The notes under the pieces are model-generated. The model was not told where the DNA came from. It did no database searches and saw nothing but the letters and a program-made list of their open reading frames with translations. This document shows, one piece after another, positions 1 to 64,000 of a DNA stretch of 64,000 bases. Every line of letters starts with the position of its first letter. Positions within the stretch are counted from its first letter, which is position 1. The stretch is from positions 4,711 through 68,710 of the forward strand of contig JAAYKL010000003.1 in assembly GCA_012522445.1 (NCBI GenBank), written 5' to 3'. Both the position numbers and the translations under genes were made by a program. This DNA is from Myxococcales bacterium. Lineage in GTDB: Bacteria; Myxococcota_A; Polyangia; JAAYKL01.

Positions 1-1686
1 CAGGCCTTTGACATACGCCACATTGGCCGTGTAGCCAGCATCCACCGCAGCACCCCACTTTTCGCTGCCCTTTTTCCAGCTCCAGCGATTGGCATTGGAA
101 AGGGTGTTTCCATTGGAGCCATCTCCCGCGTTGCCCCCGGCGCCCCCAGTTTCATTGTTGGTGGCATGAGAAGATGGCAAGAAGTGACGGCCTTCGCTGT
201 GGTCGAAGCCCGTAACAACGGTTGGGGCACTGCTTCTCAAATCGCCATTGACCACCGAACAGGGATCGACCACCAGGTATGCCGAGGGCATCAACGCAAC
301 GTTGGTGTCGCGCTGGGGCGTGGTCTCCGGTTCCATGGTCCATTTGTCAAATTCAGGATCTTTGTCTGAGTAATCTATGCGGTCTTCTTTTGGGTCATCC
401 GAACAGAGCGTGGTGGTGATGCACTGCTGCGCCGCTAGGGTACACAGCTCCAAACTACCCCCGTTCGCCAGGCAATCCGGATCGATTTGGGGATTTTCTA
501 CTGCGGGAATGGCGGGCAAACCGCCGCAATCCGCGGGCACCTCTGTTCCGTCCTCCAGTGTTAGCATCGGGCAATATTCGGCGGATACAAAAGGTGTTGT
601 TGCATCGCATCCTGGGGTGCTCGCACCCAGGGCTGAGGTGGGCGTTTCGTCGGGCGTGCAATACTGTGTGGCGCACTCGCCAGCGTTCGGCCTGTCCACC
701 ACCGTCCAAGTGGTCCAGGTTTCGCAGTTTTCGCCATCGTCGGTACAGCTCAAAATTTCCTCGCCTTCGGCTTCTTCGGGCAACACGTCCGAAGACAGGG
801 TTTGCCCCGGTGCGCATTCGGCCGGAACAAAAATCGTGCTGCCGTCCGCGTGCAAAGGAAAGTTGATGAGATCAAAACCAAAATCGTCGTCGAAATCCAC
901 TGTGTATGCGCAAGTGTCGATCAACGTCATCGACGTGTCGGTGTCAATCCAAATGCTTTTGCCATACAGCGCACCATGAATTGTGCAGCGCGAAAACACG
1001 TAGATTTGGGCGTTGGGTGCGGTGATCACACCAAAGAAATGCGCATCGGTGCCCACTTTTACTTGTTGGGTTGCATTGGTGTAAAACTGCACTTGCTGCG
1101 GGGTTGCACCTTGTTCGACCACAAACTGATTCCGGTCGCCAAAGCGGAGTTCGTTTTGGACATTAACTTGTACAGTGCCGCTACCAGGCGTGATTTGCAA
1201 AACCGCACTTCCGGCTTCCATCACAAATTTGTTGAAATGGTACACGCCTTGGCTCAGGTGCAATACGGCGCCGTCATGCATGTGCAAATTGCGATAAGCC
1301 CCCGGAGGCAGGGTGACGTTGTTGCCCCTATACAATGTGTAATCTTGAGTGCCGGGGAGAACATCTCTGGTATCAATGGCTTCGGCGTCAATGGACAGAT
1401 TGCCTTCTTGAACGCCCGAAATGGTTACTTGGTTTTGGGTAGAAATGGTGCCTGCAGCATATACATTTCCGTTTACTGTGCAGCGATCTCGAAGAAAAAC
1501 ATTTCCCGATGACGAAATGTTGCTGTTGATGAGCGCTGCAGAACCCACTTCGAGATAGCCATTAGAACCGATGGACGCGGCGGAAAGCTGCACCCGATCG
1601 CGGATGTTCGTATCTTGGCTCGAATAGATGCCAAACCGGCAGGTTTGTGCTGATGCTGCCGTGGATAGGAAGAGCCCTAGAAGCAT
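1..1686 (-). CDS. Secreted beta-helix-like repeat protein. 3' end (C-terminus) lies outside the window, so the gene is partial.
   Basis: Frame not in the ORF track because there is no stop in the window. I checked every codon of this minus frame from 1686 down to 1 and found no stop. ATG at 1686-1684. N-terminus is MLLGLFLSTAASAQT, a signal peptide. Followed by G/N/V-rich degenerate repeats (GSNGYLEVGSAALINSNISSSGNVFLRDRCTVNGNVYAAGTISTQNQVTISG...). Ends in a Gly-rich GGAGGNAGDGSNGNT segment. GC and codon usage (many AAT/ATT/TAT) are lower than the rest of the window. Confidence 0.5.
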   Translation of the reverse strand, partial: MLLGLFLSTAASAQTCRFGIYSSQDTNIRDRVQLSAASIGSNGYLEVGSAALINSNISSSGNVFLRDRCTVNGNVYAAGTISTQNQVTISGVQEGNLSIDAEAIDTRDVLPGTQDYTLYRGNNVTLPPGAYRNLHMHDGAVLHLSQGVYHFNKFVMEAGSAVLQITPGSGTVQVNVQNELRFGDRNQFVVEQGATPQQVQFYTNATQQVKVGTDAHFFGVITAPNAQIYVFSRCTIHGALYGKSIWIDTDTSMTLIDTCAYTVDFDDDFGFDLINFPLHADGSTIFVPAECAPGQTLSSDVLPEEAEGEEILSCTDDGENCETWTTWTVVDRPNAGECATQYCTPDETPTSALGASTPGCDATTPFVSAEYCPMLTLEDGTEVPADCGGLPAIPAVENPQIDPDCLANGGSLELCTLAAQQCITTTLCSDDPKEDRIDYSDKDPEFDKWTMEPETTPQRDTNVALMPSAYLVVDPCSVVNGDLRSSAPTVVTGFDHSEGRHFLPSSHATNNETGGAGGNAGDGSNGNTLSNANRWSWKKGSEKWGAAVDAGYTANVAYVKGL

Positions 1687-1740
1687 CGATAACACGCATA
1701 AAGTACGTGCGTTTCCGATGCGCGGCGCGCTATCGCTTCG

Positions 1741-1775
1741 TTGTGTTGTGTTGTGTTGTGTTGTGTTGTGTTGTG
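1741..1775. repeat. Pentanucleotide microsatellite (TTGTG)x7, perfect, followed by TTGAT.
   Basis: Read directly from the sequence: cg ttgtg ttgtg ttgtg ttgtg ttgtg ttgtg ttgtg ttgat. Lies 55 bp upstream of the ATG of the minus-strand gene ending at 1686, inside a roughly 40 % GC intergenic region. Confidence 0.9.
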
Positions 1776-2182
1776 TTGATTGCATGCAACTCCCCTTTGT
1801 TTAAAGCACTTTTGGGAACAATGACATTCCTCAGTAGTGCGACACATCTTGAATGATTCGCGAGAAACAAAACACACTAAAAAAATGGTGTCAATCTGTG
1901 AGCAAAAAAGGCCATGCAACCGACGGTAAAACGACATTTAAGTAGAGATTGCAGTTGGGTGCGTGCGTATTTCTCTACATTTATCACTTATCGCGTGCCG
2001 TAAGCGTGGCTTAAATGTCGATCTTTTTGTTCGCTATGCGAAGAGGTTGGTTGGTTTGCAGAGTAAAGTGGCGCTTTGGCGATTACTCGTTTAAGGGAAG
2101 TGAGGACTTGCGATTTTTAGGGTGCTTTTTTCTTTGACAAAAATACTTTTCGGACTAACTTGCGAAATAACGAGGTGATTTC

Positions 2183-3916
2183 ATGACACAACAAAACACA
2201 CAATCCATGGAAGGGGCGCAAGCCCTGGTCAAGTGCCTGGAGCGGCAGGGCGTCGAGTACATTTTTGGTTTGCCCGGTGGTTCGGCCATCCCGATGTACG
2301 ACGCGTTGATCACGACAGGCACCAAAATCAAACTGATCTTGACGCGCCACGAGCAAGGTGCCTCCCACATGGCCGACGGGTACGCCCGGGCCACGGGCAA
2401 GCCCGGGGTGGTCCTGGTCACCAGCGGTCCGGCGGCCACCAACACCATCACGGGCATCATGACCGCCCAAATGGACTCCGTGCCCATGGTGGTCATCACC
2501 GGCCAAACCATCAGCTCCATGATCGGCAAGGACGCCTTCCAAGAGGCCGACGTCTTTGGCATCAGCATGCCGGTGGTCAAGCACAGCTACCTCATTAAAG
2601 ACACCAACGATATCCCGCGGGTGGTGAAGGAAGCCTTTCACATCGCCAGCACCGGGCGCCCCGGTCCGGTGGTCATCGACATCCCCAAGGACATCAGCGC
2701 GGGGCCGTTCACCGGCGCACTCGATCCGGTCATGGACTTGCCGGGCTACCGACCCGATCCCAAGCTCGATCCCGAGCGCGTCAAAGAGATCAGCCAGGCC
2801 TTGGCCAAATCCCGGCGACCGGTCATCTTGGCCGGACACGGCGTGCTCATCTCCAAGGCTGCACCGCAACTGCAGCGCCTCGCCGAAACCCTCAACGCGC
2901 CGGTGACCACCACGATGCTCGGCAAGGGCGCCATCCCCGAGACCCACCCGCTCTCCTTGGGCATGCTGGGGATGCACGGCACCGCCTACGCCAACAAGGC
3001 CGTTGTCGAATGCGACCTCATCATGTCGATTGGCTCCCGCTTCGACGACCGCATCATCGGCCAGGCCGATCGCTTCTGCCGCGACGCGGTGCGCATCCAC
3101 ATCGACATCGACGAAACCGAGATCAACAAAATGATCAACGTGCACCACCACTGCATCGGCGACGCCCGCGAGGTCATCGAAGAAATGCTGAAGCACGTCG
3201 GGCCGCTCGACACCGACGACTGGTTGCAACGCATCGCGCAGTTCAAAAAGCGCTACCCGCTGCGCTACGGCAAACAAGGCGGCCTCAAGGCCCAGCAGGT
3301 GCTCGACGAGCTCTACAAAATGACCGAGGGCAAGGCGATCATCACCACCGACGTGGGCCAGCACCAAATGTGGGCGGCGCAGTTTCTCAAAACCGTTCGC
3401 CCCGATGATTTCATCAGCTCGGGGGGCGCTGGCACCATGGGTTACGGCTTCCCCGCGGCCATCGGCGCGCAGGTGGGACGCCCCGAGGAGGCGGTCTGGG
3501 CCATCGTCGGCGACGGCGGTTTTCAAATGACGCTGTGCGAGCTGGCCACGGCCTGCGTGCAAAAGCTACCGGTGAAAGTCCTGGTCATCAACAACCACTA
3601 CCTCGGCATGGTGCGCCAGTGGCAGGAGCTCTTTTACGACGACCGCGAGAGCGGGGTCGACCTGGAGAACAACCCCGACTTCGCCAAGCTGGCGGCGTCC
3701 TATCCCGGCGCCCGCGGATTCACCATCAAGCGCGCCGCGGACATCCGCAAAATTCTCAAGCGGGCCATGGAGTACAACGACGGCCCCTGCGTCATCAACG
3801 CCGAGTGCGAAAAAACCGAAAACGTGTTCCCCATGATTCCGGCTGGCCGCCCCATCGAAGACATGCTCATCGAGCGCCCGCGGCAAAAAATGGAAAAACC
3901 CACCGGGTCAACCTGA
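2183..3916 (+). CDS. ilvB: Acetolactate synthase (acetohydroxyacid synthase) large catalytic subunit, TPP-dependent
   Basis: 577 aa. [43 protein letters not shown]-like and [10 protein letters not shown]-binding motifs. SD gaggtg lies 6 nt upstream of the ATG. Confidence 0.9.
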   Translation: [577 protein letters not shown]

Positions 3917-3924
3917 GGTGTACT

Positions 3925-4428
3925 ATGACCACTAACAACAACAAGATTCATACGTTAAGCGTTTATGTCTCCAACCGCCCCGGCGTCCTGGCCCGCATCG
4001 CGCAGGTCTTTGCGCGGCGCGGATTCAACATCGAGTCGCTGGTGGTGTCGCCGGGCAAGGACGGCAAGTTCTCGCGCATGACCATCGGGGTCAGCGGCAA
4101 CCCGGACATGCTCCAGCAGATCGTCAAGCAGGTGGGCAAGCTCATCGACGTGCTCTCGTGCATCGAACACCCCGAGACCGACGCGGTGGTGCGCGAGCTG
4201 GCGCTGGTCAAAATCCTGTGCGGTCCCGAACGCCGCACCGAGGCCCTGCAGCTCGTCGATCACTTCAACTGCAAAACCGTCGACCTCACCGACAAGTCGA
4301 TGGTCATCATGTCCACCGGTGCCTCCGAAAAGGTAAACGCGTTTTTGGATATGGTGCGCACCTTCGACGTGGTCGAGCTCGTCCGCACGGGCAAGGTGCT
4401 CATGGCCCGCGGCGATCGCGCCACCTGA
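3925..4428 (+). CDS. ilvH: Acetolactate synthase small regulatory subunit (ACT domain)
   Basis: Internal ATG at 3925 inside ORF 3535..4428. Begins MTTNNNKIHTLSVYVSNRPGVLARIAQVFARRGFNIESL, the typical IlvH/IlvN ACT domain. Starts 9 nt after the ilvB stop. The upstream part of the ORF is Arg/Pro-rich out-of-frame junk. Confidence 0.85.
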   Translation: MTTNNNKIHTLSVYVSNRPGVLARIAQVFARRGFNIESLVVSPGKDGKFSRMTIGVSGNPDMLQQIVKQVGKLIDVLSCIEHPETDAVVRELALVKILCGPERRTEALQLVDHFNCKTVDLTDKSMVIMSTGASEKVNAFLDMVRTFDVVELVRTGKVLMARGDRAT

Positions 4429-4451
4429 GCCGCTCCCCCGCTGCGATCACG

Positions 4452-5567
4452 TCACGATCGCATCTCCACTTTTAATCCGCATCGCTCGATCAACCGCACG
4501 GCAGCCTCGGCGGCGGCCACGGTTTTGAATCCGAGCAGCAACTGTCCGCCCTGGCCCTCGCGCACCTTGGCGAGTTCGATGTCCAGCACGTTGATGCCCG
4601 CCCTGGCCAGCGGGTTGATCACCTGGGCGATGGCGCCGGGCCGATCTTTGAGGTGCACCATGACCTCGTGTAGGGCGTGGCTGAATCCCTTGCCCGTGGC
4701 AGACAGGGACTGGCGGATCTCGTTGCCTTTTTCGAAGAGCGCCTGGAGAGCGGCTTCGGAGGCAGCGGGCGTGGCGATGGCGCGGCGGATGCCGTCGACG
4801 GTGGATTCAAACTCGCGCAGGCTCTCGGAGATTTCGGGGCCGTTGGTGTGGATGATGTCGCGCCACATGGGCCACTGGGACGCCGCGATGCGCGTCATGT
4901 CGCGAAACCCGCGCCCGGCCAGGTGTTGCTGTCCGCGATCCAGGATGTCGTCTGGCAACCCGGCGGCCATGGCCGAGGCGATCATTTGCGGTCCGTGGCT
5001 TAAGCGGGCCATGAGGTGGTCGTGATCGGCGGGGTCGAGCAGCACCGGGTGGGCGCCGACCATGTCGATGAGATCGCGCAGGGGCTCCCAGGTTTCCGGG
5101 GCGATGTGATCGGGCGGGGTGATGAGCCAGTAGGCGTTTTCGAAGAGCGAGCTGTCGTGGTGTTGGATGCTGCGCTTTTCGGAGCCGGCCATGGGGTGTC
5201 CGCCCACGAAGACAAAGGGCGCGCTGAGGCGTTCACCGGCGGCGCAGATTTTTTGCTTCGTGCTGCCGATGTCGCTCACCACGATGGGGTGCGTGGCCTT
5301 GGGGCGCATGTGGCGCATTTGATCGAGGCACTCGAGGATGTGCAAAATGGGGCCGCACAACAGCACCAGGCGCGCGTCGTCGATGGCGGTCTCCAGGGCT
5401 TCGTAGGGGTGGGTTTCGTCGACCAACGCCAACTCCTGGGCCCGTCGGCAGGTGGTCTCGCTCGATACGGCGACGATGTGAAAACGCCCGCCGCCGCTTT
5501 GGCGAATGGCCGCCGCTGCGGATGATGCCAGCAGCCCGAAGCCGACAAATACAAGTCGCTCTTTCAT
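4452..5567 (-). CDS. tyrA: Prephenate/arogenate dehydrogenase with C-terminal ACT domain
   Basis: Start trimmed to MKERLVFVGFGLLASS (Rossmann GxGxxG-like) at 5567. The C-terminus KDRPGAIAQVINPLARAGINVLDIEL is an ACT domain. Confidence 0.75.
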   Translation of the reverse strand: MKERLVFVGFGLLASSAAAAIRQSGGGRFHIVAVSSETTCRRAQELALVDETHPYEALETAIDDARLVLLCGPILHILECLDQMRHMRPKATHPIVVSDIGSTKQKICAAGERLSAPFVFVGGHPMAGSEKRSIQHHDSSLFENAYWLITPPDHIAPETWEPLRDLIDMVGAHPVLLDPADHDHLMARLSHGPQMIASAMAAGLPDDILDRGQQHLAGRGFRDMTRIAASQWPMWRDIIHTNGPEISESLREFESTVDGIRRAIATPAASEAALQALFEKGNEIRQSLSATGKGFSHALHEVMVHLKDRPGAIAQVINPLARAGINVLDIELAKVREGQGGQLLLGFKTVAAAEAAVRLIERCGLKVEMRS

Positions 5568-5714
5568 GTTGTCTCCTGCAGGCCATGGGCCTGTCCGGTG
5601 GTGTGACTGAGTTGCCAGAATAAAACCAGGCACATCTTTGCGCAACTGCGCAGCAAGCCAGGCCAACATTTTGGTGGCACAGACAGCGCATGGGCGCAAC
5701 GGCCGAGGGTGGGT

Positions 5715-6218
5715 TCAAGATTCGCTGTGCACTTCGAGGAGGAAAAGACGCGCGCCGGCGATCCAAAACAGCAGCGCGGTCGGGCCGTGGTCGTGCGGTG
5801 AGAACGGTTTGTTCGGCGCATCGACTGGCACCAACTGGTGGAGAAAATGCGCCGCGTCCAGGGAGATGTTTTGCAGCGCCCCGGACAACAGCGCGTCCCC
5901 GGGGCCATGCGTTGCGAGCTCTTCGGCGGCTCCGTCGATGTGGTCCTGCAGCGCGGCCTGGTCGACGGGCAACACACGGGCTTGGGAGAGCCACGCGGCA
6001 GGCGCGAAATCGGCCATGGGATCGCGTTGCAGCGCGTAGGCCAACAAGGGCGCCCAGGGGGTGTCGACGTCGGGCAACAGCGACACCAGGCGCACATAAC
6101 TGGCCTGCCAGGTCGCCGCGTACAGGTCGCTCAACGCGTCGAAGCAAAGCGCCTCCGCTTCGTCGAGCGCTGACAATATGTCCGCCGCTGAGGGCGTGTC
6201 TGGGCCGGTCAAAATCAT
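5715..6218 (-). CDS. Hypothetical acidic cytoplasmic protein
   Basis: 167-aa ORF with protein-like composition. The overlapping plus-strand ORFs are Arg-rich junk. Confidence 0.4.
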   Translation of the reverse strand: MILTGPDTPSAADILSALDEAEALCFDALSDLYAATWQASYVRLVSLLPDVDTPWAPLLAYALQRDPMADFAPAAWLSQARVLPVDQAALQDHIDGAAEELATHGPGDALLSGALQNISLDAAHFLHQLVPVDAPNKPFSPHDHGPTALLFWIAGARLFLLEVHSES

Positions 6219-6410
6219 GACAATCCTCCCGTTTCAAGCAGGCCAAAGCCGCGACCAAACAAACAAAAAAGCGCGGCAAAAGCAACGCCATCTTCGAGCG
6301 CGTTCTCGCCGTCGCCAACCCGCTGCGCATCTCCGCTTGTGCAAACGGCCCGGCGCATTACATTGTCGTATGAACCGGCGCATTGCCCACTGCCCCAACG
6401 AACGAGCGTT

Positions 6411-7385
6411 ATGAAACCCGCCATCCAAATCACCCGCACCGGCCTCGTCATTGCCGAACGCCACCCCGCCCATCGCCTCGTCGCGCTCATCGACAGCGCC
6501 CTGCGCGGCGTGGGCCAGGTGATGTTTCAAGACAACACATACACCGGCCTCCTCTTTTTGGCGGGCCTGGGCGTCAACGCTCCCTTCATGGCGCTCTATG
6601 CCTTTGCGGGCGCCCTCATCAGCTCTGCCGTGGCGTCGTTGGCCGGCGCCGAAACCCAGCCCGTCCGCCAGGGGCTCTTCGGCTTCAACGGCGCGCTGGT
6701 GGGCATCGCCCTGCCGATGTTCCTCCCCATGACATCGCCCGCCATCTGGCTCTGGCTCGCTGGCGGTGCTGCGGCGTCCACCTTTGTTCTCGCCTTTCTC
6801 ATGCGCCTGCTGGCCCCGTGGAACGCCCCGGCCCTCACGGCGCCCTTTGTCTTCGTCACCTGGGCGGCCATCCTGTCGGTCCACGCCCTAGGACACATCC
6901 CCGCCGCCGCGCCGCCGCCCCCCGCCCTCGACATGCCCCTCTGGCAACTGCTGCCCCGCGGCCTCTTCAACGGCGTCGCCCAAGTATTCCTGCAGGAAAA
7001 CCCCGTCACCGGCGCCCTCTTCGCCCTGGGACTGCTCGTCAACGCCCCGGCCGCCAGCCTCGCCGCCCTGCTCGGATCCGCCAGCGGCCTGCTCATCGCC
7101 CTCGCCCTCCAGGTGCCCGCGCCCACATTGGCAGCGGGGATCTTCGGCTTCAACGGCGCGCTGGTGGCCATCGCCGTGGGTCACACCTTTGCCCCCAAGG
7201 CCCGCGGTGCCCTCTTCTTCGCGGCCGCCGCCACCATCCTCACCCCTTGGGTGCAGCTCGCCCTGAGCGCCGCCTTGGCCCCCGTGCACCTGCCGGTCTT
7301 TACCTTTCCGTTTGTGCTCACCACCTGGGTGTTCCTGCTGGGCATGCCGGTTTTCTTTGACAGGTCCAAGCCCCCCTCGGTATAG
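6411..7385 (+). CDS. Urea-transporter (UT / SLC14-like) family channel protein
   Basis: Two internal homologous halves, each with QV(M/F)(F/L)Q(D/E)N-x-TG-LF-x-GL-VNAP. LP-x-FT-x-PF-like motifs (HLPVFTFPFVLTTW, LTAPFVFVTW) resemble the UT signature. About 10 TM helices. ATG at 6411 (MKPAIQITRT). Confidence 0.6.
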   Translation: MKPAIQITRTGLVIAERHPAHRLVALIDSALRGVGQVMFQDNTYTGLLFLAGLGVNAPFMALYAFAGALISSAVASLAGAETQPVRQGLFGFNGALVGIALPMFLPMTSPAIWLWLAGGAAASTFVLAFLMRLLAPWNAPALTAPFVFVTWAAILSVHALGHIPAAAPPPPALDMPLWQLLPRGLFNGVAQVFLQENPVTGALFALGLLVNAPAASLAALLGSASGLLIALALQVPAPTLAAGIFGFNGALVAIAVGHTFAPKARGALFFAAAATILTPWVQLALSAALAPVHLPVFTFPFVLTTWVFLLGMPVFFDRSKPPSV

Positions 7386-7438
7386 TGCGACGCAATCAAT
7401 AATCCGTAGCACGAACGCTGTAACGAAAGGAAAGCACC

Positions 7439-7942
7439 ATGAATGCCTTGGGGAAATTTGCGCTGTTGGGCGCCCTGCTACTGGCCTTTTTGCCGGCCTG
7501 CACCGACGACGACGACGCGGCTGTGGCCTATGTCCAAATCAAAAACGACTTCAACAACCCCGAGATGGACTTCCAGCCCCCCTGGACCATCTGCCGCGCC
7601 GCCTTCCTGGACGCTGAAGTCGGCCTGCTGCGACAAGGCGACGAGAGCGACGAGGTCGAGGTGACCCCGGGATTGGGCCACGTGCTGATGGTCGCCGCCT
7701 GGGACGACCCCACCTGCGCCCCGGAAAACGCCCTGCCCATCGCCAGCCGCAACGAGGAAGAAGTCGTCGACGGCCAGCACCGCACCATCGCCATCAACTT
7801 GCCCAACCACCAGGGGCCCTGTCCCCCCGAGGGCGTCGCCCCCATCCCCGAAGACCTCTACGAGCGCATCCGGGCGCTGTGGCCCGAGTTTGCATTTAAG
7901 CCCTATGCCGAACGCACCGAAAACGCGCAGTGCCTCGACTGA
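7439..7942 (+). CDS. Lipoprotein, hypothetical
   Basis: Signal peptide plus lipobox MNALGKFALLGALLLAFLPAC followed by TDDDD. 167 aa. Confidence 0.5.
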   Translation: MNALGKFALLGALLLAFLPACTDDDDAAVAYVQIKNDFNNPEMDFQPPWTICRAAFLDAEVGLLRQGDESDEVEVTPGLGHVLMVAAWDDPTCAPENALPIASRNEEEVVDGQHRTIAINLPNHQGPCPPEGVAPIPEDLYERIRALWPEFAFKPYAERTENAQCLD

Positions 7943-8444
7943 TCGCCTGGGGCGGCGTCGTTTTGGGCGTCGCGCGGGGCGCTGTCTGAACGCTCTCCTG
8001 CTCCTGTTCTCGCCCCTGGTTCTGCTGGCGGGTTGCGACCTCGGGTATCCCGAGCTCATCGTCGTCAACCAAACCGACGACACCATCCAACTGCGCAACA
8101 TCAGCTTCAACGGCTGCGTCTTCCCCGGCGTGCTGCCCTACGGCGAGGCCACGTCTCCCTTGCGCTGCCTGCCGGGAAAAGAGCCGGTGCGCTTCGAAAA
8201 ATTCGACGCCGCCAACTACTGCCGCGACCAGGCCAAGGACGCCACCGTCGACGGGGTCTGTCCCTGCGACGGCGAGCCCGATCCCACGCGCGCCGACAAG
8301 GGCCTCGTCAACCCGAAGCCCATGTGGTTCAACTACATGACCCGCACGCGCCATCGCCTCGATTACGGCGACCTCCGCGTCATCGAGATCACCCGCGACG
8401 AAATGGAACAGGACTTCTCCGTGGTGGGCCCCTATGGCCACTGA
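7890..8444 (+). CDS. Lipoprotein, hypothetical (Cys-containing)
   Basis: Long basic n-region, then LLLLFSPLVLLAGC lipobox. Overlaps the upstream gene by 52 nt and the downstream TBDT by 11 nt. Confidence 0.45.
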   Translation: MHLSPMPNAPKTRSASTDRLGRRRFGRRAGRCLNALLLLFSPLVLLAGCDLGYPELIVVNQTDDTIQLRNISFNGCVFPGVLPYGEATSPLRCLPGKEPVRFEKFDAANYCRDQAKDATVDGVCPCDGEPDPTRADKGLVNPKPMWFNYMTRTRHRLDYGDLRVIEITRDEMEQDFSVVGPYGH

Positions 8445-10362
8445 GCGCCCCATGACGCCCCGGTCCGGGCGCCCCTGTTTCCGGTACGGCCTGCTGCTGG
8501 CGTGTTGCGCGGCGCTCGCATTTCCCGCGCCGGCCGTGGCGGAGCCGAGCGAGACCGACAACGGCGAGACCGACAACGACAACGGCGAAACCGACGAGGA
8601 CCTCCCGTCTTTCGAGAGCGAAATCGTCGCGCGCCGTCCTTCGGGCGAGGACGTCACCCAGGCCACCACCCACATTGAGGGGCGCAAGCTCCGCGACAGC
8701 GCACGCCACACCACCCTTGAGGCCATCTCCCAGGAGTCGGCCGACGTCTATGTTTCGGGGCGCGGCGCCATTCACGGCGTCTCCAACGGCGCCTCGGGGG
8801 GCGTGCACATCCGCGGCTTAGGCGGCAGCCCCAACACGCAAATCCTGATCGTCGAAGACGGCGTGCCGGATTACCAAGGCATCTTCGGACACCCCATCCC
8901 CGACGCCTACGTGCCCTTTCTCCTCGACGACGCCCTGGTGCTCAAAGGGGGCGACTCGGTGCGCTACGGCACCAATGCCATGGGCGGGGTCATCGTGTTG
9001 CGCAGCCGTTGGCGCGAAACGGCGGGCTACGAACTCCACAACGACGCGGCTTACGGCAGCTACCGCACCCTGCGCGAGACCGCCGCCTTCCTCGGGCGCT
9101 TCGGCGCGTGGGATGTGGCGGGCGCGGTCCACGCCATGTCCACCGACGGACACCGCGACGGCGCTGGCGGCAGCAGCTTCATCACCCACGGCGCGGCGCG
9201 TTACCGCATTCGCCCCACGCTCTCCCTCACCGTGCGCAACAAGCTCGTGCACCTCAAGGGCGCCGACCCCGGACCGGCCTCCCACCCCACCCCGGACCAC
9301 TGGTTCGACGTGTGGCGCGACAACGCATCCCTGGGCCTCGACTGGGAGCACGGCAACGCGCACCTCGCCATCACGCCCTCTTTCAGCATCGGGGTGCACC
9401 GCCTCTACGACGGCTTTTACTCCGTCGACCACGCCACCGGCGGCAATGCGCAGCTCACCCTCACCCCGCACCGCTCCATCGAACTCCTCTTGGGCCTTAG
9501 CGCCGAACACACCGACGGCGAAGTGCGGGACCGCACCGCACAGGAGCGCACCCCGGTCCGCGGCCTCACCGATCTGTCGCACTACAACCAGCTCACCTTC
9601 GCGCCCTTCTCGGCGCTGCGCTTCGCGCTCGGCACCCGCGCGCTGTACAACACGCGCTACGGCTTCGAGCTGCTGTACAAGGGCGGCGCGAGCTGGCACC
9701 TCAGCGACCGCCTCTTCCTCCACACCCGCGTGGCGCGCAACTACCGCCAGCCCACCATCCGCGAACTCTACCTGCCCTTCCCCTCGGCCAACCCCGATCT
9801 CCGCCCCGAGATCGCCGTCACCTGGGACCTGGGCGCGGGCTACACATCGGCGCACTTCGACGCGTCCGCATCGGTGTATCGCACCCGGGCCGACAACCTC
9901 ATCAAGTATTTTGGCTTCTGGCCCAGCGCCGAGGTGGTGAACATCGGACACATCGAGATATGGGGCGTCGAGGGCTCCGTGGCCGCCAAAGACCTGGGCC
10001 CCTTCTCGGTGCAGCTCAGCGCCGACTGGCAAGACGTGGGCCGCTACACGCGTCAAAATCCGCGCGCCAAAATCAACTTCTCCGTCGACGCGGGGCACGA
10101 CTTCGGCCAGCACTTTTTGGGCGGCGGCATCAGCGGCGAGTGGGTGCACGGACTGTACATGGCCGACTACGCGCGCGAGCCCATCGACGACGCCTTTGCC
10201 ATGGACCTGTCTTTGCGCTACCGCTACACTTCGCCGGTGCGGGGCGTCGCGCTCGAGCCCTATCTCTTCTTGCGCAACTTCTTAAACCGGCAATACGCCT
10301 ATGTGGCCGATTATCCCATGCCGGGTTTTCACGCCCTGGCCGGGCTAAAAGTGGAACTATGA
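8434..10362 (+). CDS. TonB-dependent outer-membrane receptor
   Basis: Signal peptide, then an acidic ETDNGETDNDNGETDED linker. Plug-domain motifs VYVSGRG...GGVHIRGLGGSPNTQILIVEDGVP...VLKGGDSVRYGTNAMGGVIVLRSR. About 22-strand barrel-length C-terminus. Alternative start at 8452 (MTPRSGRP...). Confidence 0.8.
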   Translation: MATERPMTPRSGRPCFRYGLLLACCAALAFPAPAVAEPSETDNGETDNDNGETDEDLPSFESEIVARRPSGEDVTQATTHIEGRKLRDSARHTTLEAISQESADVYVSGRGAIHGVSNGASGGVHIRGLGGSPNTQILIVEDGVPDYQGIFGHPIPDAYVPFLLDDALVLKGGDSVRYGTNAMGGVIVLRSRWRETAGYELHNDAAYGSYRTLRETAAFLGRFGAWDVAGAVHAMSTDGHRDGAGGSSFITHGAARYRIRPTLSLTVRNKLVHLKGADPGPASHPTPDHWFDVWRDNASLGLDWEHGNAHLAITPSFSIGVHRLYDGFYSVDHATGGNAQLTLTPHRSIELLLGLSAEHTDGEVRDRTAQERTPVRGLTDLSHYNQLTFAPFSALRFALGTRALYNTRYGFELLYKGGASWHLSDRLFLHTRVARNYRQPTIRELYLPFPSANPDLRPEIAVTWDLGAGYTSAHFDASASVYRTRADNLIKYFGFWPSAEVVNIGHIEIWGVEGSVAAKDLGPFSVQLSADWQDVGRYTRQNPRAKINFSVDAGHDFGQHFLGGGISGEWVHGLYMADYAREPIDDAFAMDLSLRYRYTSPVRGVALEPYLFLRNFLNRQYAYVADYPMPGFHALAGLKVEL

Positions 10363-10363
10363 A

Positions 10364-10891
10364 ATGACGCGCCTATCCCCCAGAGAGCTCGCCTACTGCG
10401 GCATGTTTGGCGCCGCGGCCCTCTTGCTGCCGGTGCTCTTCCACCTCTTGCACCTGGGCCACATCTTCATGCCGATGTACCTGCCCCTGTGCGCGCTGCC
10501 CTTCTTCGTAGGTCCCTTGCCCGCCGCCAGCACCGCCCTCATCGTGCCCTTGCTCTCCGGCGCCGTCACCGGCATGCCGCCCTTCTTTCCGCCCATCGCC
10601 GTCTTCATGTCCCTGGAACTCTCGGCCATGGCGGCCCTGCTCTCGGCTCTGGCGCAGCGCTTTCCCAGGGCCAACGAGTGGCTCTTGTTGGTGCCGGTGT
10701 TGGTGCTGGGACGCGTGCTCTACGTCGCCCTCGTCTACCTCTTCTCGCTCTTCATCGAACTGCCGGCCGCGTTCATGGCGGGGCTCTCGTTCTTCGGCGG
10801 ATGGCCCGGTGTCGCCCTCATGATCGCCGTCATCCCGCCCTTGGCCCGCGCCAAGCGCCGCACCGCGACAAGCAAAAGGATCAACCCATGA
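10364..10891 (+). CDS. Small polytopic membrane protein, candidate ECF-transporter S (substrate-capture) component
   Basis: 175 aa with 5-6 hydrophobic helices. Starts 2 nt after the TBDT stop. Its stop overlaps the next start (ATGA). Confidence 0.5.
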   Translation: MTRLSPRELAYCGMFGAAALLLPVLFHLLHLGHIFMPMYLPLCALPFFVGPLPAASTALIVPLLSGAVTGMPPFFPPIAVFMSLELSAMAALLSALAQRFPRANEWLLLVPVLVLGRVLYVALVYLFSLFIELPAAFMAGLSFFGGWPGVALMIAVIPPLARAKRRTATSKRINP

Positions 10892-11490
10892 CCAAGCTCG
10901 CCTTCTTCAACGACCTGGCCGCCCGATGGGACGCCATGGAAGACCTCGACGCGCTGCTGCCCAAGCTGGGCGAAGCCTTTGTGCAACTGGGCGTGGGCCG
11001 AGATGAGATCGTCCTCGACCTGGGCTGCGGCACGGGCAACTTGACCGCGGCGTTGCTCGCCCACCTCTCCGATGAAGGGCGCGTCATCGCCACCGACATC
11101 TCGCCCGCCATGATCGCCTTGGCCGAACAAAAGATCACCGACCCGCGCGTGACCTGGTTGCTGGGAGACGCGCACCGGCTCTTTTGGCCCGGCGCCGCCT
11201 GCCACCGCGTGTTTGCCTATTCGGTCTGGCCGCACTTCGACGACCCGGCCCAGGTGGCCCGCGAGATCCACCGGACGCTCATGCCCGGCGGCGTGTTGCA
11301 CGTGTGGCACCTCATCTCCCGGCAGCAGGTCAACGACATCCACACCCACGCGAGTCCGGCCGTATGCGACGACCTGCTGGCCCCGCCCGACGAAACCGCC
11401 GCGCTGCTCGCCGAGGCAAACTTTCGCATCCTCCACGCCGGGGAGTCCGACAGCGACTACCTGGTCACCGCCCAAAAGCCCGCGCCCTAG
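10888..11490 (+). CDS. Class I SAM-dependent methyltransferase
   Basis: VLDLGCGTGNLTAAL (motif I), acidic D at the end of beta2, GGVLHVWH. Internal ATG within junk ORF 10489..11490. 4-nt ATGA overlap with the upstream gene. Confidence 0.75.
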   Translation: MTKLAFFNDLAARWDAMEDLDALLPKLGEAFVQLGVGRDEIVLDLGCGTGNLTAALLAHLSDEGRVIATDISPAMIALAEQKITDPRVTWLLGDAHRLFWPGAACHRVFAYSVWPHFDDPAQVAREIHRTLMPGGVLHVWHLISRQQVNDIHTHASPAVCDDLLAPPDETAALLAEANFRILHAGESDSDYLVTAQKPAP

Positions 11491-11497
11491 ACGCACC

Positions 11498-12259
11498 ATG
11501 CGCGCATCGGTTCACGACATCTGGGGCTCGGGACGCGGTTGGATAAGACGCGCTGCCCCCACCGCGCGCTTGCTCTGCGGCATCCTGTGCTTTGCGGCGT
11601 GCATGACGGCCACCGGCGGCACTTACAGCGGCGCGGCCTGCACCGCCGGCACCTGCCTGCTCTGGCTCGTCGCCTGTCGCCCGCCCCGCCAACTGCTGCT
11701 CGCCATTACCGCCCTGGGCCTCGCCTTGCTGCTCCCCTATTTTTTGCTGCTGCCCATCCTCCCCAACGCCCCGGCGCACCTCAGCGGCGACTGGTCGCGC
11801 GCCCTGTCCTTGCCCACCACCATCTTGCTGCGCGGCCTGGGCGGCATGCTCATCACGGCGGCCACCGCGTCGGCCCTCACCGTCACCGAGCTGCGCGAAG
11901 CCCTGTTGCGCCTGCCGGTGCCCAGCATGGTGTCGGCCATCCTGCTGCAAATCATTCACCAGAGCGCCACCCTCTATTACGAGACCCGTCAGATGGCCGC
12001 GGCCATGGCGGTGCGCGGTGCCACCTCGGGCGGTCGGGCGGCCCTGCGCATCCTCGTCTCGCTGCCCAGCGTGTGGATGCCGCGCATCATCGCCCGCGCC
12101 GATCGCGTAGGAGACGCCATGGAGCTGCGCGAATACCTCGCGCCCTTGCCCGCCGCGCCGTTGTCTCGCACGAAGAAACACATCGACATTTGGGTGCTGT
12201 GCGCCGCCGCCGCATGCCTCGTCACCGCCATCGCCTTGCGCGCCGCAGGGGTGCCATGA
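11498..12259 (+). CDS. Energy-coupling-factor transporter transmembrane (T) component, CbiQ/EcfT-like
   Basis: 254 aa. Hydrophobic segments with a conserved LRGLGGMLITAATASALTVTELREALLRLPVP-type coupling region. Confidence 0.65.
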   Translation: MRASVHDIWGSGRGWIRRAAPTARLLCGILCFAACMTATGGTYSGAACTAGTCLLWLVACRPPRQLLLAITALGLALLLPYFLLLPILPNAPAHLSGDWSRALSLPTTILLRGLGGMLITAATASALTVTELREALLRLPVPSMVSAILLQIIHQSATLYYETRQMAAAMAVRGATSGGRAALRILVSLPSVWMPRIIARADRVGDAMELREYLAPLPAAPLSRTKKHIDIWVLCAAAACLVTAIALRAAGVP

Positions 12260-12960
12260 CCCACGCGCTGCCCCAGGCCACCCTCTCGTTTCGCGGCGTC
12301 ACCGTGCACCGCGATCCGGGCGACACGCCGGTACTGCGCGACCTCTCTTTTGCCGTGGCCCCCAACGAGCGCGTGGCCCTGCTGGGGCTCAACGGCTCGG
12401 GCAAAACCACGTTGTTCGCCGCCGCCGCGGGCCTGCTGCCCCACGAAGGCGAGATCCACATCGACGGACAACGCCTAACCCGGCGCTCCTGCCAGGCCCT
12501 GCGCCGCCGCATGGGGTTCGTCTTCAACGTGCCCGAAGACCAACTGCTCTTTCCCACCGCCGTCGACGACGTGGCCTTTGGCGCAAGACGCCTGGGGCAG
12601 AGCGACGCCCAATCCCGCGATCGCGCCAGCGCGCTGCTCCATGAGCTGGGCATGCGAGACGCCCAAAACGTCCCGCTGCACCACCTCTCCCACGGGCAAA
12701 AACAACGCGTAGCCCTGGCCGGTGCCCTCATCGGCGATCCGGCGCTGCTGCTGCTCGACGAGCCCTCGGCGGGCCTCGATCCCCCGGGCAAGCGACTGCT
12801 GTGCGCGCAGCTAACGCAGTGCGACGCCGCCATGCTCATCGCCACCCATGACCTCGACTTTGCCGCCCGCATCTGCACGCGCTTCCTCATGCTCGACGGC
12901 GGGCGCATCGCGCACGACACGGCATTGGCCGACGACATTCGGCAGCGCTGGCAGTGGTAG
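12256..12960 (+). CDS. ECF / ABC transporter ATP-binding protein (A component)
   Basis: Walker A GLNGSGKTT, signature LSHGQKQRVALAGAL, Walker B LLLLDEP, H-loop ATHDL. ATGA overlap with the T component. Confidence 0.85.
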   Translation: MTHALPQATLSFRGVTVHRDPGDTPVLRDLSFAVAPNERVALLGLNGSGKTTLFAAAAGLLPHEGEIHIDGQRLTRRSCQALRRRMGFVFNVPEDQLLFPTAVDDVAFGARRLGQSDAQSRDRASALLHELGMRDAQNVPLHHLSHGQKQRVALAGALIGDPALLLLDEPSAGLDPPGKRLLCAQLTQCDAAMLIATHDLDFAARICTRFLMLDGGRIAHDTALADDIRQRWQW

Positions 12961-13019
12961 GCAGCGCGTCTTTTGCGGTGTGGTGCGGCGGTGCTACGCA
13001 GGGGTGATGTTGCGGGGTG

Positions 13020-15251
13020 TTAGGGCTTGCGCGAGAAGGTCATCCAGAGGCCGCGCCCGACGAAGAAGAGCAGGATGAGCGCCCCGGCGGCAAAGATGAT
13101 GTCGGGGCCGATGCGCAGATAGGCGAAGGTGCGGATGACCGGTCCGGCGGCGATTTCGGGGCTGCGGGCAAACCACATGCCCTCTTTTACCGCGTAGTAA
13201 AACTGGTAAAAACCCGACGGCACGAGGCTCACAAAAGTCATGAGGGCGAGGCCGCCGTTTAGGCCCCAGAAGCTCCACTTGAGCATGCGATCGGACCAGG
13301 CCTTTTGCGGCACGGTGCTGCGCATGGAGAAGAGCATGAGCGAAATGGCGAGCAAGCCGTAGACGCCGAAGAGGGCCGTGTGCGCGTGGATGGGCGTCGT
13401 GTTGATGCCCTGGATGTAATAGAGGGCGATGGGCGGGTTGATGAGAAAGCCGAAGACCCCGGCCCCGAGCATGTTCCAAAACGCCACCGATACGAAGAAG
13501 TAAATCGGCCATTTGTATGGGTTGTGCGCCAGGGTGCCCGCGGCGCGCAAGTTGTGCACCGCTTCGAAGCCCACCAAGGTGAGGGGCACGACCTCTAAGG
13601 CGGAGAACACCGCCCCCAGCGCGATGATGGGCGTGGGCGCCCCGGTCCAGTAGAGGTGGTGGAAGGTGCCGATGATGCCGCTGGCCAGGTACAGGAAGAC
13701 GCTGAAGTACACGGCCCGCAGGGCGAAGCGCGCCCCGACCACGCCGATGCGCACCAGCAAGAACGCCATGAACACCGTGGCGAACACCTCGAAGAATCCC
13801 TCGACCCACAGGTGCACCACCCACCAGCGCCAGTACTCGGCGTTGGAGAGGTGCGAGCCCTTTCCGTAGAGGAGCCCCACCATGTAGAAGGCGGGGATGG
13901 CGATGGCGCTGTAGAGCAAGAGGTGCGTGATGCCGCCGGCGTCTTTCTCGCTGGAGAGGGCGGGCTTAATGGCGCGCAGCACCAGCACGAGCCAGAAGAG
14001 CATGCCGACGATGAGCAGGAGCTGCCACACGCGGCCCAGCTCAATGTACTCGTAGCCTTGGTGCCCCAGCATGAAGCCGTCGCCGCCGAAGAGGCCCTGC
14101 ACCGACGCGTAGGTGCCGCCCAGGGCGCCGAGCACCACGATCACGATGGCGACGAGCAATCCCCACACCAGCTTGCCCTGGTGCTTGGGCTCGCGACCGA
14201 CGTAGGGGCCGATGAAGAGTCCCGCGGCGAGAAAACACGTGGCGATAAAGAAGACCGCGAGCTGCAGGTGCCAGGTGCGCACCGCGGCGTAGGGCAGGAT
14301 TTCGCCGATGGGGAAGCCGAAGAAGCTCGTGCCTTCGACGGTGAAGTGTCCGGTGATGGCGCCCATGCCGATTTGGGCGACGAAGAGCGCGATGGCGATG
14401 AAGAAGTAGGGCAAGGTGGCCTTTTGGCTCGGCGTAGGGGTGGGCTCGACAAAGGGGACGGACTCGGCTTTGTAGTCGTCCTCTTTGATGTAGCGCAGGT
14501 ACAAAAAGATGGCCAAGGCGATGACGAAGATGAGCACGATGACGCTGACGATGGACCAGATAACGCTGCCGGGCATGGGGTAGTTGCCCACCAGGGGATC
14601 GAAGGGCCAGTTGCTCGTGTAGGTGTAATCTTTATCGGGGCGCATGGTGCCGGCGGCCCAGGAGAGCCACGAGAAGAAGCTCGCGACGAGGCGTCCGTTT
14701 TCGTCGGTGTCTACGATGCCCGGCTGCAGGCCCATGTCGGAGTGCCCCTGCTGGAAGAGTTCGGTGTAGTAGCCGATGAGGTGCGCGTGGGCCTCGGCCT
14801 GAAACGCGGTAAACGTGAGGTGGCCGCTGCGCGCGTCATAGCGGTTGGTCTTTTGTTCCTCGGTGGCCAGGGCCGTGATTTTGGCGCGGGTGCCCACGTC
14901 GAGGGCTTCGAGATCATCGTGCGTGAAGGCGGCGGCTTCGGCGGCGGTTTTGCCCAGGTGTCGCGCGGCCACAAACAGGCCCATGCGGTGCAGGTAATCC
15001 GCCGACCAGTCCGGGGCGAGATAGGCGCCGTGTCCCCAGATGGAACCCATGTGCTGACCGCCGCGGCTGTAGAAGTAATTTTGCCCGTCGATGACGTCTT
15101 TTTCGGTGTAAACGATTTGCCCGCTTTCGGAGATGACGTCGCGGGGAATGGGGGGCTTCTCGCGGTCCATGAGGTAGCCGCCAAAGAGGAGCACCCCAAA
15201 CGAAAGTCCCAATACAAACAACATGATGGCTCTGGTGCGGGTGCGTTCCAT
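13020..15251 (-). CDS. norZ: Quinol-dependent nitric-oxide reductase, single-subunit qNOR (NorB/NorZ-type, heme-copper oxidase superfamily)
   Basis: 743 aa. N-terminal TM plus periplasmic extension fused to a 12-TM NorB core (HLWVEGFFEVFATVF, multiple His ligands). Confidence 0.85.
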   Translation of the reverse strand: MERTRTRAIMLFVLGLSFGVLLFGGYLMDREKPPIPRDVISESGQIVYTEKDVIDGQNYFYSRGGQHMGSIWGHGAYLAPDWSADYLHRMGLFVAARHLGKTAAEAAAFTHDDLEALDVGTRAKITALATEEQKTNRYDARSGHLTFTAFQAEAHAHLIGYYTELFQQGHSDMGLQPGIVDTDENGRLVASFFSWLSWAAGTMRPDKDYTYTSNWPFDPLVGNYPMPGSVIWSIVSVIVLIFVIALAIFLYLRYIKEDDYKAESVPFVEPTPTPSQKATLPYFFIAIALFVAQIGMGAITGHFTVEGTSFFGFPIGEILPYAAVRTWHLQLAVFFIATCFLAAGLFIGPYVGREPKHQGKLVWGLLVAIVIVVLGALGGTYASVQGLFGGDGFMLGHQGYEYIELGRVWQLLLIVGMLFWLVLVLRAIKPALSSEKDAGGITHLLLYSAIAIPAFYMVGLLYGKGSHLSNAEYWRWWVVHLWVEGFFEVFATVFMAFLLVRIGVVGARFALRAVYFSVFLYLASGIIGTFHHLYWTGAPTPIIALGAVFSALEVVPLTLVGFEAVHNLRAAGTLAHNPYKWPIYFFVSVAFWNMLGAGVFGFLINPPIALYYIQGINTTPIHAHTALFGVYGLLAISLMLFSMRSTVPQKAWSDRMLKWSFWGLNGGLALMTFVSLVPSGFYQFYYAVKEGMWFARSPEIAAGPVIRTFAYLRIGPDIIFAAGALILLFFVGRGLWMTFSRKP

Positions 15252-15505
15252 TTCTGCTCCTTTGCAGTGGCGGTTGCCCGTGTTGCGTTCCCGGCGCGGC
15301 GCAGCGCGTTGGGTGTTGGTTGTTAATGTCGACCGTCACTATAGACAACGTGTTTAGCGCTTACAAGCGGCTTGCCGCCGGAAAGACGCAAAATTCCTTT
15401 TCGAGAAGGCTGCATGGCCGTAACATGGCGCACGCTTGGGGCGGGCGGATTGTTCCGCAGCGGAAACACCACACCCGAAAATCCGCATTGATCGAGGAGG
15501 TACCT

Positions 15506-17131
15506 GTGCCCAAAACGAACAACATGAAACTCAGCGTCTGGGAGAAAATCGGCTATTCCCTTGGGGATGGTGCTGCCAACATCGCCTGGCGCGGCGTCTC
15601 GATTTTTTTGTTCATCTTTTATGTCGACGTGTTCGGTCTCGACCCGGCGGCGGTGGGCCTCTTACTCTTGGTGGCGCGCTTCGGCGACGGCGTGAGCGAC
15701 GTGGCCATGGGCGTCATCGGCGACCGCACCAACACCAAGCACGGCAAGTTCCGCCCCTGGGTGCTGTGGTCGGCCATTCCCTTGGGCGTCAGCCTGTCGC
15801 TGCTCTTCACCACCCCGGACTTCAGCCCTACGGGCAAGCTGATTTACGCCTACGTGACCTACATTTTGTTCACCCTGGTGTACACGGCCAACAACATCCC
15901 CTACGGCGCCCTCATGGCCGTAATGACCGGCGACGACAAAGAGCGCACCAGCCTGGGTTCTTTTCGCCTGGCCGGCGCCTTTGCCGGTGGCATGGTGGTG
16001 CAGAGCGCCCTGCTGTTCCTGGTGATGCACTTCGGCAACATCAACCCCACCATCGACGTGACGCCCATGGAAGATGCGCGCTTCAAGGTCGTGGTGACCG
16101 CGCCCCAAAGCGTCAAAAACGTGCGCATCAGCACCAAGGACGAAGTGGCGCTCTTCTCAACCCCCGACAACGAAGCGGCCGCCGGCGGCGACAAAAAAGA
16201 GTTGGACACCGGGTGGAGCTTCTCCACGACCAAGGACGAGCCCCACACCTTTATCGTCTCCAACATCGATGCCTTGGCGCCCCAGGACATCCGCATCATC
16301 GACCAGAAGCGCGGATACAGCCACGCCATCTACTTGATGTCGGGCATTATGGCGCTGTTCATGATCATCACGTTTTTCGCCACCAAGGAGCGCGTGGCCC
16401 CGCCCCCCAGCCAGAAGACGCACCTCTCCCGCGACCTCAAAGACCTCATCACCAACCGCCCGTGGGTCATCCTACTGATCATGGGGCTGGTCTTCTGCAT
16501 CTACGGCGCCATCAAGATGAGCGTCACTGTGATGTACTTCAAATACTTCCTGCACAACGAGCTGCTGGCCGCCACTTACATGGCCATGCTCATGGGCATC
16601 TCCATCGCTGGCGCCGCGGCCACCTCGCCCTTGGGCAAGTGGCTGGGCAAGCGCAATCTGTTCATTTACGCGCTGCTCCTCACCGGCGCCCTCAACAGCC
16701 TCATCTTCTTCTGCGGCCCCGAGGACATCCACGCCATCTTTGTTTTGGGCGTCGGCTCCGAGTTCTTCTCGGCGATTTTGCCCACCCTGTTTTTCGCCAT
16801 GCTGGGCGACGCCGCCGATTACTCGGAGTTCGTCAACGGGCGACGCGCCACGGGCCTCGTCTACTCGGCGGGCTCTTTTTCAACCAAGGTGGGCGGTGGC
16901 ATCGGGGCGGCCATCACCGGGTGGGTGCTCGCGGCATTTGCCTACGACGGCGCCAATCCCCAGGCCATCCAGGGCGCCATCCCCGGCATCGTCTGGCTCA
17001 TGAGCTGGATCCCCATGGTCGTGGCGCTCCTCGGGGCGGCCATCATGCTCCTGTACCCGCTAAACCAAACGAAGATGACCGAGATCACCCAAGAGCTGGC
17101 GCGTCGTCGCAGCACCGCCGAGAACGCCTAA
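15506..17131 (+). CDS. MFS transporter, glycoside-pentoside-hexuronide (GPH):cation symporter family, with large central insertion
   Basis: GTG at 15506, 5 nt after gaggagg. An alternative ATG is at 15524. GPH-like N-terminus KLSVWEKIGYSLGDGAAN ... D-x-x-G-R-x-R motif. An extra hydrophilic segment of roughly 100 aa (FKVVVTAPQSVKNVRISTKDE...IIDQKRG) lies between the TM6 and TM7 equivalents. Confidence 0.75.
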   Translation: MPKTNNMKLSVWEKIGYSLGDGAANIAWRGVSIFLFIFYVDVFGLDPAAVGLLLLVARFGDGVSDVAMGVIGDRTNTKHGKFRPWVLWSAIPLGVSLSLLFTTPDFSPTGKLIYAYVTYILFTLVYTANNIPYGALMAVMTGDDKERTSLGSFRLAGAFAGGMVVQSALLFLVMHFGNINPTIDVTPMEDARFKVVVTAPQSVKNVRISTKDEVALFSTPDNEAAAGGDKKELDTGWSFSTTKDEPHTFIVSNIDALAPQDIRIIDQKRGYSHAIYLMSGIMALFMIITFFATKERVAPPPSQKTHLSRDLKDLITNRPWVILLIMGLVFCIYGAIKMSVTVMYFKYFLHNELLAATYMAMLMGISIAGAAATSPLGKWLGKRNLFIYALLLTGALNSLIFFCGPEDIHAIFVLGVGSEFFSAILPTLFFAMLGDAADYSEFVNGRRATGLVYSAGSFSTKVGGGIGAAITGWVLAAFAYDGANPQAIQGAIPGIVWLMSWIPMVVALLGAAIMLLYPLNQTKMTEITQELARRRSTAENA

Positions 17132-17311
17132 ACACCTCCGGCGTCTTTCCGGCGTCTTTCCTGTCTCCGGGGCAGATTGTCTTTTTCTCAGCGCACATTT
17201 TCTGTCACATTTTTGATTCTTCCCTGCAACGATGCTTTTGGGGGCGGATTAGCTGAATAAAAACAGCTATTTAAAGCGATGTTTCATCCTGTGCGGAACC
17301 TCGCCCGAAAG

Positions 17312-17340
17312 TTGGGTCGCGCCCGTATGTGTAGTATTAT
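17312..17340 (+). promoter_or_regulatory. Candidate sigma70-type promoter for tamB (TTGGGT, 17 nt spacer, TATTAT)
   Basis: Read in the AT-richer 270-bp intergenic region. About 60 nt upstream of the tamB start. Confidence 0.3.
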
Positions 17341-17399
17341 GTATTCGAGGGAAGGATAGTGCTTACACGCAACCACAGCAACGAGGAGCCCATTTAGCC

Positions 17400-20300
17400 G
17401 TGCGCAAGCGCTGGATTCAGATATTGCTGGTCCTGTTGTCGCTCATCGCCGCAACGGTGATCGGGGCGCTGATCTTTGTCACCTCGCAGACGGGTTCGCA
17501 GTGGCTCTCCCGGCGCCTGGACGAAGGCCTGGAGAAGGAGAGCGGCCTGAGCGTGGCCTTTTCGGACATCGACATCCACTGGCTGCCGCCGCGCCTCATC
17601 GTGCGCGATTTGCAGGTGGGCGATCGGCAGAAGCGCCTGCAGTGCACGATAGCCGACGCCGAGATCTCCCTGGCGCCCTTGCCCTTGCTCCGCGGTGCGC
17701 TGCGCGTCGAGGAACTCTACCTGGGTTCTCCGGAGTGCACGGCGGAGCTCGACAGCGCGGCCTTCGACAAATTCTTCGCCGACGACGGCACCTCCGCCCA
17801 GGCCGAGAAGCTCGACTTGTCTCAACTGCCCAACTTCGAGGTCTTCGCCCTGAGCGAGGGGAATTTCAAAATCGACGTGCGCGACAAAGAGACCCAGCGC
17901 CTGGTGCAAATCGAACTCAACGGCCTCTCCCTGGACGTCACCAGCAGCGAACAAGACAAGGCCAAGCGCATCGAGGTGCGCGCCCTGCTGCGGCATATGA
18001 AAGCCGGGCTCCACACCCCCGAAGAACCCGCGCTGCAAGAAGAGCTGCGCGACCTGGAGTGGCGCATGTCCCTCAGCGAGGACGGCATCGACTTTCGCAC
18101 GCTGTCCGCCGAAGTCAGCGGCATTGCGCTGCGGGCCCGCGACGTGTACCTGCCCTTGCCTCTCAAGGACGAGCGCGAGATCAAGGCCGCCTTTGTGCAC
18201 GTGGACGGTCCCCTGGACGTGCTGAACCGCCTGCCCTTGGGGCTGCCGAGGATCAGCGGTGCGGCGGGTTTCAAGGGCCAGGCCACCGTTCGCCCCACTG
18301 CGGAGTCGCCGGTGTTTTCGGCCCGCGGGAGCATCTGGCTGCGAGATGGCCAGGTCGACGACTTTGTCATCGGTGACTTGGCGGCCACGGTGGTGGCGTC
18401 CCAGCGCGGGGTTTCCTTTGGCGCCCTGAAGCTCGTCAGCGCGCGCGGCGAGATCACCGGCGAGGGTGAGGTGGCCTTTGACGCACAGCAGTCCGTGTTC
18501 CTCGACCTGCACCTGCGCGACATCGAGCTGGCCCAACTGCTGGAGAACGTCACCCTGGACAACCCCTGGGTGATGCTGCGGATCAGCGGCGACGTGAAGG
18601 TGGAGGGGCGGCTCAACGATCTGGCGCTCCAGACCCAAGTGCGCCTCAACGCCCAAGACCTCCGGGTGTTTGATCGCAGTTGGCAGAACCCCCGGCGGGA
18701 CCAAGTGCTGCACCTCAAGCAAGCGGGGGTCACGGGCCGCCTCCACATCACCGACAAGGCGTTGACCGCCCAAGATCTGCAGGTGCGCACCGCGAACTCG
18801 GCCCTGAGCGTGGGCATGAAGTTTGGCTTTGGCGAGCAGGACGGCTGGCAAGTGGGCGTCCGTTCGAAGCAGACCGACTTGGCGGACCTGGGCGAAATCA
18901 TCGGCCTGAAAATCGCCGGGCAGGGCGCGCTGGAAACCCAGATCATCTCCCACCGCTACAACGCGCCGCGGGTGCGGGGCAGCCTGTCGATGTCGCGCTT
19001 TGCGCTGGCGGGACTTCCCTTTCACAACGTGCGCGCCAAGGTGAGCTTTGACCGGGACATCCTGTCCTTCTCTGATCTGCAAATCGAGACACCCAAGAGC
19101 CGCTACGGCACCGAAGAGCTGCGCATCGACCTGCGCGGGAAGACGCCGCGCATCGAGAGCCGCGTCGCCATTGAGCAAGCGGCGGTGGAGGACCTGCTGC
19201 GCACCTTTGGCGTAGATGCCAAGCCCTTTGGCGCGCCGGCGGGGAACATCAATGGCACCGTGGAGGTCGCGTGGCAGGGCACCCCCGACAGCCTGAACAT
19301 CACCGCTGACCTGGCGCACTCCGGGCTCACCTTGTTCGGCGAAGTCTTTGGCGCGGGCAGCGCGGTCTTCGACGTGGATGGCGGCGACATTCGCATTCAG
19401 CGCTTCGACATGCGCAAAGGGCCGGGCAAGCTCTCCCTCAGCGGCAGCATCCAACGCGACAATGCCCTGAACCTCATGCTGGACGCGGGGAACATCGCCA
19501 TTGAAGACATCGTCTTTCCCGCGGTGAGCGACTTGGAGCTCCAGGGTCGCGGCCACCTCTTTGCCGCCATTGAAGGCACCCTGGACGAGCCCCGGGGCGT
19601 GCTGGTCTTGCAGCTCCGCAAACTGCGGCGCCATGAATTCGACATCGGCACGGCCGCCCTCAACTGCGACATCGTGGGCCTGGGCCTGGACTGCACCGGG
19701 GACGTGGCCAACGCACGCCTCAAAGTGAAGACGGGGCGCGTCGACTTCGACAGGCAGCACTTTGACCTAAAGGCCGAGGTGAACAACATGGACCTGGCGC
19801 CGCTGTTTTACGATGCCGCACCCAAAGACGCCGCGTCGGCGAAGGTGTCGGGGCAACTGGATTTGTCGGGCACTTGGCAGGGGCAGACGGACATCAACGG
19901 CGACATACAACTGTCCAAGGTCGCGCTGCGCTACCAGCAATTTCGGCTGCACAACCAGGCCCCCGTGCACATCCGCGTCCAGTCCAGCGAGATGCAGATC
20001 GTCCGCACGCCCTTCGGCGGAGAGGACGTCGCCTTGCAGGTAGAGGGGCATGTCTCGCCCCAGCACATGAACATCAAGCTCGACGGCGACATGGACTTGC
20101 GCGGCGCGGCGGCCCTCGCACCGGCGTTGCGCAAGAGCAGCGGCCACCTGGGGTTTCAGCTCTCGGTCTTCGGTCCCTGGTCGCAGGTGGGCATCCAGGG
20201 CAACGCGCAGATCGACAAGGCCAGCGCGCACATCGACGGCCTGCCCGACCCCATCACCGACATCAACGGGCGCATCGACTTCAACGGGCGCAAGGCCTAC

Positions 20301-21383
20301 TTCCGCGAGATCTCGGCCCGGAGCGCTGGGGGCATCATCGACATCGACGGCCAGGTGTCGCTGTCGGGCATGGAGATCGAGGACTACCGTTTCCGCGGGT
20401 TTTTGACCCACTACCGCGTCTCCCTGATGGACGGCCTGCTGCTGCGCATCTCCACGGCCAAAGAGGGCCTCATCATCACGCCGGATCCCCAACGGCAGTT
20501 GCCCCACATCACCGGTGACATCGAGGTCTCCGACTTCCGCTACACCCAAGACATCCGCATCATCGAGGTATCGGACCTGGCCTTGGACCGGCTGGCGGGC
20601 AAGAAGATGCGCGCCCACACCCCCAAGATTTTCGACCGCAAAAAGGACAGCCTGACCTACGACATCCGCTTGCACGGCGATCGCAATCTGCTGCTGCGCA
20701 ACAACTTGGTCGACGCCAGCTTGCGCATCGACGACAAGGAAGAACCCCTGCGCCTCGTCGGCAGCAACCAAACCTACGGCTTCTTGGGGCGGGTGTTCGC
20801 CCAGAAGGGCAGCGTGCGCTTTGCCGGCAAGACCTTTGATATCCGCGACGCCCACGTCACCTTTCGCGACGCCATGCGGCCGGACAACCCGGAGTTTCGC
20901 GTCACCGCCGACGTCGAGGTGCGGGACTGGCGCGTGACGGTGATCGCCGAGGGCACCGTGGAGGAATACCAGGTGCGTTTAAGCGCGTCGCCCTACCTCT
21001 CTCACGAAGACGTGGCCTTCTTGCTGCTCACCGGCATGACGCGATCCGAGCACGCGCAAAACAAGAGCCAGGGGTTGTCGGGATCGCTGGCGCCCATCTT
21101 GGGCAATGTGGGCGGCGGCATCATCCCGGTGGAGGTGTCGCTGTACAGCGAGTATTCGGAGAAGGCCGGCACCGATACCACGCGGGTGGCCTTGGGACGC
21201 CGCATCACGAAGGACATTTGGGTGCAGCTCGCCGCCAGCCTGGGCGAAGACCGGGAGCTGGAGGGCACGATTGACTACCGCATTAATGATAATTTTTCGC
21301 TCTCGTTTGGGTACGATAACACCCGGGATTCTAGCCAGGTGGGGAACTTCGGTCTCGACCTGAAGTTTCGATTGGAGTTTTGA
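17400..21383 (+). CDS. tamB: Translocation-and-assembly-module subunit TamB (AsmA-like/DUF490 giant periplasm-spanning protein)
   Basis: 1327 aa. N-terminal signal anchor MRKRWIQILLVLLSLIAATVIGALIFV. Long beta-rich body. C-terminal DUF490-like ...NFGLDLKFRLEF. GTG start. Confidence 0.75.
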   Translation: MRKRWIQILLVLLSLIAATVIGALIFVTSQTGSQWLSRRLDEGLEKESGLSVAFSDIDIHWLPPRLIVRDLQVGDRQKRLQCTIADAEISLAPLPLLRGALRVEELYLGSPECTAELDSAAFDKFFADDGTSAQAEKLDLSQLPNFEVFALSEGNFKIDVRDKETQRLVQIELNGLSLDVTSSEQDKAKRIEVRALLRHMKAGLHTPEEPALQEELRDLEWRMSLSEDGIDFRTLSAEVSGIALRARDVYLPLPLKDEREIKAAFVHVDGPLDVLNRLPLGLPRISGAAGFKGQATVRPTAESPVFSARGSIWLRDGQVDDFVIGDLAATVVASQRGVSFGALKLVSARGEITGEGEVAFDAQQSVFLDLHLRDIELAQLLENVTLDNPWVMLRISGDVKVEGRLNDLALQTQVRLNAQDLRVFDRSWQNPRRDQVLHLKQAGVTGRLHITDKALTAQDLQVRTANSALSVGMKFGFGEQDGWQVGVRSKQTDLADLGEIIGLKIAGQGALETQIISHRYNAPRVRGSLSMSRFALAGLPFHNVRAKVSFDRDILSFSDLQIETPKSRYGTEELRIDLRGKTPRIESRVAIEQAAVEDLLRTFGVDAKPFGAPAGNINGTVEVAWQGTPDSLNITADLAHSGLTLFGEVFGAGSAVFDVDGGDIRIQRFDMRKGPGKLSLSGSIQRDNALNLMLDAGNIAIEDIVFPAVSDLELQGRGHLFAAIEGTLDEPRGVLVLQLRKLRRHEFDIGTAALNCDIVGLGLDCTGDVANARLKVKTGRVDFDRQHFDLKAEVNNMDLAPLFYDAAPKDAASAKVSGQLDLSGTWQGQTDINGDIQLSKVALRYQQFRLHNQAPVHIRVQSSEMQIVRTPFGGEDVALQVEGHVSPQHMNIKLDGDMDLRGAAALAPALRKSSGHLGFQLSVFGPWSQVGIQGNAQIDKASAHIDGLPDPITDINGRIDFNGRKAYFREISARSAGGIIDIDGQVSLSGMEIEDYRFRGFLTHYRVSLMDGLLLRISTAKEGLIITPDPQRQLPHITGDIEVSDFRYTQDIRIIEVSDLALDRLAGKKMRAHTPKIFDRKKDSLTYDIRLHGDRNLLLRNNLVDASLRIDDKEEPLRLVGSNQTYGFLGRVFAQKGSVRFAGKTFDIRDAHVTFRDAMRPDNPEFRVTADVEVRDWRVTVIAEGTVEEYQVRLSASPYLSHEDVAFLLLTGMTRSEHAQNKSQGLSGSLAPILGNVGGGIIPVEVSLYSEYSEKAGTDTTRVALGRRITKDIWVQLAASLGEDRELEGTIDYRINDNFSLSFGYDNTRDSSQVGNFGLDLKFRLEF

Positions 21384-21388
21384 CGGCG

Positions 21389-24300
21389 ATGCACGGGCAG
21401 CCACAGCAACAACGGCACCAGCCAAGAGGGCGACAAACGCCGGTTCGTCCGCAACGGCAGCGGCGCGGGGCGCGTTGTCGTGGGGCGGTGCGGTGCGTTG
21501 TCGCGGCGCTGTGTGTCGTCGCGGTGTCGTTGGCGATGCCGGTGTCGGGCTTGTCTGCGGAGCCCCAGGTTCCCCCCATGCCCCCCGAACTGGTGGAGCT
21601 CTTCGATTGGCTCGACACGCCCCTGCCCGGTGAGGACGAGGTCACCCCGGACGCGCTGCCGGATGGGGTTGCGTCGCTGCTGGGACTGCGCCTGCAGAAG
21701 GTGGAGATGCGCCGGCCCCAGGCGGGCTTCGACCCGGTGGCGGACATGCGCTTGACGCCGGGAACGGTGCTGAACCGCCACGTCATTCGCCAGGCCGTGC
21801 TGCGCCTGTGGGAGAGCGGCAAGTACCGCGACATCCAGCTCTACGGGCAGCGCACCGCCGACGACAAGGCCGTGCTGCAGCTCGAAGTGACGCCCCTCTA
21901 CCGCATCGGCCGCGTCGCCATCTCGGGCAACGCCGCCCTGGACGAAGCCGTCATCCGGCGCGCCATCGGCTACACCCCGGGGCTCCCCGTCAACCCGGAC
22001 ACCCAGCAATTGATCCGGTGGCGCGAGCGCCTGCTCTCCACCTATCAACTGCGCGGCTACCACCAGACCACCGCGGTGCTCCGGTTGGAGACCACCGAAT
22101 CTCCGGGCACCCTGGCGCTCATCGTCACCATTGCGGAAGGGGCGCCCGATGTGTACACCCGCGTGCAGTTGCTGGGCCTGCCTCCGGAGCTTGACGCCGA
22201 CGCGCTGCGGCACCAAGCGTCGCTGCGCCGTCACATTCTCCGGGACGCCGAACGCGTCGAGGAGGGGTTGAAGCAGTTGCGCGAAGCCCTATCCGATGCG
22301 GGATATCTCGACGCCCAGATCGTCGAAACGCCCCTGGAAAAACCCGTGGGTCCCAACCGCTTTGAGTTGCTGGTACGGCTCGACACCGGGCTGCGCACCG
22401 CGGTGCAGTACGCGGGGCTGCGGCGGTTGTCGCCCAACGAACTCACCGAGGAGCTGAAGCGCCGCGATGTGCTGCGCACCACGCCGGACGCCCTGCACGC
22501 GGCCGCGCTCGTCCTGCGCCAATACGCCCGCAAAAATGGACTGCTCCACGCCACGGTGCGCGCCGAACGCCTGTGTCACGTTTCGGAACAGCGGAGCTTG
22601 CGCGTGAGCGCGGCGCAATCTTGTCCCGCCAAGAGCAACGGGCAAACAATCGTTTTTCATGTGGCCGAGGGCGCGCCGGTGACCGTGGACGCCATCCGCA
22701 TTGAGGGCAATTTGTTTTTGACGGAGGTGCAAATCGCCACCGAGGTGTACGCGTGGATGGCGGAGCGCAACAGCCGCCGCAGCACCCTGAACCGCTTTTC
22801 GAGCCAGAGCCTAGACGACATCTCGCTGCGCTCCCGGAGCGCGCAATCTGCGCTGCCGCCGCGGGGCACCCGCATCACCAACGACATCGGCGACCGCACC
22901 TACGTGCCCGAACTCTACCAAGAGGTGACGCGTTACATCGGCGGTCTCTACCAGGAGAAGGGCTTCCTCAAATCGGCGGTGTCCCACGACTGTCACCTGG
23001 ATTCTCGCCCGGCCTTGCAGCACAATCACCGCACCTATCGACCGTTTCGATTAGACGACGTCGGCTTCTCCGGGGGTGATCGCGAGGCGCCCTGTCTCTT
23101 CATCTCCGCAGACGGGCAGTCGCTCATCGCCGTGTTTCGCGTCGAGGAGAACACCCAAACCCTGCTGAGCGACATCCACTGGCACGGCCACGAAGACGGC
23201 GTCTTTTCTGCGGACGACCTGCAGCGCATCGGCGGGCTCAACAACGGGGAGCCCTATAATGAATACAATCTGCGCCAGGCGGTGGAGAACGTCCGCCGCG
23301 CCTACGCCGAAAAGGGCTACCTCTTCACCGACATCGCGTGGAACGCCGAGGTCTCGGAGGACGAAAGGCACGCCGCCGCCACCATCGAGATCCGCCAGGG
23401 GCCGCAGGTTATTTTGCAGGACATTATCATCCACTCCGAGCAGACGCGGCAGCGCCTCATCGCCAACAACTTGGGCCTGAAGGTGGGCGCGCCCATTACG
23501 CCGTCGGCCCTGAGCAATGCCGAGCGGCGCCTGATGGACATGGGGCTGTTCAGCTCCGCCACCGTGAAGATGCAATCGGCCCAAACCGTGTCCGCCGAGA
23601 AGATCGTCGAGGTCACCGTGGTGGACCGCAAACCGCAATACCTGGAGCTGCGCGGCGGCTTTGCCACCGAGGAGGGTGTGCGCGCGGGCTTTCAATACGG
23701 GCACCGCAACATCATGGGCTTGGGCCTCGGCTTTCGCCTGATTTTGCGCGGCAACTACCGCGTGTGGTTCCTGGGACCGGAAGGCGCCGAGTTCGAGCGC
23801 GATCTCGAGCAGCGCTTCGACCGCTACAACAGAACCGCCAAGGACCCCATCCCGCGCACCTTCTCCAAGCTGGAGTGGCGCTTCTTGACCGGCCTCAACA
23901 GCCGCATCATTCCGGGGACGCGGGGCTTCCTCGGTGTTGGCGCCGACGTGTTGTTTCGCAACCTCAACCGCCGCGGTTACAGCGCCCTCACCATGAGCCC
24001 GGCCCTGCGGTTCCACACCAATTTCCCGCGCGTCTTTCCCGTCGAGCTGCGCACGGCGGTGGAGGGCAGCATTGTCATCCCCTCTACGCTTGAGCGCAGC
24101 ACCGCCAGCAATGTCCTGGATCAATTCTTTCGCATGCCTTCGGGGCGCGCCTACTTCTGGGTGTCCACCCTCACCCTGAGCCTCGACCTGCGCGACAACT
24201 CCCTCAACCCCAAGAGCGGCTTCATGGCGCGGCTAAACGCCGATTATGTCCAGACCATCGGCGACGACCAAAACCGCACCATCGAAACCGTGGACGAGGC

Positions 24301-24874
24301 GGGCGAGGCGGTGCGCACGCGCATCGTCCGGCGCTCTCAGTACATCAAGCCGCAGCTCACCCTGTCGGGATACGTGCCCCTGGGCAGCACGCGCAACGTC
24401 TTGGCGCTCTCGGGTTCGGCGGGCTACATCTTTCACCTGCAGCGCAACTCCGTCGCCTGGGCCGACCGCTACTTTTACATGGGCGGCGTCTCCAGCCTGC
24501 GCGGCTTCGCGGCGGACTCCGTCGTCGCCCAAGACATCTACGATTCCGTGGGCAAGGACCCCGCCTTCGATCAGACCGCGGGCTACGGCGGCGAGAGCAT
24601 GCTGGTGCTGCGCACCGAGATCCGCCACGACTTCGGTGGCAACATCATCGGCGTGCTCTTTGGCGAGGCGGGAAACATCTGGCGCGACGGCAGCAACTTT
24701 TTGCAAAACAAGCGCGGCGCGTTTGCCCCCTGGATGCTGCGTCCGGTGGCGGGCGCTGGCGTGCATTACGACACCCCGGTGGGGCCCATCGCCTTCGACG
24801 TGGGCTTCAATTTGAACAAGCGCTCCTTCGAGCCCCTGGCCGCTTGGTACTTCAGCATCGGCGCCGCTTTTTAA
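21389..24874 (+). CDS. Omp85-family outer-membrane protein (TamA/BamA-like) with extended POTRA-containing N-terminal region
   Basis: About 1160 aa. Signal peptide. C-terminal Bac_surface_Ag-like barrel ending ...AAWYFSIGAAF (terminal Phe). Start overlaps the tamB stop. Confidence 0.75.
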   Translation: MHGQPQQQRHQPRGRQTPVRPQRQRRGARCRGAVRCVVAALCVVAVSLAMPVSGLSAEPQVPPMPPELVELFDWLDTPLPGEDEVTPDALPDGVASLLGLRLQKVEMRRPQAGFDPVADMRLTPGTVLNRHVIRQAVLRLWESGKYRDIQLYGQRTADDKAVLQLEVTPLYRIGRVAISGNAALDEAVIRRAIGYTPGLPVNPDTQQLIRWRERLLSTYQLRGYHQTTAVLRLETTESPGTLALIVTIAEGAPDVYTRVQLLGLPPELDADALRHQASLRRHILRDAERVEEGLKQLREALSDAGYLDAQIVETPLEKPVGPNRFELLVRLDTGLRTAVQYAGLRRLSPNELTEELKRRDVLRTTPDALHAAALVLRQYARKNGLLHATVRAERLCHVSEQRSLRVSAAQSCPAKSNGQTIVFHVAEGAPVTVDAIRIEGNLFLTEVQIATEVYAWMAERNSRRSTLNRFSSQSLDDISLRSRSAQSALPPRGTRITNDIGDRTYVPELYQEVTRYIGGLYQEKGFLKSAVSHDCHLDSRPALQHNHRTYRPFRLDDVGFSGGDREAPCLFISADGQSLIAVFRVEENTQTLLSDIHWHGHEDGVFSADDLQRIGGLNNGEPYNEYNLRQAVENVRRAYAEKGYLFTDIAWNAEVSEDERHAAATIEIRQGPQVILQDIIIHSEQTRQRLIANNLGLKVGAPITPSALSNAERRLMDMGLFSSATVKMQSAQTVSAEKIVEVTVVDRKPQYLELRGGFATEEGVRAGFQYGHRNIMGLGLGFRLILRGNYRVWFLGPEGAEFERDLEQRFDRYNRTAKDPIPRTFSKLEWRFLTGLNSRIIPGTRGFLGVGADVLFRNLNRRGYSALTMSPALRFHTNFPRVFPVELRTAVEGSIVIPSTLERSTASNVLDQFFRMPSGRAYFWVSTLTLSLDLRDNSLNPKSGFMARLNADYVQTIGDDQNRTIETVDEAGEAVRTRIVRRSQYIKPQLTLSGYVPLGSTRNVLALSGSAGYIFHLQRNSVAWADRYFYMGGVSSLRGFAADSVVAQDIYDSVGKDPAFDQTAGYGGESMLVLRTEIRHDFGGNIIGVLFGEAGNIWRDGSNFLQNKRGAFAPWMLRPVAGAGVHYDTPVGPIAFDVGFNLNKRSFEPLAAWYFSIGAAF

Positions 24875-24928
24875 GCCGTCGCGATCACCCGTGGGCAGGG
24901 CAGGGGTATCGGAAATCTGGCAGGGCGG

Positions 24929-24957
24929 TTGACGCGGGCACAACATGGTCTTAGAGT
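24929..24957 (+). promoter_or_regulatory. Candidate sigma70 promoter (TTGACG, 17 nt spacer, TAGAGT)
   Basis: Lies about 40 nt upstream of the ATG at 24997. AGGAG sits 8 nt before that ATG. Confidence 0.35.
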
Positions 24958-24996
24958 TTTTTCATGAATTTCCCGCACACCTCAGGAGACACCGGC

Positions 24997-25617
24997 ATGG
25001 CGCCAACCTCTGTTTTTCGCATCGTTGCGCTGAGCATCCTTGGCCTCTGGGCGGCCCTGTTTGGTTACGCCACCCCGGCGTGGGCCGAGACCGAGGCTGA
25101 AACCGCGGCGCAAACCGCAACCGAAACAGATGACCTCGACGACGCCCTGTTCGGCGACGACCCCGACCCCGCAAATCGAGATGACGACGCCCCATTCGAC
25201 CCCGACCCCACAGGGGACATCCCATTGCCCGATCCAACCCCCGGCCCCGTAGCGGCGGCGACACTGACGCCCCTGCCAAGCCCAGGACCTCCGCCCGCCT
25301 TCTGGGCCCTGGCATCGGTCACCGGCGTTGGGCTCGTGTCGGGAACGGTGTTCGGCATCAGCGTGCTGCGCGACGAGCGCGATTACAAAAAGCACCGCAG
25401 CCCCGCCACCAAGGAGAGCGGTCAGCGCAACGCCATCATCGCCAACATTTCGTTTGGTGTGGCTGCCGGCGCCGCCATTGCCGGCACCATTGTGCTCATC
25501 GCCGACAAGCGCCAGCGCCGAAAACGCGCCGGGCAAACCGCGGAAGCGCGCCCCTTTCACATCGCCCCTGCTGTGGCTGCCGATGGCGGGGCCCTGTGGT
25601 CGACCTGGCACTTCTGA
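24997..25617 (+). CDS. Hypothetical secreted/membrane protein with acidic Pro-rich region and C-terminal TM plus basic anchor
   Basis: Signal peptide MAPTSVFRIVALSILGLWAALFGYATPAWA. D/E/P-rich region. Two hydrophobic helices, then DKRQRRKR. Confidence 0.45.
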   Translation: MAPTSVFRIVALSILGLWAALFGYATPAWAETEAETAAQTATETDDLDDALFGDDPDPANRDDDAPFDPDPTGDIPLPDPTPGPVAAATLTPLPSPGPPPAFWALASVTGVGLVSGTVFGISVLRDERDYKKHRSPATKESGQRNAIIANISFGVAAGAAIAGTIVLIADKRQRRKRAGQTAEARPFHIAPAVAADGGALWSTWHF

Positions 25618-26710
25618 GCCAACGCCGCGCGCCCAACACCCCCAGCCCCACCAACATCGCCATCAACAGAGGCGGCATGGCCGATGTCGCAGCCCCAGAC
25701 CCAGTGACGCCCGGTGCAATGGCGCAGTCGACGAAGGTCGTCAAGATGGGCCCCACGGGCTCTCGCCGGGCGAGGGACGTCCAGGGCGAGTCGCAGAAAT
25801 CGTTTTGCATCGTGCAGCCGGGCTCGTGGGTGAGCCAGGTGTCGGCAAAGGCGGCAAAGCGCCAATCCGGATCGACGAGGGCATCCAGAAAGTCGCGAGA
25901 GGCCAGGGTGGCCGCGCGGACGATGGGCGCATTTTTCTTATCGGTGCAATCGTCCATGCGCATGGAGTGGGCCATGCCGTCGCGCGCTTCGTCGTAGTGG
26001 GCGCTCACGGCGTCGACGAAATTTGTGACGTGGTAGATGCGGTGCAAATCCGCGCTGCGGACGGTGTGTGAGAAGCTGTCTTGCAGGGTGTGCATGGCGT
26101 GGCCGAGATAAAACGCCGGGGCCCACACCGCCACGGAAACCGCGCCGTAAAAGTCGACGTATTCATCGACGTAGATGATGGGGGCGTTGGGGTGAAGCGC
26201 CTTGGCGACGCGCTCTTCTATGCTGCGCACTGCGACGTCCACGGCCGCGACATCACCCGCGGGACCGTCGTGCTGCGGGGCGCGCAAGAAGTGCTCGTGC
26301 TGGTCGCTGGGGTCGGCGTGGTTGATGTACATCGACTGGGTGTGGCTGATGGCGACGCCCTGCAGGTCGGGGAAGCGCGATCCCACCAGCAGGCTAAACG
26401 CGACAAAGCGCTCTCGCTCGTCGGCGAGGTGCAGCCCCGATCGCGGCAGCATTTCATCTGCTAAGCCGCGCCAGTGCTGGCGGGCGGGCAGGGGCACCTG
26501 GCTGGTGTCCAAGTGGCCGTCGGCCAAGAGGTCGGTGAGGGCGTCGGCGGAGATGTCCTCGTGGCATCCGTGGGTGAGGCTGGTGTGGACCGCATAGGCC
26601 CGCAGCGCGCCGGGCGTCAGGACGACGGACAACAGGGCGCCGGTGCACCACAGCCACGCCGCACCGAGGCGCTGAAAGCCGCGGACACGCCGATGCCAAC
26701 CCTGCCTCAC
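25496..26710 (-). CDS. Zinc-dependent phospholipase C / S1-P1 nuclease-fold family protein, secreted
   Basis: Real gene is only the C-terminal 404 codons of the 795-aa ORF. GTG at 26710 overlaps the upstream stop (GTGA). Signal peptide MRQGWHRRVRGFQRLGAAWLWCTGALLSVVLTPGALRAYA. AFYLGHAMHTLQDSFSH closely matches the B. cereus PLC zinc-site motif FYLGLSLHYLGDVNQPMH. C-terminal TM plus RRWLRSAR is followed by a roughly 35-aa Arg/Pro/Gly tail that may be non-coding. Confidence 0.55.
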   Translation of the reverse strand: MRQGWHRRVRGFQRLGAAWLWCTGALLSVVLTPGALRAYAVHTSLTHGCHEDISADALTDLLADGHLDTSQVPLPARQHWRGLADEMLPRSGLHLADERERFVAFSLLVGSRFPDLQGVAISHTQSMYINHADPSDQHEHFLRAPQHDGPAGDVAAVDVAVRSIEERVAKALHPNAPIIYVDEYVDFYGAVSVAVWAPAFYLGHAMHTLQDSFSHTVRSADLHRIYHVTNFVDAVSAHYDEARDGMAHSMRMDDCTDKKNAPIVRAATLASRDFLDALVDPDWRFAAFADTWLTHEPGCTMQNDFCDSPWTSLARREPVGPILTTFVDCAIAPGVTGSGAATSAMPPLLMAMLVGLGVLGARRWLRSARSTTGPRHRQPQQGRCERGALPRFARRVFGAGACRR

Positions 26711-27288
26711 AGCGGCACCTCGATGCCGAAGCTCAGGCGGTATTCGAGACGGCGCAGGGTGGGGGATTCGCGCGCTGGCACGAGCCAGGCCAAGGAGAGG
26801 GGCGCCGCCACCAACGCCACCCCCGAGCGAAAGGGCAACCGGAACACCGCCGGTTCGAGGGCGACAAAGAGCCCGGTGGTGCCCGCCGGATGAAAGGGCG
26901 TGGCGAAGAGCAGGGTGCTGGTGCCCACCACAGCCTTGGCGCACAGGCGCTGGCGAAAGAAGTAGCGGGCCAATCCCAGGCCGATGTTGACGACCCCGGG
27001 CCGCAGCGCGAGCGCGTTGTCGATGGCGAGCCAACTGTCTTGCTCGAAATGCAAAAAGCCCTCCAGGTCGCGGACGCGCAGGCCGACCTCCAGGGCGCCG
27101 CCAAAGCCCGCTGCGGCGTTGGACAGCCCCGGCATATCGGAGAGCAGGGCGCCGTGCAGGAGGAAGCGCATGGGGATGTGGTGGCGGTGCTGGGCGTGAA
27201 CCCCGGTGACCGCCAGGGTCAGGAGGATGCCCAGCAGCTTGACGAGGACAGCGGGGCCCATCCGCGGGCGGCAGCAGCGCGACATCAT
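26707..27288 (-). CDS. Small secreted beta-rich protein, paralog A (possible small OM beta-barrel)
   Basis: Signal peptide MMSRCCRPRMGPAVLVKLLGILLTLAVTGVHA. Clear paralogy with the next gene: GLGLARYFFRQRL..GTSTLLFATPFHPAGTTGLFVALEPAVFRLP versus GLGVGARYFADRMV..GPTILLSRSFRHAPGKVGLFLDWRPAGFRFP. The start ATGATG overlaps the upstream TGA. Confidence 0.45.
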   Translation of the reverse strand: MMSRCCRPRMGPAVLVKLLGILLTLAVTGVHAQHRHHIPMRFLLHGALLSDMPGLSNAAAGFGGALEVGLRVRDLEGFLHFEQDSWLAIDNALALRPGVVNIGLGLARYFFRQRLCAKAVVGTSTLLFATPFHPAGTTGLFVALEPAVFRLPFRSGVALVAAPLSLAWLVPARESPTLRRLEYRLSFGIEVPL

Positions 27289-37694: not shown

Positions 37695-39118
37695 GCCATC
37701 CGCGCGCCCTGATCCCGGCTCTGCCCTGGCTCTTGGCCCTCACCCTGGTTGCCGGCCGCGCTGTCGCTGGCGACGACACCGTGCCCCTGCGCGATCCGCT
37801 GGGCGCCCTCGAAGAGCGCGTCGTCGAGGCCATGCTCTCCCCGGCCGAATTCCCCGCGCTGCGCATCTCCCACGTCAGCGAAAACGACGAAGCCCTCTTC
37901 TGCCTGGACTCTAGCCTCAGCGCCCAAAAGCCCTTTGTGCAGGTCTATCCCGAGCGCATCCCCATGCCCGATATGGGCGGGGTGCGCATCCGCGTCGTCA
38001 AGACCGAGCGTCGCCTAACCCCGGTGGCCGAAGGGGTCACCGACCGCACCCTGGACGCCGGCTTCGCCATCCGCTGGCTCTTTCGCCCGCTGGGACTGCG
38101 CTTCGACGATGGCCCCTCGTTCGTCGTGGCCGCCGTGGGCGCCGAGGTCTTCTCCACCAAGACCGGGCAGACGCTCATGTTTTGGGAAGACGCCAAGGCC
38201 GACCCCATTTGCGATCCCAACCGCCCCGCCGGCGCGCCCCGGTGCGACTTGCCCGGCATCAGCCGCGAGGTGCGCGACATCGCCCTCTCCCCGGACGGGG
38301 GCTGGGTGGCCCTGGCCATCTCCGGGATCAAACCCCGGCTCGAGCTCTACCGCATCGACGACGCGCCGCACCTGCACTGGCAAACCGCATTCCCCACCGA
38401 GAGCGGCGGGGTGTTGCACGTGGCGTTTTCGGACGACGGACACTTCGTCACAGCCCTGCTGGGCGACGGCGCCACCCACCGCTTCGATCTGCAGGGCGGT
38501 CGGCACCTGCGCATCCCCTCCTTGGGACGCACCGCGCTGGCCGCACCCCAGGGCAACCGCGTCCTCATCGGCGGCCGCAACGGCACCGTCACCCTCTGGC
38601 GACTCCAGGACGGCACCATCGACTGGCAACTGCCCGCCCGCACCATCCGCAGCCCCGCGGCCAAGCTCGCCATCAGCGCCAACGGCCAACGCATCGCCAT
38701 GGTCGACTTCGCAAACGCCCGCACCCTCATCCGGGTTTGGGACTTCGCCGCCCAGCGCATCACCGCGCAGCTCTCCTTGCCCGACGACCGCGTCAACGGC
38801 GTGGCCTTCGACGAGCGCGGCGACCACCTGTACATCGCCCACGAGCGAGACGGCCTGCTGCGCTTTCGCGTCGCGAGCGGGGCCCAGCCCGAAGCCACGA
38901 GCGCCCAAGGCCTGCACTGCCGCAACACCATCGCCTGGGTGCCCCACCGACAGCGCATCTGGTGCTCGGTCCCAGGCGGCATCATCGAGATCGACGAGCG
39001 CGGCGAGCGCACCCACATGCTCGAAACCACCACCGCATCTGCGCGCAGTCATTTTGCCGTATCGGCCACCGCTGAGCGCACGGTGAGCGCCGCCGACGGA
39101 CACCTGTTGATCTGGTAA
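37691..39118 (+). CDS. Secreted WD40/beta-propeller repeat protein
   Basis: Signal peptide LPWLLALTLVAGRAVAG. Repeated ...DG..L..GG.DGTV.LW... blades. TTGA overlap with the HAD gene. Confidence 0.55.
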   Translation: MSHPRALIPALPWLLALTLVAGRAVAGDDTVPLRDPLGALEERVVEAMLSPAEFPALRISHVSENDEALFCLDSSLSAQKPFVQVYPERIPMPDMGGVRIRVVKTERRLTPVAEGVTDRTLDAGFAIRWLFRPLGLRFDDGPSFVVAAVGAEVFSTKTGQTLMFWEDAKADPICDPNRPAGAPRCDLPGISREVRDIALSPDGGWVALAISGIKPRLELYRIDDAPHLHWQTAFPTESGGVLHVAFSDDGHFVTALLGDGATHRFDLQGGRHLRIPSLGRTALAAPQGNRVLIGGRNGTVTLWRLQDGTIDWQLPARTIRSPAAKLAISANGQRIAMVDFANARTLIRVWDFAAQRITAQLSLPDDRVNGVAFDERGDHLYIAHERDGLLRFRVASGAQPEATSAQGLHCRNTIAWVPHRQRIWCSVPGGIIEIDERGERTHMLETTTASARSHFAVSATAERTVSAADGHLLIW

Positions 39119-41331
39119 TGAAGCCCCGCAAGTTCGCCATCGCCATCTTCGGATTTGCCCTGGGCGTCTTCACCACCACCGCGCAAATCACGCTGTTGCG
39201 TTTCGCGTTCACCCTGGGCAGCGGCAACGAGCTCCTCCTGGGCGCGGCCTGGTTTGCGTGGCTCTCCTCGGCGGCCATCGGCGCCATCCCGGCCAGACGC
39301 CTCGCCCTCTCCCCGGCCACCCTCGCCGTCGCTGCGTTCCTGGCCACCCTCGTCTGTGTCGCCGCGTTGTTGTTGCTGCGCGTCCCCCTCGTTCACCTGC
39401 ACCTCGTGCCCGGCGAGCGCCACGCCCTGTCGGCCTTGCTCCTCTACATCGGCGCGACCATCTTGCCCACCGGGGCCCTGGGCGGCTTCCTCTTCGTCGC
39501 CGGCGTGCGCTGGACCACCCGCACCATCGCCCCCAACGCCTTCGACATCACTTACATCGCCGAGGCCACCGGCGCCCTGTTCAGCGGCTTGATCACGGCT
39601 TTCATCGCCATCGGACGCGTCGAACCCATCGCCCTCAACCTGGCCGCGGGATGCCTGCTCTGCAGCGCCGCCTTCCACCTCAACGCCACGCGGTCCCACA
39701 CCTGGCGCGCCGCGCTCATGGCATTCGCGTCGCTCGCCGCCTTGGGATTCGGCCTCACACCGCACCCCGAACGCCTGCAAGACGCCCTGGCCGCTCGGGT
39801 GCTGCCCAGCATCCACGGCACGCTGCGCGCCACCGCCGAAGGACCCTACGGGCGCATCGCGCTTTTCGAAAACGAAGGCCTCTTTGCCCTGACGCACAAC
39901 GGCCAGAACGCGCACAACTTCCCCGACCCCTACGACGCCCCGCTAGACATCCACTTGGCCCTCTCCATCCACCCGTCGCCCCAGCGCGTCCTCTTCATCG
40001 AAGGCGCCCCCTCCGATCGCCTGGCCGCCGCGCACCACCACGGCGTCACCCACATCGACGCCCTCGCCCTCGACGCCACCGCCGACGACCTATCGCGCGA
40101 TTTCTGGACTCCGGAGACCCGCCGCATCCTGGCGCTCCCCGGTGTCCGACGCCTCTACGGAGACAGCCGCCCCTTCTTGCGCCGCCATCCAAAGCGCTAC
40201 GACGTCATCATCGCTGCGCCGCCTCCGCCGGAGAGCGCCGAGAGCAACCGCCTGCACACGCGCGAGTTCTTCGCCGACGCGGCCTCGGCCCTGGCCCCCG
40301 CTGGCGTCCTGGTGTTCGCCGCGCCGGGCAGCGCCAATTACTTCACCGACACCGCCTTGCAACGCCTCGCCGGACAGCAGCGCACGATGTCGGCGGTCTT
40401 CCCGCACGTCGCGGTGATCCCCGGACAGCAAGCCCTCTTTGTGGGCGCTGTCTCCGAGGCGCCCGACCTCTCCGCCGCGCAACTGATGGCGCACTTCCAC
40501 CGCTGTGCCACGCCCCAGGCGCGCATCGTTCCCGAGCAGCTCATCGACCCGGTGGACCCCGCGCGCATCGCACAGCTCGACGCGGCCCTGCGCCACACCG
40601 AGGCCCCGGTCAACCGCGACCACAACCCCACCGCCTACCTCGAAGAAATGCGCCGCGACGCCGAACAGCGCGACGACGTCTTCCCCATTCCGCAAACCCT
40701 GCGCCATCCGCTGTGGCTGGTGGGCATTCTCCCGCTCCTCCTCTTTACCGCGGTGCTGCTGGGCCTTTTTCGCCGCCGCCACGCATCCACCGTGCTCACC
40801 CTCTTCTCCACCGGGGTCTGCGGCATGGCCGGCGAGTTGATCATTCTGGTGTCGTTTGGCGCCGCCTACGGGCAGGTCTACACCGGCATGGCCTGGATCA
40901 TCGCCGCCTTCATGGCCGGGCTCTCCCTGGGCGCGGTGGTCGCCACACGCCTGCCGCCCCGGCGCGGCGTCCTGAGCGCTGTCGAGGGCTGCACACTGCT
41001 CATTCTGGTCGCCATGGCGGTTGGCATTCCGCACCTGGGGCACACTCCTTTGTTTTTCGCCGCCATCACAGTGCTGCTCGGCGGGGCCACCGGCGCAACC
41101 TTTCCCCTGTTTGTGAAGGCCGCGCGCCAAACAACGCCCGGGGTGCCATTCAAGCAGCTCTTGGGGCGCTTCGTCGCCACCGACAGCATCGGCGCCGCCC
41201 TGGGGGCATTGCTCACATCGCTGTTTTGGATGCCCCAGTTGGGCCTGCTCGCCACCTGCCTGCTGCTCGCCGCCTGGAAGGGGCTCTCGCTGGCCACCCA
41301 CCTGTTTTTTTCATCTCGCTCCGCCGCTTAA
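39118..41331 (+). CDS. Membrane-embedded spermidine/spermine-synthase-like (PABS fold) protein: N-terminal and C-terminal polytopic domains flanking an aminopropyltransferase-like domain
   Basis: About 7 TM, then RVLFIEGAPSDRLAAAHHH ... YDVIIAAPPPP ... GVLVFAAPGS (SpeE-like Rossmann), then about 6 more TM. TAATG junction with the WD40 gene. Confidence 0.6.
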   Translation: MKPRKFAIAIFGFALGVFTTTAQITLLRFAFTLGSGNELLLGAAWFAWLSSAAIGAIPARRLALSPATLAVAAFLATLVCVAALLLLRVPLVHLHLVPGERHALSALLLYIGATILPTGALGGFLFVAGVRWTTRTIAPNAFDITYIAEATGALFSGLITAFIAIGRVEPIALNLAAGCLLCSAAFHLNATRSHTWRAALMAFASLAALGFGLTPHPERLQDALAARVLPSIHGTLRATAEGPYGRIALFENEGLFALTHNGQNAHNFPDPYDAPLDIHLALSIHPSPQRVLFIEGAPSDRLAAAHHHGVTHIDALALDATADDLSRDFWTPETRRILALPGVRRLYGDSRPFLRRHPKRYDVIIAAPPPPESAESNRLHTREFFADAASALAPAGVLVFAAPGSANYFTDTALQRLAGQQRTMSAVFPHVAVIPGQQALFVGAVSEAPDLSAAQLMAHFHRCATPQARIVPEQLIDPVDPARIAQLDAALRHTEAPVNRDHNPTAYLEEMRRDAEQRDDVFPIPQTLRHPLWLVGILPLLLFTAVLLGLFRRRHASTVLTLFSTGVCGMAGELIILVSFGAAYGQVYTGMAWIIAAFMAGLSLGAVVATRLPPRRGVLSAVEGCTLLILVAMAVGIPHLGHTPLFFAAITVLLGGATGATFPLFVKAARQTTPGVPFKQLLGRFVATDSIGAALGALLTSLFWMPQLGLLATCLLLAAWKGLSLATHLFFSSRSAA

Positions 41332-41420
41332 AGCCAACAGCAGCATTGTATTTCGCCTTTTTTTTGTGGTAGTCTGCGCCAATACAAACGCAAAACCCGG
41401 CGTGCCAACGGGAAGGAGTA

Positions 41421-42032
41421 ATGAAGATGATCCGGATAACCGTCCTGTCTCTGACGATTGCAGCCCTCGCACTCTCGCTGTCTGCCTGCGGACAAGAAGG
41501 CGAAGAGAAGACCAAAGTGATCAAGTTGCAGAAGCACGAAGCCAATCTGCCGCCGGTGCCCACCATCCCCGCTGTCAACGTCCCCGAAACCTACTCCGAT
41601 CGCTCGTATTCCCTGTACGGCTTGCGCCGCAACAAGGCACGCGCTATCAACACCGTCGTCGAGGTCACCGCCTACGTGGCCAAAATGTACGAGAAGCCCA
41701 ATTGCCCCGAGGGCCAAACCTGCCCCGCCCTGATGCCCCACCTCTACCTGGCCGACGAGCCCAACGAGCCCATCGCCAAGCGCCAGATGCGCCTCGTGGG
41801 CTGGGCCCAAAACTTCCAAGAAATCGAAGACGCCAAGTCCGGCAAAGAGCGCGAGCTCCCCGAGGGCATTGAGCTGCCTCCGGTGGTCCACGACTGGGAA
41901 GTGGGGCGCAAGTACAAAATCACCGCTATGTTCACGCGCATGTCCAGCGCGGGCTTTCAAGACACCGAGGGCTTGCTCGACTACAAAAATCACCAGTGCC
42001 TCGACTGCCCCGAAGATCCCAAAAAGAAGTAG
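41421..42032 (+). CDS. Lipoprotein, hypothetical (Cys-containing C-terminus CLDCPEDPKKK)
   Basis: SD gggaaggag. Signal plus lipobox LALSLSAC. Confidence 0.55.
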   Translation: MKMIRITVLSLTIAALALSLSACGQEGEEKTKVIKLQKHEANLPPVPTIPAVNVPETYSDRSYSLYGLRRNKARAINTVVEVTAYVAKMYEKPNCPEGQTCPALMPHLYLADEPNEPIAKRQMRLVGWAQNFQEIEDAKSGKERELPEGIELPPVVHDWEVGRKYKITAMFTRMSSAGFQDTEGLLDYKNHQCLDCPEDPKKK

Positions 42033-42142
42033 CGCCCACGCAAGCGCCATCCGCGTTGTGGCGGCACTGTTCCCCCCTTTCGCATCCGCCTCTTTAGACG
42101 CACGCCCAACGCACTTGGCGGTGCGGCGATTTCGAGGCAGAT

Positions 42143-42805
42143 GTGCAAATCGATTTTGAAAAACGCGAAATACAGTTGAAGCTGGTCTACTACGGACCGG
42201 CCCTGAGCGGGAAGACCACCAACCTGGTGCACATCCACCGCTGCAGCGCCCCGTCGAGCCGCGGCCGCCTCATGACCCTTGAGACGCGCGACGACCGCAC
42301 GCTGTTTTTCGATCTGTTGCCCATGTCCTTCGAAACCCAATCGGGCATCACCATCGCCATCAAGCTCTTCACCGTCCCCGGACAGGTCATCCACGAAGCC
42401 ACGCGCCGCCTGGTGCTCCAAGGCGCCGACGCGGTGGCCTTTATCGCCGACTCCCAGGTCTCCGAAACCATCAACAACCGCGACGCCTTTCTCGACCTCA
42501 AGCGCAACCTGCGCAAAAACGGCCTCGACCTGCGCGGCATGCCCCTGGTCATCCAATTCAACAAGCGCGACCTGCCCAACGTCCGCCCGGACACCGAGGT
42601 GGAGATGCTGGCCGCCCAGGGCAAAGAGCCGGTCTACATGGCCGTGGCCACCCGCGGAGACGGCGTCGTCGAAACCTTTTTGGGCCTGCTAGAGCTCACC
42701 TGGGAGCGCCTCAACGCCTGGCACGATCTGGAGGGGAAGTTCGATGTCAGCGGCGCCATGTTGATGGAGAGCTTGCGGCGCCAATTTTTACTGCACTGCG
42801 AGTAG
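42143..42805 (+). CDS. MglA-family Ras-like small GTPase (gliding-motility-regulator paralog)
   Basis: EIQLKLVYYGPALSGKTTNL, DRTLFFD, TVPGQV and NKRDLP align motif-for-motif with M. xanthus MglA (VYYGPGLCGKTTNL, DRTLFFDF, TVPGQV, NKRDLP). GTG start. Confidence 0.8.
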   Translation: MQIDFEKREIQLKLVYYGPALSGKTTNLVHIHRCSAPSSRGRLMTLETRDDRTLFFDLLPMSFETQSGITIAIKLFTVPGQVIHEATRRLVLQGADAVAFIADSQVSETINNRDAFLDLKRNLRKNGLDLRGMPLVIQFNKRDLPNVRPDTEVEMLAAQGKEPVYMAVATRGDGVVETFLGLLELTWERLNAWHDLEGKFDVSGAMLMESLRRQFLLHCE

Positions 42806-42811
42806 GCCGCC

Positions 42812-44212
42812 ATGATCGAACACATCGACCCAACCGAAAAAATCGCCCTTGGCCAGCTCGTCGATGCGGCCACCCTCACCGAGCTCTTCGAATCCTTCCG
42901 CGCCATGTTGCAGGTGCCCCTGCGCATCTTCGACGGCAACGGCGATCTCGTGGCGGAGTCCAGCGACGAGAACCCGGTGTGCGCCCATCTCACGGCACAT
43001 CCCAAGCTCCGCGAGCGCTGCAACGTCGTGCGCATGCGCGTCAAGGCCGCTGCGCCCTGGCAAGATCGAGATCCGCAACACCGCGTCAATTGCTTCAGCG
43101 GGCTGCAATACCACGTCGCGCCGATTCACTTTCAGGGCGATCTCGTCGGCAAGCTGGTGCTGGGGCCTTTCTTGCCCAAGGCCCTCGAAAAAATCCCCTC
43201 GGCGATCCACGACCTCGCGCCCGACATCAACCGCACCGAACTCCTCAAGGCGTTCAACGCCCTACCGCGCATCGACGACGCGAAAATCGAGCGCTACGCC
43301 AATGCGGTGCTCACCGCCCTCGACATCATCTTTTTTTCGTCCCACCGCGCCCACATGACCACCCAAATGCACCTGGCCGCAGTGCGCGAATCCTACCGGG
43401 AGCTGACCGAAAAAAACCGCACCCTCGAAGAGATGGCCGAGGAGCGCAAGGAGTTCGACCGGCGCAAATCCAACTTCCTTGCCATGGTGAGCCACGAGCT
43501 GCGCACGCCCCTCACCTCCATTATCGGGTACAGCGATATGCTGGCCGAGGGCATTGCCGGCGAGATGGCCGAGGAGCAAAAGCAGTTCGTGCAGACGATC
43601 AAAACCAAGGGCGACGAGCTGCTGGGGTTGATCTCGTCGATTTTGGACTTCTCGCAAATCGACACCGGTCGCCTCTCCATCACCACGGCCCCGGTCAACG
43701 TGCCCGACCTGCTCCAACGAGCGGTGGCCACGCGCGAACAGCTCGCCGAGCGGCGCGGCATTCGCTTAAAAATCGATCTGCCGACGGGCCTGCCCACCGT
43801 GCCCATGGACCCCGAAAAAATTCTCGTGGCCTTGACCCACCTCATCGACAACGCCATCAAATTTTCACTGCCCGGCGGTTCGGTGCGCATCGGCGCCCAG
43901 GTGGTGCAGTCCGCCGCTGCCGACGCCCCGGAGGACGGCTTCGGCTTTGTGCTCATGGCGGCCCCGGACATGCTCGAGATCTCCGTCGAAGACCACGGCG
44001 TGGGCATCGATGAAAAAGACTGCGACGACATCTTTCAGCCCTTCACGCAGATCGACGAATCCTCCACGCGCGAACACGGGGGCGCCGGGCTGGGGTTGGC
44101 CATCGTCCAGCAATACGTGGAGGTGCACGGCGGTCGGGTGCACGTGCAAAGCTCTCTGGGCGAGGGCAGCCGCTTCGTCGTCCGCTTGCCCATTCTCAAC
44201 CTGCCGGGGTGA
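42812..44212 (+). CDS. Sensor histidine kinase with N-terminal PocR-type sensory domain (no TM)
   Basis: PocR-like Cys pattern (CAHLTAHPKLRERC...VNCFSG...PIHFQGDLVGKLVLGPF). HisKA VSHELRTPL. HATPase N/G1/G2 boxes (IDNAIKF, DHGVGI, GGAGLGLAIV). Starts 7 nt after the MglA-like stop. Confidence 0.8.
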   Translation: MIEHIDPTEKIALGQLVDAATLTELFESFRAMLQVPLRIFDGNGDLVAESSDENPVCAHLTAHPKLRERCNVVRMRVKAAAPWQDRDPQHRVNCFSGLQYHVAPIHFQGDLVGKLVLGPFLPKALEKIPSAIHDLAPDINRTELLKAFNALPRIDDAKIERYANAVLTALDIIFFSSHRAHMTTQMHLAAVRESYRELTEKNRTLEEMAEERKEFDRRKSNFLAMVSHELRTPLTSIIGYSDMLAEGIAGEMAEEQKQFVQTIKTKGDELLGLISSILDFSQIDTGRLSITTAPVNVPDLLQRAVATREQLAERRGIRLKIDLPTGLPTVPMDPEKILVALTHLIDNAIKFSLPGGSVRIGAQVVQSAAADAPEDGFGFVLMAAPDMLEISVEDHGVGIDEKDCDDIFQPFTQIDESSTREHGGAGLGLAIVQQYVEVHGGRVHVQSSLGEGSRFVVRLPILNLPG

Positions 44213-44299
44213 ACCAAAAAGCCGCCAACCCCCTTGCCTCTTGCACAATATCTTTGATAGGTTAGCGGGCAGAAAACCACCGCCCAACCCGGAGGACCC

Positions 44300-44932
44300 A
44301 TGAGAAAAAACGCTTTCATGATGATCGCAATCGCCCTGGTCGCCGCTAGCTTGGCCGCTTGCGGCGGCAACCCGCACCGCAAAACCCTGACCCCCGGCAA
44401 CATCCATCCCGACGGCAGCTTTGACGGCGTGTTTCACTCGGAGGCCTATGGCCGCATGGAGTTCACCGTCAACGGCGACAAGGCCGCGGGCCTATACGAA
44501 GGCGAGCGCCACTACGGCAAAATCGACGGCACCATCAACGGCGACATCATGCTGTTCAAGTGGTACCAATGGAATGAAGACCTGAGCGGCAAGGTGCGCC
44601 AGAGCTCTGGCCGCGGCTACTTCCGCTACGAAGTCATCGACGAAGGCACGGTGCAACAATCCCGGCTGACCCACTTCCTCAAGGGCGAATGGGGCTATGG
44701 CGACGACAACGCCGGCAACCCCTGGGAAGCCGTGCGCCACTCCAACGCCAAAAAAATGCTCCAATCCCGCGACAGCGCTCAAGAGGATGACGCCGGCGCG
44801 ACGGCCTTCGATCGCCTCTCCGGTGGCGGCGGCAGCAGCAGCTCCTCCTCGGGCAGCAGCAGCGGCTCTTCCAGCTCGCCGTCTTCGACCCCAACCCCCA
44901 GCACTTCTGACGAGATTCGCAGCCTGTTCTAA
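44300..44932 (+). CDS. Lipoprotein, hypothetical, with Ser/Gly-rich C-terminal tail
   Basis: SD ggagga. LVAASLAAC lipobox. GGGGSSSSSSGSSSGSSSSPSSTPTPS tail. Confidence 0.55.
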   Translation: MRKNAFMMIAIALVAASLAACGGNPHRKTLTPGNIHPDGSFDGVFHSEAYGRMEFTVNGDKAAGLYEGERHYGKIDGTINGDIMLFKWYQWNEDLSGKVRQSSGRGYFRYEVIDEGTVQQSRLTHFLKGEWGYGDDNAGNPWEAVRHSNAKKMLQSRDSAQEDDAGATAFDRLSGGGGSSSSSSGSSSGSSSSPSSTPTPSTSDEIRSLF

Positions 44933-44957
44933 CAGGCCCTGCACCCCGCCAAAAAAC

Positions 44958-45575
44958 ATGTTGCGCAACCTCTCCGTTGTTGGATTGACCGGCGGCATCG
45001 CGTCGGGCAAGAGCCTGGCCGCCAGCATTTTTCGCGAGATGGGCATCCCGGTCATCGACGCCGACGCCTTGGCCCACATGGTGCTGGCCCCGGACGGGCT
45101 GGCCTACGCCGCGGTGCTCGAGGCCTTTGGCGACGATATTCTCGTGCCCGGTGAAGACACCATCGACCGACAGCGCCTCGGACAAAAGGTCTTCGACAAT
45201 GCGCCGATGCGCCACAAGCTCGAGGCGATCACCCATCCGGCCATCGCCCAACTGGCCAAGCAGGGCATGGCGCTGGTGGCCGAGCGCGGCGAAAAATTGG
45301 CCATCTACGAAGCGGCGCTCTTGGTAGAGGCGGGCATTTACCGCGACCTCCAGGCGCTCGTCGTCGTGGCCACCACCCTCGAGAACCAATTGTCGCGCCT
45401 GTGCCAACGCGATCGCATGACGCCCCACGCCGCAGCCGCCCGCATCGCATCGCAGCTCCCCCTCGAAGAAAAGCTTGCTGTGGCCGACTACGTCATTGAG
45501 AATAACGGCACGTATGACGCCTTTCGCGAAGCCGTTGTTGCGCTGGGAAAAAACCTGCAGCAGCGATTCGCATAA
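44958..45575 (+). CDS. coaE: Dephospho-CoA kinase
   Basis: VGLTGGIASGKS P-loop, IDADALAH, ITHPAI. Internal ATG at 44958. Confidence 0.8.
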   Translation: MLRNLSVVGLTGGIASGKSLAASIFREMGIPVIDADALAHMVLAPDGLAYAAVLEAFGDDILVPGEDTIDRQRLGQKVFDNAPMRHKLEAITHPAIAQLAKQGMALVAERGEKLAIYEAALLVEAGIYRDLQALVVVATTLENQLSRLCQRDRMTPHAAAARIASQLPLEEKLAVADYVIENNGTYDAFREAVVALGKNLQQRFA

Positions 45576-45610
45576 CCGAAGCGCCTGCGACGTCGGCGCG
45601 GCACCGCGAC

Positions 45611-46636
45611 ATGAAAAAAACGAGCGTCCTCATCATCGGGTTCCCTTCCAGCATCGCCGCGCAAACCGCCCGGGCTTTGTGCGACGCGGGGGTCCATGTG
45701 AACTTGCTGGTGTCCAAGCAAGACGCACACCACGGGCGCGCCCTTCGCGGCATCGACAAAGCCAAGCTCACCCTGCTGACCGGGAACGCCGAGCACATCG
45801 ACTTCGGCCTCGCCGGGGACGCGTACATGGCGCTGGCGCAGACCACCCGCGCCGTGCTCTCGCTCATGCCCCAGGCCTTCGAGCGCGACCGGCCATCCGC
45901 GGGCGTGTTGATGCGCGCCGGACAAGAGCTGGCTGAGTTCGCCCGCACTGCCACGCCGCCGCTCCACGTCTTGCACCTCAGCGGCATCGACATCCGGGGT
46001 ACGGGCACGGGCCTCTTCTCCGAGCGGGATGTGTGCATGGGACAAAGCCCTCCCACGGCGCTCTCCCGGGAACGCCTGCGCGTCGAACGGGCGCTCTTTC
46101 AGCTACGCGACCACTTCGCCACCACGATCGTGCGCGTCGGGGTCCTCGTAGGCGACGGCCCGGGGCTCTATCCCTTCATTCCCCTGGCGCTGGCAGAGCC
46201 CGCCTTCTTCGCGCGCCTCGACACCCGGCACCTGCATTTCACGCCCCTCGAAACCCTGGTGGCCTTCCTCGTTCACTGGTGCCAACACCCCGTCGATACC
46301 GGGGGCCGCGCCCTGCACCTCCTGGCCCCGGACGACGCCACCCTCTCGCAGCGCAGCGAGTTCTTGGTCCGCGAGGCGCAGCGACGCTTTCCCAAGGGCA
46401 TCGCCCCCGACGCCTGGGCGCGCAAACACTGTGAGGCCCTGGGCTTTACAGCGCGTGCCTTCTGGCAGCATAATGGGTCGAACGCGCCAGTATCCAACGC
46501 CTGGACCGACACTTTTTGTCGCGAACACGGCTTTGCGCTGGCCGAACGCATCACCGTGGACTGGGCCCAGCACGTGTCGCAGCTCGCCGAGAAACGGCGC
46601 CCGGCACCGCCCCACCCCAAAGGGAGACAGACATGA
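45611..46636 (+). CDS. NAD(P)-binding Rossmann-fold protein, thioester-reductase/NAD_binding_4-like with degenerate glycine motif
   Basis: VLIIGFPSSIAAQTAR in place of GATGFLG. LTGNAEHIDFGLAGDAYMAL resembles the TD-domain 'GDL..LGL....Y..L' block. Confidence 0.5.
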   Translation: MKKTSVLIIGFPSSIAAQTARALCDAGVHVNLLVSKQDAHHGRALRGIDKAKLTLLTGNAEHIDFGLAGDAYMALAQTTRAVLSLMPQAFERDRPSAGVLMRAGQELAEFARTATPPLHVLHLSGIDIRGTGTGLFSERDVCMGQSPPTALSRERLRVERALFQLRDHFATTIVRVGVLVGDGPGLYPFIPLALAEPAFFARLDTRHLHFTPLETLVAFLVHWCQHPVDTGGRALHLLAPDDATLSQRSEFLVREAQRRFPKGIAPDAWARKHCEALGFTARAFWQHNGSNAPVSNAWTDTFCREHGFALAERITVDWAQHVSQLAEKRRPAPPHPKGRQT

Positions 46637-47076
46637 CCGAACCCATCGAAACCGGCCCGCACAGCGCCCGCATCAACACCTTCATCGACACCTTTTCGCA
46701 AGAGGTCTCGCGCGCCTTGGGGCAGGAGATGCGCTTCCCCGCGCTAGATGCCTCCGGCGTATCCCGCTTGTCTCGCGGGTCGGCCAACATCGAAATTCAC
46801 GTGTACGAAGCCTCCGGCGAGCTCCTGCTGCTCTCGCGCATTATGCCCGCGCCCCAACAGGACCGCGCCGCGTGCTGCCAATACCTCCTCGAGCTCAACT
46901 TTGCCGCCACCGCCGAAGCGGCCTTCGCCATCGATCGCGACACCGACACCATTTGCCTGCGCACCTTTCGCAGCCTCGAAGGCCTCGATTACGAAGAGTT
47001 CGAGACCCTGTTGCAGTCCATCGGCGCCACCGCTGACGAATGGGACGACCGCTTAAAAGAGCGCTTCGCCCCCTGA
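46633..47076 (+). CDS. YbjN / type-III-secretion-chaperone (CesT/SycE)-like small acidic protein
   Basis: 147 aa, acidic, alpha/beta pattern (IDTFSQEVSRALGQE...IEIHVYEASGELLLLSRI...ICLRTFRSLEGLDYEEFETLL). ATGA overlap with the upstream gene. Confidence 0.45.
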   Translation: MTEPIETGPHSARINTFIDTFSQEVSRALGQEMRFPALDASGVSRLSRGSANIEIHVYEASGELLLLSRIMPAPQQDRAACCQYLLELNFAATAEAAFAIDRDTDTICLRTFRSLEGLDYEEFETLLQSIGATADEWDDRLKERFAP

Positions 47077-47224
47077 GGTTTCGCAGGCGCTCCCCGTGGG
47101 CGTGTTGGCAGAAGTTGTCAATATATCGAAAATCTGGCATATCCAACAACACACGCGGCTTGCCGCCATGGCGCCACCACCTAAAACCAGCAGCGCCACA
47201 ACGAAACAAATTGAGCTTTTTGGC

Positions 47225-47827
47225 ATGAGACATCCCCGACTTTTTTCTGTGGCAAACGCCCTGCGCATCGCGGTCCTCGGCACCGCCATCGCCCTGTTGG
47301 CCACCTCCGTTGCCGGCGCCGACAACCTGCCCGAGTTTGGCTCGCGTCGCGCCGCCAGCATTTTGTTCAAAGGGCGGGTGCCCGATCGCTGGATGGAGCT
47401 GGCCGGCGGAAAAAATCCCCCGAAATACCTCCAGTGGCCCATGCCCGGCAGGCGTCTGGGCCGCGGCTTTCACGCCCGTGAAGGCACGCACCAAGCCGTG
47501 GACATCACCGCGCCCATCGGCACACCGGTAAAGGTCATGGCGCCGGGCATCGTCGGTTATGCCAACGACGAGCTCAAGGGCTTTGGCAATGTCATGATGG
47601 TGGTGCACGCGGGCGGCTGGGTCACGCTATACGCCCACCTCGACAAATTTCGCGCGAAGCCGGGCGCCTGGGTGCGCCGCGGCGATGTCATCGCGCTGTC
47701 GGGCAACACCGGTCTGTCGCGCGGTCCACACCTGCACTTTGCGTTGATCTCCCACGGCGTGCCCCTCGACCCCATGCTGGTCATGCGCGGTCACCCCGAA
47801 AAAACCACCGCCCCGCTACAGTTCTAA
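47225..47827 (+). CDS. M23-family metallo-endopeptidase (LytM/NlpD-like)
   Basis: Signal peptide. HQAVDI, GNVMMVVHAGGWVTLYAHL, GNTGLSRGPHLHF. Alternative upstream starts are at 47096 and 47168. Confidence 0.7.
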   Translation: MRHPRLFSVANALRIAVLGTAIALLATSVAGADNLPEFGSRRAASILFKGRVPDRWMELAGGKNPPKYLQWPMPGRRLGRGFHAREGTHQAVDITAPIGTPVKVMAPGIVGYANDELKGFGNVMMVVHAGGWVTLYAHLDKFRAKPGAWVRRGDVIALSGNTGLSRGPHLHFALISHGVPLDPMLVMRGHPEKTTAPLQF

Positions 47828-47898
47828 AATTTAATTTCTCCGCACACCTCTGCGTTGTTCGGCGTGCTTCACGGCGCTTTGTCACGCCATGGCGGGCG

Positions 47899-49578
<1,680 letters not shown>

Positions 49579-50658
49579 TCAGTCTTCTCCTGCGCCGCAC
49601 TCGGCCATGAGGGTGGCCTTCATGTGGCGGTGGACGTCACTGCCGATGAACGAGAAGTCGACGTCCTCTCCGGGGGGGACGGACATGGGCGCCAGGTGAG
49701 CGGCGGCCTCTTCGAGCCGTGCCAAGAAGCGCTTGTCGTCGTCGGCGGCGCGGGCCAGTTGTTCGATGACGCGCTCGCGCAGCGCCAAATCGCGGCAGAT
49801 GAGCAAGCCATCGACGCCGGCTTCGAGGATGCGCACCGCGAGCTGTGCCGCTCCGCCCAGGGATGTCATCGCGCCCATCTCGAGGTCGTCGCTGAACAGC
49901 GCGCCAGAGAAGCCGAGCTGTTGGCGCAGCAGTTGGGTGAGGATGGCGTGGCTGGTGGTGGCGGGGTGGTGCGCGTCCAGGGCGGGGTAGCGCACGTGGG
50001 CTGTCATGAGGGCGCCGCCGTTGCATTGGGCCCAGGCCGCAAAGGGCGCCAGCTCCACGTTGTGCAGTCGCTGGGCATCGTGCGCCACCACGGGCAGCGA
50101 CACGTGGCTGTCCACCGCCGCATCGCCGTGACCGGGAAAGTGTTTGGCCACGGGGTGCACGCCGCCCATTTTGAGGCCGCGCGCAAAGGCGAGCCCGTGG
50201 GTGATGACGCCGCTGACCTCGCCGGAGAAGGCGCGATCGCCGATGACCGGAGAGGCGGGGTGGGTGTCGATGTCGAGTACCGGCGCGAAGTTGGTGGTGA
50301 ACCCCAGCGCCCGCAGCTCCTTGCCCACCAAGGTGCCGGCTCGCTCGGTGGCGCGGGGGCAGTTGTGCTGGCCGAACTGGCGCATGGGTGGCAACACCGC
50401 CAGGGGCTCCCGAATGCGGATGACGCGACCGCCTTCTTGGTCGAGGGCGGTTATCGGTGCGCGCCCTTTGGGGGCCGTGGTCCGCGCCTCGCAGAGCAGC
50501 TCGTGCACCTGGGCGACGCTCTCGACATTGCGCCGGAACAGCACCAGGCCACCAGCGGCACCAGCTTTGATGTCTCTTCGCAGCGCGTCGGGTAGCGCCG
50601 TGCCATCAAATCCCGCGAGGATGACCCGTCCCGCCAGTGTTTCGAGTTCGCTGCGCAT
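49579..50658 (-). CDS. nagZ: Beta-N-acetylhexosaminidase (GH3, NagZ-type)
   Basis: RVILAGFDGT, LDQEGGRV, KHFPGHGDAAVDSH, FSDDLEMGA. Confidence 0.75.
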   Translation of the reverse strand: MRSELETLAGRVILAGFDGTALPDALRRDIKAGAAGGLVLFRRNVESVAQVHELLCEARTTAPKGRAPITALDQEGGRVIRIREPLAVLPPMRQFGQHNCPRATERAGTLVGKELRALGFTTNFAPVLDIDTHPASPVIGDRAFSGEVSGVITHGLAFARGLKMGGVHPVAKHFPGHGDAAVDSHVSLPVVAHDAQRLHNVELAPFAAWAQCNGGALMTAHVRYPALDAHHPATTSHAILTQLLRQQLGFSGALFSDDLEMGAMTSLGGAAQLAVRILEAGVDGLLICRDLALRERVIEQLARAADDDKRFLARLEEAAAHLAPMSVPPGEDVDFSFIGSDVHRHMKATLMAECGAGED

Positions 50659-50686
50659 TAGGTTGTCAGGGGCGCGTCGTGCATGC

Positions 50687-52585
50687 TTAGAACGTGATGC
50701 CCATGAGGAATTGCAGGGTTTGGGGGATGGTGAGATCGGTGTCGCGGTAGGTGGTGAGCTCGCCGTTTTCATTGAGGCCGGTGTGATCGCCCTTGAAGCC
50801 GCCCATGGGAAACAGGATGCCGTACTTGATCGCGGTGTAAAAATTGTCGGCGGTGGAGAACTCCACGGTGGCGTCGACTTCGATGCCCAAGTTGCCGTTG
50901 CTCTTGCTGATGGTGGACTCTGTAAAGAAGGCGCGGGCGTACATCACGTCGAGTTGGGCGCCGAGCTGCTTGCCCAGGGTGGTCTTTAAGAAGTCGTAGC
51001 GCAGCCAGGGCTTGAAGAAATAGGTGCCGGCCACGCTGCCCAAGATGTGGCGGTACAGGATGTAGTCGACGTCGTAGCCCGGGTTAAAGGAAAACATGCT
51101 GTAACGCCCGGAGTTGCCGTTGGCTTGATCGAAAGAGGCCGGGGCATGTACGCCGTCTACCTCGCGATCGCCGGAGGCGATGCCGAACTTCACGCCGATG
51201 CGCAGTTGATCGGAGAGCAGGCCGTGATCGATGTGCAGGGCAGAGCCCCAGCCGACGATGTCGAGGGAGCGCGCTTCGTCGAAGCCGGGCTGCTCGGGGG
51301 TCTCGATTTTGCCAAATTGAAACGCCAGTTCCAGCTCCATGCGGAACGTGCGGTAGAGGAGCTGCAGCCAGAAGTCGGGGACGATGGACCACATGTTGCG
51401 CTTGTGGGCGGAGATTTGGTTGTCGATGCCGGCGTCGTAGTCGTCGTCGGAGGGCTGGGTCCACCACATTTGTTTCTTTTGCTTTTGCCACGAGAAGTGC
51501 AGGCCGGCGTTGATGAGCCAGTCGCCGCGCTTGAGGATGGCGATTTCGTCTTCGCGCTCGTGCTGGTAGGCGATGATGGCCACGAGGCGGTAGGCGTCGT
51601 CGACCTGCGAGACATCGAAGGGGCGCCCGGTGGCGCTGTCCAGGGACAGGCCCTCGTTGGGAAAATCGAAGGCCGGCATGATGAGCCAGTCGTTGAGCTT
51701 GAAGGCCATGGAGAGGCGGTCGACGCTGTCGCCGAAGTCGGCATCTAGGCCGTCGCCGCTGTGGTAGAGCATGCCCAAGCCGAAGTGGGATGGCATGCGC
51801 CCAAAGCGGAAGGTGGCCAGGGGCGTGTTGACCTCACCCCACACGCGCCGCACGTTGATGAGCGCCCCGCGACCGTCTTGGTTGTATCCGTAGGTGGACT
51901 CGGGCGAGATGGTTTCGCCGCCCGCGAAGCGGCTGTGGAGGCGCGGCGAAGAGCCCAACATCACATTGTCGAGGAAATCGATTTGCGCATGGACGCGCAC
52001 CTCTTCGCTGACATTGATGGTGGGGGCAAAGCGAAACCGCATGTTGGCGCCGGCCAGGTTGTTGCCGCAGCGCTTGGTTTTGGCGCCACAGCCCGTGTAC
52101 TGCGGGGCGTTGAGCGGGTACAGGGCGCGGTCGTTGCGGATGTAAAATTTGCTGTACAGCTCGGGGCGCACGCGGAAGTAGCCGTGGAGTTCGAAGATCT
52201 CGAGGTTGCGGTTGATCCACTCTTCTTTGTGCTGCTCGACGATCTCGGCGGAGGTTACGGTGAGGCCGGACGCCGGGTCTTCGCCCAGGGCGCCGAAGTC
52301 CAGGGTCAGCTCGTCGTCATCGCCGTCGTCATCATCGTCGAGATCGCCGTCGTCATCGAGAACGCTGTCGTCGTTATCGTCGTCGGGCGTGGCGTCCGTC
52401 GGTGCGGCTTCGGCATCGTCGTCTTCGGGGGGAACTGCGTCGGGGGTTTGCGCCAAAAGCGAGACGCCCGCAGTGAGAAACACCAGCGCGAGTATCTGCG
52501 AAAAAAACTGTTTTGCGCTCAAGATCGGCCTCCTTAAAAGGGGGATATGTTGCGAAGCGTTTCGCGAAACGGATGCGATTTCCAA
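50687..52585 (-). CDS. Outer-membrane beta-barrel protein with acidic Asp-rich N-terminal region (Myxococcales-type large OMP)
   Basis: Signal-like FFSQILALVFLTAGVSLLAQ. Then about 60 aa of D/E-rich low complexity (DDDNDDSVLDDDGDLDDDDDGDDDE). Alternating amphipathic strands to a C-terminal ...TLQFLMGITF (terminal Phe). Confidence 0.6.
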   Translation of the reverse strand: MEIASVSRNASQHIPLLRRPILSAKQFFSQILALVFLTAGVSLLAQTPDAVPPEDDDAEAAPTDATPDDDNDDSVLDDDGDLDDDDDGDDDELTLDFGALGEDPASGLTVTSAEIVEQHKEEWINRNLEIFELHGYFRVRPELYSKFYIRNDRALYPLNAPQYTGCGAKTKRCGNNLAGANMRFRFAPTINVSEEVRVHAQIDFLDNVMLGSSPRLHSRFAGGETISPESTYGYNQDGRGALINVRRVWGEVNTPLATFRFGRMPSHFGLGMLYHSGDGLDADFGDSVDRLSMAFKLNDWLIMPAFDFPNEGLSLDSATGRPFDVSQVDDAYRLVAIIAYQHEREDEIAILKRGDWLINAGLHFSWQKQKKQMWWTQPSDDDYDAGIDNQISAHKRNMWSIVPDFWLQLLYRTFRMELELAFQFGKIETPEQPGFDEARSLDIVGWGSALHIDHGLLSDQLRIGVKFGIASGDREVDGVHAPASFDQANGNSGRYSMFSFNPGYDVDYILYRHILGSVAGTYFFKPWLRYDFLKTTLGKQLGAQLDVMYARAFFTESTISKSNGNLGIEVDATVEFSTADNFYTAIKYGILFPMGGFKGDHTGLNENGELTTYRDTDLTIPQTLQFLMGITF

Positions 52586-52648
52586 CGAAACGAATCAATT
52601 GCGAGACGTATAAAACATTGCACCGGAAGCGTCCAGCAATACCGAAAG

Positions 52649-52706
52649 GATTGCGGGCGGGATTGCGGCGGGATTGCGGCGGGATTGCGGGCGAGTTTGC
52701 GGGAGA
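52649..52706. repeat. Degenerate 11-12-bp tandem repeat (GATTGCGG(G)CGG)x4-5 in the giant-protein/OMP intergenic spacer
   Basis: gattgcgggcgg gattgcggcgg gattgcggcgg gattgcgggcga gtttgcgggaga, read directly from the sequence. Confidence 0.85.
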
Positions 52707-52719
52707 TTTTGTGGTGAAA

Positions 52720-55700
52720 TTACGGGCAGGCGAGGTGCAGGGTCACGCTGTTGGGCGCGAAATGCTCTGTGGTCGAATCGAGCACCACGGTGACCTTCTC
52801 GCCAACCGAATGCACAGAGATGTCGATTTCATTGGTATCGCGATCATTGCACCAGGTGGGCTCGCAGGGCAGGCCCGCAAAGTACAGCAGCTCGACATCG
52901 AAGCCCGTGGGGTTCACAGCGGTGACCGTCAGGGTGCCGGTGGTGTGTGTATTCATGTGCAGGCGCAGCGGCGCTTCCGGGCCGATGTAGGGACCGCCGG
53001 GGCAGGAGGGGCCGTAGCTGAGATAGGAGCGGGTGAGGAAGTCCGCGTAGCTGTAGAGCGTGATGCTTTGGCCGCAGGCAATTTCGGGGAAGTCGACGCC
53101 GCCGTAATTTTTGCAGGTGAAATCGAAGTCGTCGAAATTCTCCTGGCAGCGCACGTCTTGGCAGATGCCCACATAGGTGGTGAGGCAGACGTCTTCGCTG
53201 GGCACGCACATCATCGGGCTGCCCGGTACAAAGGGATTGGCCCGGCACACACCGTCGCCATAACAGCTAAATTCGTCAGCGCAGGGGTCGCCCTCTTGCA
53301 TGGGCACGTTGTTGCACACGGCCACGCCGCCGCCCACCGAGCACAGGTCGTCGGTGCACGGATCGTTGTCGAAACAAGGCGCCCTATAAAACGGGCCGGA
53401 TACGCAGTTGCCCGCCATGCAGTAATCGAGATCGCCGTTGCAGGGATCGCCGTCGTCGCAGATTGCGTAATCGGCGCGCGGGTTGGGCACGCAGGTGTGT
53501 CCGGTGCCCGACTGGTTTTCCACGCAGCGGTGCGGATCGCACGGGGTGGCGTAGCCTTCTTCTAGGCAGGTGGGCACGCCCATGGCGCACATGCGCTGTG
53601 CCTCGTTGCATTCGCCGGGGTTGCACTCGCGGTTGGTGGCGCAGGGATCGGCGGTGAACCGGGTGAAGTCGCAGCGCTTGGCCACATTGCAGGTGTAGTG
53701 CCCGTTGCAGAACAGGTCGTCGTTGTCGCAGTCGCGGTCGTCGATGCAGGCGCAGTCGCGCATTACGGAGCCCGTCGCGCAGGTGTAGGTTTCGAGGCCT
53801 TGGCCCGAGGCGCAGTAATCGATGATCGGCACGCAGGCCCCTTGGCCGTCGCAGCGGTTGTCGCCTGTGCAGGTGCGCGTCCCGGCGACGTCCTGTGCGC
53901 CACAGGACAAGGGCGGCCCCAGTGCGCACTGGTGGGTGTTGGGGTTGCAGGCGCCGTCCACGCGGCAGGTGCTTTCGCAGTCGCTGCTGGAGCCGCAGCA
54001 AACACCGCTGGTGCAGCAATGGCCGTTGTTGCAGTGCCCCGAGGCGCAGTCGTCATTATCGGTGCAGGTGTTGCCGTTGGGCTGGCGGCATTCGCCGGTG
54101 GCCTGGTGGCAAACCGTCCCGTGGAGGCAGTGGTTGTTGTCGGTGCAGGCGGTGCGGCACTTTTCGATGGGCGCAGGGCCGCTGCAATCGAAGCCGCCGC
54201 TGCTCGCGTAGTTGCCCAGATCGGCGCAGGTGGTGGCCAAGGCGCAGGTGCCCGCGCCATCGCAGCGGTACGGGTCGGTACAATTGGAGTTCGTCCCGTA
54301 AAAGGTGCCGCCACAGGGAATCCAATATGTGGGCACGCAACTGTGGTTGTCGCAGTTCACCGAGCGGCAGTCGTCGGCGCAATCGGCGGGGGTGTTGCAG
54401 CATTCGCCAAAGTCGCAGCAGAGACCGTTGTTGCAGTGGTTGGAACCGCAGTCGGCGTCGTCGTTACAGGGGCTGCCGTTGGGGGCTTCGCAGCGCTGGG
54501 TGGCGGTGTTGCAGAGGGCGCCGCCACGGCAGTGCACGTCGCTCGTGCAGGTGGTGCGGCAAATCTCGACCGGTGCCCCGGAGGCGCAGTTGAAGGTGCC
54601 GGTGCCGATGTAGGCGCTGTCCTGATCGGCGCAAGTGGAGACCGCCGCGCAGTTGCCCGCGCCATCGCAGCGCTGGGTGCCGCCACACGTGGTCGCCCCG
54701 GCGTTGTCGGCGTAGCCGCACGGGGTGAAGGTGTATTGGCAGCGGCTGCCGTTGCAAGTGGCGGTGCGGCAGTCATCGGAGCAATCGGCTGCGGAGGCGC
54801 AGCACTCGCCGCTGGTGCAGCAATACCCGTTGTTGCAGTGGCCCGAGACGCAGTCGTCGGCGTCGGTGCACGCGTTGCCGTTGGGCAGGCGGGGCACGCA
54901 GGCGCCGTTGTCGCAGCGCGTCCCCTGGAGGCAGTGGCTGTTGTCGGTGCAGGTGGTGCGGCAGTTTTCGAGGGGGATGCCGCCCGTGCAGTTGTAGGTG
55001 CCGTCGCCCGCGTACAGATCGCCTTGGGCGTCGCAGGTGGTGACGTTGGCGCAGACGCCCGCGCCATTGCAGCGCTTGTTGCCGTCGCAGGTGGCGGTGC
55101 CATCGGTGTCGGCGGCCCCGCAGGGCATGTAAGTGGGCGCGCATTGGAAGGCGGCGGTGCAGGTGGCGTCGCGGCACAGGTCGTTGCAGTCGTCGGCCGT
55201 GGCGCAGCATTCACCGCTGGCGCAGCACACGCCGTTGAAGCAGTGGTTGGAGGCGCAGTCGCTGTTTCTGTCGCAGGTGTGCCCGTCCGGCGCCACGCAG
55301 CGATAGGTGGTGGTGTTGCATTCGAGGCCCGGCGCGCAGTGGCTGTTGTTGCTGCACGTGGTGCGGCACTGTTCGATGGGGGTGCCCGTGCTGCAGTTGT
55401 AGGTGCCGCTGGGGGTGTAGTAGCTGCCCTGGTCGACGCAGGTGGTCACGGACTCGCACGCTCCCGCACCGTTGCAGCGGTTGTCACCGGTGCACTGAAA
55501 GGTGCCCTGGGTGTCTTCTTGGCCGCAGCCCAAGAGGGTGTAGCGGCATTGGTGCACATCGCAGGTGGCGGTGCGGCAGTCGTCGCCGCAGTCGGAGGCC
55601 GTGGCACAGCAATCGCCGCTGTCGCAGCAGTAGCCGTTTTGACAGTATTCGGAGGCGCAGTCCCAGTCCTCGGTGCACGCGGTGCCGTCGGGCAGGCCGC

Positions 55701-57981
55701 ACACTCCGGTGCCGAAATGACACACGTTGCCGTTGATGCAGTGACCTGCCTGGCTGCATTTGTCGAGGCAGTTTTCTTCGGGTTGGCCAGAGGCGCAGGT
55801 GTAGGTGTTGTCACTGGCATAGGCGCTGCCCTTGGCGGCACAGGTCAACACGGGTTGGCACTGCCCCGCGCCGTCGCAGCGGTTGGCCCCGCCACAGGTC
55901 GTCGCTCCGGTGGTGTCGGTGCGGCCGCATTGGATGAAGGTGGCGTTGCATTGAAAACCCGTGCACGACACGTTGCGGCATTCGTCGTTGCAGTCGGAGG
56001 CATTTTGGCAGCACGCGCCGCCCGTACAGCAGATGCCGTTATTGCAGTGGTCGGAGGCGCAGTCCCAGTTGTCGGTGCAGGACTCGCCGTTGGTGCTGCC
56101 CGGCTCCACGCACACGCCGGTGTTGGTGTTGCAGCGCCGGTTGTTGAGGCAGTCCATCGATGTGGTGCACTGCGTTAAACAGCGCTCGGCGGGCACGCCG
56201 CCCACACAGGTGTAGCCGCCGTCGCTGCGGTACAGGCTGCCCTGGTCGACGCAGGTGAGGATTGTGCGGCAGCTCCCCGTGCCGTCGCAGCGCTTGTTGC
56301 CGCTGCACTGGGAGGGGCCGAAGGTGTCGGGATCGCCGCAGGGGATGAACGCGGTTTGGCACTGGTGTCCCGCGCTGCAGGTGGCGGTGCGGCACACGTC
56401 GTTGCAGTCGTCGGCCGTGTTGCAGCACTCACCGCCGGCGCAGCAGATGCCCTGGTTGCAGTAGTTGGAGGCGCAATCCGAGGAGCTGGTGCAGACATCG
56501 CCGTCCCGCGCCGTGCAGCGTCCGAGGACGGTGTTGCACCGCGAGCCGTCGACGCAATGGGCGTCGCTCGTGCACTGGGTGCGGCAGTTTTCGATCGGGG
56601 CCCCAGAGGTGCAGTTGAAGGTGCCCAGGCCCGTAAATAGGCTGCCCTGATCGGCGCAGGTGGTGGTGGGTTTGCACGCGCCGGCGCCGTCGCAGCGGTT
56701 GTTGCCCACGCAGGTGCTGTTGCCGGTGTTGTCTTCGGCGCCGCAGGCCATGAAGGTGCTGATGCATTGGAACGATGGCGAGCAGCTCGCGTTGCGGCAG
56801 GCGTCGTTGCAGTCGGTGTCTGCGCCGCAGCATTCGCCCGAGGCGCAGCAGTGTCCGTTTTCACAGTGATTGGAGTTGCACTGATCGTTTTGTTGGCAGC
56901 CCTGTCCGTTGGGTAGCACGCAGCGGTTTTCGTTGTTGCAGAGGGCCCCAGCGCTGCACTCCCGGCTGTTTGTGCAACTGGTGCGGCACACCTCGGTGGG
57001 CACATTGTTGTCGCAGACAATGGCGCCGGTGGTGGCGTAGACGTTGCCCTGCTCAGCGCAGGTGCGCACCGGCAGGCAATTTCCTAGGCCGTCGCAGCGA
57101 CTGGCCCCGTCGCAGGTGGTGGTTCCGTCGCTGTCCTTGGTGCCGCAGGGCAAGAAGAGCGCTTCGCATTGGAACAGCGCGTTGCAGGTGGCGCTGCGAC
57201 ACTCGTTGGAGCAGTCGGCGGAGGTGGCACAGCAGTCGCCGCCCGCGCAGCAGATGCCGTTGCGGCAATGGCCCGAGAGGCACTGGGCGTCGCCGGAGCA
57301 GGTTTCGCCGTTTAGGTGCAATGTGACATCGACGCACACGCCGTCGACACAGCGGCCGTCCGCCGTGCAGGTCGTCGCTTCGTTGGCCGTAGTGCAAGTG
57401 GTGAAGCACTGCATGGTGGGCGCCTCGCCCGAGCAGTTGTAACCGCCCCGGACCGCAAAGAAGCCGCAGTCCGTCGCCGGTGTTTGGCAGCGGCCGTTGC
57501 CATCGCAGACATCGCCGCCGGTGCAGGTCTCCCAGCCGTCGAGGTCTTCGCTGCCGCACCCGTAGCCCAGTATCACGTAGTCGCACATGCTCTCTTGGCA
57601 CATCGCCGTGGTGCACAGGTCGCGCTTGCAGTCGCCGGCGCTGCCGCAGCACTCGCCGGATTCGCAGCAGGTGCCGTTGTTGCAGTGGTTGGAGTAACAC
57701 TCGCAGTGCTCCAGACAGGCGTCGCCATCGAAGGCAAAGGGAATGCATTGTCCCGGGGGCGTGGTGTCGGTGTCCGGGACCGGATCGGTGTCGGTGCTGG
57801 GGGGCGGCGGATCCGTGTCGGAGCCAACGGGTGGCGTCGTGTCCTTGGGGTTGGTGTCCCAGGTGAAGATGTCGGTGGGGGAATCGCTGTCGCCAGAACA
57901 CCCCAAGACCGCCAGCATAATGGCCAGCCCCATCGCCCCCAAAACAACGGATCCATTTAATGCAAAACGACTGTGTGACAC
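52720..57981 (-). CDS. Giant secreted cysteine-rich tandem-repeat lipoprotein (1753 aa) with 10 copies of a roughly 98-aa Cys module and a C-terminal beta-sandwich-like domain
   Basis: Lipobox MGLAIMLAVLGCSG (alternative start at 57933). T/P/D-rich linker. Ten repeats, each G-x-C-xxxx-DC-x-S-x-HC-x-NG-x-CC-x-G-x-CC-xxxx-DC-xxx-CR-x-ATC-...-PCG-..D..G..TC.G..RCDG.G.C...TC..QG..Y...G.Y.C..G.P.E.CRT.C. Final Cys-knot-like region CDDGDPCNGDLDYC. Ends ...TVVLDSTTEHFAPNSVTLHLACP. Confidence 0.7.
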   Translation of the reverse strand: MSHSRFALNGSVVLGAMGLAIMLAVLGCSGDSDSPTDIFTWDTNPKDTTPPVGSDTDPPPPSTDTDPVPDTDTTPPGQCIPFAFDGDACLEHCECYSNHCNNGTCCESGECCGSAGDCKRDLCTTAMCQESMCDYVILGYGCGSEDLDGWETCTGGDVCDGNGRCQTPATDCGFFAVRGGYNCSGEAPTMQCFTTCTTANEATTCTADGRCVDGVCVDVTLHLNGETCSGDAQCLSGHCRNGICCAGGDCCATSADCSNECRSATCNALFQCEALFLPCGTKDSDGTTTCDGASRCDGLGNCLPVRTCAEQGNVYATTGAIVCDNNVPTEVCRTSCTNSRECSAGALCNNENRCVLPNGQGCQQNDQCNSNHCENGHCCASGECCGADTDCNDACRNASCSPSFQCISTFMACGAEDNTGNSTCVGNNRCDGAGACKPTTTCADQGSLFTGLGTFNCTSGAPIENCRTQCTSDAHCVDGSRCNTVLGRCTARDGDVCTSSSDCASNYCNQGICCAGGECCNTADDCNDVCRTATCSAGHQCQTAFIPCGDPDTFGPSQCSGNKRCDGTGSCRTILTCVDQGSLYRSDGGYTCVGGVPAERCLTQCTTSMDCLNNRRCNTNTGVCVEPGSTNGESCTDNWDCASDHCNNGICCTGGACCQNASDCNDECRNVSCTGFQCNATFIQCGRTDTTGATTCGGANRCDGAGQCQPVLTCAAKGSAYASDNTYTCASGQPEENCLDKCSQAGHCINGNVCHFGTGVCGLPDGTACTEDWDCASEYCQNGYCCDSGDCCATASDCGDDCRTATCDVHQCRYTLLGCGQEDTQGTFQCTGDNRCNGAGACESVTTCVDQGSYYTPSGTYNCSTGTPIEQCRTTCSNNSHCAPGLECNTTTYRCVAPDGHTCDRNSDCASNHCFNGVCCASGECCATADDCNDLCRDATCTAAFQCAPTYMPCGAADTDGTATCDGNKRCNGAGVCANVTTCDAQGDLYAGDGTYNCTGGIPLENCRTTCTDNSHCLQGTRCDNGACVPRLPNGNACTDADDCVSGHCNNGYCCTSGECCASAADCSDDCRTATCNGSRCQYTFTPCGYADNAGATTCGGTQRCDGAGNCAAVSTCADQDSAYIGTGTFNCASGAPVEICRTTCTSDVHCRGGALCNTATQRCEAPNGSPCNDDADCGSNHCNNGLCCDFGECCNTPADCADDCRSVNCDNHSCVPTYWIPCGGTFYGTNSNCTDPYRCDGAGTCALATTCADLGNYASSGGFDCSGPAPIEKCRTACTDNNHCLHGTVCHQATGECRQPNGNTCTDNDDCASGHCNNGHCCTSGVCCGSSSDCESTCRVDGACNPNTHQCALGPPLSCGAQDVAGTRTCTGDNRCDGQGACVPIIDYCASGQGLETYTCATGSVMRDCACIDDRDCDNDDLFCNGHYTCNVAKRCDFTRFTADPCATNRECNPGECNEAQRMCAMGVPTCLEEGYATPCDPHRCVENQSGTGHTCVPNPRADYAICDDGDPCNGDLDYCMAGNCVSGPFYRAPCFDNDPCTDDLCSVGGGVAVCNNVPMQEGDPCADEFSCYGDGVCRANPFVPGSPMMCVPSEDVCLTTYVGICQDVRCQENFDDFDFTCKNYGGVDFPEIACGQSITLYSYADFLTRSYLSYGPSCPGGPYIGPEAPLRLHMNTHTTGTLTVTAVNPTGFDVELLYFAGLPCEPTWCNDRDTNEIDISVHSVGEKVTVVLDSTTEHFAPNSVTLHLACP
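53990..57750 (-). repeat. About 290-bp coding tandem repeats (10 copies) within giant protein 1. Boundaries approximate.
   Basis: Periodic recurrence of the HC-x-NG-x-CC motif in the translation, with correspondingly periodic junk ORFs on the opposite strand. Confidence 0.6.
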
Positions 57982-58066
57982 GGTTGGTTTTCCCTTTCAG
58001 ATAGTGACGTTATACAGGCGCCCACCGGGCGGGCGCTGACGGTGACATGCGGGACATCGCGTTTCG

Positions 58067-64000: not shown

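What the first reader, a model, noticed from the sequence alone, without database searches (positions are those of the whole stretch)
1741..1775. (TTGTG)7 pentanucleotide microsatellite in the promoter region of a secreted beta-helix-like protein gene
A perfect 7-copy pentanucleotide repeat lies 55 bp upstream of the ATG of a signal-peptide-bearing, adhesin-like repeat protein. It sits inside an unusually AT-rich region of about 500 bp.

This resembles a simple-sequence contingency locus, where slipped-strand mispairing changes promoter spacing or transcript 5' end and switches expression. That would be unusual for a high-GC myxobacterium-like genome.
Basis: seen in the sequence. Interest (0 to 1): 0.55.

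Follow-up and report, generated by a model that had tools for sequence, protein, structure and literature searches.

The report
Frame-shifting pentanucleotide repeat in a signal peptide
The 5-base repeat is real, but it lies inside the first codons of a secreted beta-helix protein gene rather than in its promoter; its copy number differs between near-identical strains (7 in frame, 9 out of frame) and related uncultured myxobacteria carry similar repeats at the same spot, so it most likely acts as a slippage-driven on/off switch like the one in gonococcal Opa genes.

Summary
(TTGTG)7 at 1741-1775 is perfect and is the only simple repeat of 20 nt or more in the 64-kb window.

The promoter interpretation is not supported. 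On the minus strand the array reads (CACAA)7 and lies within codons 4-15 of an ORF. That ORF starts at ATG 1785, which has the only strong Shine-Dalgarno site (AAGGGGAG). The array encodes the n-region of a 46-residue signal peptide on a 1063-aa DUF7305/ice-binding-like beta-helix protein. Only copy numbers 4, 7 and 10 keep the frame.

Three other metagenome assemblies of the same organism carry 9 copies, which gives a stop after 21 codons. Two of them differ from the window by only 1-2 SNPs in 4.7 kb.

Orthologues in three other lineages carry pentanucleotide arrays at the same place, directly after a strong SD+ATG: (AAGCC)17, (AAGCC)6, (AAGCA)6 and (ACGCA)7. All four are out of frame, yet the ORFs behind them are otherwise intact. 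A fourth lineage has only a short decayed array.

Best reading: a slipped-strand translational phase-variation (contingency) locus, mechanistically like Neisseria opa. It is a new member of a known kind, in an unusual free-living lineage. Switching itself has not been shown.

The parts
1741..1775 (-). (CACAA)7 pentanucleotide array (TTGTG on the + strand). It occupies codons 4-15 of the long ORF and encodes TQHNTTQHNTTQ. TRF extent is 1740-1778.
1783..1785 (-). Proposed true start codon, ATG (Met1). It is the first start codon after the in-frame stop (TAA, about 1803-1801).
   Evidence: NCBI's call for the same protein (NLN61289.1, 1063 aa) starts here.
1790..1797 (-). Shine-Dalgarno site AAGGGGAG, 4 nt upstream of ATG 1785.
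   Evidence: duplex dG with the anti-SD is -7.8 kcal/mol, inside the strongest 15.5% of the 1001 ATGs on that strand (4.7% reach -8). GTG31 and ATG34 give +0.4 and +0.6.
1648..1785 (-). Coding sequence of the 46-residue signal peptide: MQS(TQHNT)n..RSDSAPRIGNAR (n-region with 3 Arg), TLCVLSMLLGLFLSTAASA (h- and c-regions), with predicted cleavage ASA|QTC.
   Evidence: the alignment with orthologue signal peptides puts their K/R n-regions opposite GNAR, upstream of Met34.
1684..1686 (-). Internal ATG (Met34). It has no SD and leaves a 13-residue uncharged leader.
1730..1732 (-). TAG stop read when the copy number is a multiple of 3 (6, 9, 12). It ends translation 16-26 codons after Met1. A TAG at the equivalent spot follows the arrays of L008 and L019.
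1677..1679 (-). TAG stop read when the copy number is 2 modulo 3 (5, 8, 11). It lies just after the Met34 ATG (ATGCTTCTAG).
1..1647 (-). The part of the mature protein that lies in the window (residues 47-595 of 1063). It comprises the beta-helix domain (DUF7305/ice-binding-like), then a Cys-rich region. The gene runs off the window start.
1786..2182 (.). AT-rich divergent intergenic region shared with ilvB. It presumably holds both promoters, which are not mapped.
2183..3916 (+). ilvB (acetolactate synthase large subunit), the divergent neighbour. It is context only, not part of the switch.
   Evidence: Pfam TPP_enzyme_N/M/C on the same gene in L001/L002.

Best explanation
The array is an intragenic simple-sequence repeat in the 5' coding region of a secreted beta-helix protein gene. 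It lies in the part that encodes the n-region of the signal peptide.

Translation starts at the SD-linked ATG at 1785 and runs through (CACAA)n into the hydrophobic core of the signal peptide and the mature protein. The unit is 5 nt, so slipped-strand mispairing that adds or removes units shifts the frame. Copy numbers 4, 7 and 10 are ON. All others end translation after 11-42 codons (OFF). Any protein then made from internal starts would lack a proper export signal.

The gene is therefore most likely a reversible, stochastic ON/OFF (phase-variable, contingency) locus for a secreted or surface protein. The downstream FGE-sulfatase-like gene begins only 18 nt after the stop, so it may be affected by polarity.

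Shown here: the position of the array, the frame arithmetic, natural 7-versus-9 polymorphism on near-identical backgrounds, and equivalent arrays in orthologues.

Inferred: that the ATG at 1785 is used, that switching is frequent and reversible, that expression follows the frame, and that this is adaptive.
For: 1. Frame and start site.
- The ORF is open from ATG 1785 through the array and is in frame with the mature protein.
- Only n = 4, 7, 10 keep it open; all other n from 2 to 12 stop after 11-42 codons.
- The ATG upstream of the array has a strong SD in every locus (dG -7.8, -13.4, -10.3, -11.8, -13.4). The downstream starts chosen by gene callers have none (+0.6 to -2.5).
- Orthologue signal peptides have K/R n-regions that align upstream of Met34.

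2. Polymorphism in the same organism.
- L001 (JGI 3300038805) and L002 (ENA SRR3166067, anaerobic digester) differ from the window by 1-2 SNPs plus one 10-nt gap, equal to 2 units, in 4686 nt.
- L003 (ENA ERZ2847880) has 9 copies on a haplotype that is 0.3% divergent.
- Gene calls follow the frame: 1063 aa from Met1 on the 7-copy allele (NCBI NLN61289.1) and 1030 aa from Met34 on 9-copy alleles.

3. Same architecture in other lineages (beta-helix domain 53-65% aa identical).
- L004: (AAGCC)17.6.
- L019: (GCCAA)6.
- L008: (GCAAA)6.
- L005: (ACGCA)7.4.
- L006: a short decayed array, GCAAT GCAAT GCAAC GCAAC.
- Each lies 7-24 nt after an SD+ATG and before the signal-peptide core.
- The units form a chain of single-base steps: CAACA, CAACG, GCAAA, AAGCC.

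4. Hypervariability in a second clade. L004, L008, L018 and L019 are 92-95% nt identical in the domain, yet carry 17, 6, 0 and 6 units, with two different unit sequences.

5. Specificity. Across 139 kb (the window plus 14 loci; GC 0.38-0.65), these arrays are the only perfect SSRs of 20 nt or more.

6. OFF alleles are not decaying genes. 630-1030 codons downstream are intact, and within the L004 clade aa identity exceeds nt identity.

7. Precedent. Opa proteins switch through CTCTT repeats in the leader-peptide coding region (PMC6803597). Mismatch repair handles loops of 4 nt or more poorly (PMC4060949).
Against: - There are no expression, TSS or read-level data. Copy numbers come from consensus assemblies; the 7-copy allele was seen in one assembly and the 9-copy allele in three.
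- Five of the six distinct array-bearing alleles are out of frame. That fits a random 1/3 ON expectation (P about 0.35 for one or fewer ON in six), but it would also fit a model in which the long ORF is not the functional one.
- In L008 and L019 a downstream ATG (METKLRW...) has its own complete signal peptide, so there the protein might be made regardless of the array.
- In the 9-copy allele, frame 0 is also open from two upstream ATGs without SD (L001 2740 and 2830), so OFF may be leaky.
- The SD-to-ATG spacing in the window is short (4 nt).
- I had no signal-peptide predictor; the export argument rests on charge and length rules and on the orthologue alignment.
Confidence: 0.7

Rival explanations
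1. Leader-ORF (uORF) rheostat. The SD-linked ATG opens a short leader ORF that contains the array, and the protein proper starts at an internal ATG (Met34 here, METKLRW in L008/L019, MGWR in L005). Copy number decides where leader translation ends relative to that ATG. This tunes re-initiation or coupling and gives graded rather than ON/OFF expression, as with the multiple starts around the CAAT tract of H. influenzae lic1 (from my own knowledge).
For: - Most array alleles are out of frame with the SD-ATG.
- In L005 the out-of-frame leader ORF stops 9 nt before the internal ATG. In the window, 8 copies would stop 4 nt after the Met34 ATG.
- L008 and L019 have a complete signal peptide after their internal ATG.
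Against: - Internal starts have no SD (dG +0.6 to -2.5).
- Met34 leaves a 13-residue uncharged leader that is unlikely to direct export.
- L004 has no internal start before the hydrophobic core at all.
- The post-array segment is conserved as peptide in frame 0: RSDSAPRIGNAR (window) against RGRSAPLIAASR (L004).
- The array-less relatives L018 and L010 and the decayed-array L006 read straight from the SD-ATG into the signal peptide.
Confidence: 0.13
2. Transcriptional contingency locus. The array lies in the promoter or 5' UTR of a gene that starts at ATG 1686, and its length changes promoter spacing or the 5' end of the transcript.
For: - The array is 55 nt upstream of an in-frame ATG that JGI/ENA callers used.
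- It borders an AT-rich divergent intergenic region.
- SSRs in promoters or 5' UTRs are a known class (PMC12721329 abstract).
Against: - No sigma-70-like match flanks the array; the only hit is at 2140-2113.
- A 35-45-nt array cannot sit in a 16-18-nt promoter spacer.
- ATG 1686 has no SD and gives a defective signal peptide.
- The callers' choice of Met34 is explained by the 9-copy frameshift.
- An SD+ATG immediately precedes the array in all five lineages.
Confidence: 0.05
3. Neutral or degenerative microsatellite. The array is a selectively meaningless expansion in a tolerant low-complexity N-terminus, and the out-of-frame alleles are simply inactivated genes or assembly errors.
For: - Most alleles are out of frame.
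- One close relative (L018) has lost the array, and one paralogous clade (L010/L011) never shows it.
- Consensus assemblies can misjudge repeats.
Against: - Arrays are 30-88 nt, shorter than the assembly k-mers given in the contig names (k127, k141, k87), so single reads span them.
- The same 9-copy count was recovered by three assemblies.
- OFF alleles have no other lesion in 630-1030 codons, and the domain is under purifying selection (aa identity above nt identity).
- Arrays of different sequence sit at the same site in lineages only 53-65% identical, while no other SSR of 20 nt or more occurs in 139 kb.
Confidence: 0.1

Closest known systems
Neisseria gonorrhoeae / N. meningitidis opa genes: (CTCTT)n in the leader-peptide coding region
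   Same: A pentanucleotide unit sits inside the sequence that encodes the signal (leader) peptide of an exported protein. Gain or loss of units moves the mature protein in or out of frame, giving translational ON/OFF control (PMC6803597).
   Different: - In opa the CTCTT units encode the hydrophobic core of the leader (my own knowledge). Here the units encode the polar n-region, just after the start codon.
- The protein family differs: a small outer-membrane beta-barrel there, a 1063-aa DUF7305/ice-binding-like beta-helix protein here.
- Opa is a family of about 11 genes that also recombines. Here there is one array-bearing gene plus one array-less paralogue.
- The host is an obligate human pathogen there, and uncultured Myxococcales here; two of the contigs are labelled anaerobic digester metagenome.
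- Switching is measured for opa and not measured here.
Haemophilus influenzae tetranucleotide contingency loci (lic1 CAAT, hgp CCAA, mod AGCC/AGTC)
   Same: A perfect SSR whose unit is not a multiple of 3 lies near the 5' end of an ORF for a surface-related product. Tract length differs between close strains (general description in PMC11868660; the loci are named from my own knowledge).
   Different: The units there are 4 nt. The genomes are small, low-GC, host-adapted and hold many such loci. Here I saw a single locus in 64 kb of a 65% GC genome.
Promoter or 5'-UTR SSR switches (e.g. H. influenzae hif TA repeats, N. meningitidis nadA TAAA, opc poly-C)
   Different: Those arrays lie between or upstream of promoter elements or in the UTR. 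This one lies downstream of the SD and the start codon, inside the ORF.
DUF3494 / ice-binding-like and DUF7305 beta-helix proteins
   Same: The N-terminal 240 residues of the mature protein match Pfam DUF7305 and Ice_binding-like. They model as a confident beta-helix whose best PDB neighbours are DUF3494 ice-binding proteins.
   Different: The structural similarity is weak (TM-score normalised to the target at most 0.5; 10-16% identity). Two of the contigs are labelled anaerobic digester metagenome, which is not a cold habitat, so ice binding is unlikely. The C-terminal 750 residues have no family match and modelled poorly.

Membership tests
SSR-mediated translational phase-variable (contingency) locus | A perfect tandem tract of a short unit, long enough to slip (about 5 or more units for 4-5-nt units) | tested here: met
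   7 perfect units (7.8 by TRF), 100% matches. Orthologues carry 6-17 units.
SSR-mediated translational phase-variable (contingency) locus | The tract lies inside the translated ORF and its unit length is not a multiple of 3, so a unit change shifts the frame | tested here: met
   The ORF runs from the SD-linked ATG 1785 through the array. Only n = 4, 7, 10 stay open. Use of that ATG is inferred, not measured.
SSR-mediated translational phase-variable (contingency) locus | Tract-length polymorphism between otherwise near-identical genomes | tested here: met
   7 versus 9 units with 1-2 SNPs in 4686 nt. In the L004 clade, 0, 6, 6 and 17 units at 92-95% nt identity.
SSR-mediated translational phase-variable (contingency) locus | High-frequency, reversible switching within a clonal population, with matching loss and gain of the product | not testable with these tools
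   The organism is uncultured and no reads or expression data are available here.
SSR-mediated translational phase-variable (contingency) locus | The product is surface-exposed or secreted, or otherwise under fluctuating selection | tested here: inconclusive
   A Sec-type signal peptide is inferred from sequence and the orthologue alignment. The beta-helix fold is shared with adhesin-like proteins. Localisation and function are unknown.
Opa-type switch (pentanucleotide repeat in the leader-peptide coding sequence) | A 5-nt unit located within the signal-peptide coding region | tested here: met
   The array lies within codons 4-15 of a 46-codon predicted signal peptide.
Opa-type switch (pentanucleotide repeat in the leader-peptide coding sequence) | Homology to Opa proteins or to the CTCTT unit | tested here: not met
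   Pfam and NCBIfam give only DUF7305/Ice_binding-like, and the unit is CACAA. It works like opa but is not a member of that gene family.
Promoter-spacer / upstream SSR transcriptional switch | The tract lies between the -35 and -10 elements or upstream of the transcription start | tested here: not met
   The tract is downstream of the SD and ATG. No promoter-like hexamers flank it, and it is too long (35-45 nt) for a spacer. The TSS is not mapped.
Pfam DUF7305 / Ice_binding-like (DUF3494) beta-helix domain | Score above the Pfam gathering threshold | tested here: met
   DUF7305 scores 40.9 bits against a cut-off of 27. Ice_binding scores 30.0 against 28.7 on the window fragment, but 27.6 (just below) on the full-length protein.

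The most novel reading that the evidence does not exclude
A contingency locus has been kept for a long time in free-living, non-host-associated uncultured Myxococcales. A hypermutable pentanucleotide tract has persisted at one site, the signal-peptide n-region of a beta-helix surface protein, across lineages only 53-65% identical in that protein. Meanwhile its unit sequence has turned over by single-base steps (CAACA, CAACG, GCAAA, AAGCC). That would mean selection acts on mutability itself rather than on the encoded peptide, perhaps as bet-hedging against phage or predators, or between attached and planktonic life in anaerobic digesters.
Probability: 0.45. Interest if true: 0.72.

Novelty: new member of a known kind. 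Interest (0 to 1): 0.6.

Why it matters
SSR contingency loci are textbook features of small-genome, host-adapted pathogens, and long SSRs correlate with host dependence (PMC4060949). My literature searches found no description of such a locus in Myxococcota.

This case would extend Opa-style frame switching to an uncultured, high-GC environmental lineage. It also offers a natural series of orthologues: array present, replaced, decayed or lost. That series can be used to ask whether mutability is itself maintained by selection.

There is a practical point for annotation. The start codon and length of this gene (1030 versus 1063 aa, and 634/650/653/656-aa truncated calls in relatives) depend on the repeat count in the assembly. 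Gene callers therefore silently mis-start the OFF alleles.

Tried and rejected
- Rfam scan of 1500-2400 at E up to 1: only a chance snoRNA hit, and no leader or riboswitch.
- Promoter/terminator scan of 1600-2300: one promoter-like site far from the array, no more than shuffles give.
- Metagenome scan for the left flank plus two units: 0 hits.
- Protein-guided metagenome scan: mostly loci already held, plus a distant array-less lipoprotein homologue, L014.
- Contig look-ups for the NCBI 1063-aa form (P0012) and the LSQX01 895-aa form (P0013): not on record. I could not see a second 7-copy contig, or why P0013 starts at Met169.
- Profile search with A1 through the word index: nothing new with an informative 5' end.
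- Search with the C-terminal 498 residues: no hits.
- Comparison of the C-terminal half with the second genes of the L008 and L010 operons: no similarity.
- AlphaFold on a 5-sequence alignment: only the beta-helix domain was confident, so the idea of a C-terminal outer-membrane barrel (autotransporter-like) could not be tested.
- Paralogues in the window: none.
- Selection on the encoded pentapeptide (QHNTT, QRNAT, AKPSQ, SKAKQ): rejected, because the peptides differ between lineages and most alleles are out of frame.

Full report
OBSERVATION

Window 1741-1775 is a perfect (TTGTG)7. TRF gives 1740-1778, period 5, 7.8 copies and 100% matches, and no other period-5 array appears in the 64 kb. 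A 15-nt piece of the array is expected 0.00 times in dinucleotide-preserving shuffles. My own census found it to be the only perfect SSR of 20 nt or more in the window.

The surrounding dip in GC (0.40-0.45 over about 1700-2200, against 0.65 for the window as a whole) is real. It corresponds to the 397-bp divergent intergenic region between a minus-strand gene and ilvB (2183-3916, +), followed by ilvN.

WHERE THE ARRAY REALLY LIES

On the minus strand the array reads (CACAA)7. The frame is open between the two and closed by a stop just upstream of 1785.

The long form reads MQSTQHNTTQHNTTQRSDSAPRIGNARTLCVLSM(34)LLGLFLSTAASA|QTCRFGIYS... The array therefore lies within codons 4-15.

- ATG 1785 is preceded by AAGGGGAG. 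The SD/anti-SD duplex energy is -7.8 kcal/mol, against +0.4 and +0.6 for GTG31 and ATG34.
- Starting at Met34 would leave a 13-residue leader with no charged n-region.
- Orthologues have K/R-containing n-regions that align with ...GNAR..., upstream of Met34.
- NCBI's annotation of the same protein (NLN61289.1, MAG 'Myxococcales bacterium', 1063 aa) starts at Met1.

Simulating copy numbers 2-12 shows that only 4, 7 and 10 keep the ORF open. All others stop after 11-42 codons. No promoter-like hexamers flank the array, and Rfam finds nothing in the region.

NATURAL LENGTH POLYMORPHISM

The 100%-identical protein occurs on other public contigs.

- L001 (JGI 3300038805), L002 (ENA, SRR3166067, anaerobic digester) and L003 (ENA ERZ2847880) all carry 9 units.
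- L001 and L002 differ from the window by 2 and 1 SNPs plus a single 10-nt gap, exactly two units, in 4686 nt.
- L003 is a 0.3%-divergent haplotype.
- Nine units put the SD-linked ATG out of frame (MQSTQHNTTQHNTTQHNTTKR*). That explains why JGI and ENA callers start the gene at Met34 (1030 aa).
- The arrays (35-45 nt) are shorter than the assembly k-mer named in the L002 contig (k127), so a mis-assembly is unlikely.

It toggles the reading frame.

ORTHOLOGUES

A protein-guided scan of one genome per species, plus contig look-ups, gave related loci. Each of the loci below has a strong SD+ATG (dG -10 to -13) followed within 7-24 nt by a pentanucleotide array, then a basic segment, then the hydrophobic core and AxA|Q-x-C.

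| Locus | Array | State |
|---|---|---|
| L004 | (AAGCC)17.6, with one AAGCA unit | out of frame |
| L019 | (GCCAA)6 | out of frame |
| L008 | (GCAAA)6 | out of frame |
| L005 | (ACGCA)7.4 | out of frame |
| L006 | short decayed version, GCAAT GCAAT GCAAC GCAAC | in frame |

- L018, a close relative of L004, has the same SD+ATGCGCGTGTCG but no array, and is in frame.
- The L010/L011 clade has no array. One member of that clade is an array-less paralogue in the same MAG as the window gene (NLN61405.1).
- All four long arrays are out of frame in their assemblies, but 630-656 codons behind them are intact.
- L004, L008, L018 and L019 are 92-95% nt and 94-98% aa identical in the domain. Aa identity above nt identity points to purifying selection. 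Even so, their arrays are 17, 6, 0 and 6 units with two unit sequences, which is a second instance of hypervariability.
- The deep lineages (window, L004 clade, L005, L006) are only 53-65% identical.
- Their units form a chain of single-base changes: CAACA, CAACG, GCAAA (= AAGCA), AAGCC.
- Across 139 kb of window and loci, with GC from 0.38 to 0.65, these arrays are the only SSRs of 20 nt or more.
- The post-array peptide is conserved in the mature frame: RSDSAPRIGNAR in the window and RGRSAPLIAASR in L004.

MECHANISM

The best-supported model is a translational ON/OFF switch driven by slipped-strand mispairing in the leader-peptide coding sequence. This is the mechanism described for opa (CTCTT)n (PMC6803597). 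Pentanucleotide loops are poorly corrected by methyl-directed mismatch repair (PMC4060949), which would keep such a tract mutable.

Shown:
- the anatomy of the locus;
- the frame arithmetic;
- polymorphism on near-identical backgrounds;
- recurrence of the array in orthologues.

Inferred:
- use of ATG 1785;
- the rate and reversibility of switching;
- the effect on export;
- adaptive value.

Caveats:
- Five of the six distinct array alleles are OFF. This is compatible with a one-third chance of being ON, but also with a leader-ORF model.
- L008 and L019 have an internal ATG with its own signal peptide.
- In the 9-copy allele, two SD-less upstream ATGs are in frame.

THE PROTEIN

Pfam gives DUF7305 and Ice_binding-like. 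NCBIfam gives nothing.

AlphaFold on a shallow alignment gives a confident beta-helix for mature residues about 1-240 and nothing reliable beyond. Its nearest PDB folds are DUF3494 ice-binding proteins, and more weakly tapirin adhesins.

The domain is widespread and modular: 3629 representatives at E <= 1e-3. The closest full-length relative, P0019, has no pentapeptide-periodic N-terminus.

An FGE-sulfatase-like gene follows 18 nt downstream here, and one lies one or two genes further downstream in L008, L010, L011 and L019. Polarity on an operon is therefore possible. Function remains unknown; an adhesin or other surface role is a guess.

COMPARISON AND NOVELTY

The locus works like opa and like Haemophilus 5'-coding tetranucleotide loci. 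It is not homologous to them. It does not fit promoter-spacer SSR switches.

My literature searches found no Myxococcota contingency locus, and long SSRs are reported to track host dependence. I rate it a new member of a known kind, with moderately high interest because of the lineage, the habitat and the cross-species persistence with unit turnover.

DEAD ENDS

- The flank-pattern metagenome scan found nothing.
- Look-ups for P0012 and P0013 found nothing on record.
- The C-terminal homology search found nothing.
- The C-terminal half shows no similarity to neighbouring genes of other loci.
- There are no paralogues in the window.

Noticed in passing
window 2186-2200 (+), first codons of ilvB: ACACAACAAAACACA is 14/15 complementary to the TTGTG array. 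The mRNAs of both divergent genes therefore begin with ATG followed by CA-rich, CACAA-like text (MTQQNTQ... and MQSTQHNTTQ...). This could be chance in low-complexity sequence, a relic of how the array arose, or an unstructured CA-rich translation-start context.
   Followed up: partly
window 52648-52711: An imperfect intergenic tandem repeat of 11-12 bp (GGATTGCGGGC, about 5 copies, 91% matches) lies just after the stop of the 1753-aa minus-strand ORF. It is about 120-190 nt upstream of the next minus-strand gene, which starts near 52520. It may be a set of iterated regulator-binding sites.
   Followed up: no
window 59123-59509: A 210-bp tandem repeat (1.8 copies, 78% matches) lies inside the 1945-aa minus-strand ORF 58067-63904. 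GCAGGTGCC-type 9-mers recur nearby. It looks like a Cys-rich repeat protein.
   Followed up: no
window 1-1785 versus the rest: The beta-helix gene has GC of about 0.49-0.58, against 0.65 for the window as a whole. This atypical composition could mean horizontal acquisition or relaxed codon adaptation.
   Followed up: no
L005 1486-1511 and 1319-1358: Just upstream of the L005 array-bearing start, the SD region is itself duplicated (CCATTACGGAGG CCATTACAGGAGG, period 12). A 15-bp repeat of 2.9 copies lies about 160 nt further upstream.
   Followed up: no
L001 2740 and 2830 (window about 1937 and 1847, minus strand): In the 9-copy allele, two upstream ATGs without SD come into frame with the mature protein, giving 100- and 70-residue leaders. 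The 'OFF' state may therefore be leaky.
   Followed up: partly
L017 (JGI Ga0265293_10003198) 355-720: This is a variant of the array-less paralogue clade in which residues about 10-150 appear to be deleted, so that the start region joins directly to the middle of the beta-helix domain.
   Followed up: no
L003 4012-4992 versus L001 6111-7091: The FGE-sulfatase-like gene downstream is called as one 326-aa product in L001/L002 but as two pieces (140 + 168 aa) in L003. This could be a frameshift or stop in that strain, or an assembly error at 5x coverage.
   Followed up: no

Follow-up and report, generated by a model that had tools for sequence, protein, structure and literature searches.

We find that seven consecutive plus-strand genes at positions 7439-12960 of the window (the whole 64,000-nucleotide stretch analysed here) probably form one nickel-repressed operon that provides a complete route for nickel acquisition across two membranes. 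The unit encodes two orphan lipoproteins (Lp1 and Lp2), a TonB-dependent receptor (TBDT), an ECF S component, a class I SAM methyltransferase (MTase), a CbiQ-type T component and a CbiO-type A component. This arrangement is far beyond chance, its order being repeated in dozens of genomes of different phyla, and the module is widespread, undescribed and so far confined to uncultured bacteria, all of its carriers being metagenome-assembled genomes (MAGs). Gene content and conservation, the S-component fold, the association of relatives with NikR genes and operators, and fusions of S to the MTase are observed directly; that the cargo is nickel and travels bound to a ligand, what the methyl acceptor is and what both lipoproteins do are inferred from the evidence below.

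The eight co-directional genes that the sequence-only reading had grouped into a single operon are real (all eight are plus-strand open reading frames with ATG starts and a GC3 of 0.84-0.90), but only the last seven make up the conserved unit and the first, encoding a urea-transporter-family channel (UT), lies outside it. The spacing given for the block, from -52 to +53 nt, stands at its upper end, where UT and Lp1 are 53 nt apart, while its lower end requires a TTG start at 7890 for Lp2; with ATG 7905, the start chosen by gene callers, Lp1 and Lp2 overlap by 38 nt. Lp2 and the TBDT gene overlap by 11 nt (or are spaced by +7 with the alternative TBDT start at 8452), the TBDT and S genes are separated by +1, S and MTase share an ATGA overlap, MTase and T are separated by +7, and T and A again share an ATGA overlap. 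For T the start codon is the ATG at 11498, which gives 253 aa; position 11495 reads ACC.

Conservation of the module was assessed in 80 species-level genome loci from about 10 phyla, all of them MAGs. In 60-63 of the 64 loci that have enough flanking sequence, the order S-MTase-T-A is kept (MTase in 60/64, T in 63/64 and A in 62/64), and the position of the methyltransferase between S and T, which had been singled out as atypical, is a conserved feature and no accident. The same holds for the pairing of a TBDT with an ECF transporter: S is preceded by Lp1-Lp2-TBDT at 30 of 57 loci and by another TBDT at 12 more, and wherever Lp1 occurs it is accompanied by Lp2 and its type of TBDT (30/30 loci). 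One locus (L007) carries ExbB-ExbD-TonB after the module, and at some loci ZnuA/ABC-3, FeoB or regulators of the DtxR and ArsR types lie nearby. Digesters and sediments are among the anoxic environments from which the carriers were recovered.

The S component (175 aa, 10364..10891, plus strand) belongs to a new sequence family and is recognised by its fold. Its AF2 model has a pLDDT of 90.3, and in a Foldseek search against the PDB the top 18 matches are all S components (RibU, FolT, ThiT, BioY, PanT) with TM scores of 0.42-0.70, which bears out the earlier assignment of this protein as ECF S. At the sequence level it reaches PF12822 with an E value of only 0.0033, under the cutoff, and matches nothing in NCBIfam or among PDB sequences. 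It also shows no similarity to the Ni/Co S components CbiM/NikM: there is no match to PF01891 at E <= 0.01, the CbiM and NikM structures are missing from the top 50 fold matches of the model, and the protein has no obvious multi-His/Cys metal site, with a loop that is rich in Met and His. Its homologues form 751 clusters and occur in 249 species genomes. The neighbouring T (11498..12259, plus strand; PF02361, E 6.5e-11, above the Pfam cutoff) and A (234 aa, 12256..12960, plus strand; PF00005, E 7e-32) components are of CbiQ and CbiO/EcfA type by Pfam and NCBIfam profiles, again as had been read from the sequence. Against the NCBIfam equivalog TIGR02454, T scores 29 bits, under the cutoff, and the best NCBIfam matches of A, cbiO TIGR01166 (161.7 bits) and ECF_ATPase_1/2, all fall under theirs. 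A is the lone ATPase gene of the module, and S, T and A are encoded together, in the dedicated or group I organisation, both in the window and in the 60-63/64 loci.

Lp1 (167 aa, 7439..7942, plus strand) has a lipobox, conserves four Cys and contains the invariant motif NHQGPCPPEGV; nothing in Pfam or among PDB sequences matches it. Lp2 (179 aa, 7905..8444, plus strand) has an LAGC lipobox, the conserved residues C88, H96 and C106, the motif C119-x-C121 and, at its C-terminus, the invariant ...EQDFSVPGPYGH; its family numbers 303 members. It has no Pfam match, and its AF2 model, a small beta-sandwich (pLDDT 83.7), matches no PDB fold (TM <= 0.32). The TBDT (642 aa, or 636 aa from the alternative start; 8434..10362, plus strand) has both domains of its class, plug (PF07715, E 1.5e-11) and barrel (PF00593, E 3.5e-21). 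Against the NCBIfam heme, B12 and siderophore receptors it scores 15-68 bits where the cutoffs are 224-1200, and it falls in no substrate subfamily among these.

The UT gene (324 aa, 6411..7385, plus strand) is a clear member of its family, with a PF03253 match (E 2.5e-79) that spans positions 1-289 of 292 and a match to dvUT 3k3f (E 4.8e-54), although against the Yut-type equivalog TIGR03441 it scores 231.7 bits, under the 274.6 cutoff. No urease motifs occur within the 64-kb window, in line with the earlier remark that urease genes are missing nearby. The idea that UT heads the block does not hold up: the gene is found in 0 of the 80 related loci (within +/-10 kb of the S gene), and two candidate regulatory sites separate it from Lp1. 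One is a sigma-70-like promoter, TTGACA-18-TATAGT (11/12 positions, by consensus match; 7357..7386, plus strand), which overlaps the 3' end of UT 53 nt ahead of the Lp1 ATG and is the one such site in 7.3 kb, where shuffles predict 0.5. The other is a candidate NikR operator, GTGCGAC-N14-GTAGCAC, an inverted repeat (assigned to neither strand) at 7385..7412, -54 from the Lp1 ATG, which begins within the -10 hexamer. Its arms are 6/7 self-complementary and it has three mismatches to the GTGTTAC-N14-GTAACAC consensus; one match of that quality is expected by chance per 64 kb, so it is only the position of this site that is telling. A riboswitch scan found none, and none of the B12 type. UT is thus an adjacent, separate and lineage-specific neighbour outside the conserved module.

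The case for nickel comes from the relatives. A NikR-like gene adjoins the module in 27 of 80 loci; five sampled adjacent proteins score 156-189 bits against the NCBIfam NikR equivalog NF003381 (cutoff 105), and the nickel-ligand His/Cys pattern HxH...C is retained. The box GTGTTAC-N13/14-GTAACAC, which is the published delta-proteobacterial consensus (PMC545781), has 20 matches in 1.2 Mb of sequence compared with 4.9 +/- 2.6 in shuffles, and 16 of the 20 fall at module 5' ends, which make up 5% of the sequence (P ~6e-18). Of the 35 loci led by Lp1, most carry a NikR-type inverted repeat ahead of that gene, usually some 40-65 nt before its start codon, a range that includes the site in the window. 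Boxes that are perfect or have one mismatch also stand ahead of distant forms of the module, namely L099 and L094, the latter a fusion locus. NikR is the sole recurrent regulator among the loci. The 64-kb window itself contains no nikR gene, and in about half of the loci both a neighbouring nikR and an identifiable box are missing. NikR regulons may also include genes other than transporters, such as an Fe-only hydrogenase (PMC545781). Taken together, the NikR genes and boxes indicate nickel, and not the nitrogenous or vitamin-like substrate that the sequence-only reading had favoured.

The methyltransferase (200 aa, 10888..11490, plus strand) matches several Pfam methyltransferase families above cutoff, among them Methyltransf_11/25, and is translationally coupled to S through the ATGA overlap. 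No NCBIfam named family (DVU_1556, BioC, UbiE/MenG, CpaM, ArsM) matches it at cutoff, the best, DVU_1556, reaching 63.7 bits against a cutoff of 155 and the others less, and ten remote relatives likewise fall under every named-family cutoff in NCBIfam. Across the family W14-D15, DxGCGTGN, H116, H141, R145, H152 and D162 are invariant, and SAM motif I (D44-x-GCGTGN) and the acidic D70 after strand 2 are invariant in 77 sequences. That the enzyme belongs to the transporter, as had been suspected, is borne out by at least five divergent full-length S::MTase fusions in separate 50%-identity clusters, with both halves confirmed by profiles and located in TBDT-led loci; because such fusions exist, we consider the MTase to be functionally tied to the transporter. 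A 32%-identical relative has a different setting: its neighbours are NicO, NikABC-like genes, a regulator of the Fur family and a protein of 89 aa whose HxH repeats contain 24 His. NicO being an ion permease, modifying a ligand may not be the role of the MTase.

Drawing on these observations, we propose how the operon could work. Under nickel limitation NikR would leave the operator that overlaps the promoter, and the TBDT, aided by Lp1 and Lp2, would then move nickel through the outer membrane, most likely carried on a small ligand and not free. The inner-membrane step would be made by a dedicated, group I-like ECF transporter composed of the novel S, the CbiQ-type T and a homodimeric CbiO-type ATPase, with the MTase presumably docked at the cytoplasmic face of S, to which it is covalently fused in some lineages. 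There it may methylate the ligand of the incoming cargo, or, less likely, a protein partner, and methylation would make import irreversible and/or release the metal. In its most specific and less likely form, the proposal is that nickel arrives bound to a nickelophore, or as a Ni-thiolate or Ni-carboxylate species scavenged in anoxic, sulfidic habitats, and that a donor atom of its ligand is methylated as the complex exits S, which would destroy the chelate, free the nickel and make uptake irreversible. If true, such transport-coupled methylation would be a new mode of metal acquisition, resembling group translocation and not known for any metal.

How the methyltransferase and the metal meet could also be quite different. 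It is possible, though doubtful, that the module imports a bare ion (free Ni2+, or Ni/Co) and that the MTase spares the cargo, methylating a protein (His of the transporter loop or of a His-rich storage or chaperone protein) or acting through its conserved His/Asp cluster as the first cytoplasmic acceptor of nickel. The relative beside NicO and the 24-His protein fits this, as do H116, H141, H152, D162 and N/D149, which are kept even in remote MTases and make a plausible metal site; moreover, about 4 of 64 loci lack the MTase, and transport itself should therefore be independent of it. However, the TBDT, two dedicated lipoproteins and a vitamin-type six-helix S fold, unlike that of CbiM/NikM, suggest a bulkier cargo, fusion to S puts the MTase exactly at the cargo exit, and His-rich proteins are lacking from the ECF-type loci. 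The strict conservation of the SAM-binding motif, by which catalysis is retained, likewise counts against this reading.

The remaining alternatives change the cargo. Cross-regulation by NikR of a system for Co, Zn, Fe or a metabolite needed when nickel is scarce would account for the ZnuA/ABC-3, FeoB, DtxR and ArsR neighbours, the loci free of NikR signal and the Met/His-rich S loop, but we judge it unlikely given that NikR alone recurs, that its box immediately precedes the leading gene even where the module is only distantly related and that the MTase family is independently associated with NicO and NikABC-like genes. Still less probable is that nickel is pirated in a metal tetrapyrrole (F430 or a corrinoid, for instance, from methanogen-rich habitats) whose macrocycle the MTase esterifies or modifies. 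The TBDT does have its weak matches among receptors for heme/hemoglobin and B12, tetrapyrroles can be cargo of ECF S components (as with ECF-CbrT), the carriers are of anoxic origin, and two carboxyl O-methyltransferases, BioC and Tam, are among the nearest named relatives of the MTase; yet these TBDT and MTase similarities are generic and far under family cutoffs, there is no B12 riboswitch, and the module encodes no macrocycle-degrading enzyme. Least credible of all is the original picture, in which a urea-type channel heads an eight-gene operon that takes up and modifies a small nitrogenous or vitamin-like compound. The shared direction of the genes, the short UT-Lp1 gap with no convincing terminator and the resemblance of the S fold to vitamin S components speak for it, against which stand the missing UT in the relatives, the promoter-like site and NikR-type repeat between UT and Lp1, the lack of a riboswitch and the association with NikR genes and boxes. 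We thus retain the seven-gene, nickel-repressed reading as the preferred one.

Set beside known systems, the module resembles NikMNQO/NikKMLQO and CbiMNQO in being a dedicated ECF transporter with a CbiQ-type T and a single CbiO-type ATPase gene, and in sharing with them nikR adjacency and the GTGTTAC-N13/14-GTAACAC type of operator (PMC545781). Like NikK and NikL, Lp1, Lp2 and the TBDT are extra envelope components encoded alongside. The module differs in its S component, which lacks PF01891, has a different N-terminus and is nearest in fold to vitamin-type S components, in the absence of an N component or CbiN-like gene, with Lp1 and Lp2 being orphan families, in the SAM methyltransferase between S and T, sometimes fused to S, and in the TBDT and two orphan lipoproteins that are fixed in half of its loci. 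A TonB-dependent receptor under NikR control is also known from H. pylori, where FrpB4 (with FecA3 and NikH) serves nickel uptake, and the module TBDT is likened to it by class and proposed regulation. FrpB4 is repressed by NikR, and a nickelophore is the proposed form of the nickel that it recognises (PMC3856676); a TBDT repressed by NikR is not without precedent. Unlike FrpB4, the module TBDT is coupled by translation to an inner-membrane ECF transporter of its own and to two lipoproteins.

The vitamin-type ECF transporters (RibU, ThiT, FolT, BioY, PanT, CbrT) have S components like that of the module in fold, size (~175 aa) and architecture, but the module S is not a member at the sequence level (PF12822 under cutoff, no PDB sequence match), and the module is dedicated instead of shared and linked to a metal sensor instead of a riboswitch. 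In group translocation or vectorial modification, such as PTS sugar phosphorylation and FadD-coupled acylation, an enzyme at the cytoplasmic exit modifies the cargo, and eukaryotic METTL9 methylates His of metal transporters, tuning metal-binding HxH sites. These systems, which we offer as leads, share a concept with the module without homology. Similar logic is seen in metallophore systems such as Cnt (staphylopine/pseudopaline), where the CntO TBDT and an inner-membrane importer handle a metal-ligand complex under metal-responsive repression; in contrast to Cnt, the module has no genes for metallophore biosynthesis or export in or near it, and its sole enzyme is the methyltransferase tied to the importer.

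The stretch from 6411 to 12960, in a window that comes from a Myxococcales MAG of an anaerobic digester, holds eight ORFs in the same direction, each with an ATG start and with GC3 between 0.84 and 0.90. The first, UT (6411-7385), encodes a urea-transporter domain (PF03253, E 2.5e-79). It is followed by Lp1 (7439-7942) and Lp2 (7905-8444), which have lipoboxes and no Pfam family, by TBDT (8434-10362), a TonB-dependent receptor with Pfam Plug and barrel domains, and by S (10364-10891), a 175-aa membrane protein whose Pfam match to ECF_trnsprt is sub-threshold (E 0.0033). The last three genes encode a class I methyltransferase by Pfam (MT, 10888-11490), a T component of the CbiQ family (T, 11498-12259; Pfam) and an A component (A, 12256-12960), which is an ABC ATPase in Pfam and has cbiO and ECF ATPases as top NCBIfam matches. 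Two details of the sequence-only reading change: the codon at 11495 is ACC, so that T must start at the ATG at 11498 (253 aa), and the reported 52-nt overlap exists only if a TTG start is used, where public gene calls take the ATG at 7905.

That reading had placed all eight genes in one operon headed by UT. None of the 80 genome loci that we retrieved has UT beside the other genes, a junction that we find only in contigs from the organism of the window itself (L001-L004), and a promoter-like site, TTGACA-18-TATAGT, matching 11 of 12 consensus positions, lies at 7357-7386 within the final bases of UT. Therefore the operon consists of seven genes, spanning 7439-12960 (hereafter the module), and UT is its neighbor; the idea of a single co-directional unit survives for these seven, which recur in order across loci of many phyla. 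Urease motifs were not found in the 64 kb, in agreement with the earlier statement that UT has no urease genes nearby. The riboswitch considered upstream of 6411 was not found: scanning the entire window with Rfam at gathering thresholds returned one tRNA only, and a permissive scan of the leader region (5600-6600) gave only chance miRNA-type matches. UT shares its 192-bp upstream intergenic region with a divergent 167-aa gene (5715-6218, minus strand) that has a GGAGG ribosome-binding site and no Pfam family; we saw it solely in contigs of this organism.

The surroundings of the operon contain several other features. Converging on its end across a 59-nt gap is a gene for a 743-aa NorB-like protein (13020-15251, minus strand) with NorB_cytochrome_c-like and COX1 domains, a candidate quinol-type nitric oxide reductase. 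An outer-membrane biogenesis pair lies downstream of the module at a distance of a few kb (17400-24874, plus strand): a TamB-like gene (1327 aa) and, directly after it, a BamA/Omp85-like gene (about 1100-1160 aa). Very large ORFs lie at 52720-57981 (1753 aa, minus strand), 58067-63904 (1945 aa, minus strand) and 31424-34030 (868 aa, plus strand); in public gene calls the 1737-1753-aa and 868-aa products have no Pfam family. Upstream, GC falls to 0.49 at 1001-2000, compared to about 0.60-0.69 across most of the first 20 kb; this segment, close to the acetolactate synthase genes, may be intergenic or foreign.

How widespread is the module? The S family comprises 751 clusters in the protein collection and is encoded in at least 249 species-representative genomes from about 10 phyla. 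The 80 loci, MAGs throughout, include Myxococcota, Acidobacteriota/Aminicenantes, Planctomycetota, Verrucomicrobiota, Kiritimatiellia, Lentisphaerae, relatives of Fibrobacterota, Ignavibacteriota and Bdellovibrionota. We used the window proteins to search every ORF of the 80 loci and counted only loci with sufficient flank. Downstream of S, the order S-MT-T-A is kept, with MT in 60/64, T in 63/64 and A in 62/64 loci; upstream, Lp1, Lp2 and an orthologous TBDT occur in 30 of 57 loci, invariably all three jointly, and of the rest, 12 carry another TBDT and 15 lack one. The pairing of a TonB-dependent receptor with an ECF transporter and the methyltransferase between S and T, both singled out from the sequence alone as atypical, are thus recurrent arrangements. 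In the complete 2.9-Mb genome of a Bdellovibrionota member (locus L007), exbB-exbD-tonB follow directly after the module (12683-14359), and this locus therefore encodes a full energized outer-membrane route. A remote version of the whole module (L099) consists of a perfect NikR box, a TBDT, a 164-aa S, an MT of 33% identity, T and A, and shows the architecture to be old. Our literature searches turned up no account of the S family, nor of any ECF/Ni system that includes a methyltransferase.

We now consider the S protein itself. Its alignment (30 sequences) has an unusually high mean identity of 66% across phyla, with a conserved set of Arg, Glu, His and Met residues (H27, M38, M71, E85, R117). 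The 30-sequence profile matches no PDB sequence and the protein matches nothing in NCBIfam. In a fold search of its AlphaFold model (pLDDT 90.3) against the PDB, the best 18 matches are all ECF S components (TM 0.42-0.70), namely RibU, FolT, ThiT, BioY and PanT; CbiM and NikM are not among the top 50 fold matches, and PF01891, the CbiM-type family, is not matched in Pfam. Because all of these fold matches are S components and no sequence-level match accompanies them, the model identifies the 175-aa protein, as the first reading had supposed, as a genuine ECF S component whose sequence family is new.

Evidence on the substrate comes from regulation. Clustering all other neighboring ORFs of the loci for recurrent families gave a single dominant family, a ribbon-helix-helix protein of 137-142 aa present in 28 loci of the clustering set; such a gene adjoins the module in 27/80 genome loci. 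Five sampled members pass the NCBIfam equivalog NF003381 for NikR (156-189 bits, cutoff 105), and these neighbors retain the nickel-ligand pattern ...QH..H...HxH...C. For delta-proteobacteria, Rodionov et al., 2004 (PMC545781) derived the NikR box GTGTTAC-[N13/14]-GTAACAC. Allowing up to 2 mismatches, we find 20 matches in the 1.2 Mb of the 80 loci, compared to 4.9 ± 2.6 in shuffles, and 16 of the 20 fall within the 5% of sequence at the module 5′ end (P about 6e-18). The boxes precede Lp1, the alternative TBDT or S, also at loci with no adjacent nikR. A search for inverted repeats with 7-nt arms, 13-14-nt spacers and mismatches tolerated shows that the majority of the 35 loci led by Lp1 have NikR-type repeats ahead of this gene, mostly about 40-65 nt from its start codon, in the forms GTGTTAC/GTAACAC, GTAGCAC/GTGCTAC, the reversed orientation and ATATTAC/GTAATAT. 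In the window, where a nikR gene was not found, the candidate operator GTGCGAC-N14-GTAGCAC (7385-7412) sits at -54 from Lp1 and starts within the -10 hexamer. A 3-mismatch box is expected by chance about once per 64 kb, so it is position and geometry, rather than the match alone, that make this putative operator credible. A seed-based finder for exact inverted repeats returned none in either leader; the imperfect repeat emerged only with the mismatch-tolerant scan. Together, the NikR genes and boxes indicate nickel in place of the nitrogenous or vitamin-like substrate first proposed.

The methyltransferase belongs to the transporter: it is present in 94% of loci, its gene is coupled to S by an ATGA overlap, and the two are also found fused. 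An exhaustive search with the window enzyme gave 48 representatives at E < 1e-30, and the best 150 relatives include five full-length S::MT fusions (P0248, P0268, P0299, P0301, P0369; 375-393 aa) in which the S profile matches the first 165-170 residues (E 3e-90 to 4e-26) and the methyltransferase profile the last 195 (E 5e-92 to 4e-43). The five fall in separate 50%-identity clusters and come from real assemblies with TBDT-led loci, one having a 1-mismatch NikR box ahead of TBDT. Evolution has repeatedly welded the enzyme to the transporter. Six-helix S components have both termini in the cytoplasm; the fusions therefore place the enzyme where cargo is released. An apparent MT-T fusion, P0284, was discarded as a probable frameshift since a junk linker separates its halves. 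At one fusion locus (L094), a DeoC-family aldolase gene (2027-2746) stands between TBDT and the fusion gene; elsewhere in the enzyme family, P0261 (394 aa, 40% identity to the window enzyme) has an N-terminal GNAT-type acetyltransferase domain and P0323 an extra C-terminal domain.

The two lipoproteins gave only noise against Pfam (E ≤ 10) and, by profile, against the PDB, and are not paralogues of each other (BLASTP E 0.2). In Lp1, four Cys are conserved and the motif NHQGPCPPEGV is invariant; Lp2 has conserved C88, H96 and C106, a CxC motif and an invariant C-terminal PGPYGH, and is modeled as a small beta-sandwich (pLDDT 83.7) for which the PDB holds nothing with TM > 0.32. From their strict co-occurrence with TBDT, we infer that they capture or pass on cargo at the receptor.

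What, then, does the module do? That nickel-NikR represses its expression and that it imports nickel across both membranes is in our view probable. We hold far more tentatively that nickel enters as a complex and that the methyltransferase, at the cytoplasmic exit of S, would alter the ligand of the metal; in its favor are the TBDT with dedicated lipoproteins, the vitamin-type S fold with its conserved residues and the position of the enzyme. Against it stand a conserved His/Asp cluster and an association with NicO, which suit a protein-directed or nickel-accepting enzyme equally well. Profiles do not place the methyltransferase, as neither the window enzyme (200 aa) nor its remote relatives reach a curated NCBIfam family and the best PDB match is a generic sugar O-methyltransferase (E 4e-11). 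Residues conserved throughout, remote relatives included, are W14-D15, the SAM motif DxGCGTGN, H116, H141, R145, N/D149, H152 and D162. In a different nickel context, a 32% identical relative is found beside an 89-aa His-rich protein and a NicO-family Ni/Co permease, with a regulator of the Fur family and an ABC system resembling NikABC as further neighbors. The 89-aa protein, encoded between the relative and the NicO-family gene (L097 6958-7227; also L098 3020-3289), has 24 His, largely in HxH repeats; it may serve in nickel storage or as a chaperone, and could be a substrate of the methyltransferase.

In anoxic, sulfide-rich settings such as anaerobic digesters, nickel limits hydrogenases, CODH/ACS and urease, and its outer-membrane passage and chemical form are a live question, even for H. 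pylori FrpB4. The module contributes new families of S component (one) and of lipoprotein (two), along with a transporter-linked methyltransferase, and S-MT-T-A with a NikR box is a concrete annotation rule for pipelines. There is a real chance that methylation-coupled metal import is a new principle concealed in it. Should cargo be what the enzyme acts on, import coupled to methylation would be seen here for the first time, and the methylated product would expose the natural nickel ligand. In its working, the module can be likened to NikMNQO combined with an FrpB4-type receptor (PMC545781; PMC3856676). Its S lacks what defines NikM/CbiM, with neither PF01891 nor such a fold match, and beyond the NikMNQO/FrpB4 parts the module has three further protein families as well as an enzyme.
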